This document shows positions 1-64,000 of a stretch of 64,000 nt of DNA, piece by piece. This DNA comes from Eubacteriales bacterium. GTDB lineage: Bacteria > Bacillota > Clostridia > Oscillospirales > CAG-272. The notes beneath the pieces were generated by a model. The model saw nothing but the letters and a program-made list of their open reading frames with translations. It did not search any database and was not told the origin of the DNA. The DNA is taken from contig JAZORD010000027.1 in NCBI GenBank assembly GCA_045656445.1, positions 2,452-66,451 of the forward strand, read 5' to 3'. How positions within the stretch are numbered: position 1 is the stretch's first letter; each line of letters starts with the position of its first letter. The translations under genes and the position numbers were made by a program.

Positions 1-251
1 AGGTTGACAATACCTTCATATTCATTATATATATCGTACAGTCTGTGGTATTCCGAAAGCTCTCTTTCAACCCGAGCCGTAAGATTTGAAAAATCTTCTT
101 CACGACTTCCCGAATAATCGTAAAAGGTAGTTACGGTGTCAAAATAATCGTACATTACGCGGTTTTTTGGTGCAGGGTCGGGGACAGAGCAGGAGAATGC
201 GGATAGCAAAACGGATAAACACAAAAAAACTGCTGTAATTTTCCTTTTCAT
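1..251 (-). CDS. Partial lipoprotein, ApbE-like FAD:protein FMN transferase (N-terminal 83 codons; continues past the window start)
   Basis: My own minus-strand translation from the ATG at 251 gives MKRKITAVFLCLSVLLSAFSCSVPDPAPKNRVMYDYFDTVTTFYDYSGSREEDFSNLTARVERELSEYHRLYDIYNEYEGIVN. It has a signal peptide with a lipobox-like LSAFSC and a YFDTV motif typical of ApbE N-termini. An AGGAGAG RBS lies upstream. The ORF is missing from the ORF track because it runs off the window. Confidence 0.5.
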   Translation of the reverse strand, partial: MKRKITAVFLCLSVLLSAFSCSVPDPAPKNRVMYDYFDTVTTFYDYSGSREEDFSNLTARVERELSEYHRLYDIYNEYEGIVN

Positions 252-291
252 AGGGGACTCTCCTCTCCGACCGCGTTTGTGACTTGCATTC

Positions 292-321
292 ATTATACAT
301 TAAATTTTGCTCTAGTGTCAA
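292..321 (-). promoter_or_regulatory. Sigma-A-type promoter for the ApbE-like gene
   Basis: On the minus strand: TTGACA (321..316), 18-nt spacer, TATAAT (297..292). Confidence 0.4.
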
Positions 322-480
322 TATTTTTCCTAATAAAGCGCAAAATATTTGCAAAGGAACCCGGAGTTCGCGGAGCCTGCCGAATTGTTCTCGCGCAATT
401 TCGCGGTTTAGGAAAATAACTCTAAAAAGAGAAATAATTTGCAAAGAGCGCCAAATGTTACGCTAATTATATCGTAGATA

Positions 481-509
481 TTGACAAGTTAGGAATTATA
501 TGCTAAAAT
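481..509 (+). promoter_or_regulatory. Sigma-A-type promoter upstream of the acyl-CoA ligase
   Basis: TTGACA (481..486), 17-nt spacer, TAAAAT (504..509), preceded by TGc (extended -10). Confidence 0.5.
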
Positions 510-643
510 GTGGACGGTTGGTTTTTAGCCAAGGCGGTATCTGTGGCGCAAAATTTCTTTAATACGCGTCTTTATCAACTCACCGCTTCAAAATCCATTA
601 ACCTGTGGATTTTGGTATATCCCAGACCGGAACGGAGATTTTT

Positions 644-2335
644 ATGAATAAGTATTTATTACACGAAAAACAGAATTTTTCAAGCATACGCGACCTGGTT
701 GAGCGCGCAGCTGAGATGTATCCCGAAAACGTTGCGTATTCCTATCGCGTAAACCCACACGATAAGGAAATTGTAAAGAAAACCTTTACCGAGCTTCGCG
801 ACGACGTAAGAGCGCTGGCGTCGGAATTCCTCGCGCGCGGTCTTGCGGGAAAGCATTGCGCGGTTATCGGCAAGTTTTCTTACTCTTGGGTGAGAATGTA
901 TTTCTCTCTTCTTTCAATAGGCGCGATTATAGTTCCTCTTGACAGAGATTGGCTTGCCGCAGACCTTGCGGAAACCGCAAAAAGAGCAGAGGTCGAGTAT
1001 CTTTTCATTGACGGAGAGCTGAGAGAAAAGGCGGGCGTAATTGAGGAAGCCTGCAAGACTAAATTTACTGTTTATATGTCCGGTGATGCAGAAGAGACTC
1101 TTGACGCAGTCATCGCGGCGGGGAAAGAAAAGTTTGAAGAGAGTCCCGATGCGTATTTTAACGCCCCGATAGATGTCGATGCGATGGCGCTTCTAGTTTT
1201 CACGTCAGGAACGACGGGCAAGGGCAAGGGCGTTATGCTTAATCAAAACGCTGTTCTTTCGGATCTTTCATCGGTTATTCCGTATATAGATTTTGGCAAA
1301 AAGACCGTAGGAGTCCTCCCGCCTCACCACACCTTCGGCTCAAGCGTTATGCTTGTCGGACATATGATGATAGGAACGGAGATATATATTTCTGCAGGTC
1401 TCAAATACGTCGTCAAGGAATTTAAGGAGCAGAAGCCGGAGCATCTCGTTTTAGTTCCGCTTTATCTTGAAACCTTTTACCGTAGAATGCAGGCGGCAAT
1501 AAAGGACCAGGGCAAAGAAAAGCTCGTAAGACGAATGATGAAAATAGCGAACTTCCTTCGCAAATTCGGTATCGACCTTCGTAAAAAGCTCTTTAAGTCG
1601 CTAAGAGAAGCGCTTGGCGGCGAGATAAAAATGGTAATTTCGGGCGGAGCTCCCATTAACGCCGATATAATCTATTTCTTTGAAAGCCTTGGAATTTCAA
1701 CACTCAACGGCTACGGCATTACCGAGTGCGCGCCTATCATAGCGGTAAACTATACAAAGCACGTAGTTCACGGCACTGTTGGAGATGTGCTTGATATCGA
1801 CACGGTTAAAATAGCAGAACCCAACGAATTCGGCGAGGGTGAAATCTGCGTTAAGGGTCCTAATGTAATGCTCGGCTATTACAAGGATGAGGATGCAACG
1901 CGCGATGCCTTTGACGATGAGGGATATTTCAAAACCGGTGACTACGGCAAGATCACGAGCGAGGGTGTTCTTGCAATTACAGGAAGAAAGAAGAACCTTA
2001 TCATCCTCTCTAACGGAAAGAACGTTTACCCTGAGGAAATTGAAAACGAGTTCGTATCCGTCCCCGGAGTTATAGACATTATCGTTTACGAGGGACAGTC
2101 AAGGCGAGGACTTGAGCACAATGCAATTGTTGCCGAGATATATCCCGACAAGGATTTTCTTGAGAAAAACTCCATCACGGATGCGAAAAAGTATTTCCAG
2201 AAATTCGTTGACGATTATAACAGGCACGCCGTTCCTTATAAGAAGATTGGCGTTCTCAAGGTTCGTGACGAGGAGTTCCCGAAGAACACTCTCCGTAAGA
2301 TTCTGAGATTCAAGCTTGATATGACTATTGACTGA
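644..2335 (+). CDS. Long-chain acyl-CoA synthetase / AMP-dependent ligase
   Basis: Contains the AMP-binding signature FTSGTTGKGKGV, plus GYGITE and a C-terminal KTGD...GRKKN motif. I prefer the ATG at 644 (GGAG RBS at 634..637) over the GTG at 605 used by the ORF track. Confidence 0.85.
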   Translation: MNKYLLHEKQNFSSIRDLVERAAEMYPENVAYSYRVNPHDKEIVKKTFTELRDDVRALASEFLARGLAGKHCAVIGKFSYSWVRMYFSLLSIGAIIVPLDRDWLAADLAETAKRAEVEYLFIDGELREKAGVIEEACKTKFTVYMSGDAEETLDAVIAAGKEKFEESPDAYFNAPIDVDAMALLVFTSGTTGKGKGVMLNQNAVLSDLSSVIPYIDFGKKTVGVLPPHHTFGSSVMLVGHMMIGTEIYISAGLKYVVKEFKEQKPEHLVLVPLYLETFYRRMQAAIKDQGKEKLVRRMMKIANFLRKFGIDLRKKLFKSLREALGGEIKMVISGGAPINADIIYFFESLGISTLNGYGITECAPIIAVNYTKHVVHGTVGDVLDIDTVKIAEPNEFGEGEICVKGPNVMLGYYKDEDATRDAFDDEGYFKTGDYGKITSEGVLAITGRKKNLIILSNGKNVYPEEIENEFVSVPGVIDIIVYEGQSRRGLEHNAIVAEIYPDKDFLEKNSITDAKKYFQKFVDDYNRHAVPYKKIGVLKVRDEEFPKNTLRKILRFKLDMTID

Positions 2336-2343
2336 TAAAACAG

Positions 2344-2376
2344 AAGACCGTTTCGAAAAGAGGCGGTCTTTTCAAT
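2344..2376 (+). terminator. Rho-independent terminator
   Basis: Stem AAGACCG (2344..2350) pairs with CGGTCTT (2364..2370), followed by TTTT. Confidence 0.6.
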
Positions 2377-2469
2377 TTGTGGTATTCGTTAATAATTAAA
2401 TTTGGCCTTGCATTGACAACCGGTATACATTGTGTTAAAATGGTGGTGATTAATCCTTGGGGGAATGAA

Positions 2470-3246
2470 ATGGACGCGGTAAAAAAAGAGATTTATAAAG
2501 AGCACTTTGCGGATTATCTTCTTTGCCTTGCGCTTGATGTGGGGGAGGCTCTTCTTAAAAACGGAGCGGAAATAAGCAGAGTGGAGGATACGATAGAGCG
2601 TATTTGCCGCGCGTATGGAGCGAAGCATATAGAGGTGTTTTGTATCATTTCCTGCATAAACGTCGCAATAAGAATGCCTGACGGCACGTACTCTTCTCAG
2701 ATGAGAAGGGTGAAGGCTATTTCCAATAATCTTTACGCGCTTGAGGAGCTTAATGCGCTTTCACGCAAGGTCTGCCGGGAAAAGCCCGAGCTTGAAGAGT
2801 TTGACCGAAAGATTCACGAAATAAGGAAAACAAAGGTATATCCGACATATATAAGCTTTGTTGCATACGGAGCCGCTGCGGGAAGCTTTGCTTTGTTCTT
2901 TGGCGGAAATTTCAAGGACGTGTTGGTCGCCTTTGTTTTGGGTCTTGTTATTGCGCTTGTGGATAAATACGCTCCCTCGCGCCTCACGGAAATTGCCAAA
3001 ACTGCAATATCATCCTTCCTTGCCTGCTCACTTGCGATGCTCGCGGTTAAAGTCGGAATAGGCAACAATGAGAGCGCGATAATTACCGGCTTTATTATGC
3101 TTCTTGTACCGGGCGTTCTGTTTGGAACTGCCATGCGTGACATTTTCTGCGGTGACCTTCTGGCGGGCTCGCTTAAGACCTTGCAGGCGCTATTGCTTTC
3201 GTTTACCATTGCTCTCGGATATATGGCGGCAGCATTGATTTTTTGA
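2470..3246 (+). CDS. Threonine/serine exporter family protein (ThrE / YjjP-like)
   Basis: N-terminal soluble segment followed by 4-5 TM helices, in the usual pairing with a downstream small partner. Start placed at the ATG at 2470 (MDAVKKE). Confidence 0.7.
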   Translation: MDAVKKEIYKEHFADYLLCLALDVGEALLKNGAEISRVEDTIERICRAYGAKHIEVFCIISCINVAIRMPDGTYSSQMRRVKAISNNLYALEELNALSRKVCREKPELEEFDRKIHEIRKTKVYPTYISFVAYGAAAGSFALFFGGNFKDVLVAFVLGLVIALVDKYAPSRLTEIAKTAISSFLACSLAMLAVKVGIGNNESAIITGFIMLLVPGVLFGTAMRDIFCGDLLAGSLKTLQALLLSFTIALGYMAAALIF

Positions 3247-3257
3247 TAGGAGTATAT

Positions 3258-3740
3258 ATGGATAAGTTTTTCACACTGGAGCTTCTTGTGAAGCTTATAG
3301 CCTCGTTCTTGGGTTCTGCCGCCTTTGCGGTGGTCTTTAAAGTAAACAAACGTCACGTCGTTTTTGGAGCGTTAAACGGTTTTGTCACTTATTTTATATA
3401 CTACACTGTAATCTTCTTTATCAATTCGTCATTTGCCGCGGCGTTCATTTCAACTGCCGCAGCTGCGGTGTTTGCTGAGCTATTTGCGAGAGTAAGACGC
3501 GCTCCCGCAAGCGTATTTCTGATTCCAGGCGTTATTCCCACAGTGCCCGGAAGCAATCTTTATTTCTTTATGAGAAATATACTTGAAACAAACACAGCCG
3601 AGGCGCTCTCGCAGCTTGTTATAGCCTTGAGCATCGCTCTCGGAATTGCTTGCGGAACGGTAAGTGTTTCTATCACGTGGGGAATAATAAGCGATAAAAA
3701 ATCGAAAGGAAAAACAAAGAGCGAAAAGGCGCAACCGTAA
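3258..3740 (+). CDS. Threonine/serine exporter family small subunit (YjjB-like)
   Basis: About 160 aa with four hydrophobic helices, immediately downstream of the YjjP-like gene. ATG at 3258 with an AGGAG RBS. Confidence 0.65.
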   Translation: MDKFFTLELLVKLIASFLGSAAFAVVFKVNKRHVVFGALNGFVTYFIYYTVIFFINSSFAAAFISTAAAAVFAELFARVRRAPASVFLIPGVIPTVPGSNLYFFMRNILETNTAEALSQLVIALSIALGIACGTVSVSITWGIISDKKSKGKTKSEKAQP

Positions 3741-3811
3741 GGCACGTTTGCAATATCTGCAAAAGACAACGACAGAAAAACGCAGGAATGAATGTACGTG
3801 CGCCCCGTGTA

Positions 3812-3852
3812 ACAAAAAAAGAACTTGGCCTTTTCACCCAAGTTCTTTTTTG
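3812..3852. terminator. Bidirectional terminator between the convergent thrE-like gene and dnaJ
   Basis: GAACTTGG (3821..3828) pairs with CCAAGTTC (3838..3845). An A-run lies on the 5' side and a T-run on the 3' side. Confidence 0.6.
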
Positions 3853-3853
3853 T

Positions 3854-4996
3854 TTATTTATTAAACAGCTTTTTGAAAAAGCTGTCCTTCTTTCCGGTGT
3901 TGCTCTCGCCGAGGGTTTTTGAAAACTCCGTAAGGAGCTTTTTTTGCTCGGCTGTGAGGTTTTTCGGCGTCTCGACAAGAACGGTTATGATAAGGTCGCC
4001 CTTGCGCTTTGTGTTTATGTCGGAAATTCCTTTGCCCTTCAATGTGAAGCTTGTGCCCGTTTGCGTGCCCTCGGGAATCTGATATTTCTCGGTCTTATCT
4101 CCGAGTGTGGGAATATCAATCTCTGCGCCAAGGGCTGCCTCCGAGAACGAAATCGGTATTTCGCAGTAAACGTTATTTCTCTCGCGTGTGAAGAGCTTGT
4201 GCTCCTTGACTCTCACCTCGATTATAAGGTCACCCGCGGGTCCGCCGTTTCTTCCTGCAGAGCCCTGTCCGCGAAGGACTATTCGCTGCATATTGTCTAT
4301 ACCTGCAGGAATTGTAACCTCTAGCTTTTTATTTACCTTAATGTATCCCTTGCCGTTGCAGTTTTTGCATGGGGTTTTGATTATCTTACCCGTGCCGCGA
4401 CAAGCAGAGCAGGCGCGCTGCGTTTGCATATATCCGAGCATTGTCTGCTGCTGAATTGTTACACGCCCCGACCCGTGACACGTAGAACAGGTTTCGGGCT
4501 TCGTTCCCTTCGCGGCTCCGGTCGCAGAGCAATCGGGGCAGGCTTCAACCCTTGCAAAGCTTATTTCCTTCTTGCAGCCGAACACCGCTTCGTCAAAGGA
4601 AACGGTTATTCTCGCCATAACGTCGTCGCCCTCAATAGGAACGTTGCGGGTGCTCCTTGACGAGCCACCGCCGCCAAAGAATGAGGAGAAAATATCGCCG
4701 AAATCAAAATCGGCACCGCCGAATCCGCCAAATCCTCCAAATCCTCCGCCGCCCCCCATAGAAGGGTCGAACGCCGCGTGGCCAAACTGGTCGTATTTCG
4801 CGCGCTTGTCGGAATCCGAAAGCACGGCGTATGCTTCGTTTGCTTCCTTGAATTTTGCCTCGGCTTCCTTGTCGCCGGGATTCATATCGGGGTGATATTT
4901 TTTGGCAAGAACTCTGTATGCTTTTTTTATCTCGTCTTCTGACGCTCCCTTTGAAACGCCAAGCACCTCATAGTAATCTCGTTTGTTATCTGCCAT
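3854..4996 (-). CDS. dnaJ: Molecular chaperone DnaJ
   Basis: J domain with HPD (KKYHPDMNP), a G/F-rich region, and four CxxCxGxG zinc-finger repeats. Confidence 0.95.
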
Positions 4997-5010
4997 AATG
5001 TTACCTTAAT

Positions 5011-5038
5011 GTCCCGAGAGCAGTCTTACTCTCGGGAC
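5011..5038. other. Perfect 10-bp hairpin in the dnaK-dnaJ spacer
   Basis: GTCCCGAGAG (5011..5020), 8-nt loop, CTCTCGGGAC (5029..5038). The T-tract lies on the plus-strand (antisense) side only. Confidence 0.6.
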
Positions 5039-5055
5039 TTTTTGTCATTGTGAAA

Positions 5056-6909
<1,854 letters not shown>

Positions 6910-6917
6910 TTATTAGC

Positions 6918-7469
6918 TTAGTTTGCGGTTTTCACCATAGCGAAGCGGATTATCCTTCCGCCTTTCTTGTATCCCTTTTGGAACACCTCGACTATTTCGT
7001 TTTCGCCAAACGAATCGTCCTCTATATGCATTACTGCATTATGAATATTGGGATCGAATTTATCACCGACCGCACCGACCGCCTCAATTCCCAGCTTAGA
7101 AAATACGCTCTCAACCGATTTGGCGATCATCACAAGACCCTCCTTGACCTTTGCTGCGTCATCGTAGAGCGCGGCTCGTTCAAGGTTGTCTGTTATAGCC
7201 AGAAATTCCGATACGGTTTTGGACATGGCAACCTCGTAGGTCGCGTCCTTTTCCTCTCTTGAGCGACGTCTGAAATTATCGTACTCCGCCGCCATTCTGA
7301 GAAATTTATCGTCCTTTTCACGAATTTCTTCTTTAAGCTTTTCTATTTCTTCAAGAAGCGCCTTTTCGGCATCCTTCTTTGCGGGCTTCTTTTCCTTTTT
7401 TTTATCTGCCGCAAGCTCTTCCTTAAGCTCTTCTTCGGCAACCTCTTCCTTTTTCATCTCTTCCATCAA
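6918..7469 (-). CDS. grpE: Nucleotide exchange factor GrpE
   Basis: Charged coiled-coil N-terminus with a GrpE core (RRR..E, FDPN.H.A), positioned between hrcA and dnaK. Confidence 0.95.
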   Translation of the reverse strand: MMEEMKKEEVAEEELKEELAADKKKEKKPAKKDAEKALLEEIEKLKEEIREKDDKFLRMAAEYDNFRRRSREEKDATYEVAMSKTVSEFLAITDNLERAALYDDAAKVKEGLVMIAKSVESVFSKLGIEAVGAVGDKFDPNIHNAVMHIEDDSFGENEIVEVFQKGYKKGGRIIRFAMVKTAN

Positions 7470-8539
7470 AACTTACCGTCCTTTCCGTCGCTAAGCAAAC
7501 GCTCGTCGTCGCTAAATATTCTGTCAATTCCCGATGCCAGTTGGTTTATCATTCCTATTACCTTTGAATAATTCATTCTCTTGGGACCGATAACGCCAAC
7601 GGCAAGTCTTTTTCCTCCGACGTTCACGTTTTTGAATATCAGAGTCGTGTTGCTCATAGCATCGGAATCGTTTTCCGTTCCTATATAAACGTTAATTCCG
7701 TCGTCGCTTGTGGTATGTGAAGAAATAACGTCGAGCAGCTTATCCTTTTCTTCAAGAACTCCAAGAAGGTTTCTTAGCTTTTCGGTGTCTGAATATTCGG
7801 GATATTTCAAGAGCTTATTGATTCCGTCAAGCTTTATGTCGGCGGTATCAAGCTCGTTCATAGTTTCATAAATCACCTTGACCGCCGGATGAACCATAGC
7901 GCCCGAAGAACCCATAAGAGCCTCAAGCTTTACTACAACCTGCATACTTATGTTTTCACACGGGGTGTTGACGAGGTATATATTCGCTGCCTCAGTGAAT
8001 CTGCGAAGGTCATCCTCCGAAATGGAGAAAGAAAGGTGTATAGGCTTCGCCTTTACAATATCACCTGAGAACATCATTACGAGAAGAAAGTCCCTCGGTG
8101 AAATATACACGCTGTCAAACTTAGATATACGGACATTGCCGATACCGGACTTGAAGGCAATGCCGGTGTAGTCGGTGAATGATGCCGCAAGCCTTGAAGC
8201 CTCAGCAAGTATTTCGTCCATCTCGGTGAGCTTGTAGCGGAGCTTTTCGTTAATTTCGTCGATTTCGGTTTTCGTTTCGCTGTACTGACGGACAAGAGCG
8301 TCAACGTAATACCTGTAGCCAAGCTCTGAAGGAACTCTTCCCGCTGAGGTGTGCGGCTGAACGAGATAGCCCATCTCCTCCAGCTCAGCCATTTCGTTTC
8401 TTATCGTAGCGGGTGAGCAGGAAATAAGCGCGTCCTGAGAAAGATATTTTGAGCCGACAGGCTCACCGTGGTTGATATGAGCGTCAACGATTGCTTTAAG
8501 AATCTGTTTTTTTCTCGCAGAAAGCCTAGAATCCTCCAA
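7466..8539 (-). CDS. hrcA: Heat-inducible transcription repressor HrcA
   Basis: N-terminal winged helix (RKKQILKAIVD...GEPVGSKYL). First gene of the hrcA-grpE-dnaK-dnaJ operon, preceded by CIRCE. Confidence 0.95.
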   Translation of the reverse strand: MEDSRLSARKKQILKAIVDAHINHGEPVGSKYLSQDALISCSPATIRNEMAELEEMGYLVQPHTSAGRVPSELGYRYYVDALVRQYSETKTEIDEINEKLRYKLTEMDEILAEASRLAASFTDYTGIAFKSGIGNVRISKFDSVYISPRDFLLVMMFSGDIVKAKPIHLSFSISEDDLRRFTEAANIYLVNTPCENISMQVVVKLEALMGSSGAMVHPAVKVIYETMNELDTADIKLDGINKLLKYPEYSDTEKLRNLLGVLEEKDKLLDVISSHTTSDDGINVYIGTENDSDAMSNTTLIFKNVNVGGKRLAVGVIGPKRMNYSKVIGMINQLASGIDRIFSDDERLLSDGKDGKF

Positions 8540-8563
8540 AATATCACCTCTTTCGATAAAATT

Positions 8564-8590
8564 TTAGCACTTGATATCGCCGAGTGCTAA
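8564..8590 (-). promoter_or_regulatory. CIRCE operator (HrcA binding site)
   Basis: TTAGCACTT-GATATCGCC-GAGTGCTAA, a near-perfect match to TTAGCACTC-N9-GAGTGCTAA. It lies just downstream of the -10 element. Confidence 0.9.
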
Positions 8591-8603
8591 TCTCGACATC
8601 TAT

Positions 8604-8632
8604 AATATAATCTTTTTTTCCCGCAATGTCAA
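8604..8632 (-). promoter_or_regulatory. Sigma-A-type promoter of the hrcA operon
   Basis: On the minus strand: TTGACA (8632..8627), 17-nt spacer, TATATT (8609..8604). Confidence 0.6.
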
Positions 8633-8671
8633 GACTTTAAACACAAAAATCTATGAATTTTTTGTTAACAT

Positions 8672-8698
8672 TTAGCACTTGGAGTGACTGTCGGCTAA
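8672..8698 (-). promoter_or_regulatory. Second, degenerate CIRCE-like inverted repeat
   Basis: The plus strand reads TTAGCACTT-GGAGTGACT-GTCGGCTAA. One arm is canonical and the other deviates at 2-3 positions. It sits about 40 nt upstream of the -35 element. Confidence 0.45.
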
Positions 8699-8750
8699 TT
8701 CTCTGTAAACAACGCGGTTTATTTTTGACAAAATAAGTTTGCTTTTGGTA

Positions 8751-8779
8751 TTGACTTTAGCGGTGATATATTATATAAT
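8751..8779 (+). promoter_or_regulatory. Sigma-A-type promoter upstream of rny
   Basis: TTGACT (8751..8756), 17-nt spacer, TATAAT (8774..8779). Confidence 0.55.
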
Positions 8780-8900
8780 ATACTTGTATGAATAGGCTTT
8801 GTTTTTGCGGAGGTGGGTTCTTCGCCGCAAGGGATGTTTCATATTAAAAAATATTGTTCTTTCGACATAGATTACAAAAAGTAATCAGAAGGAGGTGTAA

Positions 8901-10442
8901 ATGGACGTAATTTCTTTAGTAGTTGGAATTGCCGCCGGCGCCGCCCTTGGCATCGCGGTAGGATTTTTTGTTCGTAAATCTTTTGCTGAAAAGAAGCTGG
9001 GTTCTGCTGAAACTCAGGCGAAGCGTATACTTGAAGACGCTATAAAAAACGCCGAGAGCGCTAAAAAGGAATCGATAATATCTGCAAAAGAAGAAATATT
9101 CCAGATGAAAAAAGAGGCGGACTTCGACGTAAAGGAGCGCCGCAAGGAAGTATCAAGGCTTGAGCGCCGCGTAACTCAGAAGGAGGAAACGCTTGACGCA
9201 AAGCTTGATGCTCTCGAAAAAAAAGAGGCTGCGCTCGCAGAAAAGCATGCGGAAGCAGCTTCGCTTAAGGAAAAAGTTCAGCAGGCACTTGAGGCTCAGC
9301 TCGTCGTTCTTGAAAAAACGGCAGGGCTTACGAGAGAAGAGGCAAAGGCTGAGCTTGTTGCCAAGCTTGACAGTGAAATGCAGCACGAAACTGCGCTCAA
9401 AATCGCAGAGTATGAGGAAAAGTTCAAGGATGAGGCAGACACTAAGGCGCGCGATATTCTTTCGCTCGCTATTCAGCGCTTTGCCGCAGACCACGTAAGC
9501 GAGGTCGCAATCTCGGTGGTTCAGATACCGAGCGACGAGATGAAGGGAAGAATTATCGGCCGTGAGGGTAGAAATATCCGCACTATCGAAAACCTGACCG
9601 GAGTCGAGCTTATAATTGACGACACGCCCGACGTTATTACCGTTTCGGGATTTGACCCCGTAAGACGCGAGATTGCAAGAATAGCTCTTGAAAAGCTTGT
9701 TTCCGACGGAAGAATTCACCCTGCAAGAATTGAGGAAATGGTTGAGAAGGCTCGCCGTGACGTTGACCTTTCAATAAAGCAGGCGGGAGAGAGGGCTGTT
9801 TTTGAAACCGGTGTTCACGGACTCCACCCTGAGCTGATTAAGCTTCTTGGAAGAATGAAGTATCGTACCTCTTACGGTCAGAACGCTCTTCGCCACTCCA
9901 TTGAGGTTTCTATGCTCGCCGGCGTTATGGCGGACGAGATGGGCGTTGACGTTACTATGGCAAAGAGAGCCGGACTTCTTCACGACATCGGTAAGGCGCT
10001 TACCGCCGAGGCTGAGGGCTCGCATATTCAGCTTGGCGTTGAAATTGCCAACAAGTATCGCGAGAATAAGGAAATTGTTCACGCAATCGAGGCTCACCAT
10101 AACGACGTTGAGCCGAAAACCACGCTTGCATTCATTATTCAGGCGGCAGACGCTATCAGCGCCGCAAGACCCGGCGCGCGCAGAGAAGATGTTGAAAACT
10201 ACATTAAGCGTTTGCAGAAGCTTGAGGAGGTTGCCGGCAGCTTTAACGGAATTGACAAAACCTTTGCTATCCAGGCGGGCCGTGAGGTACGCATAATGGT
10301 TAAGCCGGAGGTTATAGACGACGACAAGATGAAGATTCTGGCGCGCGATATCGCCAAGAAGATTGAAAGCGAGCTTGATTATCCCGGTCAGATAAAGGTC
10401 AGCGTTATCCGTGAAAACAGAACGGTTGACTATGCAAAATAA
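8901..10442 (+). CDS. rny: Ribonuclease Y
   Basis: N-terminal TM helix, a long coiled coil, a KH domain ([12 protein letters not shown]) and an HD domain (LLHDIGKA). Confidence 0.95.
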
Positions 10443-10451
10443 ATGAACATA

Positions 10452-10482
10452 GTGGGACGGAGAGCTTATTTCTTCGTCCCAC
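10452..10482 (+). terminator. Weak terminator-like hairpin after rny
   Basis: GTGGGACG (10452..10459) pairs with CGTCCCAC (10475..10482). The T-tract is poor (ATCTTT), so read-through into ymdB is plausible. Confidence 0.35.
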
Positions 10483-10539
10483 ATCTTTAATTTAATATTT
10501 ATTAAGGAAAAAATTTTCATAGAAAAGAGTATATACATC

Positions 10540-11313
10540 TTGAATATAATGGTCATCGGGGACGTGACGAGTCCTCTGGGAGTAGAGCATCTTAAAAAAA
10601 ATCTCTGGCGTGTGCGAGAGGAAAATAAAATTGACTTTTGCGTTGTCAATGGAGAGAACGCATCATTTGTAACCGGAATTTCTCCGGAGCTTGCGGATAT
10701 TCTTCTCTCAGCGGGGGCTGACGCTATAACCGGCGGCAATCACACCCTCCGCAACAGAAGCGTCTATACTTACCTTGACGATACGCGTGAGATATTGCGT
10801 CCGATAAATTTCGGTGACGGAGCGCCGGGGCGCGGATATACAATACTTGACGCTATGGGATACAGAATACTCGTTATAAACGCTCTCGGAAATGTTCACA
10901 TCGACCCTGTGCTTGATTCTCCGTTTTCGTATATAGATAAAGTTCTTTTACACGAGGCTGGAAATTACGATTTTTCTGTGCTCGATATTCACGCTGAGGC
11001 TACGGGAGAAAAGCTAGCTGTGGGATACGCCTACGACGGAAAAATAAACGTAATATTCGGAACTCACACGCACGTGCAAACGGCAGATGAGCAGATTTTG
11101 CCAAACGGAACGGGATACATCTCCGACGTGGGCATGTGCGGCGAGAGCGGTGGCATTCTTGGAATGGATGCCGATTGCGTGGTAGAGCGTATGCGAACGA
11201 AAATACCATATAAATTCAAGGCGGCGTCGGGGCCTGCCGTGGCTTGTGCGGTTATATTCACACTTGATTTGGCAAGCCGCCGTGTTACTGAAATTAAACG
11301 ATTAAAGTTTTAA
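10540..11313 (+). CDS. ymdB: YmdB-family metallophosphoesterase (2',3'-cyclic-nucleotide phosphodiesterase-like)
   Basis: Motifs GDV, GENA and GNH, in the conserved rny-ymdB arrangement. The start is either TTG at 10540 or ATG at 10549. Confidence 0.85.
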   Translation: MNIMVIGDVTSPLGVEHLKKNLWRVREENKIDFCVVNGENASFVTGISPELADILLSAGADAITGGNHTLRNRSVYTYLDDTREILRPINFGDGAPGRGYTILDAMGYRILVINALGNVHIDPVLDSPFSYIDKVLLHEAGNYDFSVLDIHAEATGEKLAVGYAYDGKINVIFGTHTHVQTADEQILPNGTGYISDVGMCGESGGILGMDADCVVERMRTKIPYKFKAASGPAVACAVIFTLDLASRRVTEIKRLKF

Positions 11314-11322
11314 GGTGAAAAT

Positions 11323-13221
11323 ATGAATGAGCTCAAAACCTCCGTTGCAGTAATAGGAGCAGGACACGCGGGTATTGAGGCGGCGCTCGCTTCGGCGAGA
11401 ATGGGCGTGCCGACTGTGCTTTTTACTATAAATCTTGATGCGGTGGGAAATATGCCGTGTAATCCCTCAGTCGGCGGAAGCGCGAAGGGGCACCTCGTTT
11501 TCGAGATAGACGCCCTTGGCGGCGAGATGGGATATGCCGCAGACCGTGCAACGCTTCAATCACGAACGCTAAATCTCGGCAAGGGCGCGGCGGTGCATTC
11601 CAAGCGCGTGCAGGCGGACAGAAGCGAATATAAAAGAATAATGAAAAAAACTCTTGAGGGAGAAAAAAATCTCAGGCTCGTTCAGGCGGAAATTGTAGAT
11701 ATTTTGACCGAGGAGCTTGATGGTGCGGCGTCTGTTACGGGAGTAGTTACCCATCTTGGAGAGATATGGCGCGCGGAGCGCGTCATAATTGCGACGGGAA
11801 CGTTTCTTGAAAGCGAGATTTTCGTCGGTGACAAGGTTTACTCCGCAGGACCTGACGGAATGATGCCGTCGCGTGGGCTTTCGGCGGCTATATCGCGTCT
11901 TGGAATAGAGCTTATGCGCTTCAAGACGGGAACTCCCGCGAGAGTCAGCAGGCGCTCGATTGATTTTTCGGCTCTTGAGGTTCAGGAGGGTGAAGATGTG
12001 GTAACCCCCTACTCATCAAGAAGCGAGGAGCGCAGCAGCGATGAGGTAAACCTCGTTCCCTGTCATATAGTTTATACAAACAAGGACACCCATAAGATAA
12101 TTCTCGATAATCTCACACGCTCCGCAATGTATTCCGGAAACATAAGCGGAGAGGGGCCAAGATACTGTCCTTCGATAGAAACCAAGCTCGTGCGCTTTGC
12201 GGACAAGGAGCGTCATCAGCTCTTTGTTGAGCCTTGCGGCATAGACACTGAGGAAATGTATATTCAAGGCTTTTCCACATCCTTGCCAACCGACGTTCAG
12301 TACGATATGCTGCGTTCGCTTCCCGGATTTGAAAATGCAGAGATAATGAGATACGCCTACGCTATTGAATACGACCTGGCAGAGCCGACACAGATGTATC
12401 CAACACTTGAATTTAAGTGCGTGCGCGGACTTTACGGAGCAGGACAGTTTAACGGAACATCGGGATATGAGGAGGCGGCGGCTCAGGGGCTTGTTGCCGG
12501 CATTAACGCGGCGCTTTCGGTAAAGGGGGAGGAGCCGATGGTGCTTCCACGCTCGTCCTCTTATATAGGAACTTTAATAGACGACCTTGTGACAAAGGGA
12601 ACCCGCGAGCCATACAGAGTGATGACCTCGCGCTCGGAATACAGACTGCTTTTGCGGCAGGACAATGCGGATTTGCGCCTCACCCACATCGGACGCAGGG
12701 TAGGTCTTATCAATGACGAAAGATACGCAAAATTCGAGGAAAAACGCCGTCTTATAAACGAGGAAATAAAGAGAATCGAGAAAACCGTAATTGCTCCGGG
12801 CGATGAGGTAAATTCCTTTCTTGAGGAATGCGGCTCTGCAAAAATAAGAACGGGAACGAGGCTATCCGAGCTTTTAAGACGACCTGAGCTTTCTTACGAT
12901 GCGCTTTTGAAAATTGACACGGGGCGACCCACGCTTCCGAGAAGCGTGCGTGTTACCGCAGAGATAAGCATAAAATACGAGGGATATATTAAAAGAGAGC
13001 TTCTTGAGGTCGAAAAGCAAAAGCGCCTTGAGGATAAAAAGCTTCCGAGCGATATTGACTACAAAAGCATACTTGGCTTGCGTCTTGAGGCGGTTGAGAA
13101 GCTAAATAAAATACGGCCTATGAATATAGGACAGGCGTCGAGGATCAGCGGCGTAAGCCCGGCTGACGTCGGAGTGCTTCTGATATATCTTTCGGGTGGC
13201 AAAAATCACGTTATGGCATAA
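11323..13221 (+). CDS. mnmG: tRNA uridine 5-carboxymethylaminomethyl modification enzyme MnmG (GidA)
   Basis: FAD-binding site VIGAGHAGIEAA, GPRYCPSIE, 632 aa. Confidence 0.95.
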   Translation: MNELKTSVAVIGAGHAGIEAALASARMGVPTVLFTINLDAVGNMPCNPSVGGSAKGHLVFEIDALGGEMGYAADRATLQSRTLNLGKGAAVHSKRVQADRSEYKRIMKKTLEGEKNLRLVQAEIVDILTEELDGAASVTGVVTHLGEIWRAERVIIATGTFLESEIFVGDKVYSAGPDGMMPSRGLSAAISRLGIELMRFKTGTPARVSRRSIDFSALEVQEGEDVVTPYSSRSEERSSDEVNLVPCHIVYTNKDTHKIILDNLTRSAMYSGNISGEGPRYCPSIETKLVRFADKERHQLFVEPCGIDTEEMYIQGFSTSLPTDVQYDMLRSLPGFENAEIMRYAYAIEYDLAEPTQMYPTLEFKCVRGLYGAGQFNGTSGYEEAAAQGLVAGINAALSVKGEEPMVLPRSSSYIGTLIDDLVTKGTREPYRVMTSRSEYRLLLRQDNADLRLTHIGRRVGLINDERYAKFEEKRRLINEEIKRIEKTVIAPGDEVNSFLEECGSAKIRTGTRLSELLRRPELSYDALLKIDTGRPTLPRSVRVTAEISIKYEGYIKRELLEVEKQKRLEDKKLPSDIDYKSILGLRLEAVEKLNKIRPMNIGQASRISGVSPADVGVLLIYLSGGKNHVMA

Positions 13222-13264
13222 TATGATAACGAGCGGAATGTGCCGCCTAAAAAGGAAACATAAT

Positions 13265-13345
13265 ATGAAAATCATAGTTATACATCCGCCGAAATTTCTC
13301 TCGCCGATTCTGGCGAGGATTTTCAAGGTTAAAGTTAAAAAATAA
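13265..13345 (+). CDS. spoVM: Stage V sporulation protein M (26-aa amphipathic peptide)
   Basis: My own translation gives MKIIVIHPPKFLSPILARIFKVKVKK. It has the same length and the same PKFL core as B. subtilis SpoVM (MKFYTIKLPKFLGGIVRAMLGSFRKD, recalled from memory). An AAAGGA RBS lies 9 nt upstream and a strong terminator follows directly. The ORF is below the ORF-track size cutoff. Confidence 0.7.
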   Translation: MKIIVIHPPKFLSPILARIFKVKVKK

Positions 13346-13350
13346 AAAAA

Positions 13351-13386
13351 GGGCTGAGTTTCAAAAAACTCAGCCCGGATTTTTTA
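13351..13386. terminator. Bidirectional rho-independent terminator
   Basis: GGGCTGAGTT (13351..13360) pairs with AACTCAGCCC (13367..13376). An A-run precedes it and GGATTTTTT follows. Confidence 0.75.
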
Positions 13387-13395
13387 CCCGAAAAT

Positions 13396-14187
13396 TCATT
13401 TGAACGGATTTACGATATTTAAGCTGTTTAAAACCCTGAGATTATATTTGTCGGCAAAGCGCAGGGCCTCGGCTATTTCACCCTTTCCTCCGACTCTTTC
13501 GGGCTCGTGCGCATCTGCACCGAACACTACGTCGGGAGAGAGCTTAGAGGCAACCTCCCAGAAAAGCGGGGCGGGGTAATGCCTCTTCGCACGCAAGCCG
13601 AGAAAGTTCACCTCAAGAGGAATGTTAAGAGCCTTGGCTGCGGTTATAAGACGCTCTGCCTCCTGCCTGTAAAAATCGGTGTCTCCGACAAAATTTACAA
13701 TGTCGGGGTGAGCGAGATATGTAAACGCCCCGGTGCGAAGTCCGGAGATGACGGTGTCAACATATCTTGTCAATATTGCGTTATCGTCCGTTTCGGCAAT
13801 GCAGTGCGCCTTTCCTTCGCCAGCGATGTTGAACTCTTCTTTGGCAAAGTGCTGACCAAGCAGAAGATATTCGGGTGAGTTTGCACTTTTCCAAAATTCA
13901 AAGGTCTTTTCCCAGAGGGCAGGATAGTATTCCGCCTCGTATCCTATGTGAATTTCTATTTTGTCACCGTATTTATCGCGAAGGCGGCGAAGCGATGAAA
14001 AATATTCCGGCGCCTCCTCCGGCGTCATTTTATAGTAGGACACGTATCCATCGGGATAAATATATGGCGCGTGGTCAGAAAAGCCGAGGGTTTTTATACC
14101 ATCGGCTATTGCTCTTTTTATATATTCCTCGTCCGCTCCGGTTGCGTGATGGCAACGGCTCGTATGCGTGTGGTAGTTGAATACCAT
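13396..14187 (-). CDS. PHP-domain histidinol-phosphatase (HisJ family)
   Basis: N-terminal YHTHTSRCHHA and GFSDHAP, 263 aa. Confidence 0.75.
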   Translation of the reverse strand: MVFNYHTHTSRCHHATGADEEYIKRAIADGIKTLGFSDHAPYIYPDGYVSYYKMTPEEAPEYFSSLRRLRDKYGDKIEIHIGYEAEYYPALWEKTFEFWKSANSPEYLLLGQHFAKEEFNIAGEGKAHCIAETDDNAILTRYVDTVISGLRTGAFTYLAHPDIVNFVGDTDFYRQEAERLITAAKALNIPLEVNFLGLRAKRHYPAPLFWEVASKLSPDVVFGADAHEPERVGGKGEIAEALRFADKYNLRVLNSLNIVNPFK

Positions 14188-14198
14188 TATGACTTCTC

Positions 14199-14630
14199 CT
14201 ATTTTTTCAAAAGGAAATAAACTATTATGGCTATGATAACGGCTGCGACCGCAGCACCTGCCGTAACGTATCTTTTTATCCTTCTTCTGCGGGCATATCT
14301 GCGCGCTTTTTTGAGATATGAAGAAATGGGGTCGCGGCGCTTGATTATATCCTTATCAAATTTGCGAATCCAAGAAATATCGGACTTTGTGACCTCGCTC
14401 ATTTTGCGAAGTGAGCCGATTTCGTGCGCCATTTTATTTCTTAGATTTCTGTATTTAACAAGTCTTGGGAGCGCTTCCTCGCGCCCCGGGGCAAATTTTG
14501 CGTTATTTAAACGGTTTATATATTCGGTTACGCCGCCTGTGGCAGTACCGAATTTTTCACAGCAATCCTTATCCAGCTCAATATAGCTCGCAAGAAAACG
14601 CTCGTTAAGTCTTTTTCCCATTTGGCTCAC
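14199..14630 (-). CDS. Hypothetical tail-anchored protein with an RNxxxH (HEPN-like) motif
   Basis: Helical soluble domain containing YRNLRNKMAHE, then a basic stretch RRYARRRRIKR, then one C-terminal TM helix (VTAGAAVAAVIIAIIVYFLL). Confidence 0.5.
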   Translation of the reverse strand: MSQMGKRLNERFLASYIELDKDCCEKFGTATGGVTEYINRLNNAKFAPGREEALPRLVKYRNLRNKMAHEIGSLRKMSEVTKSDISWIRKFDKDIIKRRDPISSYLKKARRYARRRRIKRYVTAGAAVAAVIIAIIVYFLLKK

Positions 14631-14655
14631 CGCCTTTCTAACATATTACCTTTAC

Positions 14656-14684
14656 ATTGTACTACATTTCGGTGGTTTTTGCAA
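14656..14684 (-). promoter_or_regulatory. Sigma-A-type promoter for the 143-aa gene
   Basis: On the minus strand: TTGCAA (14684..14679), 17-nt spacer, TACAAT (14661..14656). Confidence 0.4.
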
Positions 14685-14700
14685 TACTTATTTTGAAAAA

Positions 14701-16131
14701 TTAACTTTTGTGGCTGCCAGGCTCGTCATTTTTCCTAAAATCCCGCTTTTTTGAACGGACGAGCAGTCTGCCTATTGCCCTTGGGTCAAACGGAATCAGG
14801 GGGTATAGATAGTGTCTTCCCGAAACCGTGTGGTTTGTGGAAACGAATACGCAAAAGAGAATTAATCCCAAGGCAAAGCCAAAGATGCCGAAAAGGTAAA
14901 CCAGCGCGAGTATCATCATACGCATAAACTTGAAGGCGTAGCCAAGCTCGTGATTTTGCTGGGCAAAATTCGCTATTGCCACAAATGCCATATACAGTAT
15001 AACGTCAGGCGAAAGCCAGCCAACCTCTACGGCAAAGTCGCCGAGAATCAGCGCGCCCACGATGGATAGGGAGTTTGAGAGCATATCGGGGGTGTTCATC
15101 GAGGCTATTTTTAAGCCGTCAATGGCAAATTCTACGAGAAAAAGCTGCAGGATTATCGGAAGTGCGCCCGGGTCGTCCGGAACTAAAAAGAGGAGTGCAT
15201 CGGGGAGCAGTTGAGAGTATTCAAGATAAAGATACCAGAGGGGCGTTATCACTACCGAAATCAAGAGAATTAGCGTTCTTATAATACGCAGATACGTACC
15301 CGTAAGTGGCGGAAAATAATAATCGTCGGTTTGCTCCATATAATGAAAAATGGATGTCGGCAGTATCATAACCTGCGGGGAGTTATCGCAGATGACGAGA
15401 ACGCTCCCTTCAAGAAGCTGCGCGGCAGCGGTGTCCGGTCGCTCGGTGGTTCTTATTTTTGGAAATGGGTTGAACCAGCCGCGGCGAATAAGTGACTCGG
15501 CAAGGCTTTGAAATCCGAGAGTTAGAGAACCGGGCTTTGCTTCCTTTAGCTTTTTGCCTATTCTCTCTACGAGTCCGGGGTCGGCGACACCGTTCATATA
15601 GCAAACGACCACGTCGGTTTTTGACGAGCCGCCCATATCGTAATGCTTCATAGTAAGGCGTTCGTCGCGTATTCTGCGGCGTATAAGCGCGGTGTTTGTG
15701 ACGAGCGTTTCAACAAAGCCGTCGTGCGAGCCCTGCATAACTCTGTCACTATCCGGCTCTTGGGTGCTTCTGGCGGGGTAGGTTCGAGCGTCAACGAGTA
15801 TTGCAAAATCTTCAAAGCTCTCGGCTAAAATTGCTGCCTGCCCCGATAAAACCGCGCGTATGACGGTGTCCTCATCCTGTGTAATTTCAACCTCGATATA
15901 GGGAAGCGTGTGTAGAAGGTCATTCGCCGTGCCAAGCTCCTTTTGAGAGAGCAAAAACTGCATTATCCTCTGCATTTCTCCGTCCTTGACAAATCCGTCA
16001 ACGAAGAAAAGAGATACGGCGCGCTTTGCAACGGTAAGCCGTCGCTCAATGAGGTCAAAGCTTTCGTTTACACGAAGGCTTTCGCGGATACGAGCTGCAT
16101 TTTCTCTGTAGTTTCCTGAAAGAAGACTCAT
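14701..16131 (-). CDS. Spore germination protein, GerA family A-subunit / SpoVAF-like
   Basis: 476 aa with a soluble N-terminal domain plus a C-terminal 4-5 TM region, which is typical GerAA/SpoVAF architecture and sequence style. No adjacent GerAB or GerAC genes. Confidence 0.75.
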   Translation of the reverse strand: MSLLSGNYRENAARIRESLRVNESFDLIERRLTVAKRAVSLFFVDGFVKDGEMQRIMQFLLSQKELGTANDLLHTLPYIEVEITQDEDTVIRAVLSGQAAILAESFEDFAILVDARTYPARSTQEPDSDRVMQGSHDGFVETLVTNTALIRRRIRDERLTMKHYDMGGSSKTDVVVCYMNGVADPGLVERIGKKLKEAKPGSLTLGFQSLAESLIRRGWFNPFPKIRTTERPDTAAAQLLEGSVLVICDNSPQVMILPTSIFHYMEQTDDYYFPPLTGTYLRIIRTLILLISVVITPLWYLYLEYSQLLPDALLFLVPDDPGALPIILQLFLVEFAIDGLKIASMNTPDMLSNSLSIVGALILGDFAVEVGWLSPDVILYMAFVAIANFAQQNHELGYAFKFMRMMILALVYLFGIFGFALGLILFCVFVSTNHTVSGRHYLYPLIPFDPRAIGRLLVRSKKRDFRKNDEPGSHKS

Positions 16132-16259
16132 TTATCACTCCGTGGTTTTCTGATTTTATGATATATTTTCCATCAGATGTCATTTTATACCTGAAATGTT
16201 GACTTTGATTTTGCAGTGTGATAAAATTGAGCTATGAAAAAATAAGAGGAGCTTTTTTA

Positions 16260-16994
16260 GTGAAGACGGAAAGAGTTGTAAACGGCATAAGGATTTTCAA
16301 TTACGATATCACCGATTCCACAAATCAGCGTGCCAAGGAATATGTAAGAGAAGAAAGTTCTCGCGCGCCCGCGGTATTCACAGCGGAGGAGCAGAGCGCC
16401 GGCAGAGGAAGGCGTGGCAGAAGCTTTGATTCGGCAAAGGGCGCGGGACTTTACATAAGCTTTCTTTTTCGTGTTAATGAGGATTTTGATGCAGCTAAAA
16501 TTACCGTAGGAGCTGCGGTAAAGACTTGTCGGGTTATTGAGAGTGTTTCAGGCGTGGACGCGGGGATAAAATGGGTGAACGATATTTTCGTATCCGGAAG
16601 GAAGCTCGCGGGCATTTTAACCGAGGGCGAGATGGGCGACGCGGGATACGTTATTTGCGGAATAGGGATAAATCTTTACGAAAGAGAGTTTCCCGATGAG
16701 CTTTCAGAAGTCGTGACGACGCTTGAGCGCGAATGCGGCAAGCGTGTAGACAAAGAGCTTCTTACTGCAAGGCTGATTGATGAGTTTTTTAAGCCTGAGG
16801 ATGCGGAGGAGTTGCTTTCGGAATACCGCAGACGCTCGGTGATTTTGGGGCGTCGGGTAGAGGTAAGAAAAATTCTCGGAGAGGTATATCCCGCCACCGT
16901 TATAGAAATTGCTGACGACGGGGCGCTTATGGTAGAGCGTGACGGTGGGGTCCGAGAGAGGCTTATAAGCGCGGAGGTCAGCATAAAAGCCTGA
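16260..16994 (+). CDS. birA: Biotin--[acetyl-CoA-carboxylase] ligase (class I, no HTH)
   Basis: GRGRRGRSF biotin-binding loop and a KWVNDI motif. I prefer the GTG at 16260 (AAGAGGAG RBS 8 nt upstream). The ORF track starts at the GTG at 16218. Confidence 0.85.
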   Translation: MKTERVVNGIRIFNYDITDSTNQRAKEYVREESSRAPAVFTAEEQSAGRGRRGRSFDSAKGAGLYISFLFRVNEDFDAAKITVGAAVKTCRVIESVSGVDAGIKWVNDIFVSGRKLAGILTEGEMGDAGYVICGIGINLYEREFPDELSEVVTTLERECGKRVDKELLTARLIDEFFKPEDAEELLSEYRRRSVILGRRVEVRKILGEVYPATVIEIADDGALMVERDGGVRERLISAEVSIKA

Positions 16995-17101
16995 AATGCC
17001 CCCGAAACAGCAGTCTAGAAAAAACAACAAAAACAAGACGGACGCACTCAACTTGAGCGCGTCCGTTATTATATAGCTTTGTTATCTTAACCCGTATAGG
17101 T

Positions 17102-17704
17102 TTAGCCGGCGGTGTCTTCTTCGACCTCAAGATAAGGAATGTTAATACGGGGATTTATTTCCTCATAAAAGGCGGCGGTTGCAGCCTGAACATAGGGAAC
17201 TACCCAGAAAAGAAGGATACCTAAAGTAAGGGCAGAAAGAAGGTACCAGCCTATAAAGCTAAGCTGAAGGCAGAAAAGGCGCATTTTGTTGCCGTCCATC
17301 ATCATTATTGATTCGCGTCTTGCGTCCTCGCCGGACATTTCGGGGTTTTCCGCCATTACGTAATAGCTCATGCTGTATGAGAGCGACTTGATGATTCCCG
17401 GAACGACGAAAAGAAGCGACCAAAGAGCGATGAAAACGGTGTTCACAAGACCGAGCAAAAAGGTGTTGACGAAATTATAAAAGCCGTCAAAAATGTTTTT
17501 CAGCTCAAAGGGTTCTCTGCGAATTACTTTAAGAGAAATAATAGCAAACGCCACGCCGAACGGTCCTGCCACAAAGATAGCGCCGACTCCCGTAAATGAA
17601 AGTCCCCCGATGACGAGAGCGTAAACAAGGGTTATGAGGGCAAGGGAGTTCCACCTGCCTCTTATCGCATCTAATGCGCGGCTTTTGATTTGTTGTGAGT
17701 TCAT
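17102..17704 (-). CDS. DUF975-family integral membrane protein
   Basis: 200 aa with multiple TM helices. The N-terminal pattern (ALDAIRGRWN) is typical of DUF975. Confidence 0.6.
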   Translation of the reverse strand: MNSQQIKSRALDAIRGRWNSLALITLVYALVIGGLSFTGVGAIFVAGPFGVAFAIISLKVIRREPFELKNIFDGFYNFVNTFLLGLVNTVFIALWSLLFVVPGIIKSLSYSMSYYVMAENPEMSGEDARRESIMMMDGNKMRLFCLQLSFIGWYLLSALTLGILLFWVVPYVQAATAAFYEEINPRINIPYLEVEEDTAG

Positions 17705-17791
17705 AAAAATTCCTTTAGGTTTTATATAAACATCATATCATTGTGGAAACCTTTTGTCAATGTATTTCCAAATCTCTTTGTAAAAAAATAG

Positions 17792-17821
17792 TTGACGAAA
17801 TAGGGCGTTTTGTGCTATAAT
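17792..17821 (+). promoter_or_regulatory. Sigma-A-type promoter with extended -10
   Basis: TTGACG (17792..17797), 18-nt spacer ending in TGc, TATAAT (17816..17821). Confidence 0.5.
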
Positions 17822-17898
17822 GACAGCGTGTGAGTTTCTTTTTTATGAATTTGATTGAAAAATTTAGGGCTTTTGCCCGCGGCTATGCGGTATAATTT

Positions 17899-19119
17899 AT
17901 GGATAAAAAGAAAAACAACAATAAAAAGTGGATAAGATTTCGCCATGCTATAGTAAGAAACATACTGTACGGAACACTGGGTGTTTATTCACGTCTCAAG
18001 TACAATATAAAAATTGAGCGTTTTAAGGAGCAACAAAAGCGTCCCTATCTCGTTTTATTTAATCACCAGACGGCATTTGACCAGTTCTTTGTGGGAATGT
18101 CGTTCCGCGGACCTGTTTATTATATGGCGTCCGAGGACCTTTTCTCAAACGGATTCACCTCGTCGCTCATAAGATATCTCGTTGCTCCGATTCCGATTAA
18201 AAAGCAAACGGCAGACGTAAGAGCAATAATGAACTGTATGAAGGTGGCAAAGGAGGGCGGAACTATAGCTATCGCTCCCGAGGGAAACAGAACCTTCAGC
18301 GGAAAGACGGAATATATGAACCCGTCAATTGCACCGCTTGCCAAAAAACTCGGTATGCCCATAGCCCTTTATCGTATTGAGGGCGGTTACGGCGTGCATC
18401 CAAGGTGGAGTGACGTCGTGCGGCGAGGCAAAATGCGCGGCTACGTTGCCGAGGTTATTTATCCCGAGGAATACGAAAATCTCACCTACGGCGAGCTTAT
18501 GGAAAGAATACAAAAGGGACTTTACGTGAATGAGGCTGTGACGGATGCGGAATTTTCTCATCCAAGGCTTGCTGAATATCTTGAGCGTGCTATATACTAT
18601 TGTCCTTATTGCGGTCTTTCCGAGTTTGAAAGCCGTGGGGCTTTGATAAGGTGCAAAAAATGCGGCCGAGAGGTAAGATATACTCCTAAAAAGGAACTTG
18701 TCGGTGAGGGCTTTGATTTTCCGTATCGCTTTGTTCTGGAATGGTATAACGCTCAGTCCGATTTTACTAATTCACTTGATGTAAACGAATATATTCACGA
18801 GCCTTTATTTGAGGACTGCGTCGATTTTTACGAGGTAATTCCTTATAAAAACAAGCGGATTATATCAGAAGGCGTCAAGATGAGCCTTTACGGAAACCGA
18901 ATTTTTATAAGGGGAGAAAACGAGGATGAGCTGTTTTCCTTTGACGAGGTTTCCGCGGTCACGGTGCTTGGTAAAAACAAGCTAGATATTTATCTTGGAA
19001 AGAAGATATATCAGATAAAGGGAAATAAGCGCTTTAACGCGCTGAAATACGTACATATATACAACAGATATAAGAATGTTGTGCGAGGTGATGAAAATGT
19101 CAAATTTTTGGGATTATAG
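17899..19119 (+). CDS. Lysophospholipid/glycerol-phosphate acyltransferase family protein (PlsC-like) with an internal zinc ribbon
   Basis: HX4D motif (NHQTAFD), APEGNRT block, and CPYCG...CKKCG cysteine pairs. Confidence 0.7.
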   Translation: MDKKKNNNKKWIRFRHAIVRNILYGTLGVYSRLKYNIKIERFKEQQKRPYLVLFNHQTAFDQFFVGMSFRGPVYYMASEDLFSNGFTSSLIRYLVAPIPIKKQTADVRAIMNCMKVAKEGGTIAIAPEGNRTFSGKTEYMNPSIAPLAKKLGMPIALYRIEGGYGVHPRWSDVVRRGKMRGYVAEVIYPEEYENLTYGELMERIQKGLYVNEAVTDAEFSHPRLAEYLERAIYYCPYCGLSEFESRGALIRCKKCGREVRYTPKKELVGEGFDFPYRFVLEWYNAQSDFTNSLDVNEYIHEPLFEDCVDFYEVIPYKNKRIISEGVKMSLYGNRIFIRGENEDELFSFDEVSAVTVLGKNKLDIYLGKKIYQIKGNKRFNALKYVHIYNRYKNVVRGDENVKFLGL

Positions 19120-20500
19120 CGTATGGGGCTGGATAATTCTTTTCTCGGTGCTGCTCGGAAGCCTGCTTCTTGGCAACGTCATTAAAAAAAGCATTCCTTT
19201 TTTGCAAAACTCCCTAATACCGACCTCCGTGCTTGGCGGTATAATAATATTGATATTTGAAGCAATATGCAAGGCGATAACGGGTGTGGACGTTTTCGAG
19301 TCGGATATTTTCGGCGGAAACGGAATCGCAAACCTTGAGATAATAACATATCATACCTTAGCTCTTGGATTTATTGCATCGTCCTTTAAAACGACGGGCA
19401 GCAAGCTCACCAAAAAGCGCGCGGGTGAAATTTTTGACACGGGCGTCACTACGGTGTCTACATATCTGATACAGGCGATTTTCGGCCTTGGTATCACTAT
19501 GATAGCTGCTCTCATAATTAAGGATTTCTTCGCCGCGGCGGGCGTGCTTTTGCCTTTTGGATACGGTCAGGGCTCGGGGCAGGCAATGAACTACGGAATG
19601 ATTTACGAGAATGATTTCGGATTTGCGGGCGGTAAGAGCTTCGGTCTTACAATTGCCGCACTCGGATTCCTCTCTGCAAGTATTGGCGGAGTTATACATC
19701 TTAACGTAATGAAAAGGAGCGGTAAGCTCGTTTTGTCAAACAGGACAGACGGCAGCCTTCATACAGAGGAAAACATAAGCCCCGCAAACGAGATACCGAT
19801 GCAGGAGAGCGTAGATAAGCTTACGGTGCAGATGGCACTTATAATGATGGCGTACGTTGCGGCTTACCTTATGATGTGGGGGCTTGGCGAGCTTTTGCCC
19901 GGTATGAAATCCGTGGTTTACGGTTTTAACTTTTTGCTTGGTGTTCTGAGCGCAACCTTGATAAAGGTATCAATGAATTTCTTGCGCAGAAAGAAAATCA
20001 TAAAGAAAAAGTATACCAACAATTTCCTTATGACCCGCGTAAGCAATTTCTTTTTCGATATAATGGTCGTTGCGGGTGTTGCGGCTATTAAGCTTGATAT
20101 ACTTGAGAATTATTGGGGAATAATCCTTATCATTGGCGTTGTCGGAGCTGTTATCACCTATGTTTATAACAGAATCATTGCCAAAACCTTGTTTAGAGAT
20201 TATTATGAGGAGCAGTTCCTTGCTATGTACGGAATGCTTACAGGAACGGCGAGCACCGGCATAATTCTTCTTCGCGAGGTGGACGGAGATTTCAGAACTC
20301 CCGCGTCGGACAACCTCGTTTATCAGAATTTCCCCGCGATAGTTTTCGGATTCCCGATGATGCTTCTTGCAACGCTTGCGCCGGTGCGTCCCGTGCTCTC
20401 GCTGATAATATTTATCCTCTTTTTTGCCGTGATGAACGTTATACTTTTCAGGCGTCAGATATTCGGAAAATTTTTGAAGAAAAAAGAAAAACAGGATTAA
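19097..20500 (+). CDS. Sodium/glutamate symporter-like permease (GltS/ESS family)
   Basis: About 12 TM helices. The N-terminus resembles GltS (LLGNVIKKSIPFLQNSLIPTSVLGG). ATG at 19097 with a GAGGTG RBS. It overlaps the upstream gene by 23 nt. Confidence 0.55.
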   Translation: MSNFWDYSVWGWIILFSVLLGSLLLGNVIKKSIPFLQNSLIPTSVLGGIIILIFEAICKAITGVDVFESDIFGGNGIANLEIITYHTLALGFIASSFKTTGSKLTKKRAGEIFDTGVTTVSTYLIQAIFGLGITMIAALIIKDFFAAAGVLLPFGYGQGSGQAMNYGMIYENDFGFAGGKSFGLTIAALGFLSASIGGVIHLNVMKRSGKLVLSNRTDGSLHTEENISPANEIPMQESVDKLTVQMALIMMAYVAAYLMMWGLGELLPGMKSVVYGFNFLLGVLSATLIKVSMNFLRRKKIIKKKYTNNFLMTRVSNFFFDIMVVAGVAAIKLDILENYWGIILIIGVVGAVITYVYNRIIAKTLFRDYYEEQFLAMYGMLTGTASTGIILLREVDGDFRTPASDNLVYQNFPAIVFGFPMMLLATLAPVRPVLSLIIFILFFAVMNVILFRRQIFGKFLKKKEKQD

Positions 20501-20558
20501 ACAAAAACGCGCTAAGCAAGCCATAATGGCTACCTGCTTACCGCGTTTTTATTTAATT

Positions 20559-21356
20559 TCAAACCTGTTCGGATGAGTTTTTCTTGCCGCGTGCCTCAAG
20601 AAATTTATTGAAGCGGTATGCAAGATAGAACACGAGGACAATAAACACAGCACACGCCGCAACGAACGCAACCCAATGCCAAACGCTTGTGAATTTATCA
20701 AAGGGTACGATAGAAATTCCGAAAATTATGGTTGCAATTCCTATTCCGCGGCCGATAACAATAGATGGAATAAACCATTTGAGCGACATCTTAAGCGTTC
20801 CCGCAATCATAACGAGAGCATCGTCGGGGAATATCGGAAACATCATCATAAGCGGGAAGAAGGCAAGCCCCTTGTTATTGAGAAGCTCGCACGCCTTGTT
20901 AGCGTCCTCTTCGCCGAGCAGCTTTTTACACATTTTATATCCGCCGAAGCGTCCGGCTATGTACATTATCAGGCTCGAAAGCATAACGCCGATAAAAGCC
21001 AACAGAAACGCCTGCCAAGCCTTTTCGTAAAGCGACTGCAAAAGCAGAATGAACGCCATTGAAACTCCCGGAATAAAGCACAGGAAGAGAGTGATTACAA
21101 GCTGGAATGCAAGGATTATCACCCATCCGTACCAAGAGTTTTTGAAGGAGTGAAAAAGCTCAGCGTTCAAATGTACGCCGTCCTCATACTCAATAATGTC
21201 AAATGAGTATAAAACCAAAAAAGAAGCAAGCGACAGTCCGACGACGATGAGCAACGCCAAGAGTATTTTTATTATAAGTTTAAGGTTTTTGTTTAAAAAT
21301 TTTTTCAATTCAGACGCTCTCCGATTTTGTTGCACCACATATAAATTATTCACCAT
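20559..21356 (-). CDS. TVP38/TMEM64 (DedA-related) family membrane protein
   Basis: 265 aa polytopic protein with the FIPGVSMAF and PDDALVMIAG signatures typical of the family. Confidence 0.65.
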   Translation of the reverse strand: MVNNLYVVQQNRRASELKKFLNKNLKLIIKILLALLIVVGLSLASFLVLYSFDIIEYEDGVHLNAELFHSFKNSWYGWVIILAFQLVITLFLCFIPGVSMAFILLLQSLYEKAWQAFLLAFIGVMLSSLIMYIAGRFGGYKMCKKLLGEEDANKACELLNNKGLAFFPLMMMFPIFPDDALVMIAGTLKMSLKWFIPSIVIGRGIGIATIIFGISIVPFDKFTSVWHWVAFVAACAVFIVLVFYLAYRFNKFLEARGKKNSSEQV

Positions 21357-21528
21357 TTATTATATTAAATTTGGGTGGTTATGTCAAGCAAAACACGACA
21401 CAATTAACTGTTTTTTCACAATTTTCGAGCGCATCTTGGAAAAAGGCAGAAAAACAGAAAAAATAATACAAAAACCTTTCATTTCGTGTTATAATGAATA
21501 TATAAAATGAGGAAAGGAGTCGGGAACA

Positions 21529-22119
21529 ATGAATGACGAGCGACTCGGAAAACAAATTGCTTTTATTCTCGAATCCGATAAGGAAAAAGAGGTCTACAGA
21601 CAAACCCACATAGGCGGATACAAAAGATTTGAAAACGATGCCGAGCACGCGTGGCATATGGCTATAATGGTATATCTTTTGAGGGAATACGCAAACGAGC
21701 CGTTTGACCTCGCGCGTGCGATGATAATGGCGCTGATTCACGACATTGTGGAGATAGACGCGGGGGACACCTACGCCTACGATGAGGAGGCGAAGAAAAG
21801 CCAGAAGGAAAGGGAGGACCGCGCGGCAGAGCGGATTTTCGGAATACTCCCCGAGGACCAGAAGAATGAGTTTATCGGCCTTTTTAGAGAATTTGAGGAG
21901 TGCAAAACACCGGAGGCGCGCTTTGCTCGTTCAATGGATAATCTTCAGCCGCTTTTGCTCAACGATTTAAACGATGGCGGTGATTGGAAGGCTCACGGTG
22001 TCAGCGAGGACAAGGTTATCGCAAGGCAGGAAAAAACCGCGCTCGGCTCACAAAAAATATGGGAATTTTCCAAAAGGATAATCGAAGAAAACACGAGAAA
22101 GGGAAACCTTAAAAAATAG
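21529..22119 (+). CDS. HD-domain hydrolase (YfbR-like 5'-nucleotidase family)
   Basis: ENDAEHAWHMA ... LIHDIVEIDAGDT metal-binding motifs. Confidence 0.8.
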   Translation: MNDERLGKQIAFILESDKEKEVYRQTHIGGYKRFENDAEHAWHMAIMVYLLREYANEPFDLARAMIMALIHDIVEIDAGDTYAYDEEAKKSQKEREDRAAERIFGILPEDQKNEFIGLFREFEECKTPEARFARSMDNLQPLLLNDLNDGGDWKAHGVSEDKVIARQEKTALGSQKIWEFSKRIIEENTRKGNLKK

Positions 22120-22241
22120 AACGCTAAATCTATATTGATTCATCGATAAGTCTTAGACAGACAAAGTAGGTTTAAATAAAAACGCCTCTATAAAAAACGA
22201 TTTGTCACTATCCAAGCCACAACGTATAATTAAATACATAT

Positions 22242-22297
22242 AAAATCCCCACCAAAGCAACGTTTACCAAAAACGTCGCTTTATGGCGGGGATTTTT
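22242..22297. terminator. Long imperfect hairpin between convergent genes
   Basis: AAAATCCCCACCAAAGCAACGTTT (22242..22265) pairs with AAACGTCGCTTTATGGCGGGGATTTT (22271..22296), with a few mismatches. Confidence 0.5.
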
Positions 22298-22303
22298 ATT
22301 AGG

Positions 22304-24181
22304 TTAACAAGGGTTAGGATAACAGTTTTTAAGGTTTTCTAAACTGAGTTCTAACCAGTTTATTACGTAGTCAACGTGACCTTCCCAGGTTTGTATTCTA
22401 TAAATTTCCTCTGGGGAATAGCCGCTCGAATCAACACCGAGAATTTCCCAACGGTTAAAGTTGCGGTTGAAAGCTTCTTTATGGCTCATAACATAGTCAT
22501 AACAATCGGTGACAGTTGATGTTATAGTGTCTTCAAGCTCTGCGAGCCTATTTGCAACTATTTCGGTGAATTCATCGAATTTTAAGAGCCTATTATACCA
22601 GAAATTAGTTTCCTTTGCCCAAAGATATTCAATGTCAACTGCATTTTCCTGATAAGAACAGTTTCCCGTGCTTAAGTCATAGTCCCAAATAGGACCTCTA
22701 TATAGCTTTCCATCCTTATCCTTATACATATAAAAGCTTGAAAATCCTATGTCAACGCAGTGCATAAGCTCATCAAGGATATATCCGTCAGCAAAGCTGT
22801 AAACATCCATAAGGGACGTTACTTCGTTGAAGTCTTCTCCGTCAAGAGCGGTCATACACTGCTGGATATAGCTCTTAATATAAGCAACGTGAGCATCGTT
22901 GAAGTCCTCTTCCTCGGGGTCTGGAGATTTTATAGCGTAGTTTATTGAGCCGCTTCCAACTGGAATGTTGAAATAATCAATATTTTCAACGCCTTCCTGT
23001 GGCGCGCGTGAATCCATTTCTATAAGATATCCCGTGTTTGCAGAGGTGTAATCCTCGTCAATATCTACTCTGTGCGAGCCAACCTCAATCTGTTCGCAAA
23101 TCAGATACACACCGTCGTATCTGCCGTTTACGTAGACCTCGGCGGTTTTAAAGCTCGTTGTATAATTTAAATTTTCAAACTCAGCTCCAAGGGAGTATGC
23201 GATGTAGTTTCTTATTAAGCTGCAGTCCATATAATTTGCAATAATCGTCCAGGTTTTTGACTTTCCATTACCGAAAAGGTCAATCTTATCGTCGAACTTT
23301 AATTTGTACGGACTCTTTGGAAGATAAGCGGTTGAATTACCGCGAAGCTTTATTTTTCCGCTTTTGGAGGAAAATTCAAAATCGGGGTCAGCGTTTGATA
23401 CGGAAACCGAGCATTTTACGTAATCATCTTTTGTGGCAATGGGCTTAGAATCCTCGGTAACGATAGAGATAATGGGAAGATTTAACTCTTCCATCACGAA
23501 AACAGCCGTGACCGTTATATCCTCCTTGGCTATTACGGCAAGCTCTTTGGATTCTGCACCGTTGCTCCATCCTAGGAACTTATATCCAACGTCAGCAACT
23601 GCCGAAACAGGTTCGGAGGTGTTTCCGTAAGCTACGGATTGAGTCGTCTTGCCAGTTATGTATCCGCCATCGCTAGAAATATATTTAACGGTATAATGAA
23701 TTGGCGCGAACTCAGCGATAATCTCCATATTGCTTTGGGGAGCCAAATCGGTTCTTTTTGTATCGGTAATACCGTCACTCCACTTAACAAATTTGTATCC
23801 TTCGAGAGCGCATGCCTCGACCTGAGTGCAATCTTTACCGCGAGCAATTGTTTGAATTGAGTCGCCCGAGATATAGCCACCATTACTTGAGGCATACTTG
23901 ACGTTGTAATGAATTTGAGCAAACTCTGCAGTAATTTTGATATCGTCTTGGGGTTTGACGTCGGTTCTCGTAGCCTCGGTAACGCCGTCGCTCCACTTGA
24001 CAAAAGTATATCCGTCGTTTGCGATCGCGCTTACCGGAGTAAATTTCTTTGACTGCGACAAAACACCGTCGATGTAACCGCCCTCAGAGGCTTCGTAGTT
24101 AATCGTATAACCATTATCGCAAGCAAAAAAAGTCGCAGTAGAAAAAACAACCAAAATAATAAATAAAGCTTTTTTCAACAT
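22304..24181 (-). CDS. CotH kinase-family protein, predicted lipoprotein, with three N-terminal Listeria-Bacteroides (InlB B-type) repeats
   Basis: The C-terminal roughly 390 aa look CotH-like. The N-terminus is MLKKALFIILVVFSTATFFAC (signal peptide plus Cys). I prefer the ATG at 24181 (GGAAAGG RBS 8 nt upstream) over the ATG at 24208. Confidence 0.75.
   Translation of the reverse strand: MLKKALFIILVVFSTATFFACDNGYTINYEASEGGYIDGVLSQSKKFTPVSAIANDGYTFVKWSDGVTEATRTDVKPQDDIKITAEFAQIHYNVKYASSNGGYISGDSIQTIARGKDCTQVEACALEGYKFVKWSDGITDTKRTDLAPQSNMEIIAEFAPIHYTVKYISSDGGYITGKTTQSVAYGNTSEPVSAVADVGYKFLGWSNGAESKELAVIAKEDITVTAVFVMEELNLPIISIVTEDSKPIATKDDYVKCSVSVSNADPDFEFSSKSGKIKLRGNSTAYLPKSPYKLKFDDKIDLFGNGKSKTWTIIANYMDCSLIRNYIAYSLGAEFENLNYTTSFKTAEVYVNGRYDGVYLICEQIEVGSHRVDIDEDYTSANTGYLIEMDSRAPQEGVENIDYFNIPVGSGSINYAIKSPDPEEEDFNDAHVAYIKSYIQQCMTALDGEDFNEVTSLMDVYSFADGYILDELMHCVDIGFSSFYMYKDKDGKLYRGPIWDYDLSTGNCSYQENAVDIEYLWAKETNFWYNRLLKFDEFTEIVANRLAELEDTITSTVTDCYDYVMSHKEAFNRNFNRWEILGVDSSGYSPEEIYRIQTWEGHVDYVINWLELSLENLKNCYPNPC
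23495..24109 (-). repeat. Three tandem in-frame repeats of about 64-71 codons inside the CotH gene
   Basis: The repeats are Y(T/N)(I/V)xY.S..GGYI.G ... GY.F(V/L).WS(D/N)G ... (I/V)TA.F. They cover residues 34-97, 98-168 and 169-238 of the 634-aa track ORF. Confidence 0.75.
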
Positions 24182-24210
24182 AAAGAAAACCTTTCCACAA
24201 ATCCACAATC

Positions 24211-24238
24211 TAAAGAAAAATGCTATAGCGACTATAGC
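24211..24238 (-). terminator. Rho-independent terminator after mntP
   Basis: GCTATAG (24222..24228) pairs with CTATAGC (24232..24238). On the minus strand the hairpin is followed by ATTTTTCTTT. Confidence 0.5.
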
Positions 24239-24280
24239 AGAAGCAAAAAGACAAGTGAATCACTATTAAAAACCGTATGA

Positions 24281-24871
24281 TTAAAACCAGCTCGTAATAA
24301 ATATTTCAAGACCTATTAATATGAGAATTGCACCACCGAAAATACCCGCCTTGCCGGCAAGACTTGTGCCTGCTTTTTTGCCGATTGCAATGCCTAAGAA
24401 GCAAATAAAGAAGGTAACTAATCCTATAAGAAGGCAGGAAAGAAGCGCCTCGGGAAATTCATATTCCGAAATGGTAAATCCTACCGAAAGCGCGTCAATT
24501 GAGGTTGCGATTCCCTGAACGACGAGCGCTCCGAAGCAGGCAACCTGGGTTTCCTCGCAGTTGGTGTCTTTATTTTTAATTCCTTCGTAAAGCATTTTTC
24601 CTCCGATATATCCAAGCAGTAAAAGCGCTATCCAAGGAATGAATTTTTCAAATTTTCCAAAAATCTGAGCGACCGTGGTAACGCAAACCCAGCCAAGAAG
24701 AGGCATAGCGAACTGGAAAAACGCGAAAATGCCGGCAACTCCGTACATTTTAGGTTTTTTCATACACGGCTCGCTCAGTCCGTTGGCTAGCGACACCGAG
24801 AAGGCGTCCATAGCAAGTCCAACGCCAAGCATAATGCTCATAAAAAAGAATGAAAAAACAGAGGGCATCAT
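24281..24871 (-). CDS. mntP: Manganese efflux pump MntP
   Basis: 196 aa, six TM helices, with a duplicated DAFSVS / DALSVG motif. Confidence 0.88.
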   Translation of the reverse strand: MMPSVFSFFFMSIMLGVGLAMDAFSVSLANGLSEPCMKKPKMYGVAGIFAFFQFAMPLLGWVCVTTVAQIFGKFEKFIPWIALLLLGYIGGKMLYEGIKNKDTNCEETQVACFGALVVQGIATSIDALSVGFTISEYEFPEALLSCLLIGLVTFFICFLGIAIGKKAGTSLAGKAGIFGGAILILIGLEIFITSWF

Positions 24872-25067
24872 TTTCTCCTAAAAAATCCAAGCGCGGATTG
24901 CCGAGCTTTGCATAGGGAAATACGACCTTATGCACAGGTGATTTCGGCTCGGAACGAGTTTAGCAATTTAAAACAAGCCAGACCTTTCTGTGAGGATGTT
25001 GATTTGTTACACCGGCGGCGCTTGCCACTACCTCAAAGGCTTAGATTATAGTAAAAATCTTCATTAC
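24872..25067 (-). promoter_or_regulatory. Structured 5' leader of mntP of about 195 nt (candidate metal-sensing riboswitch or attenuator; class unresolved)
   Basis: Runs from the predicted TSS to the start codon. It contains CCUUUGAGGUAGUGGC...CCUCACAGAAAGG pairing, a nested CCGAGC...GCUCGG helix, and a short hairpin AAUCCgcgcuuGGAUUUUUU that abuts the AGGAG RBS. Confidence 0.35.
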
Positions 25068-25073
25068 GCGGAC

Positions 25074-25102
25074 ATTATATCATACGAAAGATAAAATGTC
25101 AA
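25074..25102 (-). promoter_or_regulatory. Sigma-A-type promoter of mntP
   Basis: On the minus strand: TTGACA (25102..25097), 17-nt spacer ending in TGA, TATAAT (25079..25074). Confidence 0.55.
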
Positions 25103-25142
25103 TAAATTTCAATAGGCAAAAGCGAGAGCGTTCACGGTGGCA

Positions 25143-25493
25143 TTACCCAAGAGAGTATACTATGACGCCTAAAATTATCAAAGCCGTTCCAAGAAGTTGC
25201 TTTTTTGTGAGTTTTTCCTTTAAAAATGCAAAACTCATTAAGGCAACGAAAATATAACCGCAGGATTCAAGCACTGGTGACATTGAGAGAGGAACCACCT
25301 TAAGCGCGTACATAGATATAATTGTGCAGCCGAAAAACAATGTGTAGCCTATTATCACATAAGGGTTCAGGTACTCCCTGATTTTTGAAGAGTATTTTAT
25401 CCCAGCGCTTTTCTTTAAAAGGATTTGCGATACCGATGAAACGAATACGCTGAATAACAAAATGAGTGAATAAACGATAAGATCCTTATTCAT
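25143..25493 (-). CDS. Small four-TM EamA/DMT half-transporter (ArnE-like flippase subunit candidate)
   Basis: 116 aa with four hydrophobic helices. It overlaps the upstream paralogue by 8 nt and is the last gene of the glycosylation operon. Confidence 0.6.
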   Translation of the reverse strand: MNKDLIVYSLILLFSVFVSSVSQILLKKSAGIKYSSKIREYLNPYVIIGYTLFFGCTIISMYALKVVPLSMSPVLESCGYIFVALMSFAFLKEKLTKKQLLGTALIILGVIVYSLG

Positions 25494-25881
25494 CTTTCAC
25501 CTCTGCCGGTGTTTCGTTAGACTGACTTAAGTCTTGATCTGGGTCACTTTCGGTCACCATAAGAACAACTCCGATAAGAACGATTGCGGCTCCGACAATA
25601 TTCCAAACGGAAAGCGATTCGTCAAACATAGTTGCCCCAAACATCATCCCCCAAACGAGAGTGATGGATTTGTTTGCGAAAGCAAAATTTAACGGCATTA
25701 TTTTTAGTGTTTGCTGCCACAGCAGAGCATAACAACCCAAAATAAATATCTGAAGCGCGTATATTAAAAACCATTTCGTCGAGAAAAAATCAAGCTTGGA
25801 TGCATATTTAGAGCAAACCGAGCTCAACGCATAAAGGAAAATGATAGAATGAAGAAAGACGAGATTTTTAACTTTTTTCAT
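25486..25881 (-). CDS. Small four-TM EamA/DMT half-transporter (ArnF-like flippase subunit candidate)
   Basis: 131 aa with four hydrophobic helices and an acidic C-terminal tail. Paired with the 116-aa paralogue. Confidence 0.6.
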   Translation of the reverse strand: MKKVKNLVFLHSIIFLYALSSVCSKYASKLDFFSTKWFLIYALQIFILGCYALLWQQTLKIMPLNFAFANKSITLVWGMMFGATMFDESLSVWNIVGAAIVLIGVVLMVTESDPDQDLSQSNETPAEVKDE

Positions 25882-25898
25882 TATTTACACCCGTAACG

Positions 25899-27080
25899 TT
25901 ATTTCATTATGACGGAAATCCTGTCGTTAAATTCAACTACAGCGCGATTCATATCGTCAAGGTTGTCGTATTCATAGAAAATATAAGCTATGCGTTCATT
26001 CATGCAGTTTTCTATTTTTTCGCCTGGCACGCACATTTCTATTTTTTTATATATGTGTTTTTCTATATCCTCGGGGATAGAATAGGAAACGAGCGTTCCG
26101 TTTTTTTCAGCCATAATACCGTGGTGTCCGCAAAACGCTCTTTTTCTTTGAATCCTTTCAAGAGAGCGCGAGTCGCCGCCGGTTTGCGTTATAACCTGAG
26201 CTTTGTGCCACTGAAAATCGGTATTATCCTCAACAAGCTGAAGAAACTGATTTCCAAACGGTCTTCTCATCATCTCTATTATGCTGAATTTTTTACCGTC
26301 CCTTATGAGCTGAAACGCAAAAACGCCGTCAACCAAGGAAAGATCATCTGCTATAGATTCTATTATTCTGCAAAGCTCATCGGAAATATCCTGCATATGG
26401 ACAGCCGGCAATGTTTCCGATTGTATCAAATACGGATTAATTGGCGAATAGGAGTTGCATCCGGTATATGATACGACTCTTTTGTTTTGCAAAAAGGCAA
26501 CGAAAGTTTGCTGAACGCCTGTTATAAACGGCTCAATAATTATATTGTCGGAGCGAGTGACACGGTACGCGTTATCAACCGCGATGTATCCCTCCTCCTT
26601 ATTGTTTGCCTTCATAATTCCTTTCCCGCCGGTAAGGTCGGTTGCTTTCACTATTACAGGATAGGATGCAGAATCAAGATATTTCTTCGCTGATTCGGCA
26701 CTCGTAAAAACATTTGAGATGGGGGAGGGAATATTCTTCGCATTCAAATATTTCTTGAACTTGTCCTTCAGATGAAGAAGCTCGGCGTTTTTATAGGTAT
26801 CGTGTCCCTGCCATCCCATTTTTTCGGCAACATATGCCGCGGTCAGCACGCTGAAATCGTTAGCGCAGCTGATTATAGAATCTATTTTTCTATCCTTTAC
26901 AAGTTTCAGTATTGCTTCCTTGTCTGAATAATCGGCGGGGATATATTCGTCGGCATATCTGTGCCCGACAAGATGCGGTGCATTCCCGGTCGTTACTACG
27001 TAATAACCGAGCTTATGAGCCTCTTCAATAAGCGGAATTTCACAAAAGCTTCCGTTTAAAATCAGTACCTTTTTCTTCAT
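25899..27080 (-). CDS. ATP-grasp family ligase
   Basis: YPVIVKATDLTGGKGI (P-loop-like lid), IIIEPFITG, and EMMRRPFGN (Mg/ATP-binding E..N region). 393 aa. Confidence 0.75.
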   Translation of the reverse strand: MKKKVLILNGSFCEIPLIEEAHKLGYYVVTTGNAPHLVGHRYADEYIPADYSDKEAILKLVKDRKIDSIISCANDFSVLTAAYVAEKMGWQGHDTYKNAELLHLKDKFKKYLNAKNIPSPISNVFTSAESAKKYLDSASYPVIVKATDLTGGKGIMKANNKEEGYIAVDNAYRVTRSDNIIIEPFITGVQQTFVAFLQNKRVVSYTGCNSYSPINPYLIQSETLPAVHMQDISDELCRIIESIADDLSLVDGVFAFQLIRDGKKFSIIEMMRRPFGNQFLQLVEDNTDFQWHKAQVITQTGGDSRSLERIQRKRAFCGHHGIMAEKNGTLVSYSIPEDIEKHIYKKIEMCVPGEKIENCMNERIAYIFYEYDNLDDMNRAVVEFNDRISVIMK

Positions 27081-27081
27081 A

Positions 27082-28035
27082 TTACTCCTCGCCGCACTCG
27101 CCGTCGGAGTCCACGTTATAGGTTTCCCGAATAGCGAATTGGGGCGCTTTATTTAGGCTTATATAAATTCTTCCGATGTATTCTCCAAGAAGACCCAAAA
27201 ACAGCATTATGATACCCGACAGTATAAGCGTGATCGCCATAATTGAGCTGTATCCAACCGGTATTGTGGGATTAAGTATCTTCTTGATAATCGTTACGAT
27301 CGCGTAAGCGAATCCGCCGATAGAGCAAAAAACGCCAAAAAGCGACGCGATTCTGAGAGGTTTTTCCGAAAAAGCTGTAAATCCGTTCATCCAGAGAGAT
27401 AAAAGTTTTTTGAAGCTATATCCGGACGAGCCGTGCTCGCGCGATTTGTGCTCAATAACAACGTTTGCCATATTTCGCGTGATTCTGAGAATGAGTCCGT
27501 GAACAAAGGGGTAAGCGTTTTTGTATTTTATTATTTCATCAAGTATATACCTTTTAAAAACATAATAGCTATTTAGATCTATATCCTTCGGCTTTCCAAT
27601 AAAATAGGAGGACATCCAGAAGCTCAGCTTCGTTCCTATTTTTCTGAACAACGATCGCTTTTTCTCCTCATATTTTGCAGAAACCAAATCATAACCCTCA
27701 TCAAGCTTATCAATAAGCTTAAACATTTGGGACGGGGGGTTCTGACCGTCGTCGTCAAGGCAAACGATTATATCTCCCGTTGCGTAATTGAAGCCCGCCA
27801 TAAGCGCGGAATGCTGTCCAAAATTTCTTGAAAAGCTAAGGACTTTGATTTTTGAGTTCTTCTCCGCAATCCGCTTTAGAACATCAAGAGTGCTGTCTCT
27901 TGAAAAGTCGTTGACGCAGACAATTTCATAATCATATCTGCCGTCAGCGTTGACGGTATCTATGATTTCCGATATAACTCCGCCTACTGTTTGTTCCGAG
28001 CAATAGCAGGGAATAATAAACGAAAGTTTTTTCAT
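27082..28035 (-). CDS. Family 2 glycosyltransferase, polyprenyl-phosphate sugar transferase type (ArnC / GtrB / CsbB-like)
   Basis: IIPCY...NDFSRD...LDDDGQNP (DxD) catalytic domain plus two C-terminal TM helices. 317 aa. Confidence 0.85.
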   Translation of the reverse strand: MKKLSFIIPCYCSEQTVGGVISEIIDTVNADGRYDYEIVCVNDFSRDSTLDVLKRIAEKNSKIKVLSFSRNFGQHSALMAGFNYATGDIIVCLDDDGQNPPSQMFKLIDKLDEGYDLVSAKYEEKKRSLFRKIGTKLSFWMSSYFIGKPKDIDLNSYYVFKRYILDEIIKYKNAYPFVHGLILRITRNMANVVIEHKSREHGSSGYSFKKLLSLWMNGFTAFSEKPLRIASLFGVFCSIGGFAYAIVTIIKKILNPTIPVGYSSIMAITLILSGIIMLFLGLLGEYIGRIYISLNKAPQFAIRETYNVDSDGECGEE

Positions 28036-28060
28036 TTTTCTTTATCCTTTCGGGGCTATA

Positions 28061-28963
28061 TTAATTCTTGGAAAAGTATTCTTTAAGCTCAAGTATCATT
28101 TCCCGAATGTCGACCCGGGGAACGTATCCGGTATCCGCCTTGATTTTGTCAAGACAGACTTGCCAGCTACAATCGTCAGCGGGGTCCGGGGTTCCTGAAA
28201 AAACGATTTTCGACGTTGATCCGGTGAGCCTTACGCACATCTCTGCAAGGTCGCGGTTTGACACGAGATTATGGCTTGCAAGATTGTAAACTCCTTGTGC
28301 TTTTTTTGAAAGTATAGCTAGGTAAATTGCTTCAGCAATGTCGCTGACATGAACGTAGGTTTGCTTTCTTTTGCCCTCTCCTAATAGAGTGATGTTTTCC
28401 CCTTTTATCGCTTTGCTTACAAATACGGGGAAAATGGTTTTGGGGTTCATTCCGGGTCCTACGGGGGCGGATATTCTGTAGCTTACCGTTCTCACACCGT
28501 ATGTGTAATACGCATAGTTTGCAAGAAGCTCCTGCATAACCTTGGTGCAATGGTACACGGTAGGAGGTCTTAACGTGTGAGCTTCTGTAATAGGAGCTTC
28601 GGAGGGAGTGCCTATTACAGGAAGACTTGAAAGCTGAACGAAAACTCCCACTCCCTTGTTCCTGCAAAGCTCAAGAAGCCTCTGCGCACCGACGCAGTTG
28701 TTTTTGATTACGTCAAGCGTGTAGGGTTCTTTTCTCATATCTGCGGCGAGGTGAACGATTGCATCGGGCAGATTGTCCTTCGTCATACCGTCAAGAATTG
28801 TATCTGTTTTCTCGCTGTAAAGGTCGCAAAAAATATATTCATCGGTTTCAACCCTGGACTCCTCAGCCCTATCAAGACCTATAACGTAACAGCCCTTGCT
28901 TTTAAGATGGCGAACTACGTGACCACCTATAAAGCCGTTTGAGCCTGTAACTAAAACCTTCAT
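28061..28963 (-). CDS. NAD-dependent epimerase/dehydratase family SDR acting on a nucleotide sugar
   Basis: VTGSNGFIGGHV Rossmann motif and a Ser...YHCTK catalytic triad. There is no TDE motif of the 4,6-dehydratase type. Confidence 0.8.
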   Translation of the reverse strand: MKVLVTGSNGFIGGHVVRHLKSKGCYVIGLDRAEESRVETDEYIFCDLYSEKTDTILDGMTKDNLPDAIVHLAADMRKEPYTLDVIKNNCVGAQRLLELCRNKGVGVFVQLSSLPVIGTPSEAPITEAHTLRPPTVYHCTKVMQELLANYAYYTYGVRTVSYRISAPVGPGMNPKTIFPVFVSKAIKGENITLLGEGKRKQTYVHVSDIAEAIYLAILSKKAQGVYNLASHNLVSNRDLAEMCVRLTGSTSKIVFSGTPDPADDCSWQVCLDKIKADTGYVPRVDIREMILELKEYFSKN

Positions 28964-28989
28964 AACAAGAATCTCCTCGAAATTTCGAA

Positions 28990-30120
28990 TTATTTGTTAA
29001 AAAACTTGATTACGTGCTCTGTTACACGGTGCACATCGTCAACGGTTAATCCGTAATACATAGGAAGGCGGAGCAAACGTTCGCTTTCCCGGGTTGTGTA
29101 ACGATCCTCGCCGTTAAAACGTCCGTATTTTATACCCGCAGGAGCAGAGTGAAGCGGAATATAGTGGAAAACGGTCTGTATTTCATTAGATTTAAGATAG
29201 TTTATAAGCTCAGTTCTCTGCTCGCAATCTTTAACTTTTATATAAAACATATGCGCGTTGTGGCAGCAGTCCGTGGGAATAAAGGGAAGCTCAATAGCGC
29301 CCCTTTCCTCAAGCTGATAAAGGTGGCTATAATAAGTGTTCCAGCAGCTCATTCTTCTATTATATATTTCTCTTTCCTTTTCCAGCTGAGCCCAAAGATA
29401 CGCGGCGTTAATGTCGCTTGGAAGATATGAAGAGCCAAAATCAACCCAAGTATACTTATCTATCTGTCCTCTAAAAAATTTGCTTCGGTTAGTTCCTTTT
29501 TCTCTGACTATCTCGGCTTTTTCTATACTTTCGGGGTCCCTTATAAGAAGCGCGCCACCTTCACCCATACTGAGGTTTTTGGTTTCGTGGAAGGAATAGC
29601 ATCCGAAGTCGCTCAGCGTTCCAAGAGCCTGTTCTTTATAGGTTGAGCCAAATCCCTGCGCCGCGTCCTCAACGACTTTGAGATTGTATTTCTGCGCCAA
29701 AGCATTGATTTTATCCATATCACAGCTTACTCCGGCATAGTGAACGGGAACGATGGCCTTTGTTTTTTTAGTTATTGCATCCTCTATGAGATTTGCGTCG
29801 ATATTCATAGTTTTGGGGTCAATGTCAACGAACACCACCGTGGCTCCTCTTGAAACGAATGCATCTGCCGTGGAAACGAAGGTGTAAGAGGGCATAATAA
29901 CCTCATCCCCCGGTTTAATATCACACAGGATCGCAGCCATCTCAAGAGCGTGAGTACAGGAGGTGGTGAGAAGTGCTTTACTTGTGCCGGTAAATTCCTC
30001 TATCCAACGGTTACATTTTTTTGTAAACTCTCCGTCGCCGCAAATTTTGTGGTTGTTAATCGCATCCTCCACGTAAATTAATTCCTTTCCGACAAAGGGG
30101 GGAACATTAAAGTAAATCAT
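28990..30120 (-). CDS. DegT/DnrJ/EryC1-family PLP aminotransferase, closest in style to dTDP-4-amino-4,6-dideoxygalactose transaminase WecE
   Basis: Long stretches match my recollection of E. coli WecE: VIMPSYTFVSTA, VPVHYAGV.C.MD, FHETKN, REKGTNRS.FFRGQ.DKYTW, AHMFYIK, VFHYIPLH and GEDRYTT.ESERLLRLP. Confidence 0.88.
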   Translation of the reverse strand: MIYFNVPPFVGKELIYVEDAINNHKICGDGEFTKKCNRWIEEFTGTSKALLTTSCTHALEMAAILCDIKPGDEVIMPSYTFVSTADAFVSRGATVVFVDIDPKTMNIDANLIEDAITKKTKAIVPVHYAGVSCDMDKINALAQKYNLKVVEDAAQGFGSTYKEQALGTLSDFGCYSFHETKNLSMGEGGALLIRDPESIEKAEIVREKGTNRSKFFRGQIDKYTWVDFGSSYLPSDINAAYLWAQLEKEREIYNRRMSCWNTYYSHLYQLEERGAIELPFIPTDCCHNAHMFYIKVKDCEQRTELINYLKSNEIQTVFHYIPLHSAPAGIKYGRFNGEDRYTTRESERLLRLPMYYGLTVDDVHRVTEHVIKFFNK

Positions 30121-33095
30121 AGCTTATCCTTTTTATATTTGATTTTTGAAATTACGCATAGAGTAGAAAAGATCGCAATGCTAATGCAAGAAATTACAAG
30201 CCCGAGAGATATCATAGGAGTTCGATACTTAAAAACAACATTATGCTCTCCGGCAGATAATTGAATTGCAGAAAAGGCAATGTCACCGCGAACTATTTCC
30301 ACCTTGACACCGTCAACGTAAGCCGTCCATCCGTCCTCGTAAGGAATTGGCATCATAAGCCATCCGTCCTCGGATGTGTTGACCGTTCCAGTTATATAGT
30401 TGCTTTTGTCCGGTCTTTCGAAATTTATATAAGCTGTCGCTTCTTTTTCGTTTGATAGCCCCTCGGCGCCGTCTAGGATTAAAGAATTTCCAAGAACCTG
30501 TTTTTTTTGGTTTTTATCAAAGGAGATAAAATCCTCATAGCCTATCGTGCTCGTATAAAATTTGCCGAATCCTGACGTAGTATTGTTCCTGTAAACATGA
30601 ACACCTCCGAAGGTTTTGATATACTCGTATTCTGGAACGTCTGTAATAAGGAAATCGGACAAAATGTACTTCACGCCCATAATTGACGTTACGGCAGTGT
30701 TTTTGTATGCATACCTAAAGTCGTAATATCCGTCCTGATACGGATAGTTTCTTAATTCGGGGCAGGCGTTTGTAACGAAATCAATGACGTTTTTATTTAT
30801 TATTGAGTTGTAAACCGATACACCGTAATAGCCCTCAAGCATAGCGTCGTTCCATTTACAAACTCCCATAAAGGTTTTGTCAGTTCGGTGGAAGGAGGTG
30901 TCAATTTGCTCAATGTAATCAAGAGCGTCAATAACGTCAGAGTTGCCCGAATCCTCATAAATACGCAAATCTGCCTCGCAAATTTTTATTCGAGAATTGG
31001 TGGTGATATATCCGTCAATCGATACGTTTGAAACTACCAAGCAAGCAATAAAAGCAATACTAAGCGTTTTTTTGAATTTGGGTTGAGCAGTGTCTTGAAG
31101 AGCGCAGGTTGCAAAAGCAAACAGCATCATTAAAACAATATAAATCGTTGCGGTCTCCCCAACGTCCTTAGCTAAACCTGCCTGCGCGTTTTCGGTCAAA
31201 ATTTTAGCAAACAGGAAAACCGACAGCACCGAGGCGGAGCATATTTGCAGGCGCGCGTGAGACAATCCGCCATTTATCAGCTTGTCAAGGGTGTCCGCAA
31301 ACAACAGGGCGAAGATTGGCATTAATATAAAAGTGTATCTGAAAAAGTCAGTAACGAATCCGTTCAATATAACCGACATCAGCGGATGAAAAATCAAGGC
31401 CGCAATGATGAAAACGGAAGCCAACTTTAAGACTTTAGTCTTAGCGGATTCTTTTCTGTCCAAGAGAATATTCAATAAAAAGATGAAAATGAATGATACG
31501 AAGAAAACAGAGAAGAAAAATTGAGGACTCTCGTAATAATTTAAGCCTCCGGACGGTTTTCCCGCTCCGTTTAGGTTGTTTGAGAAGAATCTTGAGACTA
31601 TTTCCCGAACCATAGCATCATCATAGCGAGGAGCTTTAAAATAGCTCAATAAAACGTCAAAAATCGCCACTTCGCCGCCAACCCGCGCGCTCGTTGTGAG
31701 AATAAGGTAAACGCAGGGGATAAAAATAGCAGCAGACATACCGATGCCAAGGAACACCGAGGCTAAAAGAGCACCGCACCTTTTCACCGCAGGTACGAAT
31801 TCGGATTTTGAATATATAGAAATGATGCGGAACAAAGCGTAGATGGCTGCCATGATAAGAATCATATAGGCAAAATAATAAGAGCTAACCGCAACGCAAA
31901 AAACAGATATAATAAGCCAGATATATCCGTTGCGGTGTTTTAATGCGCGCTCTATTCCAAATAAAACAAAAACGGCACAGATTGGCGCTGTTGCAAAAAA
32001 GTAGTGCTGTCCCCAAAGCATCGTAAAGCCATTGAACGCGAACACGTAGGACGCTATAACCTTTGAGGAGCTTGAAAAATTAAAGCTGGAAAGGTAAAAA
32101 TAACATAAATATCCAGAAACGAAGAGTTTCAGCACCTGAGAAAACGGAAGCAAATATTTAATTGCGTTTTTCCCAAAAATCAGAGTAAGCCAAACAAAAG
32201 GACTGGTTACGTCGGTTTGTCTGCCTAGAATATTGGTGCCAAGACCATAAGAGAAATCCCACATAGAAAAATCGAGCGTCTCGAGCTTCTCCTGCATTGC
32301 CATAAAGAAGGGATAGTATACGTTGCGGGTGTCGCTGCCGATATCAGAATAGATAAATATTTCGCGGCAGAGCAAAAAGTCTTTGAAAACTATAAAAGAG
32401 GTCGCTACCATCAAAGCTGAAAGAACAATTAAGGGACGCTTTGCTATATAATTTTTAGTTTTAGAGAGTGCTTGGAGAACAGTAATATCCGACGCCTTGC
32501 ATCTCAAAATAGTATAGATGCTCAAAATCAATGCAAGTGACACTGCTAAAAATGTCAAAAAGATCCTAAGAAAATTAAAGGGCTGTGTAAATCCCCTGTG
32601 CGTACCAATAAGCTCGCCGGAGCTAACTACGACATCCGCAAGAGAAAACCTTTTGTTTATATCCAAGCGTATTGATTCGTACGTCTCACCGGGCAAAGAC
32701 ACGCAAATCGCATCCTCGCCCTTTTCAATTATCGCAGTAACCGAATTTGTGGCGGAAAACGGCTCGCCTGCCTTGCAGAAGAAGATCTGTATAGCACTTT
32801 CAATATGAGATTTTGACTCAAAACGTATCAAGAGCGTTTTGATGTTTTGGTTTATTCCTGAAATAATAATCTGTGGGTCGTTGTTTATCGGAGTATAGGA
32901 GTTATCCGTTTCCTTGTACCCTTGGCTGTATCTAGGATAGACCTCATCGTCTAAAACAGAGGTTTGTCGTTCGGAAAAATCATACAAGCTGCCCTGCGTG
33001 AAAAAAAACGCCTCTAAAAACAAGGAAAAAAGAAGCGATATTGCAAGAAGCAAAATCAACTTATAATGCTTTTTTAAGAAAACGGATATTTTCAT
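30117..33095 (-). CDS. YfhO-family GT-C-type membrane glycosyltransferase (992 aa) with an extra N-terminal extracytoplasmic domain
   Basis: N-terminal TM, a soluble segment of about 140 aa, about 12-14 TM helices, a C-terminal extracytoplasmic domain of about 250 aa, and a final TM. The SDIGSDTRNVYYPFF...WDFSYGLGTNILG region is YfhO-like. It overlaps the aminotransferase start by 4 nt. Confidence 0.7.
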   Translation of the reverse strand: MKISVFLKKHYKLILLLAISLLFSLFLEAFFFTQGSLYDFSERQTSVLDDEVYPRYSQGYKETDNSYTPINNDPQIIISGINQNIKTLLIRFESKSHIESAIQIFFCKAGEPFSATNSVTAIIEKGEDAICVSLPGETYESIRLDINKRFSLADVVVSSGELIGTHRGFTQPFNFLRIFLTFLAVSLALILSIYTILRCKASDITVLQALSKTKNYIAKRPLIVLSALMVATSFIVFKDFLLCREIFIYSDIGSDTRNVYYPFFMAMQEKLETLDFSMWDFSYGLGTNILGRQTDVTSPFVWLTLIFGKNAIKYLLPFSQVLKLFVSGYLCYFYLSSFNFSSSSKVIASYVFAFNGFTMLWGQHYFFATAPICAVFVLFGIERALKHRNGYIWLIISVFCVAVSSYYFAYMILIMAAIYALFRIISIYSKSEFVPAVKRCGALLASVFLGIGMSAAIFIPCVYLILTTSARVGGEVAIFDVLLSYFKAPRYDDAMVREIVSRFFSNNLNGAGKPSGGLNYYESPQFFFSVFFVSFIFIFLLNILLDRKESAKTKVLKLASVFIIAALIFHPLMSVILNGFVTDFFRYTFILMPIFALLFADTLDKLINGGLSHARLQICSASVLSVFLFAKILTENAQAGLAKDVGETATIYIVLMMLFAFATCALQDTAQPKFKKTLSIAFIACLVVSNVSIDGYITTNSRIKICEADLRIYEDSGNSDVIDALDYIEQIDTSFHRTDKTFMGVCKWNDAMLEGYYGVSVYNSIINKNVIDFVTNACPELRNYPYQDGYYDFRYAYKNTAVTSIMGVKYILSDFLITDVPEYEYIKTFGGVHVYRNNTTSGFGKFYTSTIGYEDFISFDKNQKKQVLGNSLILDGAEGLSNEKEATAYINFERPDKSNYITGTVNTSEDGWLMMPIPYEDGWTAYVDGVKVEIVRGDIAFSAIQLSAGEHNVVFKYRTPMISLGLVISCISIAIFSTLCVISKIKYKKDKL

Positions 33096-33138
33096 AGAAA
33101 ACCTCTAAACATCAAGAATTAAATCACATAAATCCTAC

Positions 33139-33160
33139 TATAATACCATTATAATACCAT
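33139..33160. repeat. Perfect tandem duplication of an 11-mer (TATAATACCAT x2)
   Basis: Copies at 33139..33149 and 33150..33160. On the minus strand each copy reads ATGGTATTATA, which is an extended -10-like element. Confidence 0.9.
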
Positions 33161-33179
33161 ACACTATCTACAAAGTCAA
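33151..33179 (-). promoter_or_regulatory. Sigma-A-type promoter of the glycosylation operon
   Basis: On the minus strand: TTGACT (33179..33174), 17-nt spacer ending in TGG, TATTAT (33156..33151). Confidence 0.5.
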
Positions 33180-33232
33180 TAAAAAGTTTTGATGAATTAG
33201 GACGAGGATTTTGTCAATTTTTGCGAAAGCTA

Positions 33233-33261
33233 TTGACAATCTATACTATGCATTGTATAAT
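33233..33261 (+). promoter_or_regulatory. Sigma-A-type promoter of the GT8 operon
   Basis: TTGACA (33233..33238), 17-nt spacer, TATAAT (33256..33261). It leaves a leader of about 147 nt. Confidence 0.55.
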
Positions 33262-33408
33262 ATTGCGTGAAAGATTTTATTTGCCAAGCTTTGACCGATG
33301 CACCGCGCCTTTGTTTATCTTGAGTTGATAAAAGAGTGGTAGAATGCATTAATTATTCATTATTTGAGATAAGAAAGCTTCGAATGACAACATAAAGGAA
33401 AAAACAAA

Positions 33409-34329
33409 ATGACAGATATGCACATTCCGATATTTTTTTCAACAGACGATAATTACATACCGTATCTCGACGTTGCCATAGCGTCGCTTATAACAAACGC
33501 ATCAAAAGAATACAAATACAGGATCATCGTTTTGAATACAGGACTCAAACCGGAGAATGTTGAGCGGGTTAAGAAAAACGAAAGACCGGGTATTACTATT
33601 GACTTTTTGGATATATCGGATGAGGTAGAGAAGATAAAATCCCGCCTCAAAAACGTATATCATTTTTCGGTAGCAACATATTACAGGCTTTTTATCGCGT
33701 CTCTTTTCCCGCAGTATGATAAAATAGTTTACCTTGACTGCGACCTCGTTGTTCTGGGGGATATATCCGAGCTTTATAACACCGAGCTTGGTGAAAATAT
33801 TTTGGGAGCAGCTCCCGAAGAGTTCGTTCAGAATACCAAGGAATTTCGGGATTATGCAAGGGTGGCTCTCGGAGTTGACCCCGACGGCTACGTCAATGCG
33901 GGAGTTCTCGTCATTAACCTTGAAGAGTTCAGGAAAAACGAGATTGAAAAAAAGTTCTTGAGGCTTATAACCGAATACGATTTCGACCTTCTCGATCCAG
34001 ACCAGGCGTACTTAAACTATCTTTGTGACGGCAAAATTTGCGTTTTGCCAAACGGATGGAACAAAGAGCCTATGCAGGTTCTTTGCGAGGGAAAGAAGAA
34101 CATAGTTCATTACGCGCTTTATAAGAAGCCCTGGCAGTACGACGACGTTCTTGACGGAGAATACTTTTGGCATTACGCTAAGAGCTCACCCTTTTATGAC
34201 ATTATACTTGAAAGAAAAGCGAGCTTTGGAGAACTTGAGCGTGCAGAAAAGGAAGCTATGAAAGATGAGATACTTGAGCATGCAAAGAAAATAACTGCGT
34301 CTGACTATACTTTTTCCAAAAAGCTTTGA
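33409..34329 (+). CDS. Family 8 glycosyltransferase (GspA / LPS 1,3-galactosyltransferase-like)
   Basis: IPIFFSTDDNYIPYL, YYRLF, YLDCDLVVLGD (DxD), and a HY...KPW C-terminal block. Confidence 0.85.
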   Translation: MTDMHIPIFFSTDDNYIPYLDVAIASLITNASKEYKYRIIVLNTGLKPENVERVKKNERPGITIDFLDISDEVEKIKSRLKNVYHFSVATYYRLFIASLFPQYDKIVYLDCDLVVLGDISELYNTELGENILGAAPEEFVQNTKEFRDYARVALGVDPDGYVNAGVLVINLEEFRKNEIEKKFLRLITEYDFDLLDPDQAYLNYLCDGKICVLPNGWNKEPMQVLCEGKKNIVHYALYKKPWQYDDVLDGEYFWHYAKSSPFYDIILERKASFGELERAEKEAMKDEILEHAKKITASDYTFSKKL

Positions 34330-34348
34330 GAAAGCTGAGGACGGCAAA

Positions 34349-35179
34349 ATGGAAAAATCCCCTCATAAGCTGGAGCTTATTAAAAAAATCTCGGAGTTTG
34401 AGAAAAAAGGGCTCTGGCACCTTGACGTAGAGGACGACCCGGAAACCTATCCGCTTATGCCTGACGCGGTGGATTATCTCAACGAGAGGCTCACAAGCAA
34501 AATAAAAAACCAAATCGCAAACCGACTTGGCGCAAGGTTTTTTGACAAAATGATTAAAAACCGAAGGCTCATTATAAAGGAAGTGCGCGGAATTGAGAAT
34601 TTTACTGCGGTAAAAGGCGGTAAAATCATTACCTGCAACCATTTCAATCCCTGCGATAACTACGCCGTATGGGTAGCATTGCGAGAGCATATGGGTGGAA
34701 AAAAGCTGTATAAGGTCATTCGCGAGGGCAACTACACCAACCCCCCGAAGCCCTTTGGTCTTTTTATGCGCCATTGCAACACGCTTCCCCTGTCAAGTCA
34801 GGTGGCAACTATGAAAAAATTTATGAAAGCCGTTAAGACTCTGCTCGAACGGGGTGAATCCATACTTATATATCCCGAGCAGAGTATGTGGTGGAATTAC
34901 CGCAAGCCGAAGCCGATGCAGGACGGCGCTTTTTCTCTTGCCGTTCGCAATAACGCCCCCGTTCTGCCGATATTCATTACTATGGAGGATAGCGACACAC
35001 TTGATGACGACGGATTTTTCGTTCAGGAATACACGGTCAACGTGCTTCCGGCTATTTATCCCGACCCGGACGTTTCCGGCGCAGAAGCAAAGGAAAAAAT
35101 GAAAAATGAAAACTATGAGGCGTGGGTAAGGGTCTATGAGGATTTTTACAAAAAGCCCCTCGTGTACGGTGAAATATGA
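34349..35179 (+). CDS. PlsC-family acyltransferase (lysophospholipid acyltransferase-like)
   Basis: HX4D (CNHFNPCDN) and a YPEQSMW block. 276 aa. Confidence 0.7.
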   Translation: MEKSPHKLELIKKISEFEKKGLWHLDVEDDPETYPLMPDAVDYLNERLTSKIKNQIANRLGARFFDKMIKNRRLIIKEVRGIENFTAVKGGKIITCNHFNPCDNYAVWVALREHMGGKKLYKVIREGNYTNPPKPFGLFMRHCNTLPLSSQVATMKKFMKAVKTLLERGESILIYPEQSMWWNYRKPKPMQDGAFSLAVRNNAPVLPIFITMEDSDTLDDDGFFVQEYTVNVLPAIYPDPDVSGAEAKEKMKNENYEAWVRVYEDFYKKPLVYGEI

Positions 35180-35763
35180 AGCTGTATCTTTCTACGATAG
35201 GTATCGCGATGACGGTGATTTCCGCAATTAACATAGCCTTCGGCGTGGCTGTGTGGTATTACGTCATAGCGTCTGTCGTTTGGTGCACGGCGCTCTGCTT
35301 TGCTCTTGACGGCGGTATAGCGATTCTTATAAATAAAATGCCTGACTGTTGGTTTGGAGTCGATAATCCGCGCTTTGAGGTATCCAAGAGGGAAATGGAG
35401 CTTTACAAAAGGTTGAGGGTAAGGCTATGGAAGGATAAGGTATGGGAACTTGGCGGTCTTGGGGGATTCAGCAAAAAAACCTTGCTTGAGCCGGACAGTC
35501 CGGAATACATAGAAAAGTTTATAATCGAGTGCAATAAAGGTGTTATCACGCACAGGTTATCCTATCCTGCGGGATTTCTCGTAATGCTGACGATGTTGAA
35601 TATTTGCTCCTTTACCGTGGCGCTTCCGGTTGCGGCGGTTAATCTACTCCTTAATATTTTGCCAACTCTTGCCCTCAGATATAACACGCCGAAGCTAAAA
35701 ACGCTTCTAAATAGACTGAGAAAAAAGCAAGAAAGGGCGCGTGAGTGCGCGGATATAATGTAG
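35176..35763 (+). CDS. CrtO-like membrane acyltransferase (glycosyl-4,4'-diaponeurosporenoate acyltransferase family)
   Basis: The C-terminal half (IEKFIIECNKGVITHRLS...LLNILPTLALRYNTPKLKTLLNRLRKK) parallels my recollection of S. aureus CrtO (IEKMIIETKRAELIHW...[27 protein letters not shown]). It overlaps the upstream stop codon by 4 nt. Confidence 0.6.
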   Translation: MKLYLSTIGIAMTVISAINIAFGVAVWYYVIASVVWCTALCFALDGGIAILINKMPDCWFGVDNPRFEVSKREMELYKRLRVRLWKDKVWELGGLGGFSKKTLLEPDSPEYIEKFIIECNKGVITHRLSYPAGFLVMLTMLNICSFTVALPVAAVNLLLNILPTLALRYNTPKLKTLLNRLRKKQERARECADIM

Positions 35764-35811
35764 CAGAAAATTTTCACCACAGAAAAAGGGGCTGTCGCAT
35801 TTAGGCATAAC

Positions 35812-35855
35812 CGAATAAAAAACAAGAGGTATTGTGAAAAAACACAGTACCTCTT
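35812..35855 (-). terminator. Strong hairpin that reads as a rho-independent terminator on the minus strand
   Basis: AAGAGGTATTGTG (35824..35836) pairs with CACAGTACCTCTT (35843..35855), with one G-U pair. On the minus strand it is followed by GTTTTTTATT. Confidence 0.55.
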
Positions 35856-35873
35856 TGACATTATGTGAAAAAT

Positions 35874-35916
35874 CGAGGAACACAGAGGTCGAAAACTTGC
35901 GGTTTTCCTCGTTTTT
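35874..35916 (+). terminator. Terminator of the GT8 / PlsC-like / CrtO-like operon
   Basis: CGAGGAA (35874..35880) pairs with TTCCTCG (35905..35911), followed by TTTTT. The loop is large. Confidence 0.45.
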
Positions 35917-35992
35917 AATTCATTAATTCTTAATGAGACAGCCCCTTTAAAGTTATACGGCATTGCGTTCGGGCTTTTATAAACCTTCCGTA

Positions 35993-36021
35993 TTGACAAG
36001 TCTGTTGCGGCGTTGTATAAT
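35993..36021 (+). promoter_or_regulatory. Sigma-A-type promoter
   Basis: TTGACA (35993..35998), 17-nt spacer, TATAAT (36016..36021). Confidence 0.55.
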
Positions 36022-36085
36022 GAAATCGTGATGGTGCAAACCGCACTGCTGCATGAAAATTATACGTAGCAATGAAGGGTAATAT

Positions 36086-36352
36086 ATGAAAAACGGTTCA
36101 TCTTATTTCAAAAACGACGAATGTGAGTTTTTTCCCTGCCATAAAACATCGGGAGAATACTTTAACTGTATGTTTTGCCACTGTCCGCTGTACGCGCTCG
36201 GCGACAAGTGCGGGGGGAATTTCGTATATATGGAACAGGGCATAAAGGACTGCTCCGGATGCTCCATTCCGCACACCGAGGCGGGACTTGAGCACGTGAA
36301 ATCAAGGCTTCGTCAGGTTTCCGAGATGGCAAAGAACAACAGAAGCAAATAA
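36086..36352 (+). CDS. Cysteine-rich small domain protein (zf-like, PF04071-type)
   Basis: 88 aa containing CEFFPCH...CMFCHCPLY...C...CSGC. Confidence 0.6.
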   Translation: MKNGSSYFKNDECEFFPCHKTSGEYFNCMFCHCPLYALGDKCGGNFVYMEQGIKDCSGCSIPHTEAGLEHVKSRLRQVSEMAKNNRSK

Positions 36353-36364
36353 TGCGTCTTCCGA

Positions 36365-37702
36365 CTATCGAAAGTAATCCTCAAGGTCTGCCATAAAATA
36401 GGTAACGGCGAGAAGGTCTGCTGCTCCGCCTGCCGAGAGATTTCTTTTTATAAATTCATCATCCATAGCCTCTATCCGAGTCATTCGGAGGGGCTTTTTT
36501 TCTTGCAATATGCTCATTGCGTATTCCTTAACGAAGGCAAGACCTGCTTCGCCGCCTCGACTGTAAGCGGTGGTGTCATCGATTTTGGAGATTAGGTGAA
36601 TAAGAGTTATTACGCCGGAATCATTGTGGTTCAATCCGCTTTCACGCAGATTGCGATAGGCAGGAAGTGATATATCTCTCACCGAGGAAAATCCCGAGGC
36701 GGCTTCTCCGCGTACCCCTTTAATTCCGCGTTTGACGTATATGCGTTCGCCTGACGTCAGGCCGGCCGGTGAGGAAAAATCAGCTTCTATCGCTATATTT
36801 GCAAGCCTTGCCGCCTCGCTGAAAATGGCGTTTGCGCTCGGGGTGGGATTGTCGGGATTCCACAGTCTGCCAATGCTTCCCAGAAGAAGCCCGAAGGAAA
36901 AAATCGCGCCCTTGTGGGTGTTTGCGCCACCCGTCACTTTATACATCAGCCGCTCTGCAACCAGGCCCTCTTTCCTTAATTCTGAAAAGAGGTCGCCGTA
37001 TGGTGAGGCGGCGTTTTTTTTGCCTGCCTGGATGCATTTAAAAAAATATTCCTGAAGCGCAAGCGCGCTTTTTTCGAACAGTAGGGGGGTCATATCCCTG
37101 TGACTGCCGTTGTTGCGCAAATCAACGAGGCCGGGCTTAGGAGTAGTTCTCACCTCTTTTATAAGGCTTTCGGTTGCCAGCGCGGCTATACGGGCGCTGT
37201 CAATTTCAAAAACCCCTTTTGACATTATGCCGTTCATTGCGGTTTGAAGCTCGGTGGTGGGATGGACTCTCCCCGCGGCGCACGCCCTGCCTGAAGCGCC
37301 GCAAATGATACAGCCGCGCTCAGTCGGTCTTGAAAGCCGTTCAAGGCTCTCATTTATAACGTCCATATCAAACAGTCTGCCAAGAGAATCTCCATCCTCC
37401 GTATTAACGCACAGCTCTTTAAGCAGGACGGGGTCCTCATTTACCGCTAAAATCGCGCACGGTCCCGTTGAATTTTTGATTTCAACGTGCCGAAACAGTA
37501 TTTTTTCTTCATCAATTGCCGCATCGAGCCGGGCAAGCCCGATTTTAAAGGCGCGGGCAATAAGAGGAGAGTTTTTTATGGGGCCGGCAATATTCATGGT
37601 GAAGGATATAAGGGGTGTGCGGTATTTATTCGATATCTCCGTTTGAAGACGCGCGCGATTCTCTCTGGCGGCAAGAATTTCTGACAGGGTAGCCTCAGCC
37701 AT
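36365..37702 (-). CDS. citXG: Fused CitX-CitG: holo-ACP (phosphoribosyl-dephospho-CoA) transferase plus triphosphoribosyl-dephospho-CoA synthase
   Basis: The N-terminal roughly 170 aa are CitX-like (ILAARENRA...LISFTMNIAGPIK). The C-terminal part is CitG-like (TPKPGLVDLRNNGSHRDM). ATG at 37702 with a GGAG RBS. Confidence 0.85.
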   Translation of the reverse strand: MAEATLSEILAARENRARLQTEISNKYRTPLISFTMNIAGPIKNSPLIARAFKIGLARLDAAIDEEKILFRHVEIKNSTGPCAILAVNEDPVLLKELCVNTEDGDSLGRLFDMDVINESLERLSRPTERGCIICGASGRACAAGRVHPTTELQTAMNGIMSKGVFEIDSARIAALATESLIKEVRTTPKPGLVDLRNNGSHRDMTPLLFEKSALALQEYFFKCIQAGKKNAASPYGDLFSELRKEGLVAERLMYKVTGGANTHKGAIFSFGLLLGSIGRLWNPDNPTPSANAIFSEAARLANIAIEADFSSPAGLTSGERIYVKRGIKGVRGEAASGFSSVRDISLPAYRNLRESGLNHNDSGVITLIHLISKIDDTTAYSRGGEAGLAFVKEYAMSILQEKKPLRMTRIEAMDDEFIKRNLSAGGAADLLAVTYFMADLEDYFR

Positions 37703-37770
37703 TTTTATCTCCTTTAAAATTGATAATGCTTCGGAACATGGCACTTTACATATTCATCGCCGAATTCTTC

Positions 37771-38712
37771 TTAAATATCGTTGACGTCGTACTGGCTTTT
37801 CTGACGCTCGTCAAGCTTTTCAAGATAAGAAGCGTCCTCATCGACGCAACCTACAAGAAGATAACGCCTAGTCATTCGGTCATATATGAAATGGTTGAGC
37901 AGATGGAAATTTTTAATCATTCCCGTGCTTGAAACGTGTATTCTGGGACCGGTACAAGGGTGAAGATTATCGCCTATGAGAACGTGATTGTTGTCGTGGT
38001 ACACTACGGGCAGGTTTTGTTCAATCATTGACTTTACCTTCCTTTCAAGCTCGGGTATATCAAAGCTGGGCTTTCTTTCGGGGAAGGTTATAATAAATCC
38101 GTGCTTAACGTCGTCGTGTCCGCAATAGGCAAGGTCCTCAGGGGGCATACAGTATTCGCAAAGGTCCTCGGCTGTATGAGCCATAAGTCTGTATGCGAGA
38201 GAGTCGTAGACAACCTTTTTTATTTCATCTGGCTCCGGTCCGAACAAATTCGGTCTTGCTATAAGAATCTGCTCGCCGGCTCCGATAAGAAGATTCGCGT
38301 TATATCCGAGTAGGGGATAAATCAAATCGAAGTGCTCAACTATTACGCGCTTTCCGCTGTGCAGAGCATCGTCTATGGCATCGGCAAGCACGCTCATTTG
38401 GGTAAAGGCGTTTTCAAATCGAATATCCACATGATAGGTGTGAGGGGAGAAAAACTTAAGCCCCGAGCCCCTCTCAAGAAGCGGCAGAGGTCGGACGTAA
38501 ACTCCGTCGTCGTCGTTTGTAAGCTCAAGTCCCGGAAACATTCCGCGTATAAGCGCGCTTTTTCCGGCTCCTGCATCGCCTATTATACCTATAAGTCTAT
38601 CAAAGGGGGAGAGATAAAGCTGTGCCAGATGCGTTCCGAGCGAGTACATTCTGTTGTGTCCTCTCGGCGCAAAATAACTGCTTAATATATGGCTTTCCAA
38701 CCGTTCCTGCAT
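37771..38712 (-). CDS. Uncharacterised P-loop NTPase
   Basis: Walker A motif IGIIGDAGAGKSALI. I recognise no other family motif. ATG at 38712 with a GGAG RBS 6 nt upstream. It lies between citC and citXG. Confidence 0.55.
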   Translation of the reverse strand: MQERLESHILSSYFAPRGHNRMYSLGTHLAQLYLSPFDRLIGIIGDAGAGKSALIRGMFPGLELTNDDDGVYVRPLPLLERGSGLKFFSPHTYHVDIRFENAFTQMSVLADAIDDALHSGKRVIVEHFDLIYPLLGYNANLLIGAGEQILIARPNLFGPEPDEIKKVVYDSLAYRLMAHTAEDLCEYCMPPEDLAYCGHDDVKHGFIITFPERKPSFDIPELERKVKSMIEQNLPVVYHDNNHVLIGDNLHPCTGPRIHVSSTGMIKNFHLLNHFIYDRMTRRYLLVGCVDEDASYLEKLDERQKSQYDVNDI

Positions 38713-38764
38713 AACAATCTCCATTCTGCCGCCACAGCGGCCTAGCAAATATAGTATTGTGTTA

Positions 38765-39757
38765 TCAAATATATCCCTTTTTTAATAGGAAGTTGGTGGT
38801 GGTTTCGGGAAGAAGCGCGGAAAGCCCGTCCCGTCTGCCCTCCTTTATGAGAGCGCGAGCCGTACTTGCGCTTATGGGTCTGCCGTCGTTTTCAAGCCGC
38901 TTGACCTCTTTTACTGTTACGCCCATTTCGGGAAGATGGCGCTTGAGCGTCTCGTTATAGGCAAGGGTCAGCTTTGAGCTCGGCTCGCTTCCCACGTACC
39001 TGTATTTGATATCAAGATTTTTCGCAAAATGACGGACGAATATCTCAACGTCGAGAAGGCATTGCACGTCGGTAATGCTATCCCTCTCCTTAAGAAAATA
39101 CGTCGGAAAGGTTGCGGATGAAATAAGGTATGGACCGGTTGGCGCGACGATTACGTTGTTTAGGTGAGCGACTCCCACCTTTACCATTTCCATTCGGTCC
39201 TCTGAGGAAAACTCGCTTTTATCCTCTGAGAGAACGAAGACATAAAGCAGGTCGCATTCCCTTGCGGCAAGCTCAATGAGATATTTATGTCCGAGAGTAA
39301 AGGGGTTGCAATTCATAACGACAGAGCCTACCTTGTTGCAACTGCTTTTACGGGGCAGGGCGTTTATAAAGTCAGTCACACCCCCTCTTTTATTCTCTAG
39401 CAAAACCACCTTGTCGGTAGCTGCAACGGGGTAAAAGAAGAGCGAAGAAAACACGGGTTGGTTTTTTGGTGAGGTGTAGAGAAAAAGGTGACTGTATCCG
39501 TCCTTGAAGGCATCGTTGCGAAGAGCTCCGATTACGGCAGAGGTAAGGTCCTCCCCTCTGCGCGAAGGGTTTACCGCTATAAGCTTTAGGATGTTATTAT
39601 ATCTTGAGCCGGATGCTACTATTTCCTCTCCGTCCCACAGGATTGCAGTTTTTTCTATGAGGGGGTCGTAAAGAATCCCCGCGCCTTCAATAAATTTTTT
39701 CCACGCGTCAAGCTTTGCGCCGGACAGACCGTTTACAATTTCAACATACAAAGCCAA
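38765..39757 (-). CDS. citC: [Citrate/citramalate lyase] ACP ligase (acetate:SH-ACP ligase) CitC
   Basis: N-terminal GNAT-like domain plus a nucleotidyltransferase core NCNPFTLGHKYLIE. Confidence 0.88.
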   Translation of the reverse strand: MALYVEIVNGLSGAKLDAWKKFIEGAGILYDPLIEKTAILWDGEEIVASGSRYNNILKLIAVNPSRRGEDLTSAVIGALRNDAFKDGYSHLFLYTSPKNQPVFSSLFFYPVAATDKVVLLENKRGGVTDFINALPRKSSCNKVGSVVMNCNPFTLGHKYLIELAARECDLLYVFVLSEDKSEFSSEDRMEMVKVGVAHLNNVIVAPTGPYLISSATFPTYFLKERDSITDVQCLLDVEIFVRHFAKNLDIKYRYVGSEPSSKLTLAYNETLKRHLPEMGVTVKEVKRLENDGRPISASTARALIKEGRRDGLSALLPETTTNFLLKKGYI

Positions 39758-39868
39758 GTCCTCCCGTATCCCTTATTACATCCGAGGGTGTTATAAGCTA
39801 CTTCAATTATACAACATTTCTGCAAATATTGGAAGATAAAAATAAAAAAATTATTTTTCGAAAAGCAC

Positions 39869-39896
39869 TTGATTTTCGTGAGTTTCGTTGTATAAT
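39869..39896 (+). promoter_or_regulatory. Candidate promoter of the lyase/mutase operon
   Basis: TTGATT (39869..39874), 16-nt spacer, TATAAT (39891..39896). Confidence 0.4.
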
Positions 39897-40019
39897 GTTG
39901 TTGACAGCATATTGTACTAAAATTAAAACAATTGTAATAAGTCGCGTGACGTGTATTTAGTAGCAGATTGCTTTGAAAATCCGCGGGGCTTATGAGATTT
40001 TATAAAAGGAGCTTTACTT

Positions 40020-40292
40020 ATGGAGGTCTTAAAGCGCGCATGTGCCGGAACTATGGAATCGAGCGACGCTTATGTAGAGATTGAGCCTTGTTCGAGGGGA
40101 TTGAGTATCCATTTGGAATCGGTGGTTGAAAAACAGTTCGGAGATAAAATCAGAGCTACGGTCGAGGACGTTCTTTGCCGTTGCAAAGTAAAAAACGCCG
40201 CGGTACGCGTTATTGACCGAGGAGCTCTTGATTGCGTTATTCGCGCCAGAGTTGAAGCCGCAATAATAAGAGGAACGGGAGAGAGCGTATGA
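40020..40292 (+). CDS. citD: Citrate-lyase-type acyl carrier protein (gamma subunit)
   Basis: AGTMESSDAYVEIEP, with the prosthetic-group serine in its usual context. 90 aa. Confidence 0.9.
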   Translation: MEVLKRACAGTMESSDAYVEIEPCSRGLSIHLESVVEKQFGDKIRATVEDVLCRCKVKNAAVRVIDRGALDCVIRARVEAAIIRGTGESV

Positions 40293-41170
40293 TTCGGAGT
40301 ATGCTATTTTTGCCGGGCAACACACCCAACATGCTCATAAATGCCACGTATCTCGGAGCTGACGCGGTTATATTTGACCTTGAAGATGCCGTATCGCCCG
40401 ACGAGAAGGATGCCGCGCGCGTCTTGGTACGCAATACGCTGAGATATATGGAGTTTTCCTGTGAGCGCATAGTCCGTATCAACTCGGTAGACACTGATTA
40501 TTGGTGTGCTGACATTGACGCTGTGCTGCCGGAGCGCCCCAACCTTATACTTTTGCCAAAGGCGGCTACTTCCGGTGACGTGCTTGCCGTCGACAGATAT
40601 ATGGCAGAGCTTGAAAAAAAGCTTGGTCTTGATATTGGCACAGTAGGCATCATAGCTCTTATTGAAACGGCGCTCGGACTTGAAAACGCCTTTGCGATAG
40701 CGGGTTCGTGTAAGAGAGTTCGGGGCTTGTTCCTCGGTGCTGAGGACTTGACGGCAGATTTGCAGTGCAAGCGCACCCGTGAGGGTAGGGAAATAGAATA
40801 CGCCCGTATGCGACTTGTAGCAGCGGCTCGCGCCGCGGGAGTGGAGGTTTACGATACGCCGTTTACCGACGTTAACGACGAGGAGGGCATTGTTGCGGAT
40901 GCAGAGCTTGCTAAAGCACTCGGATTTACCGGTAAGGCTTCAATATCTCCGCGGCATATAAATGCGATAAACAAAGCCTTCTCACCCACCCTTTCAGAGA
41001 TAGATTATGCTTATGAGGTTATTGACGCTATCCGTATTGCAAAGGCAGAGGGAAAGGGCGCGATATCCCTTCGAGGAAAAATGATAGACGCGCCGATAGT
41101 GGCAAGAGCTGAGCGTACAATAGCTATGGCGCGCTCGCTTGGTATGGAGAGGAGGGATAAGTGTGAATAA
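40289..41170 (+). CDS. citE: Citryl/citramalyl-CoA lyase beta subunit
   Basis: RSMLFLPGN...DAVIFDLEDAV, and IALIETA.G..N. HpcH/CitE family. Confidence 0.9.
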   Translation: MIRSMLFLPGNTPNMLINATYLGADAVIFDLEDAVSPDEKDAARVLVRNTLRYMEFSCERIVRINSVDTDYWCADIDAVLPERPNLILLPKAATSGDVLAVDRYMAELEKKLGLDIGTVGIIALIETALGLENAFAIAGSCKRVRGLFLGAEDLTADLQCKRTREGREIEYARMRLVAAARAAGVEVYDTPFTDVNDEEGIVADAELAKALGFTGKASISPRHINAINKAFSPTLSEIDYAYEVIDAIRIAKAEGKGAISLRGKMIDAPIVARAERTIAMARSLGMERRDKCE

Positions 41171-42575
41171 GCTCTTAGGCTCTATAAAAGAAGCGATAAA
41201 TCTTACAGGCCTTTCAGATGGAATGACTGTATCCTTTCACCACCATCTGAGAAACGGAGATTTTGTGCTCAATATGGTTATGGAAGAAATAGCCGCGTTG
41301 GGCATACGTGATATAAAGATAAACGCCAGCTCCTTATTTGACACGCATATGCCGCTCATTGAGCATATAAAGAACGGAGTTGTTACCGGTGTTTCGACGG
41401 ATTATATGGGCGCCGGGATTGGAAGGGCGTTTTCCGAGGGAGTTTTGGCAGCGCCTGTTAAATTTTACACCCACGGCGGCCGTCCCTACAGCTTAGCTGA
41501 GGGCAGAGAAAAAATAGACGTAGCGTTTATTGCCGCGCCCACGGCGGACTCAATGGGAAACTGCTCGGGTAAGTATGGAAAATCAGCCTGCGGCAGCCTT
41601 GGATATGCATTTGCCGACGCTGCTTATGCAGAGCGCGTGGTGGTGATTACCGATAATCTCGTTTCAAGTCCGCTTGATGACTTTTCTATATCCGAGGACT
41701 ACGTTGATTACGTCGTAGAGGTTGGGGCGATAGGCGACCCGAATGGCATCGTATCCGGAACGACGAGAATAACGAGGGACCCTGTGGGTCTTATAATGGC
41801 GGCAAACGCCGCAAGGGTCATTGAGGCGTCGGGCTTGCTTAAGGACGGATTCTCGTTCCAGACGGGCGCTGGCGGAGCATCCTTGGCAACGGCAAAATTC
41901 TTAAAGGAAATTATGCAGAGGGAGAACATCACCGGCAGCTTCGGGCTTGGCGGCATTACCGGATATATGGTAGATATGCTTAATGCCGGATGCTTTAAGG
42001 AGCTTCGTGACGTGCAGTGCTTCGATCTCGTTGCCGTGGAATCAATTCGCAACAATCCAAATCATAAAGAGATATCCGCAATGCAGTACGCATCGCCCGG
42101 CGAAAAAAACGCTGCGGTCAACAGCCTTGATGTTGTTATACTCGGAGCAACTGAGATAGATACCGATTTCAACGTAAATGTGCATACCGATTCAAACGGT
42201 TACATTATGGGCGGCTCCGGAGGTCACAGCGACACTGCTGCGGGAGCAAAGCTTTCTATGATAATAGCGCCGATGTTCCGCGCAAGGCTGCCTATAATCG
42301 TGGACAGGGTAAACTGCATTTCTACGCCCGGCAAGGATATAGACGTCCTCGTCACGCAGGGCGGAATAGCGGTAAATCCAAAAAGGAGCGAACTGAGAGA
42401 AAGGCTTTGCGCCGCGGGCTTGCCTATAATTGATATAGGAGAGCTTAAGGAGAAGACCGAGAGGATAACCGGCATTCCCAAAAGGCTTGAGAGGGGAGAG
42501 CGCGTCGTTGCCGAAATAATTGGCAGAGAGGGCAATCTTCTTGATAAAATATACAACGTTCCTAACAATAATTAA
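41163..42575 (+). CDS. citF: Citrate-lyase-type alpha subunit (acyl-ACP:carboxylate CoA-transferase)
   Basis: SFHHHLRNGD and the overall CitF layout. I prefer the GTG at 41163 (GGAGAGGAGG RBS). The ORF track uses the ATG at 41139. Confidence 0.88.
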   Translation: MNKLLGSIKEAINLTGLSDGMTVSFHHHLRNGDFVLNMVMEEIAALGIRDIKINASSLFDTHMPLIEHIKNGVVTGVSTDYMGAGIGRAFSEGVLAAPVKFYTHGGRPYSLAEGREKIDVAFIAAPTADSMGNCSGKYGKSACGSLGYAFADAAYAERVVVITDNLVSSPLDDFSISEDYVDYVVEVGAIGDPNGIVSGTTRITRDPVGLIMAANAARVIEASGLLKDGFSFQTGAGGASLATAKFLKEIMQRENITGSFGLGGITGYMVDMLNAGCFKELRDVQCFDLVAVESIRNNPNHKEISAMQYASPGEKNAAVNSLDVVILGATEIDTDFNVNVHTDSNGYIMGGSGGHSDTAAGAKLSMIIAPMFRARLPIIVDRVNCISTPGKDIDVLVTQGGIAVNPKRSELRERLCAAGLPIIDIGELKEKTERITGIPKRLERGERVVAEIIGREGNLLDKIYNVPNNN

Positions 42576-42583
42576 CGGGAGAT

Positions 42584-43429
42584 TTGAAAGTGAGAGAAAT
42601 TAATGCAGCTCTTATTACTGAATCTGTAAAAAAACTGTGCATTGATTCCAACTGTCATCTAACGCGCGACGTGAAGGAAAAAATTAAAGCGTCCCGAGAC
42701 AGCGAGGATTGGCCAAAGGCGCAGGAAATACTTGATAAAATTATAGAAAATTTTGAAATAGCAGACGAGGAAAAGCGGCCTATATGTCAGGACACGGGTG
42801 TAGCGTGCGTATTCATTAAGGTTGGTCAGGACGTACATATTGAAGGAAACCTCACCGATGCGGTAAACGAAGGGGTAAGGCTTGGCTACGCTGATGGTTA
42901 TCTTCGCAAAAGCGTGGTTCGTGACCCCTTGAACAGAGTAAATACCAAGGATAACACCCCGGCTATGATATATTACGATATCGTTGAGGGAGATAAAATC
43001 GAAATAACGGTAGCTCCAAAGGGATTTGGAAGCGAAAATATGAGTAAAATTGCTATGCTCCGTCCCTCAGACGGAATAGAGGGCGTTATTGATTTTGTTT
43101 GCAAGACCGTGGAGGAAGCTGGCCCAAACCCCTGTCCGCCCATCGTGGTTGGCGTGGGAATAGGAGGAACGTTTGATAAGGCAGCGTATCTTGCAAAGCG
43201 GGCGTTGCTTCGTCCGTTAGACGAAAGAAACAGCGATTCCTTTTACAGCGAGCTTGAGCAAACACTTCTTGAGAAAATTAATTCTCTTGGAATAGGTCCG
43301 CAGGGCTTTGGAGGAAAAACAACGGCGCTTGCAGTAAATATAGAGCAGCTTCCTACTCATATCGCGGGATTACCGGTTGCGGTTAACATAAACTGCCACG
43401 TAACAAGGCATAAAACGGAGGTTATATAA
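42584..43429 (+). CDS. Fe-S hydro-lyase alpha subunit (class I fumarate hydratase / tartrate dehydratase type); mesaconase candidate
   Basis: PICQDTGVACVFIKVGQD and GFGSENMS. 281 aa. The start is TTG at 42584 or GTG at 42590. Confidence 0.85.
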   Translation: MKVREINAALITESVKKLCIDSNCHLTRDVKEKIKASRDSEDWPKAQEILDKIIENFEIADEEKRPICQDTGVACVFIKVGQDVHIEGNLTDAVNEGVRLGYADGYLRKSVVRDPLNRVNTKDNTPAMIYYDIVEGDKIEITVAPKGFGSENMSKIAMLRPSDGIEGVIDFVCKTVEEAGPNPCPPIVVGVGIGGTFDKAAYLAKRALLRPLDERNSDSFYSELEQTLLEKINSLGIGPQGFGGKTTALAVNIEQLPTHIAGLPVAVNINCHVTRHKTEVI

Positions 43430-44002
43430 ATGGATATTAAAATTACGACTCCGTTTACCGCCGAAAAGGCAAGAGAATTAAGGGCTGGCGACAGCTGTCT
43501 TATTTCCGGCGTTATATATACCGCAAGAGATGCGGCTCATAAAAGGCTGTGTGAACTTATAGAAGAAAATAAAGAGCTTCCTGTCAACCTGGAGGACGGT
43601 ATTATATATTTTGTAGGTCCAACTCCCGCAAAGCCAGGTCAGGTTATTGGCTCAGCAGGACCTACAACCTCTTACAGAATGGACGCTTATAGCCCCGCGC
43701 TCATTGAAAAGGGTCTTACGGGCATGATAGGCAAGGGAAAAAGAGGACCGGCGGTGGTTGCCGCAATGAAGGCGCGCGGAGCTGTGTATTTCGGGGCAAT
43801 CGGTGGATGCGGAGCGCTTATTTCAAGGTGTATAAAAAAAGCTGAGGTAGTAGCCTACGACGACCTTGGGGCAGAGGCTATACGACGTCTTGAGGTCGAG
43901 AATTTTCCCGTAACGGTTATTATAGATTCCTACGGAAATAACCTTTATGAAACAGGTAGAGAGAGTTATCTTAAGAGCCGCGAGGACGGTACGCTCGGTT
44001 GA
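43430..44002 (+). CDS. Fe-S hydro-lyase beta subunit (class I fumarate hydratase type)
   Basis: GVIYTARDAAHKRL...GPTTSYRMD...GKG. 190 aa. Its start abuts the alpha-subunit stop codon. Confidence 0.85.
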   Translation: MDIKITTPFTAEKARELRAGDSCLISGVIYTARDAAHKRLCELIEENKELPVNLEDGIIYFVGPTPAKPGQVIGSAGPTTSYRMDAYSPALIEKGLTGMIGKGKRGPAVVAAMKARGAVYFGAIGGCGALISRCIKKAEVVAYDDLGAEAIRRLEVENFPVTVIIDSYGNNLYETGRESYLKSREDGTLG

Positions 44003-44050
44003 CTGAGGATTAAGAAATAATCAAATTTACATAAATAAAGAGGAATCAAA

Positions 44051-44482
44051 ATGAACGAAGAAAAGAAAAAGGTGTTGGTTATCGGAGTTATCGGAGCAGA
44101 CGTTCACGCCGTCGGTAACAAGATTTTGTATCACGCCTTTACACAGGCAGGCTTTGAGGTTGTAAACCTCGGAGTTATGGTTTCCCAAGAGGAATATATC
44201 GCCGCGGCAATCGAATCGAGCGCCGATGCGATAGTGGTTTCCTCGCTCTACGGTCAAGGAGAGCTTGACTGCCGCGGACTGCGCGAAAAATGCGATGAAG
44301 CGGGACTTAAAGGAATTCCGCTAGTGGTTGGTGGAAACATAGTTATCGGAAAGCAGAGGTTTGAGGACGTTGAGCTTCGCTTCAAGGCTATGGGATTTGA
44401 CCGTGCGTTCCCGCCCGGAACATCTCCCGAAACCACGATACAGGCGCTTCGCGAACTGCTTCATATGGACGGTAATAAATAG
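44051..44482 (+). CDS. glmS: Glutamate (methylaspartate) mutase sigma subunit, B12-binding
   Basis: DxHxxG cobalamin-binding motif ([10 protein letters not shown]). 143 aa. Confidence 0.92.
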
Positions 44483-45873
44483 TGAAAAATATTTTGCTGA
44501 TTGATTTTGGCAGCACTTACACTAAATTGACCGCCGTAGATGTAGATGGAGAGGAAATACTCGGCACGGCGTCTGCCTTTACTACGGTAGACACCGACAT
44601 AAACGACGGTCTTGAAAATGCCATGCGCATATTGGAGGGGAAAATCGGCAAAATAGGCTTTGAGGCGTGTTATGCCTGCTCCTCCGCTGCGGGCGGTTTG
44701 AGAATGGTAACGAGCGGTCTTGTTCCCGAGCTTACGGGCGAGGCTGCAAAGCTTGCAAGTCTTGGCGCGGGCGCAAAGGTTGTCGGAATATATGCCTTTG
44801 AGCTCACCGAGGAGGACGTAGACCGAATCAGAGAGCTTGCACCCGACATTTTTTTGCTTGTGGGAGGCACTGACGGTGGTAACACCGAATGTATAATTCA
44901 CAACGCAAAAATGATAGCGGATATGAAGCCGGATTTTCCGATAGTAATAGCGGGAAACCGCAACGCCGCAAAAGAGTGTGAAAAAATTCTCAAGGGTCTT
45001 GAGATTCACGTGTGTCCGAACGTAATGCCTAAATTCGGGAAGCTTGATATAGAGCCGACCCAAAAGAAAATACGCGAGATATTTTTAAATCGCATAATTC
45101 AGGCTAAGGGTTTGAGTCGGGCGACAGAGCTTTTGTCTGATATAATGATGCCGACGCCATCCGCGGTTTTACAGGCTATGGAGCTTTTATCCAAGGGTAC
45201 GGAGGACGAGAGCGGAATAGGCGAGCTTGTGGCGGTTGACGTTGGCGGAGCTACTACCGACGTATATTCAATCGCCGACGGCATGCCGGAGCATATGAAC
45301 ACGGTGTTTAAGGGGTTGCCTGAGCCGTATGCAAAGCGTACCGTTGAGGGCGATATCGGAATGAGATATAGCATTCAAGGTATAATTGATGCGGTTGGAA
45401 TAGGTAGGATTTGCGAGCTGTCCGGTCTTTCAGAGGAGCGAGCCTTTGCCTTGACCGAATATCTCAAGCAAAATAAGGACAAAACTCCCGGAAAAGACGA
45501 GGAGCTTATCGCGCTTGATTTCGCGCTGGCGGCAAGCGCTATTGACGAAGCCGTGAGGCGTCATGCAGGCAGCATTTATGAAACCTACACAATGATGGGC
45601 CAGACCTTCGTTCAAGAGGGGAAAAACCTTACCAGAGTAAAAAACATAGTAGTAACGGGCGGGAGCATTATACATACCCAAAACACCGAAAAAATAGCAT
45701 CCCATGCTCTTTACTCGAAAGCGCACCCCGAATCTCTGCGACCAAAGGAAGCAGACGTGTGGGTTGACAGAACCTATATACTTGCCGCTATGGGACTTCT
45801 TTCCTCATATTATCCAAGCGCGGCGTTAAGAATAATGAAAAAGGAGCTTGAGCACCATGGACATTCAAAATAA
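44482..45873 (+). CDS. glmL: Methylaspartate mutase accessory/reactivase protein GlmL (MutL)
   Basis: ASKHA-type [17 protein letters not shown], a second [11 protein letters not shown], and its position between the S and E subunits. Confidence 0.88.
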
Positions 45874-47308
45874 GCGTTTAACCGACGAGCAGTTTTATAG
45901 CGAACGCAAGGAGGTTCTTTCGCAGTGGCACACTGGAAAGGAAGTAAATCTCGAGGAAGCGATAGCCTATCATAAGGCTATGCCCGAAAACAGAAAATTT
46001 TCGAAAAAGCTTTTAGATGCTAAGCAGCAAAGACGAACCCTCGTTCAGCCGCGCGCAGGCGTGCCTGTAATCGAGGAGCATATAAAGCTTATGCAATATC
46101 TTGAAAAGTACGGAGAGGCAGACCTTCTTCCGTCTACCATTGACAGCTACACGCGTCAGAACAGGTACGAGGAGGCTGAGGACGGCATTTCCGAATCCAT
46201 TCGTCTTAAAAGAGCAATGCTGAACGGATTCCCCGCTGTAAACCACGGAGTAGCGAATTGCCGCCGTGTTATAGAAAGCGTTGACGTTCCTATGCAGGTT
46301 CGTCACGGAACTCCGGATGCAAGACTTCTTACGGAAATTACTCTTGCAGGTGGCTTCACAAGCTACGAGGGCGGCGGAATTTCTTATAATCTGCCGTACT
46401 GCAAAAATATACCGATGGAAAGAACCATCAAGGACTGGCAATATACCGACCGCCTTGTAGGTATCTACGAGGAAATGGGAGTTTCCATAAACCGCGAGCC
46501 TTTCGGACCTCTTACAGGAACGCTCGTTCCGCCCTGCATATCGCACGCGGCAGCCGTTATCGAAGCGCTTTTGGCGGCAGAGCAGGGAGTGAAAAACATC
46601 ACTGTCGGATACGGACAGTGCGGAAATCTCGTTCAGGACGTTGCAGCAATAAGAACTCTTGAGGAGCTCACTGAGGAATATTTACATAAATACGGATACG
46701 ATGATGTTCAGGTAACTACCGTTCTTCATCAGTGGATGGGAGGCTTCCCTGCTGATGAAGCTATGGCGTTTGGCGTAATATCGTTTGGCAGCGTTATCGC
46801 GGCTCTTTCAAAGGCAACTAAGGTTATCGTTAAAACGCCTCACGAGGCTGTTGGAATTCCTACTATGGAGGCTAACGCTCAGGGGCTGCGTTGCACAAAG
46901 CAGGTTGTAAATATGCTTTACGACCAGGAGTTTAAGGACGAGGCCCTTGAAACAGAAAAGGAAATTATACGCCGCGAAACAAGAGCTATTGTAGATAAGT
47001 GCTTTGAGCTTGGCGGCGGTGACATCGCGATAGGTGTTTGCCGCGGAGTTGAAGCGGGAGTTTTGGACGTTCCGTTTGCTCCTTGCCGAGCAAATGCGGG
47101 ACTTATGCTTCCTTGCCGTGACAACAACGGCGCGGTTCGTATTCTTGAGCCCGGAAACCTTCCCTTCTCAAAGGAGCTGCTTGATTTCCACAAATCAAAA
47201 ATTGAGGAGCGCGCAGTAGCAGAAAAACGCGCGGCATCCTTCCAGATGGTAGTCGATGATGTTTACGCTATCGGCAAGGGCAGACTCGTCGGACGCCCTA
47301 AATATTGA
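45857..47308 (+). CDS. glmE: Glutamate (methylaspartate) mutase epsilon subunit
   Basis: About 483 aa with a TIM-barrel subunit style. ATG at 45857 lies 10 nt after an AAGGAG RBS. It overlaps the glmL end. Confidence 0.92.
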
Positions 47309-47325
47309 TATAAGGAGTATAAAAA

Positions 47326-48576
47326 ATGAAAATCACAAACGTTGTTTGCTCTGCCGGACGCACCGGTTTCTATTTTGACGATCAGCGCGCTATTAAGGGC
47401 GGCGCCGGACACGACGGAATGTTTTACGTCGGAGCGCCCGTTACCGAAGGCTTCCGCGCAGTTCGCCAGGCAGGAGAATCCATTTCGGTTATGCTTGTTC
47501 TTGAGGATGGGCAGATAGCATACGGAGATTGCGCTGCAGTTCAGTATTCGGGCGCGGGAGGACGCGACCCCTTGTTTCTTGCGGAGGATTTTATTCCGGT
47601 TATAGAAAAGTATATCAAGCCCGAGCTCGTAGGCCGTGAGGCTGACAGCTTCCGTGAGCTGTCAAGAATGATGGAATCCATTCAGGTTGACGGAAAGCGT
47701 CTTCATACCGCTATACGCTATGGCGTTTCACAGGCGCTTCTTGACGCTGTTGCAAAGGCGACCGGAAGAATGATGTGCGAGGTGGTTGCGGATGAATACG
47801 GATGCAATGTATCAGAAAAACCTATTCCGATTTTCACTCAATCTGGCGATGACCGTTACGACAACGCAGACAAAATGATAATAAAAGGAGCGCAGGTGCT
47901 TCCCCATGCTCTCATAAATAACGTGGAAACCAAGCTCGGTAAAGAAGGAGAGCTTCTTGCGGATTATATTGCTTGGCTTCGCGACCGTATACTTGAAAAC
48001 CGCGCCCACCCCGATTATATGCCTATTATGCATATGGACGTATACGGAACTATCGGAGCAATATTCGGAAACAACAATTACGAGGGTATGGCAAGCTATA
48101 TCGAAAAGCTTGGTGAGATTGCAAAGCCCTTCAAGCTTCGCATAGAGGGGCCGATGGACTGTGACAGCACGAGAGAGGAGCAGATTGAAGCTCTTGCTGG
48201 GCTTACTGCCGAGCTTGACAGACGCGCTTGCGACGTTGAGCTTGTTGCTGACGAATGGTGCAATACGCTTGAGGACATCAAGCTCTTTGCAGATAACAAG
48301 GCAGGACATATGATTCAAATTAAGACCCCTGATCTTGGCGGAATAAACAACACCATTGAAGCGGTTCTCTACTGCAAGGAGAAGGGAATCGGAGCATACC
48401 AGGGTGGCACGTGTAACGAAACCGACCGCTCCGCGCAGGTATGCGTTCACTGTGCTATGGCGACTCAACCCACCCAAATTCTTGCAAAGCCCGGAATGGG
48501 AGTTGACGAGGGATATATGATAGTATATAACGAAATGAATCGCATTATGGCAATGCACGCTGCGCGCAAGGGTTAA
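47326..48576 (+). CDS. mal: Methylaspartate ammonia-lyase
   Basis: The N-terminus MKITNVVCSAGRTGFYFDDQRAIKGGAGHDG closely resembles the clostridial methylaspartase as I recall it. Enolase-superfamily size (416 aa). Confidence 0.92.
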   Translation: MKITNVVCSAGRTGFYFDDQRAIKGGAGHDGMFYVGAPVTEGFRAVRQAGESISVMLVLEDGQIAYGDCAAVQYSGAGGRDPLFLAEDFIPVIEKYIKPELVGREADSFRELSRMMESIQVDGKRLHTAIRYGVSQALLDAVAKATGRMMCEVVADEYGCNVSEKPIPIFTQSGDDRYDNADKMIIKGAQVLPHALINNVETKLGKEGELLADYIAWLRDRILENRAHPDYMPIMHMDVYGTIGAIFGNNNYEGMASYIEKLGEIAKPFKLRIEGPMDCDSTREEQIEALAGLTAELDRRACDVELVADEWCNTLEDIKLFADNKAGHMIQIKTPDLGGINNTIEAVLYCKEKGIGAYQGGTCNETDRSAQVCVHCAMATQPTQILAKPGMGVDEGYMIVYNEMNRIMAMHAARKG

Positions 48577-48615
48577 TCAGCCAAAGACAGTCGATATAAT
48601 CATATCAGTATAGAA

Positions 48616-48670
48616 AAAGCCTCTTGTATTAGAACGGAAACGTCTATTACAGGAGGCTTTCGTTTATTTT
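48616..48670 (+). terminator. Rho-independent terminator of the glutamate fermentation operon
   Basis: AAAGCCTCTTGTA (48616..48628) pairs with TACAGGAGGCTTT (48648..48660), followed by CGTTTATTTT. Confidence 0.7.
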
Positions 48671-48825
48671 GACCGCTTTTATTTGCATATATTGCGCGCT
48701 CATATTTAATGCATAATTTTTAATGAAAATCACGTAGTTTTAAACAAATAAGAGACTGTCGTGAAAACAAGCATGACGGTCTTAATTATTATGAAACCTA
48801 CATCATTACAACTAATGTTAATTGG

Positions 48826-48854
48826 TTGAAATACTCATAAAAACATGATATAAT
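48826..48854 (+). promoter_or_regulatory. Sigma-A-type promoter with extended -10
   Basis: TTGAAA (48826..48831), 17-nt spacer ending in TGA, TATAAT (48849..48854). Confidence 0.55.
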
Positions 48855-48891
48855 AAACTCAACGATAAATAAGAATTTGTTGAGGTTAATC

Positions 48892-49572
48892 ATGAAAGAC
48901 GAATGCTTGATTTGCGGTGCGCCGCTGAAATATTTGGAAAACGATGAACAGATGGAATGTGCCATCTGCCATAAAAAAGAAAACAGTAAAACCGCTTGCG
49001 AGAACGGTCACTATATATGCAACGAATGCCACACGCAGGGGATGGATAGTATTGTAGGCGTATGCCTTGCCGATACATCGAAAAACCCCATTGAGATTAT
49101 CCAAAAGATGATGGCTCTGCCGTTCTGCCATATGCACGGCCCCGAACATCACGTGATGGTAGGTTCGGCATTGCTTACTGCGTATAAAAACGCAGGCGGT
49201 AATATTGACCTTGTAAAAGCACTTTCCGAGATGCAAGCGCGAGGCAAGAAAGTTCCCGGCGGTGCTTGCGGATTTTGGGGAGCTTGCGGCGCAGGCGTGA
49301 GTGCGGGAATGTTCGTGTCAATTGTGACAGGGTCAACGCCCCTCGCAAATGAGGCATGGGGATTGTCTAACAAGATGACCTCATCCGCCCTTGGTGCAAT
49401 TGGCGAGGTTGGCGGTCCGCGCTGCTGTAAGCGTGATTCGTATATATCTATCATAAAAGCCGTAGAGTTTGCAAAAGTACATCTCGGCGTAGAAATGGAG
49501 CTTTATGAAATTAAGTGTGTTCATTCGGTACAAAACAATCAGTGCAAAGGTGCGAGGTGTCCCTTCAAATGA
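48892..49572 (+). CDS. Uncharacterised cysteine-rich protein
   Basis: N-terminal CLICG...CAICH...C...CNEC zinc-ribbon-like pairs, and a central GGACGFWGACGAG motif. Its stop codon overlaps the arsC start (ATGA). Confidence 0.5.
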   Translation: MKDECLICGAPLKYLENDEQMECAICHKKENSKTACENGHYICNECHTQGMDSIVGVCLADTSKNPIEIIQKMMALPFCHMHGPEHHVMVGSALLTAYKNAGGNIDLVKALSEMQARGKKVPGGACGFWGACGAGVSAGMFVSIVTGSTPLANEAWGLSNKMTSSALGAIGEVGGPRCCKRDSYISIIKAVEFAKVHLGVEMELYEIKCVHSVQNNQCKGARCPFK

Positions 49573-49949
49573 AAAAGAAGATAGCCTTTATTTGTGTGCA
49601 TAATTCGTGCCGAAGTCAAATTGCAGAAGCTCTTGGAAAGCATCTGCGCGGAAATGAATTTGATTTTTACTCGTCAGGTACGGAAACAAAACCGCAGATA
49701 AATCAGGATGCATTACGGCTGATGAAAGAGCTTTATGGAATTGATATGGAGCAAACACAGTACAGTAAAACCATAGATCAAATACCTCTACCCGATGTTG
49801 CAATCTCAATGGGATGCGACGTTGGATGCCCGTTTATTGGTAGACCCTTCAATGAGGATTGGGGCTTGCCCGATCCAACGGGAAAGAGCGATGCGGAATT
49901 TATAAATATCATAAAGCAGATAGAGTCGAACATAAAAAGTATACGATAA
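49569..49949 (+). CDS. arsC: Arsenate reductase, LMW-PTP / thioredoxin-coupled type
   Basis: CX5R(S) P-loop FICVHNSCRSQIAEA. About 126 aa from the ATG at 49569. Confidence 0.85.
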   Translation: MKKKIAFICVHNSCRSQIAEALGKHLRGNEFDFYSSGTETKPQINQDALRLMKELYGIDMEQTQYSKTIDQIPLPDVAISMGCDVGCPFIGRPFNEDWGLPDPTGKSDAEFINIIKQIESNIKSIR

Positions 49950-49965
49950 ACAAATTCCAATTTGT
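49950..49965. repeat. Palindromic motif, copy 1 (ACAAATT-CC-AATTTGT)
   Basis: Starts 1 nt after the arsC stop codon and ends 13 nt before the next ATG. Confidence 0.9.
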
Positions 49966-49978
49966 AAGGATATAAAGT

Positions 49979-50494
49979 ATGATTGTTTTAATAACGGGAG
50001 CATCGCACACAGGCAAAACTGCACTTGCTCAAAAGTTGCTCGAAAAATATAAATACCCATATCTCTCAATCGACCACCTTAAAATGGGGTTAATTCGTAG
50101 CGGAAATACCAAGCTCACTCCAATGAGCGACGATAAGGATTTGACCGCATACTTATGGCCTATTGTTCGTGAGATGATTAAAACTGCAATTGAGAACAAG
50201 CAGAACTTAATTGTTGAAGGTTGCTATATTCCGTTCGATTGGCAAAATGAATTTGACTCCGAATATCTTGAAAGCATCAAATATTTCTGCCTTGTAATGA
50301 GCGAGAAATATATCAGAAACCACTTTACTGACATAAAGAAATATGCAAATGCCATTGAAAATCGTTTGGATGATGAATGGTGTACAATGGAGAGTGTATT
50401 GGCAGATAATGCAGAAATGTTAGACCTCGCACAGAGGTATAATTTGAACTATATACTCATTGAAGATAAGTACGAAATCAATATTGATTTATAA
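49979..50494 (+). CDS. P-loop kinase-like protein (AAA_33 / zeta-toxin-like fold class; function unknown)
   Basis: Walker A motif LITGASHTGKTALA. 171 aa. Confidence 0.55.
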   Translation: MIVLITGASHTGKTALAQKLLEKYKYPYLSIDHLKMGLIRSGNTKLTPMSDDKDLTAYLWPIVREMIKTAIENKQNLIVEGCYIPFDWQNEFDSEYLESIKYFCLVMSEKYIRNHFTDIKKYANAIENRLDDEWCTMESVLADNAEMLDLAQRYNLNYILIEDKYEINIDL

Positions 50495-50496
50495 CG

Positions 50497-50512
50497 ACAA
50501 ATTCCAATTTGA
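50497..50512. repeat. Palindromic motif, copy 2 (ACAAATTCCAATTTGA)
   Basis: 15 of 16 nt are identical to copy 1. It starts 3 nt after the kinase stop codon. Confidence 0.9.
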
Positions 50513-50527
50513 TGAAAGAAAGCCGTT

Positions 50528-50683
50528 ATGAAAACACTTTTTATAAATCTACTGTATCACGGTCACGTTACCCCAACAAAAGGGCTTGTTCGGGAATTGA
50601 TCAAGCAGGGCTGTGAGGTAACGATAATCAGTCAGGCAACCGGAGCGCGCCCAAAGAGCGCAATTCTTTTAATGCTTTCTTGA
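50528..50683 (+). pseudogene. N-terminal 51-codon remnant of an MGT-type (macrolide/UDP) glycosyltransferase
   Basis: My own translation gives MKTLFINLLYHGHVTPTKGLVRELIKQGCEVTIISQATGARPKSAILLMLS*. The GHV.PT..L..EL...G.EVT signature matches the first beta-alpha unit of GT1 enzymes of about 400 aa. The frame stops after 51 codons, where the bcp region begins. Confidence 0.55.
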
Positions 50684-50712
50684 TTGAAAGACGTTTTGAA
50701 GGGAGAAAATTT

Positions 50713-51165
50713 ATGTTAAAGGTCGGAGATAAAGCGACGGATTTTACGCTAAATGATAAAAACGGTCAACCCGTGTCGCTTTCAGATTTCAGAGGCAAGA
50801 AAATCGTTTTATATTTTTATCCCAAGGATAATACTCCAGGATGCACAAGACAGGCATGCGCCTTCAGCGGACTTTACGGCGAATTTCAGAAGAGAAACGT
50901 TGAGGTTATAGGTATCAGTAAGGACAGCGTGGCCTCCCATGTAAAATTTGCGCAAAAGCACGGACTTTCTTTCGTATTGCTATCGGATACGGAGCTTGTT
51001 GCAATAAAAGCATACGGCGTCTGGCAGGAGAAGAAAATGTGCGGTAAGACCTGCTTTGGAGTCGTTCGCACAACCTTTATAATAGACGAAAATGGTATTA
51101 TAGAAAAAACAATGCCAAAGGTCAAGCCGGACACAAATGCAGCTGAAATTCTGGCAGAGCTATAA
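50713..51165 (+). CDS. bcp: Thioredoxin-dependent peroxiredoxin Bcp
   Basis: FYPKDNTPGCTRQAC active site. ATG at 50713 with a GGGAG RBS. Confidence 0.9.
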   Translation: MLKVGDKATDFTLNDKNGQPVSLSDFRGKKIVLYFYPKDNTPGCTRQACAFSGLYGEFQKRNVEVIGISKDSVASHVKFAQKHGLSFVLLSDTELVAIKAYGVWQEKKMCGKTCFGVVRTTFIIDENGIIEKTMPKVKPDTNAAEILAEL

Positions 51166-51376
51166 TTGATATAAAAAACCCCGTCATGAAAAAGCACAAA
51201 GGCTTTACGTCGCACGGGATGCTACAAGAGAGGTATAGCATATATATTTTCAAATGTCAATAATTTTGATAAAATTTACTCGGGAGCCGGTATTATGAGA
51301 TGAAATCGGCAGGCAGAAAATCCGACAGTTTCATTTTGCAATATCAAATTTTGCACAGCGTTTTTGTAAATAACTA

Positions 51377-51405
51377 TTGAAATTATTATTTGTTTGTGAT
51401 ACAAT
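51377..51405 (+). promoter_or_regulatory. Sigma-A-type promoter with extended -10
   Basis: TTGAAA (51377..51382), 17-nt spacer ending in TGA, TACAAT (51400..51405). Confidence 0.5.
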
Positions 51406-51498
51406 GCTTTTTGGTGAAATTTTACAGGCTAGAAACAGTTATTTTTTCTGCTGGGTTTTTCTCATACAAAAACAATTGGTATAAGGGGATGTTAGGGT

Positions 51499-52740
51499 AT
51501 GAAACTCTTTGGAGGCGTTGTTCCGATAACCGGAATAACCTTTTTAATGTTTTCTATTTTTGCAATTATTGCCGTAGGATTTGCTCTGGGACGAATCACG
51601 ATTAAAGGTGTTTCTCTTGGCGATGCGGGCGTGTTTATTGTAGCGCTTGTGTTTGGATGTCTTTTCTACGGTGCGCTTGAAGCAGAGCTTCCCGCATATA
51701 CAGATAAGGCACTTAAAATAATTGAGAACCTTGGACTTATTTTATTTGTTACGTCGGTTGGATTTATCGCAGGTCCGAAATTCTTCGGAAACTTCAAGAA
51801 AAACTTCAAGTCATACGTTGTTCTTGCGCTTGTGGTAATTCTTGCGGGCGGTCTTACCGCTGTCGGTTGCATATTCTTCGGAAAAGGCGTTATGGGTGAG
51901 ACAAATTCGGACGAATTCACGGCTATGATAGTGGGACTTCTTTCCGGCGCGCTTACCTCAACACCGTCATTTTCCGCAGCTAAAGCAGCTGTTGGCGAAG
52001 CTTATGAAAGCGCGGTTTCGGTTGGCTACGGAATAGCTTACATTTTCGGCGTTATCGGCGTTGTATTATTCGTTCAGATTATGCCTAAAATTTTACACGC
52101 AGATATGGATGTTGAGCGCAAAAAGTTTTTGGAATCTTCCGCTCCCGGTGAAAAAGAAGCGAAAAAAGAAAAAAATCTTAAGCTTTTCAACATAGACGGT
52201 CACGGATTTGCGGCGTTTGCGCTTGCCGCTATTGTAGGTACGTTTATCGGTATGATCAAAATTCCTCTTACGTCAGAGGGACTCTCCGGTACCTGCTTCT
52301 CTCTTACTACAACGGGCGGATGCTTGTTTACCTCTCTTGTTTTCGGTCACTTCGGTCATATAGGACTTGTTGATATAACTCCTAAGGATTCCACTCTCAA
52401 AATTTTCAAGGAGCTTGGTCTTATCCTCTTCCTTGTGGGTGCAGGCGTTGCGGGTGGCTCAAGATTCGTTGAGCTTTTCAAGTTTAGCTATTTCGTTTAT
52501 GGAATGGTAATGACTGTTGTTCCCATGATAGTCGGATTCTTATTTGCTAAGTACGTTCTCAAGCTTAACCTGCTTAACAACCTTGGCTCTCTCACAGGAG
52601 CTATGACAAGCACGCCGGCTTTGGGAACTCTCATAGGCGTTTCAAAAACCGACGACGTTGCATCGGCTTACGCTTCAACCTATCCCATTGCGCTGATAGC
52701 GGTCGTTCTTGTATCACAGTTTATAGTTATATTGTTTTAA
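51499..52740 (+). CDS. YidE/YbjL/AspT (AAE) family-like permease lacking the central TrkA-C domains
   Basis: Two homologous 5-TM halves joined by a short charged linker (ERKKFLESSAPGEKEAKKEKN). 413 aa. Confidence 0.55.
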   Translation: MKLFGGVVPITGITFLMFSIFAIIAVGFALGRITIKGVSLGDAGVFIVALVFGCLFYGALEAELPAYTDKALKIIENLGLILFVTSVGFIAGPKFFGNFKKNFKSYVVLALVVILAGGLTAVGCIFFGKGVMGETNSDEFTAMIVGLLSGALTSTPSFSAAKAAVGEAYESAVSVGYGIAYIFGVIGVVLFVQIMPKILHADMDVERKKFLESSAPGEKEAKKEKNLKLFNIDGHGFAAFALAAIVGTFIGMIKIPLTSEGLSGTCFSLTTTGGCLFTSLVFGHFGHIGLVDITPKDSTLKIFKELGLILFLVGAGVAGGSRFVELFKFSYFVYGMVMTVVPMIVGFLFAKYVLKLNLLNNLGSLTGAMTSTPALGTLIGVSKTDDVASAYASTYPIALIAVVLVSQFIVILF

Positions 52741-52842
52741 CTAGTCAACAATTGAAAGACGGTACTTAAAGTGTCCGAAATGCAACAAACGCACTTGGTG
52801 CAAGAAAGTAATAAAGAAATAAATTTTCAAATTGTAAGAGCG

Positions 52843-52858
52843 TCAAATTCCAATTTGA
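52843..52858. repeat. Palindromic motif, copy 3 (TCAAATTCCAATTTGA), preceded by a partial copy
   Basis: The core CAAATTCCAATTTG is identical to copies 1 and 2. The partial copy TCAAATTGTAAGAG lies at 52827..52840. Confidence 0.9.
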
Positions 52859-52892
52859 CGATGAGAACTTAAACTAAAAGGCTGACGGAAAG

Positions 52893-53225
52893 TTGTCTTA
52901 TAACGATAAATATATTCTGTGGGATAACAAATCCAAAGAAACAGATGTTAACCTAAAGGATCACATTCTTCAGTTTGATGGATACATTAGAAATTCCGAC
53001 AAGACTGATGCTGTATTCATGGTGATTGCGCCCCCGTTTACAGATAATAGCATCAAGGAGTGTGTTAAGTATTCTCTCATTAACGATACTCAGATTTTGT
53101 TAATTACTGCCGATGAACTTAAAGAGGTCGCTGAAATGTGGCACAAGACGCATCCGGACGAAAGTTTCAACCTTGGCTTCTTCAAACAAAACGGTAGATT
53201 CGATAAATCATTACTCATAATATAA
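52893..53225 (+). pseudogene. Probable C-terminal remnant of a PD-(D/E)xK restriction endonuclease (FokI-like cleavage domain)
   Basis: KYILWDNKSKETDVNLKDHILQFDGYI aligns with FokI GVIVDTKAYSGGYNLPIGQADEMQRYV as I recall it. The upstream catalytic Asp region is absent. The only available start is a TTG, and an in-frame stop lies 18 nt upstream. Confidence 0.4.
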
Positions 53226-53323
53226 AAACAAACTATGGCTGCAATCAAATTCTGGTTGTGGTCAGACATGTGGTCAAAGTTATTTTTTATATTGAAACAG
53301 CCAATAAATAAGCAAAACAAAAA

Positions 53324-53361
53324 ATGCCAAAATCTCTAGTAAAATCAAGAGATCTTGGCAT
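53324..53361. terminator. Bidirectional terminator downstream of tRNA-Pro
   Basis: ATGCCAAAATCTCT (53324..53337) pairs with AGAGATCTTGGCAT (53348..53361), with one mismatch. An A-run lies on the 5' side and a T-run on the 3' side. Confidence 0.65.
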
Positions 53362-53369
53362 TTTTATTT

Positions 53370-53445
53370 TGGTCGAAGTGGCGGGACTCGAACTCGCGGC
53401 CTCCAGTACCCGAAACTGGCGCGCTACCAACTGCGCTACACCTCG
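53370..53445 (-). tRNA. tRNA-Pro (anticodon CGG), CCA encoded
   Basis: Hand-folded cloverleaf: CGAGGTG-TA-GCGC-AGTTGGTA-GCGC-G-CCAGT-TTCGGGT-ACTGG-AGGCC-GCGAG-TTCGAGT-CCCGC-CACTTCG-A-CCA. 76 nt, with one A-C mismatch in the T stem. Confidence 0.88.
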
Positions 53446-53559
53446 AAATAAAATGTATAGAAGGGAATAAAAACAAAGTCGGCAGCGCCGCTATGCGCGC
53501 GTACCGGTCAAGTCGCATAGTTCTCGCCATTGTCTGCAAGGCGGCTGCGATGTCCTGAC
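53446..53559 (-). other. Structured 5' leader of about 113 nt between a consensus promoter and tRNA-Pro
   Basis: It contains a long irregular hairpin (GGUCAGG...CUUGACC enclosing UCGCA/UGCGA and CGCC/GGCG), then a GC-rich hairpin, then UUUGUUUUUAUU. Confidence 0.4.
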
Positions 53560-53565
53560 CTCGCT

Positions 53566-53594
53566 ATTATATCAAAACTCAATCGGTTTGTCAA
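53566..53594 (-). promoter_or_regulatory. Consensus sigma-A promoter upstream of tRNA-Pro
   Basis: On the minus strand: TTGACA (53594..53589), 17-nt spacer ending in TGA, TATAAT (53571..53566). Confidence 0.65.
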
Positions 53595-53630
53595 TAGTTT
53601 CAGCAAAAAAGAGAGGGGCGCGAGTTTTTT

Positions 53631-53663
53631 AGGTATAACACGGTGGTAGGGCGTGTTATACCT
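53631..53663. other. Perfect 11-bp hairpin just after the pyrB stop codon
   Basis: AGGTATAACAC (53631..53641), 11-nt loop, GTGTTATACCT (53653..53663). Neither strand has a 3' U-tract directly after the stem. Confidence 0.6.
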
Positions 53664-53688
53664 AAAATTTAAGACGGTTTTTAGAAAA

Positions 53689-54750
53689 TTATCTCTTTGT
53701 TGCCTTCTGGTCGCAATAAACGCAAACGTTGCCCTTGTAAAGACATTTTATCCCGCGCTCTGTTCTGGTTATGCAATTGGAATTTGCGCATGTTAGAGAC
53801 GCATTTTCTGCGCCGATGGGAGCGAGGGTATTGTTTTTCTTTTCTTTGAGCAGTTTAAGTATGAGCGCCATTCTGATGTATCTGCCGTTTTCCGCCTGCT
53901 CGAAGTAGTTGGCTCTCGGGTCATCGTCCACATCTGTTGCAATTTCATTTACGCGAGGAAGGGGATGCATTATCGAAAGGTCAGCCTTTGCATTCTCGAG
54001 CTTTGATGCTGTCAAAATGTAGGAATCCTTCAAGCGCTCGTATTCATCCCTGTCAGAGAATCGCTCCTGCTGAATTCTGGTCATGTATAGGATATCGAGC
54101 TCGGGTATTGCTTCTTCAAGGTCGGCTGTTTCAACAAAAGCCGACTTGCCCTCGCCAAGAAACTCATTCTTTACGTAATCCGGTACTGCAAGCTCCTTTG
54201 GAGAAATGAGGACAAATCTTACATTCTCATAGCGAGAAAGCGCCGCTATAAGTGAGTGTACCGTTCTGCCATATTTCAGGTCACCGCAAATGCCGACTGT
54301 GAGATTTGAGAATCTGCCCTTGTGTCTTTGTATTGTGAGAAGGTCGGTCAGCGTTTGAGTTGGGTGGAAGTGGCTTCCGTCGCCGGCATTGATAATCGGC
54401 ACCTTTGAAACTGTTGACGCGACAATTGGCGCGCCTTCCTTGGGGTGGCGCATCGCTATTATATCGGTGTACGCCGCAACCATGCGAATGGTGTCCGCGA
54501 GAGTTTCTCCCTTTGATACCGAGGATGAACCCGAGCTTGAAAATCCAAGCACATTTCCTCCAAGACTCATCATAGCCGAAACAAAGCTGAGACGGGTTCT
54601 TGTGGATGGTTCAAAAAAGAGCGTTCCAAGTATTTTGCCCTTGCAAGACTCTGAGTACATTTCCGGGTTCGCGATTATATCGTTTGCCGTAGCGCAGAGC
54701 TTGTCAATCTCCTCAACCGAAAAATCAAGTATGTCTATAATGTGTCTCAT
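53689..54750 (-). CDS. pyrB: Aspartate carbamoyltransferase catalytic chain with a C-terminal PyrI-like zinc-domain extension
   Basis: STRTR, HPTQ and HPLPR motifs. The C-terminal roughly 50 aa carry [11 protein letters not shown]...CVYC, resembling the PyrI motif CPNSNCIS...CKYC. Confidence 0.9.
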
Positions 54751-54760
54751 TTAGGTCTCC

Positions 54761-55417
54761 TTATGCCTTTGCTCCATTTACTTCAAGATATTTTTTGATG
54801 CGGTCTACGTTTTCGCGGTTTTCCGGTTTTTCCTCAAGATATTCTATTATATCGTAAACATCTACAACCGAGTAAACAGGGAATCCAAACTCCTCCCCGA
54901 CCTCTGCCATTGCAGATTTCTCGGTCTTACCCTTTTCCTTGCGGTCAACCATAACAAAAGTAGCTATAACCTTAGTTCCTTTGAGAGAGGAGAGAATCTC
55001 CATACTTTCGCGGATTGCCGTACCGGCTGTGATAACGTCCTCCACGATAACGATTTTCTCGTCTTCCTTTGGAACGTAACCGACGAAAACTCCGCCCTCG
55101 CCGTGATCCTTTGCTTCCTTTCTGTTGAAGAAGAAGGGAAGATCAAGTCCGGATTTTGCAAGCGCTACGGCAGAGGAAACTGCAATTGAAATGCCCTTAT
55201 ATGCAGGTCCGTAAAGCACGGCCTTTTCCTTGCCGACCTTTTCAAGATAAGCCTTTGCGTAAAATTCACCGAGCTTCGAAATCTGCTCACCGGTTTTTAT
55301 ATCTCCGGCATTGATGAAATAGGGAATCTTTCTTCCGCTTTTCGCTGTGAAATCTCCAAATTTGAGAACTCCTGCGTCCTCAAGGAATTTTATAAATTCT
55401 CTTTTATAGCTTTCCAT
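54761..55417 (-). CDS. pyrE: Orotate phosphoribosyltransferase
   Basis: PRPP-binding motif VIVEDVITAGTA. 218 aa. Confidence 0.92.
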   Translation of the reverse strand: MESYKREFIKFLEDAGVLKFGDFTAKSGRKIPYFINAGDIKTGEQISKLGEFYAKAYLEKVGKEKAVLYGPAYKGISIAVSSAVALAKSGLDLPFFFNRKEAKDHGEGGVFVGYVPKEDEKIVIVEDVITAGTAIRESMEILSSLKGTKVIATFVMVDRKEKGKTEKSAMAEVGEEFGFPVYSVVDVYDIIEYLEEKPENRENVDRIKKYLEVNGAKA

Positions 55418-55430
55418 TGCAAAAATCCTT

Positions 55431-56129
55431 TCAATCTACAAATTCGTTTATGCAGCGCTCGTAAGCTGCAACGGGGTCGGCAGCTGCTGTTATGGGTCTG
55501 CCAACTACGATATAGTCAGAGCCAATGCCCTTTGCCTCAGCGGGCGCCATAACGCGCTTTTGGTCGCCGACGTCACCGTCAGCAAATCTGACTCCGGGTG
55601 TAACCGTTACGAAATCCTTGCCGCACGCCTCATGAACTCCGCCTGCTTCAAGAGGGGAGCAAACTACACCGTCAAGACCTGCCGCTTTGGCGTTTTTAGC
55701 GTAGTGCATTACCACGTCTTCGATAGGCTCGTTTATGAGGAGGTCGCGCTTCATCGTTTCCTCGTCAGTGGAGGTAAGCTGAGTTACTGCGATAAGAATA
55801 GGTCTTGTTCCGTCGGGCTTTGTGAGACCCTCTATTGCCGCCTGCATCATAGGAATTGTTCCGCTTGCGTGAAGGTTAGTCATATCCACGTCAAGACGGG
55901 ATAGCACTGCCATGGATTTTTTAACCGTATTAGGAATATCATGCAGCTTGAGGTCGAGGAAAATCTTGTGACCTCTTTTCTTAATCTCACGCACTATTGA
56001 CGGACCTTCTGCATAATAAAGCTCCATACCTATCTTTACGAAGGGCTTTTTTCCCTCGAACTTGTCAAGAAACTTAAAGGTGTCCTCAGCGCTTGCAAAA
56101 TCGCAAGCAATTATAACGTCCTTTCCCAT
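55431..56129 (-). CDS. pyrF: Orotidine 5'-phosphate decarboxylase
   Basis: IIACDF...FVKIG...[13 protein letters not shown] prefer the ATG at 56129 (AGAGAGGA RBS). The longer track ORF would overlap pyrD. Confidence 0.9.
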
Positions 56130-56149
56130 TACTAAATCCTCTCTTATGA

Positions 56150-57064
56150 TTATATATGTGCCGCGCCGATTATCTCGGAAAGACTTTGTATGCGGTATTT
56201 TTCCATTACCTTTGGCAAATTTTCTATAATATCTCTGCACGCATAGGGGTTTACCAGGTTCGCAGCCCCTACCTCGACCGCAGTGGCGCCTGCCATCATA
56301 AACTCTATAACGTCCTCTGCCGTTGATATACCGCCCATTCCCACAATGGGAATTTTAACTGCGTCGTAAACCTGATATACCATACGGATGGCAACCGGCT
56401 TTATAGCGGGGCCTGAATAACCGCCGGTTTTATTAGCGAGCAGGGGAGCGCGTTTCTTTAGGTCTATTCTCATTCCGAGAAGCGTGTTTATAAGGCTGAT
56501 ACCGTCAGCGCCGGACGCCTCGCAGGCCTTTGCTATCGATGCAATATCGGTAACGTTAGGGGAGAGCTTTATTATGAGGGGCTTTTGAGTTACACGCCTT
56601 ACGGCTTTGGTAATCTCACCCGCTGCCTCGGGAGATGTGCCGAAGCTCATACCTCCGCCGTGCACGTTCGGGCAGGAGATATTAATCTCAAACCATCCTA
56701 TATCGGCTTCTGAGTCAAGTTTTTCAACCGTGCTGACATATTCGTATTCGGAAAAGCCTGAAACGTTAGCCATAACAGGCTTTTTAAAAACCTTACGAAG
56801 CCTTGGAAGCTCGTTTTCTATTACCGAGTCAACTCCGGGATTCTGAAGTCCTACGGCATTTAGCATTCCCGAGGGACATTCGGCAATTCTCGGAGTTGGG
56901 TTTCCAAATCTTGCCTCAAGAGTAGTTCCCTTGAAGGATAGCGAGCCGAGGATATTTATATCGTAAAGTTCAGCAAACTCATAACCGAAGCCGTAGGTTC
57001 CGCTGGCGGGAATAATCGGGTTATCAAGCTCAATTCCGCAAAGGGTTGTTTTAAGACTTACCAT
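56150..57064 (-). CDS. pyrD: Dihydroorotate dehydrogenase, class 1B catalytic subunit
   Basis: [18 protein letters not shown]. Paired with pyrK. Confidence 0.92.
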
Positions 57065-57801
57065 ATTATCTCCTCCTTGATAAGAACGGGGCCGTCGCGG
57101 CAGATTCGCTTGTTGCCGTACTTCGTTTTACAGCTGCATCCCATACAAGCGCCAAAGCCGCATCCCATGCGTTCTTCAAAGCTGAACTGGCCGGACGTGG
57201 TTGACTTATCGTATATAGCCTTAAGCATAGGCTCAGGACCGCAGGTGTAAAAATAGGTGTAATTAAGGTCAATCATAGCGTCGGTAACAAAGCCCTTGAC
57301 TCCATAGCTTCCGTCTGCCGTTGTGACGATGACGGATGCGCCGAGATTTTCAAACTCTTCCTTGTAGAACACCTCGTCCGATGAGCCAAAGCCGAGAATG
57401 ACCGCTGGTTTTTTGCCTGCCGAAATAAGCTCCTTTGCCAGCATATACATCGGTGGAACGCCTGCGCCCCCACCGATAAGGAGGGGGGAATTTCCGGCGA
57501 GAGCTGTGTCGTAGCCGTTTCCAAGCCCGGTGAGAATGTCAAGCTTCTCGCCGGGGAGCATTTTTGCCATTTTTGCCGTTCCCTCGCCGACCGCCTTGAA
57601 TATGAGCGTCAGCTGACCCTTCTCACTGTCACAAACCGAGATAGGACGTCTTAAATAGAATCCGTCAAGCTGAATGTTGACGAACTGACCGGGAGCTGTA
57701 ATATCGGACGTATCTCCCGAAAGAAGCCATTGATAAGTGTTCTTCGCTATTTTCTTGTTTGATAAAAGCGTAAATATTCCTGTCTTCATATTAGCTGTCA
57801 A
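57058..57801 (-). CDS. pyrK: Dihydroorotate dehydrogenase electron-transfer subunit (FAD/[2Fe-2S])
   Basis: RRPISV FAD motif and a C-terminal CGFGACMGCSC...C cluster. Confidence 0.9.
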   Translation of the reverse strand: MTANMKTGIFTLLSNKKIAKNTYQWLLSGDTSDITAPGQFVNIQLDGFYLRRPISVCDSEKGQLTLIFKAVGEGTAKMAKMLPGEKLDILTGLGNGYDTALAGNSPLLIGGGAGVPPMYMLAKELISAGKKPAVILGFGSSDEVFYKEEFENLGASVIVTTADGSYGVKGFVTDAMIDLNYTYFYTCGPEPMLKAIYDKSTTSGQFSFEERMGCGFGACMGCSCKTKYGNKRICRDGPVLIKEEIIW

Positions 57802-60800
57802 TGGTAGAAATAGTTATTGTGATGTCCTCAAGCACGTCGAGAAGAACTCTTACCGTGTCAAGAGAGGTGAACATTGTCGTTCCGGTCTCAACTGCGAGCG
57901 CACGGATTTCGTGACCGTCTTTTTGCTCGGAGGATGAAGAAATATCGCTTGTGTTGATTACGTATGCAACGTGTCCTGAACGGATTGAATCTGCAATATC
58001 GTAAGAGCCGGTGCTTATCTTTTCTTTTATTCTGGTCTTGATACCGTGTTCTTTAAGAAAGGTTGCCGTTCCGCGGGTCGCTTCAATATTGAAGCCGAGA
58101 TTGTAGAAGCGACGAATGAGCGGAAGAGCCTCCTCCTTGTCGGCGTCGGCTATGGTTACGAACACAGTTCCGTAGTTTTGAACACTCATTCCCGATGCCT
58201 GAAGCGCCTTATAGAAGGCTCTGTTGAGGTCATCGTCGTAGCCGATAGCCTCGCCGGTTGATTTCATTTCGGGCGACAGATATGCATCGATTCCGTTTAT
58301 CTTCTTGAAGGAGAACACGGGAACCTTGCAGTACCAGCGCTTTTTCTCCTCGGGATATATGCTGAATATTCCAAGCTCCTTGAGCGTTGCTCCCATAATA
58401 ACCTCGGTAGCTATATCCGCAAGCGAGTAGCCCGTGGATTTAGAGAGGAAGGGGACGGTTCTTGAGGAGCGCGGGTTAACCTCTATGATATACACGTCAT
58501 CGTGCTCATCAACGATAAACTGAATGTTGAAAAGGCCTACGATGCCTATGCCAAGGCCGAGCTTTTTGGTATAGGTAAGAATTTTGCCCTTAACCTTGTC
58601 GGATATTGAGAATGAGGGATATACGCTTATAGAGTCGCCGGAGTGTATACCCGTGCGCTCAACAAGCTCCATTATACCTGCTACGAACACGTCGTGACCG
58701 TCGCAAATGGCGTCAACCTCAACCTCTTTACCCTGAATGTAGTGGTCGACGAGAACGGGCTTGTCCTCATCTATCTCAACAGCGGTGCGAAGGTAGTGTC
58801 TTAGCTGATCCTCGTTTCCTACGAGCTGCATCGCGCGTCCTCCGAGAACGAAGCTTGGACGGACGAGAACAGGGTAGCCTATTTTACTTGCAACTCTTAC
58901 GCCGTCCTCAATTTTTGTGACAGCCTGTCCCTTGGGCTGAGGAATGTTGAGATCCTCAAGAATTTTTTCGAATGCATCGCGGTTTTCTGCTCTTTCGATA
59001 GCATCGCAGTCTGTGCCTATAATCTTAACGCCGCGAGCCGCGAGGGGAGCCGCAAGGTTAATCGCGGTCTGGCCGCCGAGCGATGCGACGACTCCGTCCG
59101 GCTTTTCAAACTCGATAACGCTCATTACGTCTTCCACCGTGAGCGGCTCGAAGTAGAGCTTGTCCGCGGTAGTGTAGTCGGTTGATACGGTTTCGGGGTT
59201 GTTATTGATTATTATGGATTCGTATCCAAGGCGGCGTATCGTATTTACCGCGTGCACCGTCGAGTAGTCGAATTCAACGCCCTGACCGATCCTGATAGGA
59301 CCTGCGCCGAGAACTACTACTTTTTTCTTGTTGGTAAGACGGGACTCGTTTTCTCCCGTGTACGACGAGTAGAAGTACGGAATATACGCACCGACGTGCG
59401 CCGTATCTACCATACGGTATGCGGGAATTATTCCTGCCGCCCTGCGAGCGTTTGCAACCTCAATTTCCGTCAAGCCCCAGAGATTTGCTATCATTTTGTC
59501 GGAAAAGCCCATCACCTTGGCTTCTCTTAGAAGTCTTGTGTCGTTTTTATTGTTTGAAAGAGCCTTTTCCATATCAACTATTTTTTTAAGGGACTCGAGG
59601 AAGAAGGCGGTTATCTTGGTTATTTCGTGAAGCTCATCTACCGTGTGTCCAAGACGCATAAGCTCCGCTATTGCGAAAATATTATCGTCGTGGAACTCGC
59701 TTATATATTTGAGAGTCTTACCTTCGCTCATATTGCGGAATTTGGGCATAGAGAAATGATACACGCCCGTTTCCAGAGAGCGAACGGATTTAAGAAGGCA
59801 CTCCTCGAGATTTGAGCCGATGCTCATACATTCGCCGGTAGCCTTCATCTGAGTTCCAAGCTTGTTCGGAACAGACGTGAACTTGTCAAAGGGGAAACGC
59901 GGGAATTTAGCTACTACGTAGTCAAGCTTTGGCTCAAAGGAGGCCTTTGTTCCGGCAACCTCGATTTCATCAAGCGTCATACCCACAGCTATCTTTGCGG
60001 TAACTCTCGCAATGGGGTAGCCGCTCGCCTTTGAAGCAAGGGCCGAGCTTCTCGAAACTCTCGGATTCACCTCTATTAGATAGTATTCCGAGGATTCGGG
60101 GTTAAGCGCGAACTGAACGTTGCATCCGCCCTCTATTTTAAGCTCGCGGATGAGCTTTATCGCGCTGTCGTTGAGCATTTTAAGGTCGTGGTCGTTAAGA
60201 GTCATAATCGGTGCAACGACGATGCTGTCGCCGGTATGAACGCCTACGGGGTCAATGTTTTCCATACCGCATATGGTTATAGCGTTGTCCGCGCCGTCAC
60301 GCATAACCTCAAACTCTATTTCCTTATATCCTTTAACGCTTTTTTCAACAAGCACCTGATGTACGGGGGAAGCCGCAAGTGCACCTACCGCAAGAGCTCT
60401 GAGCTCTGACTCGTCGTAAGCAAATCCTCCGCCTGTGCCGCCAAGAGTAAACGCGGGGCGCAGAACTACGGGAAAGCCTATTTTATTTGCCGCTTCTACA
60501 GCCTCCTCAAGCGTGTTTGCAATATCCGAGGGGATAACCGGTTCTCCGATAGACTCGCAGAGCTCTTTGAAAAGCTCTCTGTCCTCGGCTCTCTCAATGC
60601 TGACGCTTGACGTTCCGAGAAGCTCAACTCCGTTTTCCTTGAGTATGCCCTTTTTCTCAAGAAGCATTGCCATATTAAGACCGGTCTGGCCGCCGATTCC
60701 GGGCACTATCGCATCGGGGCGCTCGTATCTTATGATTTTCGCGATATATTCAAGAGTCAGGGGCTCCATATATACCTTATCCGCTATAGTGGTGTCGGTC

Positions 60801-60964
60801 ATAATCGTTGCCGGGTTAGAGTTTACGAGGATTACCTCGTAGCCCTCCTCCTTGAGCGCAAGGCACGCCTGAGTGCCTGCGTAGTCAAACTCGGCAGCCT
60901 GGCCTATAACTATAGGGCCTGAGCCGATAATCATAACTCGCTTGATGTCTGTTCTCTTTGCCAT
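57791..60964 (-). CDS. carB: Carbamoyl-phosphate synthase large subunit
   Basis: 1057 aa with duplicated ATP-grasp halves (IGQAAEFDYAGTQA and IGQGVEFDYSTVHA) and a C-terminal MGS-like domain. Confidence 0.97.
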   Translation of the reverse strand: MAKRTDIKRVMIIGSGPIVIGQAAEFDYAGTQACLALKEEGYEVILVNSNPATIMTDTTIADKVYMEPLTLEYIAKIIRYERPDAIVPGIGGQTGLNMAMLLEKKGILKENGVELLGTSSVSIERAEDRELFKELCESIGEPVIPSDIANTLEEAVEAANKIGFPVVLRPAFTLGGTGGGFAYDESELRALAVGALAASPVHQVLVEKSVKGYKEIEFEVMRDGADNAITICGMENIDPVGVHTGDSIVVAPIMTLNDHDLKMLNDSAIKLIRELKIEGGCNVQFALNPESSEYYLIEVNPRVSRSSALASKASGYPIARVTAKIAVGMTLDEIEVAGTKASFEPKLDYVVAKFPRFPFDKFTSVPNKLGTQMKATGECMSIGSNLEECLLKSVRSLETGVYHFSMPKFRNMSEGKTLKYISEFHDDNIFAIAELMRLGHTVDELHEITKITAFFLESLKKIVDMEKALSNNKNDTRLLREAKVMGFSDKMIANLWGLTEIEVANARRAAGIIPAYRMVDTAHVGAYIPYFYSSYTGENESRLTNKKKVVVLGAGPIRIGQGVEFDYSTVHAVNTIRRLGYESIIINNNPETVSTDYTTADKLYFEPLTVEDVMSVIEFEKPDGVVASLGGQTAINLAAPLAARGVKIIGTDCDAIERAENRDAFEKILEDLNIPQPKGQAVTKIEDGVRVASKIGYPVLVRPSFVLGGRAMQLVGNEDQLRHYLRTAVEIDEDKPVLVDHYIQGKEVEVDAICDGHDVFVAGIMELVERTGIHSGDSISVYPSFSISDKVKGKILTYTKKLGLGIGIVGLFNIQFIVDEHDDVYIIEVNPRSSRTVPFLSKSTGYSLADIATEVIMGATLKELGIFSIYPEEKKRWYCKVPVFSFKKINGIDAYLSPEMKSTGEAIGYDDDLNRAFYKALQASGMSVQNYGTVFVTIADADKEEALPLIRRFYNLGFNIEATRGTATFLKEHGIKTRIKEKISTGSYDIADSIRSGHVAYVINTSDISSSSEQKDGHEIRALAVETGTTMFTSLDTVRVLLDVLEDITITISTIDS

Positions 60965-60994
60965 TTTTAATTCCTTCCGTTCTTATCGTATATA

Positions 60995-62242
60995 TTATTT
61001 TATTCTTTCATCCTGATAGACGGGTTTTCCCTGACAAACTGTCAAAAGGCATCTACCCTTGACCCGCCAGCCCTCAAAGGGCGTAGCCTTGCCCATTGAA
61101 AGAAAGTCGTCGGGTTTTATTTCGTATTCTTCAGAAAGGTCGAATACCGTAAATCCCGGATCGTCCGTAATTCCGAACCTCTTCCTCGGCGCAACTGACA
61201 TAAGCTCTGCAAGTGCCTCAAGGGTTATAACTCCCGGTAAAACCAGCTTTGTATAAAGAACCGCAAATGCAGTTTCAAGCCCGACAACACCCATAAGGCT
61301 GCCCTCAAGCCCCTTTGATTTTTCCTCTGCCGAGTGAGGAGCGTGATCGGTTGCTATCATATCCACCGTGCCGTCAAGTATACCCTCAATGAGCGCCGCT
61401 CTGTCAGTTGCAGAGCGTATCGGCGGATTCATTTTAAAGCGTCCGTCCTCCATCAGCATAGAGTCATCCATAGTAAGATAGTGCGGTCCTGTTTCGCAGG
61501 TGACGTCTATACCCTGACGCTTTGCTTCTCTTATTGCGTCGACGCTTTCCTTCGCGGATACGTGGCAAACGTGATATTTACAGCCGGTTTCCATAACAAG
61601 ACTGAGGTCGCGGATTACCGCTGCGTACTCGCTTTCAGAGCATATACCCCTGTGGCCATGAGTCCTTGCGTACTCTCCGTCGTGAATATATCCGCCGCGA
61701 AGAAGAGAATTATCCTCACAGTGCGCTACTATAATTTTCCCGAGCGCCTTTGCTCTTTTCATCGCCTGCTTCATTAATTCGGGGGACTGGACGCCTCGTC
61801 CGTCATCGGAAAAGGCAATAACGCCGCCTGCTATGTCCTCCATTTTTGAAAGGGATTGCCCCTCTTCGCCAACGGTTATCGAGCCGTAAGGATAAACGGA
61901 TATTTTCGCGCCGCGGCGTATAGCGTCGAGCTGAAGCTCAAGGCTTTCTTTGCAGTCGGGGGTGGGGTTGAGGTTGGGCATTGTCATAACCGCAGTATAT
62001 CCTCCGCGAGCTGCAGCAAGAGTGCCGGACTCTATAGTTTCTTTATATGAAAATCCCGGTTCTCTGAAATGTACGTGTACATCGCAAAAACCGGGAAAAA
62101 TAACGGCGTTATCAATAACTTTGGCTTCAGCGGGAAATAAATCGCCATGGAAAACGGAAAGGGTAGCGCCGTCGAAAAGCATGTTTTGCATTTTCATCTC
62201 GCCGCTTTCATAAATCATTGCATTTTTGAAAACGATTGTCAT
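60995..62242 (-). CDS. pyrC: Dihydroorotase
   Basis: DVHVHFREPG metal-binding motif, AFSDDG and ATDHAPH. 415 aa. Confidence 0.92.
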   Translation of the reverse strand: MTIVFKNAMIYESGEMKMQNMLFDGATLSVFHGDLFPAEAKVIDNAVIFPGFCDVHVHFREPGFSYKETIESGTLAAARGGYTAVMTMPNLNPTPDCKESLELQLDAIRRGAKISVYPYGSITVGEEGQSLSKMEDIAGGVIAFSDDGRGVQSPELMKQAMKRAKALGKIIVAHCEDNSLLRGGYIHDGEYARTHGHRGICSESEYAAVIRDLSLVMETGCKYHVCHVSAKESVDAIREAKRQGIDVTCETGPHYLTMDDSMLMEDGRFKMNPPIRSATDRAALIEGILDGTVDMIATDHAPHSAEEKSKGLEGSLMGVVGLETAFAVLYTKLVLPGVITLEALAELMSVAPRKRFGITDDPGFTVFDLSEEYEIKPDDFLSMGKATPFEGWRVKGRCLLTVCQGKPVYQDERIK

Positions 62243-62275
62243 AACGTGTTACCTCTTTACCTAATTATCTTAAAC

Positions 62276-62304
62276 ATTATACCACACATAAATATATAAG
62301 TCAA
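62276..62304 (-). promoter_or_regulatory. Sigma-A-type promoter of the pyr operon
   Basis: On the minus strand: TTGACT (62304..62299), 17-nt spacer ending in TGG, TATAAT (62281..62276). Only about 27 nt separate the predicted TSS from the ATG. Confidence 0.6.
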
Positions 62305-62338
62305 TAGAGAAAGAGCATAAAATGACGGAATAAATCTA

Positions 62339-62367
62339 TTGAACTTTTATTTATTTTGTGATAAAAT
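62339..62367 (+). promoter_or_regulatory. Sigma-A-type promoter of the aldo/keto reductase gene
   Basis: TTGAAC (62339..62344), 17-nt spacer ending in TGA, TAAAAT (62362..62367). Confidence 0.55.
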
Positions 62368-62406
62368 GTAATAAAAGAAGAACGGATTCAAAGAAGGAGT
62401 ATCAGC

Positions 62407-63411
62407 GTGCAAACGGTAAGACTTGGTAAAACTAATTTAACGGTAAGCAAAAATGGCTTTGGAGCGCTGCCTATTCAACGTGTCGGTATGGACGAAGCAC
62501 GCCGCATTTTAAGAAAGGCGTATCTTGGAGGAATCAATTACTTTGACACGGCAAGATTTTACACGGATAGCGAGGAAAAGATAGGCGAGGCGCTTTCGGA
62601 CGTTCGAGAAAATATAATTATATCAACGAAAACTATGCGTACAGACGTCGATGGATTTTGGCGTGAGCTCAGGCAAAGCCTTTCACTGCTTAAGACCGAT
62701 TATATTGACATATATCAGTTCCACAACCCGCCGTTTTGCCCGAAGCCCGGTGACGGCACGGGACTGTACGAAGCAATGCTTCTTGCAAAGGAAAAGGGCT
62801 TGATTCGGCATATAGGTATTACGAGTCATAAGCTCAAAATTGCCGAGGAAGCAGTTGAGTCGGGGCTTTATGAAACACTTCAGTTTCCGTTTTCCTATCT
62901 TGCTAGCGAAAAAGAGGAGGCGCTCGTTCGTTTGTGCGAGGAGCGCGACGTTGGATTTATTTGTATGAAGGCCCTTGCAGGTGGGCTTATCACTCGCTCC
63001 GACGCAGCCTACGCCTACCTTGCTAAATATCCTGTTGCTCCGATATGGGGTATACAGCGCGAGTGCGAGCTTGATGAATTTCTTTCCTATAACAAAAATC
63101 CGCCGCGCCTTACTGACGAGATAATCTCTTACATAGAGAGGGAAAGAGCCGAGCTCTCCGGTGAGTTCTGCCGCGGCTGCGGTTATTGTATGCCGTGTCC
63201 TGTTGGAATAGAAATAAACAACTGCGCGCGAATGTCGCTTATGCTTCGCAGAGCGCCTATTGCAATGAGCCTGACACCCGACCAGCAGGAAAAAATGAAA
63301 AAGATTGTGGATTGTATAAATTGCGGACAGTGTAAGGAAAAATGTCCGTACGGGCTTGATACCCCGAATCTTTTGAAGAGAAACTACGAGGATTATCAAA
63401 CCTTCCTATAA
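62407..63411 (+). CDS. Aldo/keto reductase with a C-terminal Fe-S (ferredoxin-like) cysteine motif
   Basis: AKR core (FDTARFY, ..SHK..). C-terminal CRGCGYCMPCP and CINCGQCKEKCP. GTG start at 62407 with a GAAGGAG RBS. Confidence 0.8.
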   Translation: MQTVRLGKTNLTVSKNGFGALPIQRVGMDEARRILRKAYLGGINYFDTARFYTDSEEKIGEALSDVRENIIISTKTMRTDVDGFWRELRQSLSLLKTDYIDIYQFHNPPFCPKPGDGTGLYEAMLLAKEKGLIRHIGITSHKLKIAEEAVESGLYETLQFPFSYLASEKEEALVRLCEERDVGFICMKALAGGLITRSDAAYAYLAKYPVAPIWGIQRECELDEFLSYNKNPPRLTDEIISYIERERAELSGEFCRGCGYCMPCPVGIEINNCARMSLMLRRAPIAMSLTPDQQEKMKKIVDCINCGQCKEKCPYGLDTPNLLKRNYEDYQTFL

Positions 63412-63417
63412 GAAACC

Positions 63418-63459
63418 AAAACGCTCGCATCATCACGATAAGTGGAACGCGGGCGTTTT
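63418..63459 (+). terminator. Rho-independent terminator
   Basis: AAAACGCTCGC (63418..63428) pairs with GCGGGCGTTTT (63449..63459), with one G-U pair. The T-run forms part of the 3' arm. Confidence 0.5.
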
Positions 63460-63508
63460 ATATGTAAATAATAATGGTCAAATCCTTTGTGCGTTTTTGT
63501 GCTCCGTA

Positions 63509-64000
63509 TCAAGCGCGCAGTTGCCAGAATGCTATAGCGGCTGCGGCGGCAACGTTAAGAGAATCCACGCCGTTAGACATCGGAATTTTTACGGTATAGT
63601 CGCATTTTGAAATAGTGGATTTTGCAAGTCCGTTACCCTCCGATCCAAGAATTACAGCAAGTCTTTCTTCGGCTAAAAGGCAGGGGTCGTTTATACTGAC
63701 TGAGCAGTCTGACAGAGCCATTGCGGCGGTTTTGAATCCAATACCGCGAAGCATTTCGATGCCGCCCTCGAGCCACCCCTCGCGGCTGTCACATATTCGC
63801 GTCCACGGAACCTGCAGGACCGTACCCATACTTACACGAAGCGCACGTCTGCAAAGTGGGTCGCAACAGGTTGGCGTTATGAGAACCGCGTCAATTCCGA
63901 GCGCCGCGGCAGATCGAAAAATAGCGCCCACGTTTGTCGAGGCGGCTATTTCCTCAAGAACGGCAACTCGCCGCGCTCCTGCGCATAGTGATTCCGGTGA
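63509..64000 (-). CDS. TrmH/SpoU-family RNA 2'-O-methyltransferase (C-terminal part; continues past the window end)
   Basis: The frame stays open to position 64000. My own translation upstream of the track ORF gives ...VAVLEEIAASTNVGAIFRSAAALG (SpoU motif 1). The later motifs LGSEGNG and IPM.G..DSLNV are also present. Confidence 0.78.
   Translation of the reverse strand, partial: SPESLCAGARRVAVLEEIAASTNVGAIFRSAAALGIDAVLITPTCCDPLCRRALRVSMGTVLQVPWTRICDSREGWLEGGIEMLRGIGFKTAAMALSDCSVSINDPCLLAEERLAVILGSEGNGLAKSTISKCDYTVKIPMSNGVDSLNVAAAAAIAFWQLRA

Follow-up and report, generated by a model that had tools for sequence, protein, structure and literature searches.

The 64-kb window analysed here (the whole stretch of DNA under study) carries seven minus-strand genes that a first-pass annotation took for an undescribed, Arn-like surface-modification system in a Gram-positive spore former, which raises the question of which sugar such an operon would make and onto what it would be transferred. 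The operon is most likely an uncharacterised, recurring variant of the three-component surface glycosylation systems. More specifically, with a probability of about 60%, its genes form a multi-component system for trans-membrane glycosylation that brings its own donor pathway and would attach an N-acylated 4-amino-4,6-dideoxy sugar to a surface polymer. A literature search found no published work on the seven-gene set. The host is an uncultured gut bacterium of Clostridia/Ruminococcaceae-like affiliation, and a GerA germination protein (16131..14701) supports the view of it as a spore former.

A compact seven-gene unit

The ORF coordinates confirm the seven-gene minus-strand unit (33095..25143, Table 1), with junctions of -4, 26, 25, 1, 17 and -8 nt in gene order; these bear out both overlaps noted at first (30117-30120 and 25486-25493), and profile searches (Pfam, NCBIfam) reproduced the original family calls for all seven proteins. 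A clear purine-rich ribosome-binding site precedes five of the seven starts, those of the 992-aa and 131-aa genes being weaker. The site proposed as the single promoter does exist and is sigma-70-like, with 10/12 consensus matches and a TG; however, consensus matches are frequent in the region (38 found vs 23 expected), so it is plausible, not proven. On its 3′ side, the unit is bounded by a separate 12/12 promoter (25102..25074) that precedes mntP. There is no regulator gene among the seven.

Table 1 Features of the operon and its promoter-like site
Feature	Position	Strand	Basis
Promoter-like site, 5′ of first gene	33179..33151	-	TTGACT-17 nt-TATTAT, extended TG
YfhO-family GT-C, 992 aa	33095..30117	-	PF09586
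N-terminal module of 992-aa protein, residues 1-205	32481..33095	-	AF2 model; without Pfam model
WecE-type PLP aminotransferase, 376 aa	30120..28990	-	NF008687, TIGR02379
Extended SDR, 300 aa	28963..28061	-	PF01370
Polyprenyl-phosphate GT2, 317 aa	28035..27082	-	PF00535
ATP-grasp ligase, 393 aa	27080..25899	-	GARS_A and other ATP-grasp models
EamA/SMR-like 4-TM protein, 131 aa	25881..25486	-	EamA below cutoff
EamA/SMR-like 4-TM protein, 116 aa	25493..25143	-	EamA above cutoff

Probable enzymes for the donor sugar

The 376-aa aminotransferase belongs to the DegT family (PF01041, 314 bits) and passes the equivalog models for WecE (NF008687, 629 bits, cutoff 375; TIGR02379, 622 bits, cutoff 435); with PDB entries 6blg and 4piw, both solved WecE structures, it scores 534 bits. 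Of the initial WecE/ArnB-class call, WecE orthology therefore stands while ArnB does not (199 bits vs a cutoff of 631), and on sequence grounds the enzyme is predicted to convert dTDP-4-keto-6-deoxy-D-glucose into dTDP-4-amino-4,6-dideoxy-D-galactose.

The 300-aa extended SDR (PF01370, 148 bits) appears to be NAD-dependent and keeps the YxxxK motif. Its score against the RmlB model is 103 bits vs a cutoff of 365, and SSLP aligns to the STDE of RmlB/DesIV. A role as 4,6-dehydratase was rejected, since the dehydratase acid/base pair is missing (SSLP for TDE), so the protein cannot be assumed to be the source of the 4-keto sugar; epimerase and oxidoreductase are candidate roles. The 64-kb window contains neither rmlA nor rmlB, so the precursor supply is an assumption. 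In several loci, separate RmlA and RmlB-like genes lie next to the cassette.

The 393-aa protein matches GARS_A and other ATP-grasp models, with PurD, PurT and PurK below cutoff, and the typical ATP-grasp residues are invariant. Its AF2 model (pLDDT 93) has 4dim as top Foldseek match, and its best TM-scores (0.81-0.83) are to L-amino-acid ligases. It is predicted to link a small carboxylic or amino acid, as an amide, onto the 4-amino group of the sugar. This qualifies the earlier proposal of a cationic or aminoacylated amino sugar: a free cationic amine is less likely, since the only candidate N-modifying enzyme would acylate it, whereas the aminoacylated form is possible.

Predicted lipid loading, flipping and transfer

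The 317-aa GT2 (PF00535) aligns over its full length with PgfS (205 bits) and ArnC (190 bits), both below equivalog cutoffs. Its best PDB matches are ArnC (176 bits) and then GtrB (155 bits), and its sequence shows a DDDGQNPP motif and, at the C terminus, two hydrophobic helices. It is a membrane-anchored member of the ArnC/GtrB/PgfS/CsbB class and is predicted to place the sugar on undecaprenyl phosphate. To our knowledge, characterised GT2 enzymes of the ArnC/GtrB class take UDP- or GDP-sugars, and a dTDP-sugar would be an unusual donor for them.

The two small 4-TM proteins are putative halves of a heterodimeric lipid-sugar flippase. The 131-aa protein scores 24.6 bits against EamA, with ArnE as its top NCBIfam match (30 bits), and the 116-aa protein scores 38.9 bits, with weak matches to EbrA, ArnE and ArnF; the start of the latter lies inside the gene of its partner (8-nt overlap). 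Opposite topologies are predicted, N-in for the 131-aa and N-out for the 116-aa protein, their families having opposite K+R biases (6.6 vs 3.1 and 1.9 vs 7.9). The idea of an ArnE/F-type pair gains from this bias, from ArnE being the commonest NCBIfam match (20 of 23 members) and from the lack of an acidic residue in TM1, but SMR drug-pump models score about equally to those of ArnE/ArnF, all below cutoff.

The 992-aa protein proved, as first proposed, to be a YfhO/GT-C member (PF09586, 237 bits; GT-C fold) and is predicted to be the extracytoplasmic transferase. The YfhO core spans approximately residues 205-990 and contains a conserved DIGSD motif, of which D251, G253 and D255 are invariant or nearly so across 39 homologues, and the best solved-structure matches of the AF2 model (pLDDT 85.5) are AftD, a secretory-translocon complex entry, ArnT and EmbB. 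Residues 1-205, without a match in the Pfam search, form an additional module comprising a TM helix, a β-sandwich of about 100 residues and a second TM helix (helices 2-33 and 175-199, strands 55-159), predicted to sit outside the cytoplasm. Most YfhO homologues do not have this module, which has 201 representative relatives. It recurs in 630-647-aa GT-C-like proteins that stand first in this cassette at other loci, and a weak similarity extends to a 451-aa ABC-2 permease of a rhamnan-type cluster. Weak, partial similarity (E about 0.02) to CBM-type β-sandwiches also emerged for the full 992-aa model, and could concern either the N-terminal module or the C-terminal β-domain.

Recurrence in other genomes

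The core of WecE, SDR, GT2 and ATP-grasp genes, often with the small pair, is found in about 50 species, mostly gut and rumen Clostridia together with Coriobacteriia. Among 48 loci from different species, the ATP-grasp gene has a GT2 within 9 kb in 40 cases, WecE in 36 and the SDR in 30, with an alternative SDR in 9 more; the small pair occurs in 15/48, its two partners adjacent. The parts thus occur together in many genomes. An SDR is nearly always among them without an assigned step, so the route may begin with, or involve, a sugar other than the one proposed.

L052 and L054 are the closest relatives, with 65-89% identity across the six downstream genes. There, a PMT_2/GtrII-like protein of 640 aa bearing the same N-terminal module takes the place of YfhO, so YfhO is no constant part of the set. 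L055, L056 and L059 represent a second lineage, deeply diverged, that has the same seven families with an N-extended YfhO at the head. The cassette adjoins rmlA, rmlB, rmlC and ABC-transporter polysaccharide genes in L052, L055 and L059, and is embedded within larger polysaccharide clusters in many loci. More remote homologues of the ATP-grasp, carried on Brachyspira and Rhizobium plasmids, also have a DegT aminotransferase and an oxidoreductase as neighbours. In evolutionary terms, the donor cassette is both conserved and mobile across species, and the final transferase is exchangeable.

Comparison with known systems

Described Gram-positive three-component systems include CsbB/GtcA/YfhO, GtlA/GtcA/GtlB, GacI-L, CsdAB-EF/CflA and GtsABC, and in the characterised ones flippases of GtrA or Wzx type move Gal, Glc or GlcNAc (PMC8035078), which upholds the initial statement on neutral hexoses and GtrA-type flippases and extends it to Wzx. 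The operon resembles them in having a membrane-anchored GT2 to make a C55-P-sugar, a small flippase and a GT-C outside, here a true YfhO. It differs in that its own WecE, SDR and ATP-grasp would make the donor, instead of a common UDP-hexose or UDP-HexNAc, in that two EamA/SMR-like genes, rather than one of GtrA (PF04138) or Wzx type, encode the candidate flippase, and in the extra TM/β-sandwich/TM module of its YfhO.

With Arn, which modifies lipid A of Gram-negatives with 4-amino-4-deoxy-L-arabinose, the operon shares a DegT-family 4-aminotransferase, a predicted N-acylation of the amino sugar that precedes or roughly coincides with lipid loading, an ArnC-like GT2 (closest, among solved structures, to ArnC), a small, putatively heterodimeric 4-TM flippase and a GT-C. 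The one-to-one map onto arnBCADTEF drawn at first nevertheless fails: there is no deformylase (ArnD) and no formyltransferase/decarboxylase (ArnA), and the operon proteins fall below the cutoff of every Arn equivalog model in NCBIfam. In addition, the host lacks lipid A, the WecE orthologue is predicted to act on a dTDP-6-deoxyhexose rather than a UDP-pentose, the amide would come from an ATP-grasp ligase rather than a formyltransferase, and the GT-C is of the YfhO family rather than ArnT.

The streptococcal Pgf operon (pgfS, pgfM1, pgfE, pgfM2) likewise combines a GT2 Und-P-sugar synthase, an SDR epimerase and YfhO-domain GT-Cs, but it moves GalNAc from a simple 4-epimerase and, as described, has no aminotransferase, ATP-grasp or dedicated small-protein pair (PMC12041528, PMC5856776). 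Passing the WecE equivalog recalls enterobacterial common antigen, where WecE and then WecD yield dTDP-Fuc4N and dTDP-Fuc4NAc; however, the operon has an ATP-grasp ligase instead of a WecD-type acetyltransferase, and its product would join a monophosphate carrier via the GT2, unlike the lipid-PP-linked trisaccharide of that antigen.

Proposed pathway and alternatives

In the favoured pathway, rmlA/rmlB elsewhere in the genome would supply dTDP-4-keto-6-deoxy-D-glucose, which the WecE orthologue, identified by homology, would transaminate to dTDP-4-amino-4,6-dideoxy-D-galactose. The ATP-grasp enzyme would turn a small carboxylate, be it formate, glycine or a further amino or hydroxy acid, into an acyl phosphate and form the amide with the 4-amino group, by the chemistry of PurD, PurT and L-amino-acid ligases, and the NAD-type SDR, not being a 4,6-dehydratase, is a candidate for one further redox or epimerisation step on the nucleotide sugar. 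At the inner leaflet, the GT2 would then place the sugar on undecaprenyl phosphate, the small proteins could flip it as an antiparallel heterodimer comparable to ArnE/ArnF, and YfhO would attach it to an acceptor outside the cell, possibly aided in polymer binding by the β-sandwich. No polysaccharide or teichoic acid genes adjoin the operon in the window, so the case for the acceptor, most probably a teichoic acid or a wall polysaccharide of the rhamnose type, is drawn from other genomes; wall polysaccharide is favoured because three related loci adjoin rhamnan-type clusters.

Those same clusters, together with the β-sandwich weakly carried by an ABC-2 permease of one of them, argue against a protein acceptor, an unlikely reading in which the same donor pathway would feed O-glycosylation by YfhO of Ser/Thr-rich surface or extracytoplasmic proteins, as in streptococcal Pgf and GtrB/PgtC2. 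Streptococcal YfhO-domain enzymes do glycosylate proteins (PMC12041528; PMC5856776), and PgfS, PgfM2 and PgfM1 are the best NCBIfam matches of the GT2 and YfhO, albeit far below equivalog cutoffs (205 vs 500; 69 vs 1500). A candidate target would be the CotH/Flg_new (Listeria-Bacteroides-repeat) lipoprotein just downstream, after mntP (24208..22304), whose counterpart in L054 (68% identity) directly follows the cassette; yet this protein, read by eye, contains no long Ser/Thr-rich tract, and the linkage, found only in the nearest relative, may be plain synteny. Comparably doubtful is a true charge-modifying, Arn-like system, in which the sugar would arrive at the surface with a free positive charge, on the unmodified 4-amino group or on the α-amine of an attached amino acid, and would make the surface less anionic and so shield the cell from cationic peptides. 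The Arn-like parts (aminotransferase, GT2 with ArnC among its best PDB matches, ArnE/F-like pair, GT-C) point that way, as does the closeness of the ATP-grasp model to L-amino-acid ligases and PurD, whose carboxylate substrates are amino acids, and two loci with two ATP-grasp paralogues each would fit stepwise amino-acid addition. On the other hand, Pfam and NCBIfam searches revealed no deformylase- or deacylase-like gene to unmask the amine, formate or some other neutral acid would serve equally well as the acyl group, PurT and PurK being comparably related, and a regulator is missing from the operon.

Most improbable is that no lipid-monophosphate decoration takes place, the GT2 being a cytoplasmic repeat-unit transferase, the EamA-like pair an exporter of a small metabolite and YfhO an unrelated neighbour. 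SMR and DMT exporter models also match the small proteins, YfhO is not conserved with the cassette, and larger polysaccharide clusters often enclose it. Against this, the end-to-end alignment of the GT2 with ArnC, GtrB and PgfS takes in the pair of C-terminal TM helices that polyprenyl-phosphate transferases typically have, and where YfhO is missing its position is filled by another large polytopic GT-C-like protein (PMT_2 or GtrII hints), which in the closest relatives bears the same N-terminal module. The seven genes are, moreover, translationally packed. The only short YfhO homologue examined (P0124) heads no cassette, whereas the N-extended homologues P0122, P0123 and P0140 each head one, and P0141, N-extended as judged solely by its length and query coverage, stands at the head of a related aminotransferase/GT2 cluster.

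Organization of the operon and its surroundings

All seven minus-strand open reading frames assigned to the operon by the first-pass annotation are found at the positions claimed for them (see table), with gaps between consecutive genes, 5' to 3', of -4, 26, 25, 1, 17 and -8 nt. A purine-rich ribosome-binding site is clear in five of the seven genes and weaker for those encoding the 992-aa and 131-aa proteins. Since mntP (24871..24281, minus strand) has a perfect promoter of its own, the operon ends at 25143. Between that promoter and this manganese-exporter gene lies a leader of about 200 nt; the Mn riboswitch is the usual element upstream of mntP, and no Rfam family, Mn riboswitch included, was matched in the upstream region (24872-25142) even at E <= 1.

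Features of the operon region, with the basis of each assignment
Feature	Coordinates	Strand	Basis
Promoter-like TTGACT-17-TATTAT with extended TG	33179..33151	-	Consensus match
YfhO GT-C, 992 aa	33095..30117	-	ORF listing
WecE-type aminotransferase, 376 aa	30120..28990	-	ORF listing
SDR, 300 aa	28963..28061	-	ORF listing
GT2, 317 aa	28035..27082	-	ORF listing
ATP-grasp, 393 aa	27080..25899	-	ORF listing
Small EamA/SMR-like protein, 131 aa	25881..25486	-	ORF listing
Small EamA/SMR-like protein, 116 aa	25493..25143	-	ORF listing
Perfect sigma-70 promoter before mntP	25102..25074	-	Consensus match
GerA germination protein	14701-16131	-	Pfam annotation

With a G+C content of 41.6%, against 46.5% in the remaining window, the operon is slightly enriched in A+T. 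Its surroundings are housekeeping genes, namely hrcA-grpE-dnaK-dnaJ, RNase Y, MnmG and, at 36365-48576 and 53689-62242, those for citrate lyase and its accessory proteins, fumarase, glutamate fermentation via methylaspartate, and the pyrimidine (pyr) operon, which is complete. The host is consistent with an anaerobic, amino-acid-fermenting, spore-forming Clostridium, spore formation being supported by the presence of GerA. Among named sequences, those closest to its MnmG come from metagenome-assembled Ruminococcaceae and Clostridia.

The GT-C protein and its N-terminal module

The 992-aa protein is a YfhO/GT-C member, as had been proposed: PF09586 (YfhO) scores 237 bits over residues 254-865, against a curated cutoff of 28.5, and is present in all 108 homologues found. 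Across 39 YfhO homologues the DIGSD motif shows a near-invariant D251 and invariant G253 and D255, and the AF2 model (pLDDT 85.5) has its top solved matches in AftD, a secretory-translocon complex entry, ArnT and EmbB.

Residues 1-205 (32481-33095, minus strand), for which there is no Pfam match, are modelled as a β-sandwich lying between two TM helices, and the position of the catalytic loop places the β-sandwich outside the cytoplasm. This module is missing in most YfhO proteins. It is common to other extended YfhO proteins and to GT-C-like proteins of 630-647 aa in other genomes that head a cassette, i.e., the donor set of WecE, SDR, GT2 and ATP-grasp, often with the small pair; one YfhO homologue lacking the extension, the single one checked, is not within a cassette. 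Overall the module occurs in about 200 representative proteins or clusters, mostly as the N-terminus of 620-750-aa proteins, and a 451-aa ABC-2 permease of a neighbouring polysaccharide cluster matches it weakly. The full 992-aa model gives weak partial matches to carbohydrate-binding modules, which may stem from either the N-terminal module or the C-terminal β-domain; that the N-terminal β-sandwich binds polymer is a guess.

In the closest relatives (loci L001, L052 and L054), the first gene encodes a polytopic protein of 637-643 aa in place of YfhO. These alternative proteins have only sub-threshold Pfam matches (PMT_2 in four of six members, GtrII in one) and no match in a PDB-sequence profile search or in NCBIfam, ArnT model included; they carry a PDE-x-x-RY motif that may be ArnT-like. 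Other loci have other large membrane proteins in the cassette, whose GT-C is not fixed.

At a further locus (L058, 9001-20426), a 1027-aa YfhO, judged to be N-extended only by its length and a query coverage of 92%, stands over a nucleotidyltransferase, two SDRs, a 447-aa DegT-family protein, a GtrA flippase, a TPP-dependent enzyme, a methyltransferase and a GT2. Since the tailoring genes behind this YfhO are of another kind, YfhO systems that bring their own pathway for an unusual sugar may constitute a broader class.

Predicted enzymes of the donor sugar

The 376-aa aminotransferase matches the WecE equivalog NF008687 at 628.6 bits (cutoff 375) over residues 1-374 of 376 and TIGR02379 at 621.5 bits (cutoff 434.85), with 534 and 530 bits against the WecE crystal structures 6blg and 4piw. 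By these matches it is a WecE-class dTDP-4-amino-4,6-dideoxygalactose transaminase, the stereochemistry of the product being a prediction. With 198.9 bits against NF008658 (cutoff 631), it is not an ArnB orthologue but a WecE orthologue.

The 300-aa SDR keeps YxxxK and the NAD-type Asp. It might have been taken for the missing 4,6-dehydratase (RmlB), a role that is rejected because SSLP replaces the catalytic TDE next to YxxxK, aligning with STDE of RmlB/DesIV, and because several loci also have a separate RmlB-like gene; TIGR01181 reaches 103 bits (cutoff 365). The model of UDP-4-keto-pentose synthase gives 32.9 bits (E = 3e-8, cutoff 294). A search of the window with RmlA and RmlB-like sequences from related loci matched the cassette SDR alone, at about 23% identity, and Pfam annotation of 43 flanking ORFs yielded no sugar-nucleotide or polysaccharide gene except a GT8.

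The 393-aa ATP-grasp protein resembles PurD, PurT and PurK in sequence. These enzymes, like the L-amino-acid ligases, couple a small carboxylate to an amine via an acyl phosphate. PurD itself (GAR synthetase) can be dismissed at 61.6 bits against TIGR00877 (cutoff 288), the fold and the ATP-grasp residues being common to both proteins. The best superpositions of the model (pLDDT 93) are with L-amino-acid ligases (TM 0.81-0.83) and with 4dim, an uncharacterised protein; fold comparison alone does not narrow down the acyl substrate.

The GT2 and the small membrane pair

The 317-aa GT2 matches PF00535 and can be aligned over its whole length, C-terminal TM region included, with PgfS, ArnC and GtrB. 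In the PDB, ArnC structures score highest (176 bits), with GtrB at 155 bits, and the sequence contains a DDDGQNPP motif and two C-terminal hydrophobic helices. From these features it is classed as a membrane-anchored GT-A enzyme of the polyprenyl-phosphate transferase class, with the corresponding activity predicted. Despite the full-length alignment, NF007986 gives only 190 bits (cutoff 529), and the protein is a homologue of ArnC rather than its equivalog.

No GtrA-type (PF04138) or Wzx-like flippase is found among the operon proteins, which have the EamA/SMR-like pair in its stead. The two small proteins score 30 and 29 bits against ArnE (cutoff 92) and 25 and 22 bits against ArnF (cutoff 99); in a family of 23 members, the ArnE model is matched by 20 and EbrB by 16, and SMR drug-pump models also match, all below cutoff. 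In SMR pumps that work by proton coupling, a central glutamate in TM1 is a key residue of the mechanism (PMC9574504), and TM1 is without any acidic residue in the alignment of the 23 members; together with the sub-cutoff SMR scores, this speaks against proton-coupled exporters of the EmrE, EbrAB or Qac kind. The K+R distributions of the two families are opposite (6.6 vs 3.1 in one, 1.9 vs 7.9 in the other), from which an antiparallel heterodimer is predicted. SMR-like antiparallel heterodimers have been described mostly in Proteobacteria to date.

Distribution of the cassette and a second lineage

The system is coherent and recurrent. A profile scan of species-representative genomes with the ATP-grasp family gave 51 loci, of which 48 were included with the window in a census of genes within 9 kb of the ATP-grasp gene. 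GT2 is present in 40 of the 48 loci, WecE in 36, the SDR in 30 (an alternative SDR in 9 further loci) and the small pair in 15, in variable gene order. Gut and rumen Clostridia make up most of the hosts, joined by Collinsella, Eggerthellaceae, Bacteroidales, Syntrophaceae and a few others; the close homologues all belong to uncultured or uncharacterised organisms. In the closest relatives the ATP-grasp protein is 78-84% identical and the five other genes 60-89%. No phage-borne ATP-grasp was found in a profile scan of viral contigs, which makes a gtr-like serotype-converting prophage unlikely.

A second, deeply diverged seven-family lineage (L055 9001-19023, L056 9001-16946, L059 9001-17931) has an N-extended YfhO first and the EamA pair; relative to the window its WecE is 72% identical, its ATP-grasp and GT2 each about 25%, and its SDR unrelated at the search sensitivity used. 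Only two YfhO homologues are near-full-length with the first ~200 residues covered (43-45% identical), and both head a cassette of this lineage, of which L059 is a third example.

Comparison with known systems

The overall working of the operon is like that of Arn (arnBCADTEF), the Gram-negative modification of lipid A with 4-amino-4-deoxy-L-arabinose, and the Arn-like architecture described in the first-pass annotation is right. The one-to-one mapping onto Arn that went with it is, however, overstated: the Arn equivalog models stay below cutoff for every component, no formyltransferase or polysaccharide-deacetylase domain, as counterpart of ArnA or ArnD, is present in any of the seven proteins, and a YfhO GT-C stands where Arn has one of the ArnT family. 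The multi-component glycosylation systems of Gram-positive bacteria likewise work in a similar way overall; according to a review (PMC8035078), the sugars that they move are Gal, Glc or GlcNAc and their flippases are of the GtrA or Wzx type. The operon differs from the CsbB/GtcA/YfhO type in its flippase and its built-in tailoring enzymes. Strictly, it is a member of neither group. Literature searches on YfhO/GT-C with ATP-grasp and aminotransferase, amino-sugar three-component glycosylation and amide-linked polysaccharide returned no publication on this gene set. What is unusual is the predicted donor, the flippase and the new module, the overall logic being one that would come as no surprise to cell-envelope specialists.

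Proposed pathway and acceptor

Taken together, the family identities and the genomic linkage suggest, with a probability of about 0.6, that the operon encodes a lipid-monophosphate decoration pathway. In this pathway the WecE homologue would produce dTDP-4-amino-4,6-dideoxygalactose, the ATP-grasp enzyme would N-acylate the amino sugar and the SDR would carry out one redox or epimerisation step; the sugar would then be loaded on undecaprenyl phosphate by the GT2, flipped in lipid-linked form by the small heterodimer and moved to a surface acceptor by YfhO. The pathway is weakened by the absence of rmlA/rmlB from the window, by the near-universal SDR, which it leaves unexplained, and by the dTDP donor, which would be unusual for GT2 enzymes of the ArnC/GtrB type. 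The cationic outcome earlier attributed to the modification claimed too much.

The L059 cassette is directly followed by rmlA, rmlC, rmlB and an ABC-2 permease, and those of L052 and L055 adjoin ABC-transporter, rhamnan-type clusters; such related loci point to a rhamnose-type wall polysaccharide as acceptor. Protein O-glycosylation of the streptococcal Pgf kind (PMC12041528) is a real alternative, to which the linkage of a CotH/Listeria-Bacteroides-repeat protein to the operon in the window and to the cassette in L054 lends weight. The operon proteins are not Pgf equivalogs, scoring 205 vs 500 bits for PgfS, 69 vs 1500 for PgfM2 and 43 vs 1400 for PgfM1 (score vs cutoff). The CotH-type protein of the window (22304-24208, minus strand), just downstream of the operon, combines a CotH-kinase domain and Listeria-Bacteroides repeats with a lipoprotein-like N-terminus, and a 68% identical homologue (12121-13776 in L054) comes directly after the cassette of the closest relative. 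This neighbourhood may reflect a functional link or plain synteny.

The surface glycans of gut Clostridia, on which phage susceptibility, recognition by the immune system and resistance to host peptides depend, have hardly been explored. The locus is a compact seven-gene unit with a predicted unusual lipid-linked N-acyl-aminodeoxyhexose and a predicted flippase type so far without description in Firmicutes, and it indicates a modular design in which the donor cassette is conserved and the GT-C exchangeable, as well as an unannotated extracytoplasmic module. Were the acyl group an amino acid, Gram-positive bacteria would here have a new route for placing amines on the wall. A more far-reaching proposal, which we regard as rather improbable, is that of a widespread unstudied envelope-decoration family of gut and rumen Clostridia and Coriobacteriia, in which the ATP-grasp enzyme would aminoacylate a 4-amino-4,6-dideoxyhexose and leave the amine free, followed by a dTDP-using GT2, an SMR-like heterodimer flippase and an interchangeable GT-C whose β-sandwich would guide it to wall polysaccharide. 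If true, this would make the GT2 the first member of its polyprenyl-phosphate transferase class to act on a dTDP-sugar and the system a Gram-positive equivalent of the Ara4N or D-alanyl charge modifications, and cationic-peptide resistance, phage adsorption and host recognition would be affected.

Related gene neighbourhoods

Divergent from the operon, at 33409-35763 (plus strand), lie genes for a GT8 glycosyltransferase, a PlsC-type acyltransferase and a CrtO-like glycosyl-lipid acyltransferase, which may form a glycolipid-modifying unit; a GT8 was not found beside the cassette in other loci, apart from a single weak 30% match in L010. Seven other loci (L008, L025-L027, L029, L031 and L051) have ATP-grasp, GT2 and WecE beside KdsA-like (DAHP_synth_1), cytidylyltransferase-like, cupin, KdsC-like phosphatase and FkbM methyltransferase genes. 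Such a gene set suggests that an acidic, Kdo-like sugar is part of the same glycan or, possibly, is the carboxylate partner of the ATP-grasp enzyme. Finally, on two plasmids (pBhyoB78 of Brachyspira hyodysenteriae, L060, and a Rhizobium plasmid, L061), ATP-grasp relatives that are 26-29% identical adjoin DegT aminotransferases and sugar oxidoreductases, those of L060 being surrounded by rhamnan-synthesis and further ATP-grasp amidoligase genes, which hints at a general module that oxidises, transaminates and N-acylates.

Follow-up and report, generated by a model that had tools for sequence, protein, structure and literature searches.

Known targets of YfhO/CsbB-type systems are teichoic acids and proteins, which receive plain hexoses or GlcNAc, whereas the Arn system (PmrHFIJKLM) delivers a cationic amino sugar to lipid A. 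Amide bonds formed through an acyl-phosphate mechanism are, on the other hand, typical of L-amino-acid ligases and of the purine enzymes PurT and PurK. A link between such ATP-grasp chemistry and amino sugars is established for Pyl of Bacillus cereus ATCC 14579, which N-acylates a nucleotide-linked 4-amino sugar (PMC11626204; Hwang et al. 2014 by title, in PMC8987622). Pyl belongs to the UDP-yelosamine pathway of Bacillus cereus, together with the dehydratase Pdeg and the aminotransferase Pat (PMC11626204, PMC8987622), and a gene for a small monotopic phosphoglycosyl transferase comes immediately after the Pyl genes (PMC11626204). Another example is the ATP-grasp gene CDR20291_0245 of Clostridioides difficile R20291, a mutant of which lacks the terminal peptidylamido sugar of the type B flagellin glycan; the gene adjoins an FdtB-like dTDP-sugar aminotransferase that acts at the 3-position (PMC5207246). 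Our search of the literature found no paper describing a system that combines YfhO, an aminotransferase, undecaprenyl and an ATP-grasp enzyme, nor any that pairs ATP-grasp enzymes with viosamine.

In this study we analyzed an ATP-grasp gene in a window of 64,000 nucleotides (the whole stretch of DNA under analysis) from a Eubacteriales bacterium, a gut member of the Clostridia. The gene belongs to a seven-gene operon on the minus strand, preceded by a promoter-like site at 33151..33179 (TTGACT-17-TATTAT with an extended TG, 10/12 matches), which is a consensus match only. The operon starts with a YfhO-family GT-C membrane glycosyltransferase of 992 aa (30117..33095; Pfam YfhO, 5.8e-70; ~14 hydrophobic segments), the presumed final transferase, followed by a WecE-type dTDP-4-keto-6-deoxyglucose 4-aminotransferase of 376 aa (28990..30120), which scores 628.6 bits on NF008687 against a cut-off of 375 and matches the WecE structures 6blg and 4piw over the full length (534 and 530 bits). 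Downstream are an extended SDR of an orphan subfamily (300 aa, 28061..28963; Epimerase family, 4.7e-43) and a GT2 polyprenyl-phosphate glycosyltransferase of the ArnC/PgfS/CsbB type (317 aa, 27082..28035; Glycos_transf_2, 2.8e-29), which has two C-terminal TM segments (229-247 and 257-275) and scores 205 bits on the PgfS model and 190 bits on the ArnC model, both under cut-off. Next comes the ATP-grasp carboxylate-amine ligase (393 aa, 25899..27080), assigned by its ATP-grasp Pfam matches and predicted fold. Its ATG start (27078-27080) is preceded by one base, the GT2 stop codon TAA (27082-27084) and the ribosome-binding site GAGGAG (27085..27090), the latter within the end of the GT2 gene, and since this site and the stop codon directly precede the start, the ligase gene is translationally coupled to GT2. 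The operon ends with two small EamA/ArnE-F-like membrane proteins, candidate flippase subunits, of 131 aa (25486..25881; EamA 3.4e-05, ArnE 4.6e-07, below cut-off) and 116 aa (25143..25493; EamA 1.3e-09, ArnE 7.5e-07, below cut-off); their genes overlap by 8 nt, and the second protein has four hydrophobic segments.

The initial annotation had placed an ATP-grasp gene between a lipid-carrier GT2 and flippase genes, inside an amino-sugar pathway devoid of N-acetyltransferase or formyltransferase, and both observations proved correct: the reading frame is intact with exactly these neighbors, and Pfam and NCBIfam profile matches revealed no acetyl-, acyl- or formyltransferase gene in the operon. 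The same picture emerged from the assembly as a whole (1.51 Mb in 78 contigs, 98% complete), in which WecD had no match and Formyl_trans_N matched only two frames, of 315 aa and 220 aa, which we read as Fmt and PurN, respectively. Several hexapeptide-repeat proteins, which are candidate acyltransferases, are encoded elsewhere in the genome. The WecE of the operon is the only strong member of the DegT family in the genome, and because rmlA and rmlB are present on other contigs, the pathway is not incomplete and the WecE substrate is supplied.

Compared with YfhO/CsbB-type three-component systems, the operon contains the GT-C protein and the polyprenyl-phosphate GT2 with C-terminal TM segments, but not the GtrA/GtcA flippase: no GtrA-family match was found in the operon, and the two small EamA/SMR-like proteins are in that place. 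With the Arn system it shares a common logic, i.e. an aminotransferase, N-acylation, an ArnC-type GT2, a small two-subunit flippase and a GT-C enzyme. ArnA, ArnD and the GT83 enzyme ArnT are, however, all missing from the operon, and the Arn equivalog models stay under their cut-offs (ArnB 198.9 bits vs 631, ArnC 190 vs 529, ArnE ~30 vs 92). Moreover, the sugar here would be a 6-deoxyhexose derived from dTDP-glucose, the GT-C enzyme is YfhO, and N-acylation would be ATP-driven, unlike the folate-dependent reaction of Arn.

The likeness to Pyl is one of position and proposed chemistry. In both cases an ATP-grasp enzyme replaces the expected N-acetyltransferase directly after a 4-aminotransferase, and our ligase does adjoin a sugar 4-aminotransferase in that place. 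The sugars differ, as Pyl acts on a UDP-linked 2-acetamido sugar and the substrate here would be the dTDP-linked WecE product, and so do the routes of transfer, with a phosphoglycosyl transferase accompanying the Pyl genes and a GT2 acting on undecaprenyl monophosphate, a flippase pair and the YfhO GT-C enzyme present here. A dedicated co-conserved SDR is a further difference from Pyl. With CDR20291_0245 the ligase has in common that an ATP-grasp gene lies in a glycan locus beside a dTDP-sugar aminotransferase, but CDR20291_0245 is assigned to PF13535 (PMC5207246), to which our ligase gives no match, and the C. difficile glycan is built on flagellin by cytoplasmic glycosyltransferases rather than via a lipid carrier and YfhO. 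The initial annotation had placed the decoration outside the described YfhO and Arn systems; the chemistry has precedents in Pyl and CDR20291_0245, the differences lie in the dTDP-linked WecE product, the Arn-like route and the SDR, and the locus most likely represents known chemistry in a new pathway setting.

The ligase matches the Pfam families GARS_A (5.5e-14), CPSase_L_D2 (6.1e-08), ATP-grasp_3, Dala_Dala_lig_C and ATPgrasp_N, while its scores on all NCBIfam models stay under the cut-offs. The best match, to purD (TIGR00877; 5.8e-17, 61.6 bits vs 288), covers residues 44-211 only, the PurT models (NF006766 and TIGR01142) give ~27-28 bits where 339 and 502 would be needed, and the purK model is far under its cut-off. 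As another frame, purD-like and 431 aa long, lies on contig C73 beside the 220-aa purN-like gene, the ligase is not the purine enzyme, and a housekeeping purD paralogue was ruled out by this gene together with the conserved glycan context. Homologues are plentiful, with 2,615 at E <=1e-5 in a 90%-identity collection, mostly unnamed metagenomic proteins, and 5,188 matching clusters at E <=0.001 in a 50%-identity library; matches in the Protein Atlas were exclusively clusters with the generic name "ATP-grasp domain-containing protein".

Structure prediction, a check that the initial annotation had proposed, yielded a complete three-domain ATP-grasp fold with carboxylate-amine ligases as the nearest structures (AlphaFold, 98-sequence alignment, mean pLDDT 97.4); prediction without an alignment reached a pLDDT of 40.7, and the alignment-based model was used instead. 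Many ATP-grasp structures can be superposed on the whole model, residues 1-393 (Z 28-35). Among the closest solved folds, aligned over nearly the full length at Z 30-35, are the L-amino-acid ligases BL00235 (the top match, Z 35.2), RizA (30.9) and BacD/YwfE (~30), as well as PurT (33.1, 377 residues) and PurK (~31.6). The L-amino-acid ligases and PurT/PurK are 14-17% identical to our ligase, with which we take them to share an E-x-x-x-R catalytic motif, and the gene context here is that of glycan synthesis rather than of purine or dipeptide production. LAL_C2 (PF18603) gives no match in the ligase, yet the family profile scores 107 bits against BL00235. Structural relatives of this kind activate a small acid as its acyl or carboxy phosphate, and most of them hand the activated group to an amine, which in PurT and PurK sits on a phosphoribosyl compound. 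Because biotin carboxylases (in a similar Z range) and carbamoyl-phosphate synthetase are also structural neighbors, the reaction cannot be read from the fold alone; the modeled fold fits the proposed N-acylation, and it does not give the acid. The 98-sequence family alignment has K105, K145, G154, G188 and G252 as invariant residues and D50, D75, D94, D148, G152, E183, Q257, R272, R273 and G276 as nearly invariant ones, and E269, invariant in the close family, forms an ExxRR motif with R272 and R273. By analogy with characterized ATP-grasp enzymes, these residues would correspond to the conserved nucleotide-binding lysines, the glycine-rich loop and the acidic/arginine catalytic motif.

The sole solved structure within the extended family is 4dim (Z 34.3), which the family profile matches over the full length at 5.9e-60 and which is 21-22% identical to the ligase. 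It is a structural-genomics entry from Anaerococcus prevotii, deposited as "phosphoribosylglycinamide synthetase", a name that was probably transferred by similarity; our search found no functional study of it. The wider family also contains tandem or fused double ATP-grasp relatives (P0167 and P0221, and adjacent pairs in loci L086, L092 and L093), and fusions to an FkbM methyltransferase (P0208) and to an FrhB/ferredoxin module (P0264).

In order to follow the inheritance of the operon, we compared 40 loci with ligase homologues of 47-78% identity, 38 of them from a one-genome-per-species collection and two from assembly look-ups; the search ran on a closer alignment (A2) rather than on the diverse 98-sequence alignment (A1). 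Orthologues of GT2 were found near the ligase in 34/40 loci, those of the SDR in 32/40 (7 others have a second SDR type) and those of WecE in 28/40, and the EamA pair followed the module in 12/40. The ligase mostly adjoins the SDR, or has only GT2 in between, and the SDR is as tightly linked to it as GT2 is. Some of the 12 loci without WecE are cut by contig ends, and all four of the genomes without a nearby WecE that we examined carry an orthologue elsewhere (47-63% identity). In the two Bacteroidales among these four genomes, this WecE gene and an 885-aa frame are divergent neighbors; the frame, in the one genome scanned (G001), matches the YfhO family at 2.7e-36, and the set of components is therefore kept even where it is divided between two loci. 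Most loci also contain large polytopic membrane proteins next to the module; a ~630-aa group of them is YfhO-related, and two other groups gave no Pfam match. In L001, L035, L037, L038 and L065, for example, GT2, the SDR and the ATP-grasp ligase form a minimal module with no further soluble enzyme. Of nine loci with more distant relatives (26-42% identity), drawn from metagenomes and from an unbiased sample of genomes at class level, seven have a DegT-type aminotransferase only a few genes away, and one of the remaining two is on an 8-kb contig; the class-level sample of 250 genomes contained six distant homologues (26-33% identity) and no close one. The ligase is thus co-inherited with WecE, GT2 and the SDR across Clostridia and Bacteroidales, and the five-part system formed by these genes and the YfhO GT-C enzyme appears widespread in gut Clostridia and also occurs in Bacteroidales.

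The co-conserved SDR was not used in the earlier reading of the locus. It scores 103 bits on the RmlB model (cut-off 365), and about as well on RmlB as on the UDP-glucuronate 4-epimerases MoeE5 (77 bits) and 6zl6 (62 bits). When aligned to RmlB structures it has S-L-P in place of T-D-E, followed by Y-x-x-x-K, and its orthologues keep the motifs LSSLPVIG and YHxTK. Because the T-D-E motif of the dehydratases is replaced and Y-x-x-x-K is kept, we assign it to an orphan subfamily of epimerase- or reductase-type extended SDRs. A role as the 4,6-dehydratase of the pathway was rejected, as the Asp-Glu pair is missing and a true RmlB is present in addition, both in this genome and in several homologous loci. 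The textbook dTDP-Fuc4N route has no step for such an enzyme, and given its tight linkage to the ligase, the sugar chemistry could differ from that proposed below. Our preferred guess, to which the extra genes of the sister clades described next also point, is that the SDR acts as a reductase on an oxo group of the acyl moiety.

Possible clues to the acid came from related loci. In the ligase tree, the protein of the window falls in a well-supported clade with those of L031, L065 and L001, with L034, L032 and a Bacteroidales trio as the next branches outward. This clade has only the minimal module, whereas in sister clades the ligase adjoins a ~536-aa HMGL-like aldolase or synthase (11 loci), an HpcH/HpaI-like aldolase (4 loci) or a HAD_2 phosphatase (8 loci, with a fusion to the ligase in L042), and one clade with the second SDR type has a KdsA-like synthase, a cupin and a cytidylyltransferase-like protein. 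Aldolases, synthases and phosphatases of these types make or release oxo- and hydroxy-acids. Together with the non-dehydratase SDR, these neighbors hint at an oxo- or hydroxy-acid as the ligase substrate, a pattern that we treat as weak evidence because related loci share features by descent. It agrees with Pyl, for which 2-oxoglutarate is the acid.

Taken together, these results make it reasonably probable, in our judgment, that the ligase is a soluble cytoplasmic ATP-grasp carboxylate-amine ligase which attaches an acyl group to the amine at C4 of a 4-amino-4,6-dideoxyhexose. The initial annotation had proposed acylation of the 4-amino group by a carboxylic or amino acid, and co-inheritance, the DegT neighbors of distant relatives and the carboxylate-amine folds all speak for that proposal at the level of comparative genomics. 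From gene content we infer the catalytic steps, the kind of acid, the envelope acceptor and the use of a nucleotide-linked rather than a lipid-linked substrate. RmlA and RmlB would provide dTDP-4-keto-6-deoxyglucose, which the WecE of the operon would convert to dTDP-4-amino-4,6-dideoxygalactose (dTDP-Fuc4N). The ligase would then phosphorylate a small carboxylic acid with ATP, and attack of the sugar amine on the acyl phosphate would form the amide. The SDR would probably tailor the resulting acyl-sugar, by oxo-group reduction on the acyl chain if our guess is right, after which GT2 would load the N-acyl sugar onto undecaprenyl phosphate, the EamA pair would flip the lipid-linked product across the membrane and YfhO would transfer the N-acyl sugar to a cell-envelope acceptor. 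As the operon has a single GT2, flippase pair and GT-C enzyme, the three soluble enzymes most simply share one sugar. A more specific version of this scheme, tentative and on balance doubtful, is that the five-part system adds an N-(hydroxyacyl) 4-amino-6-deoxyhexose to envelope polymers via undecaprenyl phosphate, with the ligase and SDR first ligating an oxo-acid and then reducing it, and with sister clades supplying 2-keto-3-deoxy acids by their own aldolases and phosphatases. To our knowledge, such a two-step, ligate-then-reduce N-acylation has not been described for nucleotide sugars.

Other explanations of the same genes have to be weighed. The ligase may belong to the pathway without acting directly on the sugar amine, i.e. 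it may, with the SDR, make or extend a side-chain acid (a second residue on an already acylated sugar, or a small acyl donor) while another enzyme carries out the first N-acylation. From the tandem and fused double ATP-grasp relatives (P0167 and P0221; L086, L092 and L093) it follows that the products of certain family members serve as substrates of others, and putative hexapeptide acyltransferases are encoded elsewhere in the genome, but we regard this arrangement as unlikely, in that no acyl-transferring enzyme besides the one ligase is encoded in the operon, and the GT2, SDR and ATP-grasp module recurs without any further soluble enzyme, as in L001, L035, L037, L038 and L065. Another role would be that of a formate-dependent, PurT-like stand-in for ArnA, using formyl phosphate to make an N-formyl amino sugar, which would pull the unfavorable transamination forward and create a substrate for the ArnC-like GT2, with the formyl group perhaps removed later. 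The PurT structure is one of the nearest to the model (Z 33.1, 377 residues), the ExxRR motif (E269, R272, R273) resembles the E-x-x-P-R motif of PurT and PurK, the natural substrate of ArnC, on whose model GT2 scores 190 bits, is an N-formyl sugar, and the genome has no sugar formyltransferase. Nevertheless, the PurT models give ~27-28 bits against cut-offs of 339-502, no ArnD-like deacylase recurs among the 40 loci, and a formyl transfer would explain neither the co-conserved SDR nor the aldolases and phosphatases encoded in the sister clades, so that formylation seems quite improbable to us.

The polarity of the reaction could also be reversed, with the ligase activating the carboxylate of a uronic acid sugar and joining an amine to it, as the ATP-grasp domain of Cj1438 reportedly does in the Campylobacter jejuni capsule, and with the SDR serving as a uronate 4-epimerase. 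The SDR does resemble MoeE5 (77 bits) and 6zl6 (62 bits) to roughly the degree that it resembles RmlB, and the HAD phosphatases found beside the ligase in 8 sister loci, with one case of fusion, recall the phosphatase of the Campylobacter system. However, no UDP-glucose dehydrogenase recurs among the neighbors of the close family, the co-inherited aminotransferase is WecE, a sugar 4-aminotransferase that scores above its equivalog cut-off, and its product would go unused in an operon with a single carrier-loading GT2; we thus consider the reversed reaction very unlikely.

Comparative genomics and precedent thus both lend good support to the proposed acylation of the WecE product by the ligase. 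If true, a YfhO route carrying an N-acylated 4-amino-6-deoxyhexose would represent a new type of Gram-positive surface decoration, and surface charge, phage receptors and immune recognition of gut anaerobes could be affected. The orphan SDR subfamily, which travels with the ligase, would be a second enzyme awaiting a reaction, and as the ligase family itself has no assigned reaction, assigning one to this ligase could help to annotate thousands of genes.

In two Bacteroidales genomes, components encoded side by side in the YfhO operon of the window are divided between two loci. At L087:6289-10159 in G001 and L088:9111-12983 in G002, a WecE orthologue lies next to an 885-aa frame of divergent orientation, and the L087 frame, the one of the two that was scanned, has a YfhO family match at 2.7e-36. 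The trio of GT2, SDR and ATP-grasp ligase genes is located separately in both genomes, flanked by genes for DsbD and fructose-1,6-bisphosphatase. In the source genome of the window, rmlB is matched twice outside the window, with 499 and 442 bits, on contigs C51 (7967-9331) and C68 (10457-13121), each match adjoining an rmlA-type NTP_transferase match and each pair being positioned at a contig end; these pairs may represent either two copies or a single locus split by the assembly.

The YfhO operon shares an intergenic region with a divergent, plus-strand operon (window 33409-35763) whose products are a GT8 glycosyltransferase, a PlsC-type acyltransferase and a CrtO-like protein. The shared region contains a promoter of perfect consensus sequence at 33233-33261. 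Directly downstream of the YfhO operon is another perfect consensus promoter (25102-25074, minus strand), with no clear intrinsic terminator between the two. A long leader separates this downstream promoter from mntP (24281-24871, minus strand), the region covering 24872-25102 on the minus strand, and a CotH kinase-family protein with three N-terminal Listeria-Bacteroides/InlB-B-type repeats is encoded at 22304-24208, also on the minus strand.

The ligase also occurs in fused forms. At L042:4325-6175, a HAD_2-type phosphatase is N-terminal to the ATP-grasp ligase in a 616-aa fusion, and the phosphatase adjoins the ligase as a separate gene in seven further loci. Among wider-family relatives retrieved by the representative search, P0167 and P0221 each contain two ATP-grasp units in tandem, one half having an LAL_C2 domain, P0208 is a fusion of ATP-grasp and FkbM methyltransferase, and P0264 combines ferredoxin, FrhB and ATP-grasp. 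PDB entry 4dim belongs over its full length to this glycan-associated ligase family, whose profile it matches at 5.9e-60; phosphoribosylglycinamide synthetase, the name under which it was deposited, is probably incorrect.

Large polytopic membrane proteins of two groups, one of approximately 930 aa (L044:5270-8059 and its cluster) and one of approximately 600 aa (L032:143-1957 and its cluster), recur adjoining WecE or the GT2-SDR-ligase module, at eight and nine loci, respectively. Neither group has a match in Pfam, and both are candidates for unrecognised GT-C-like transferases.
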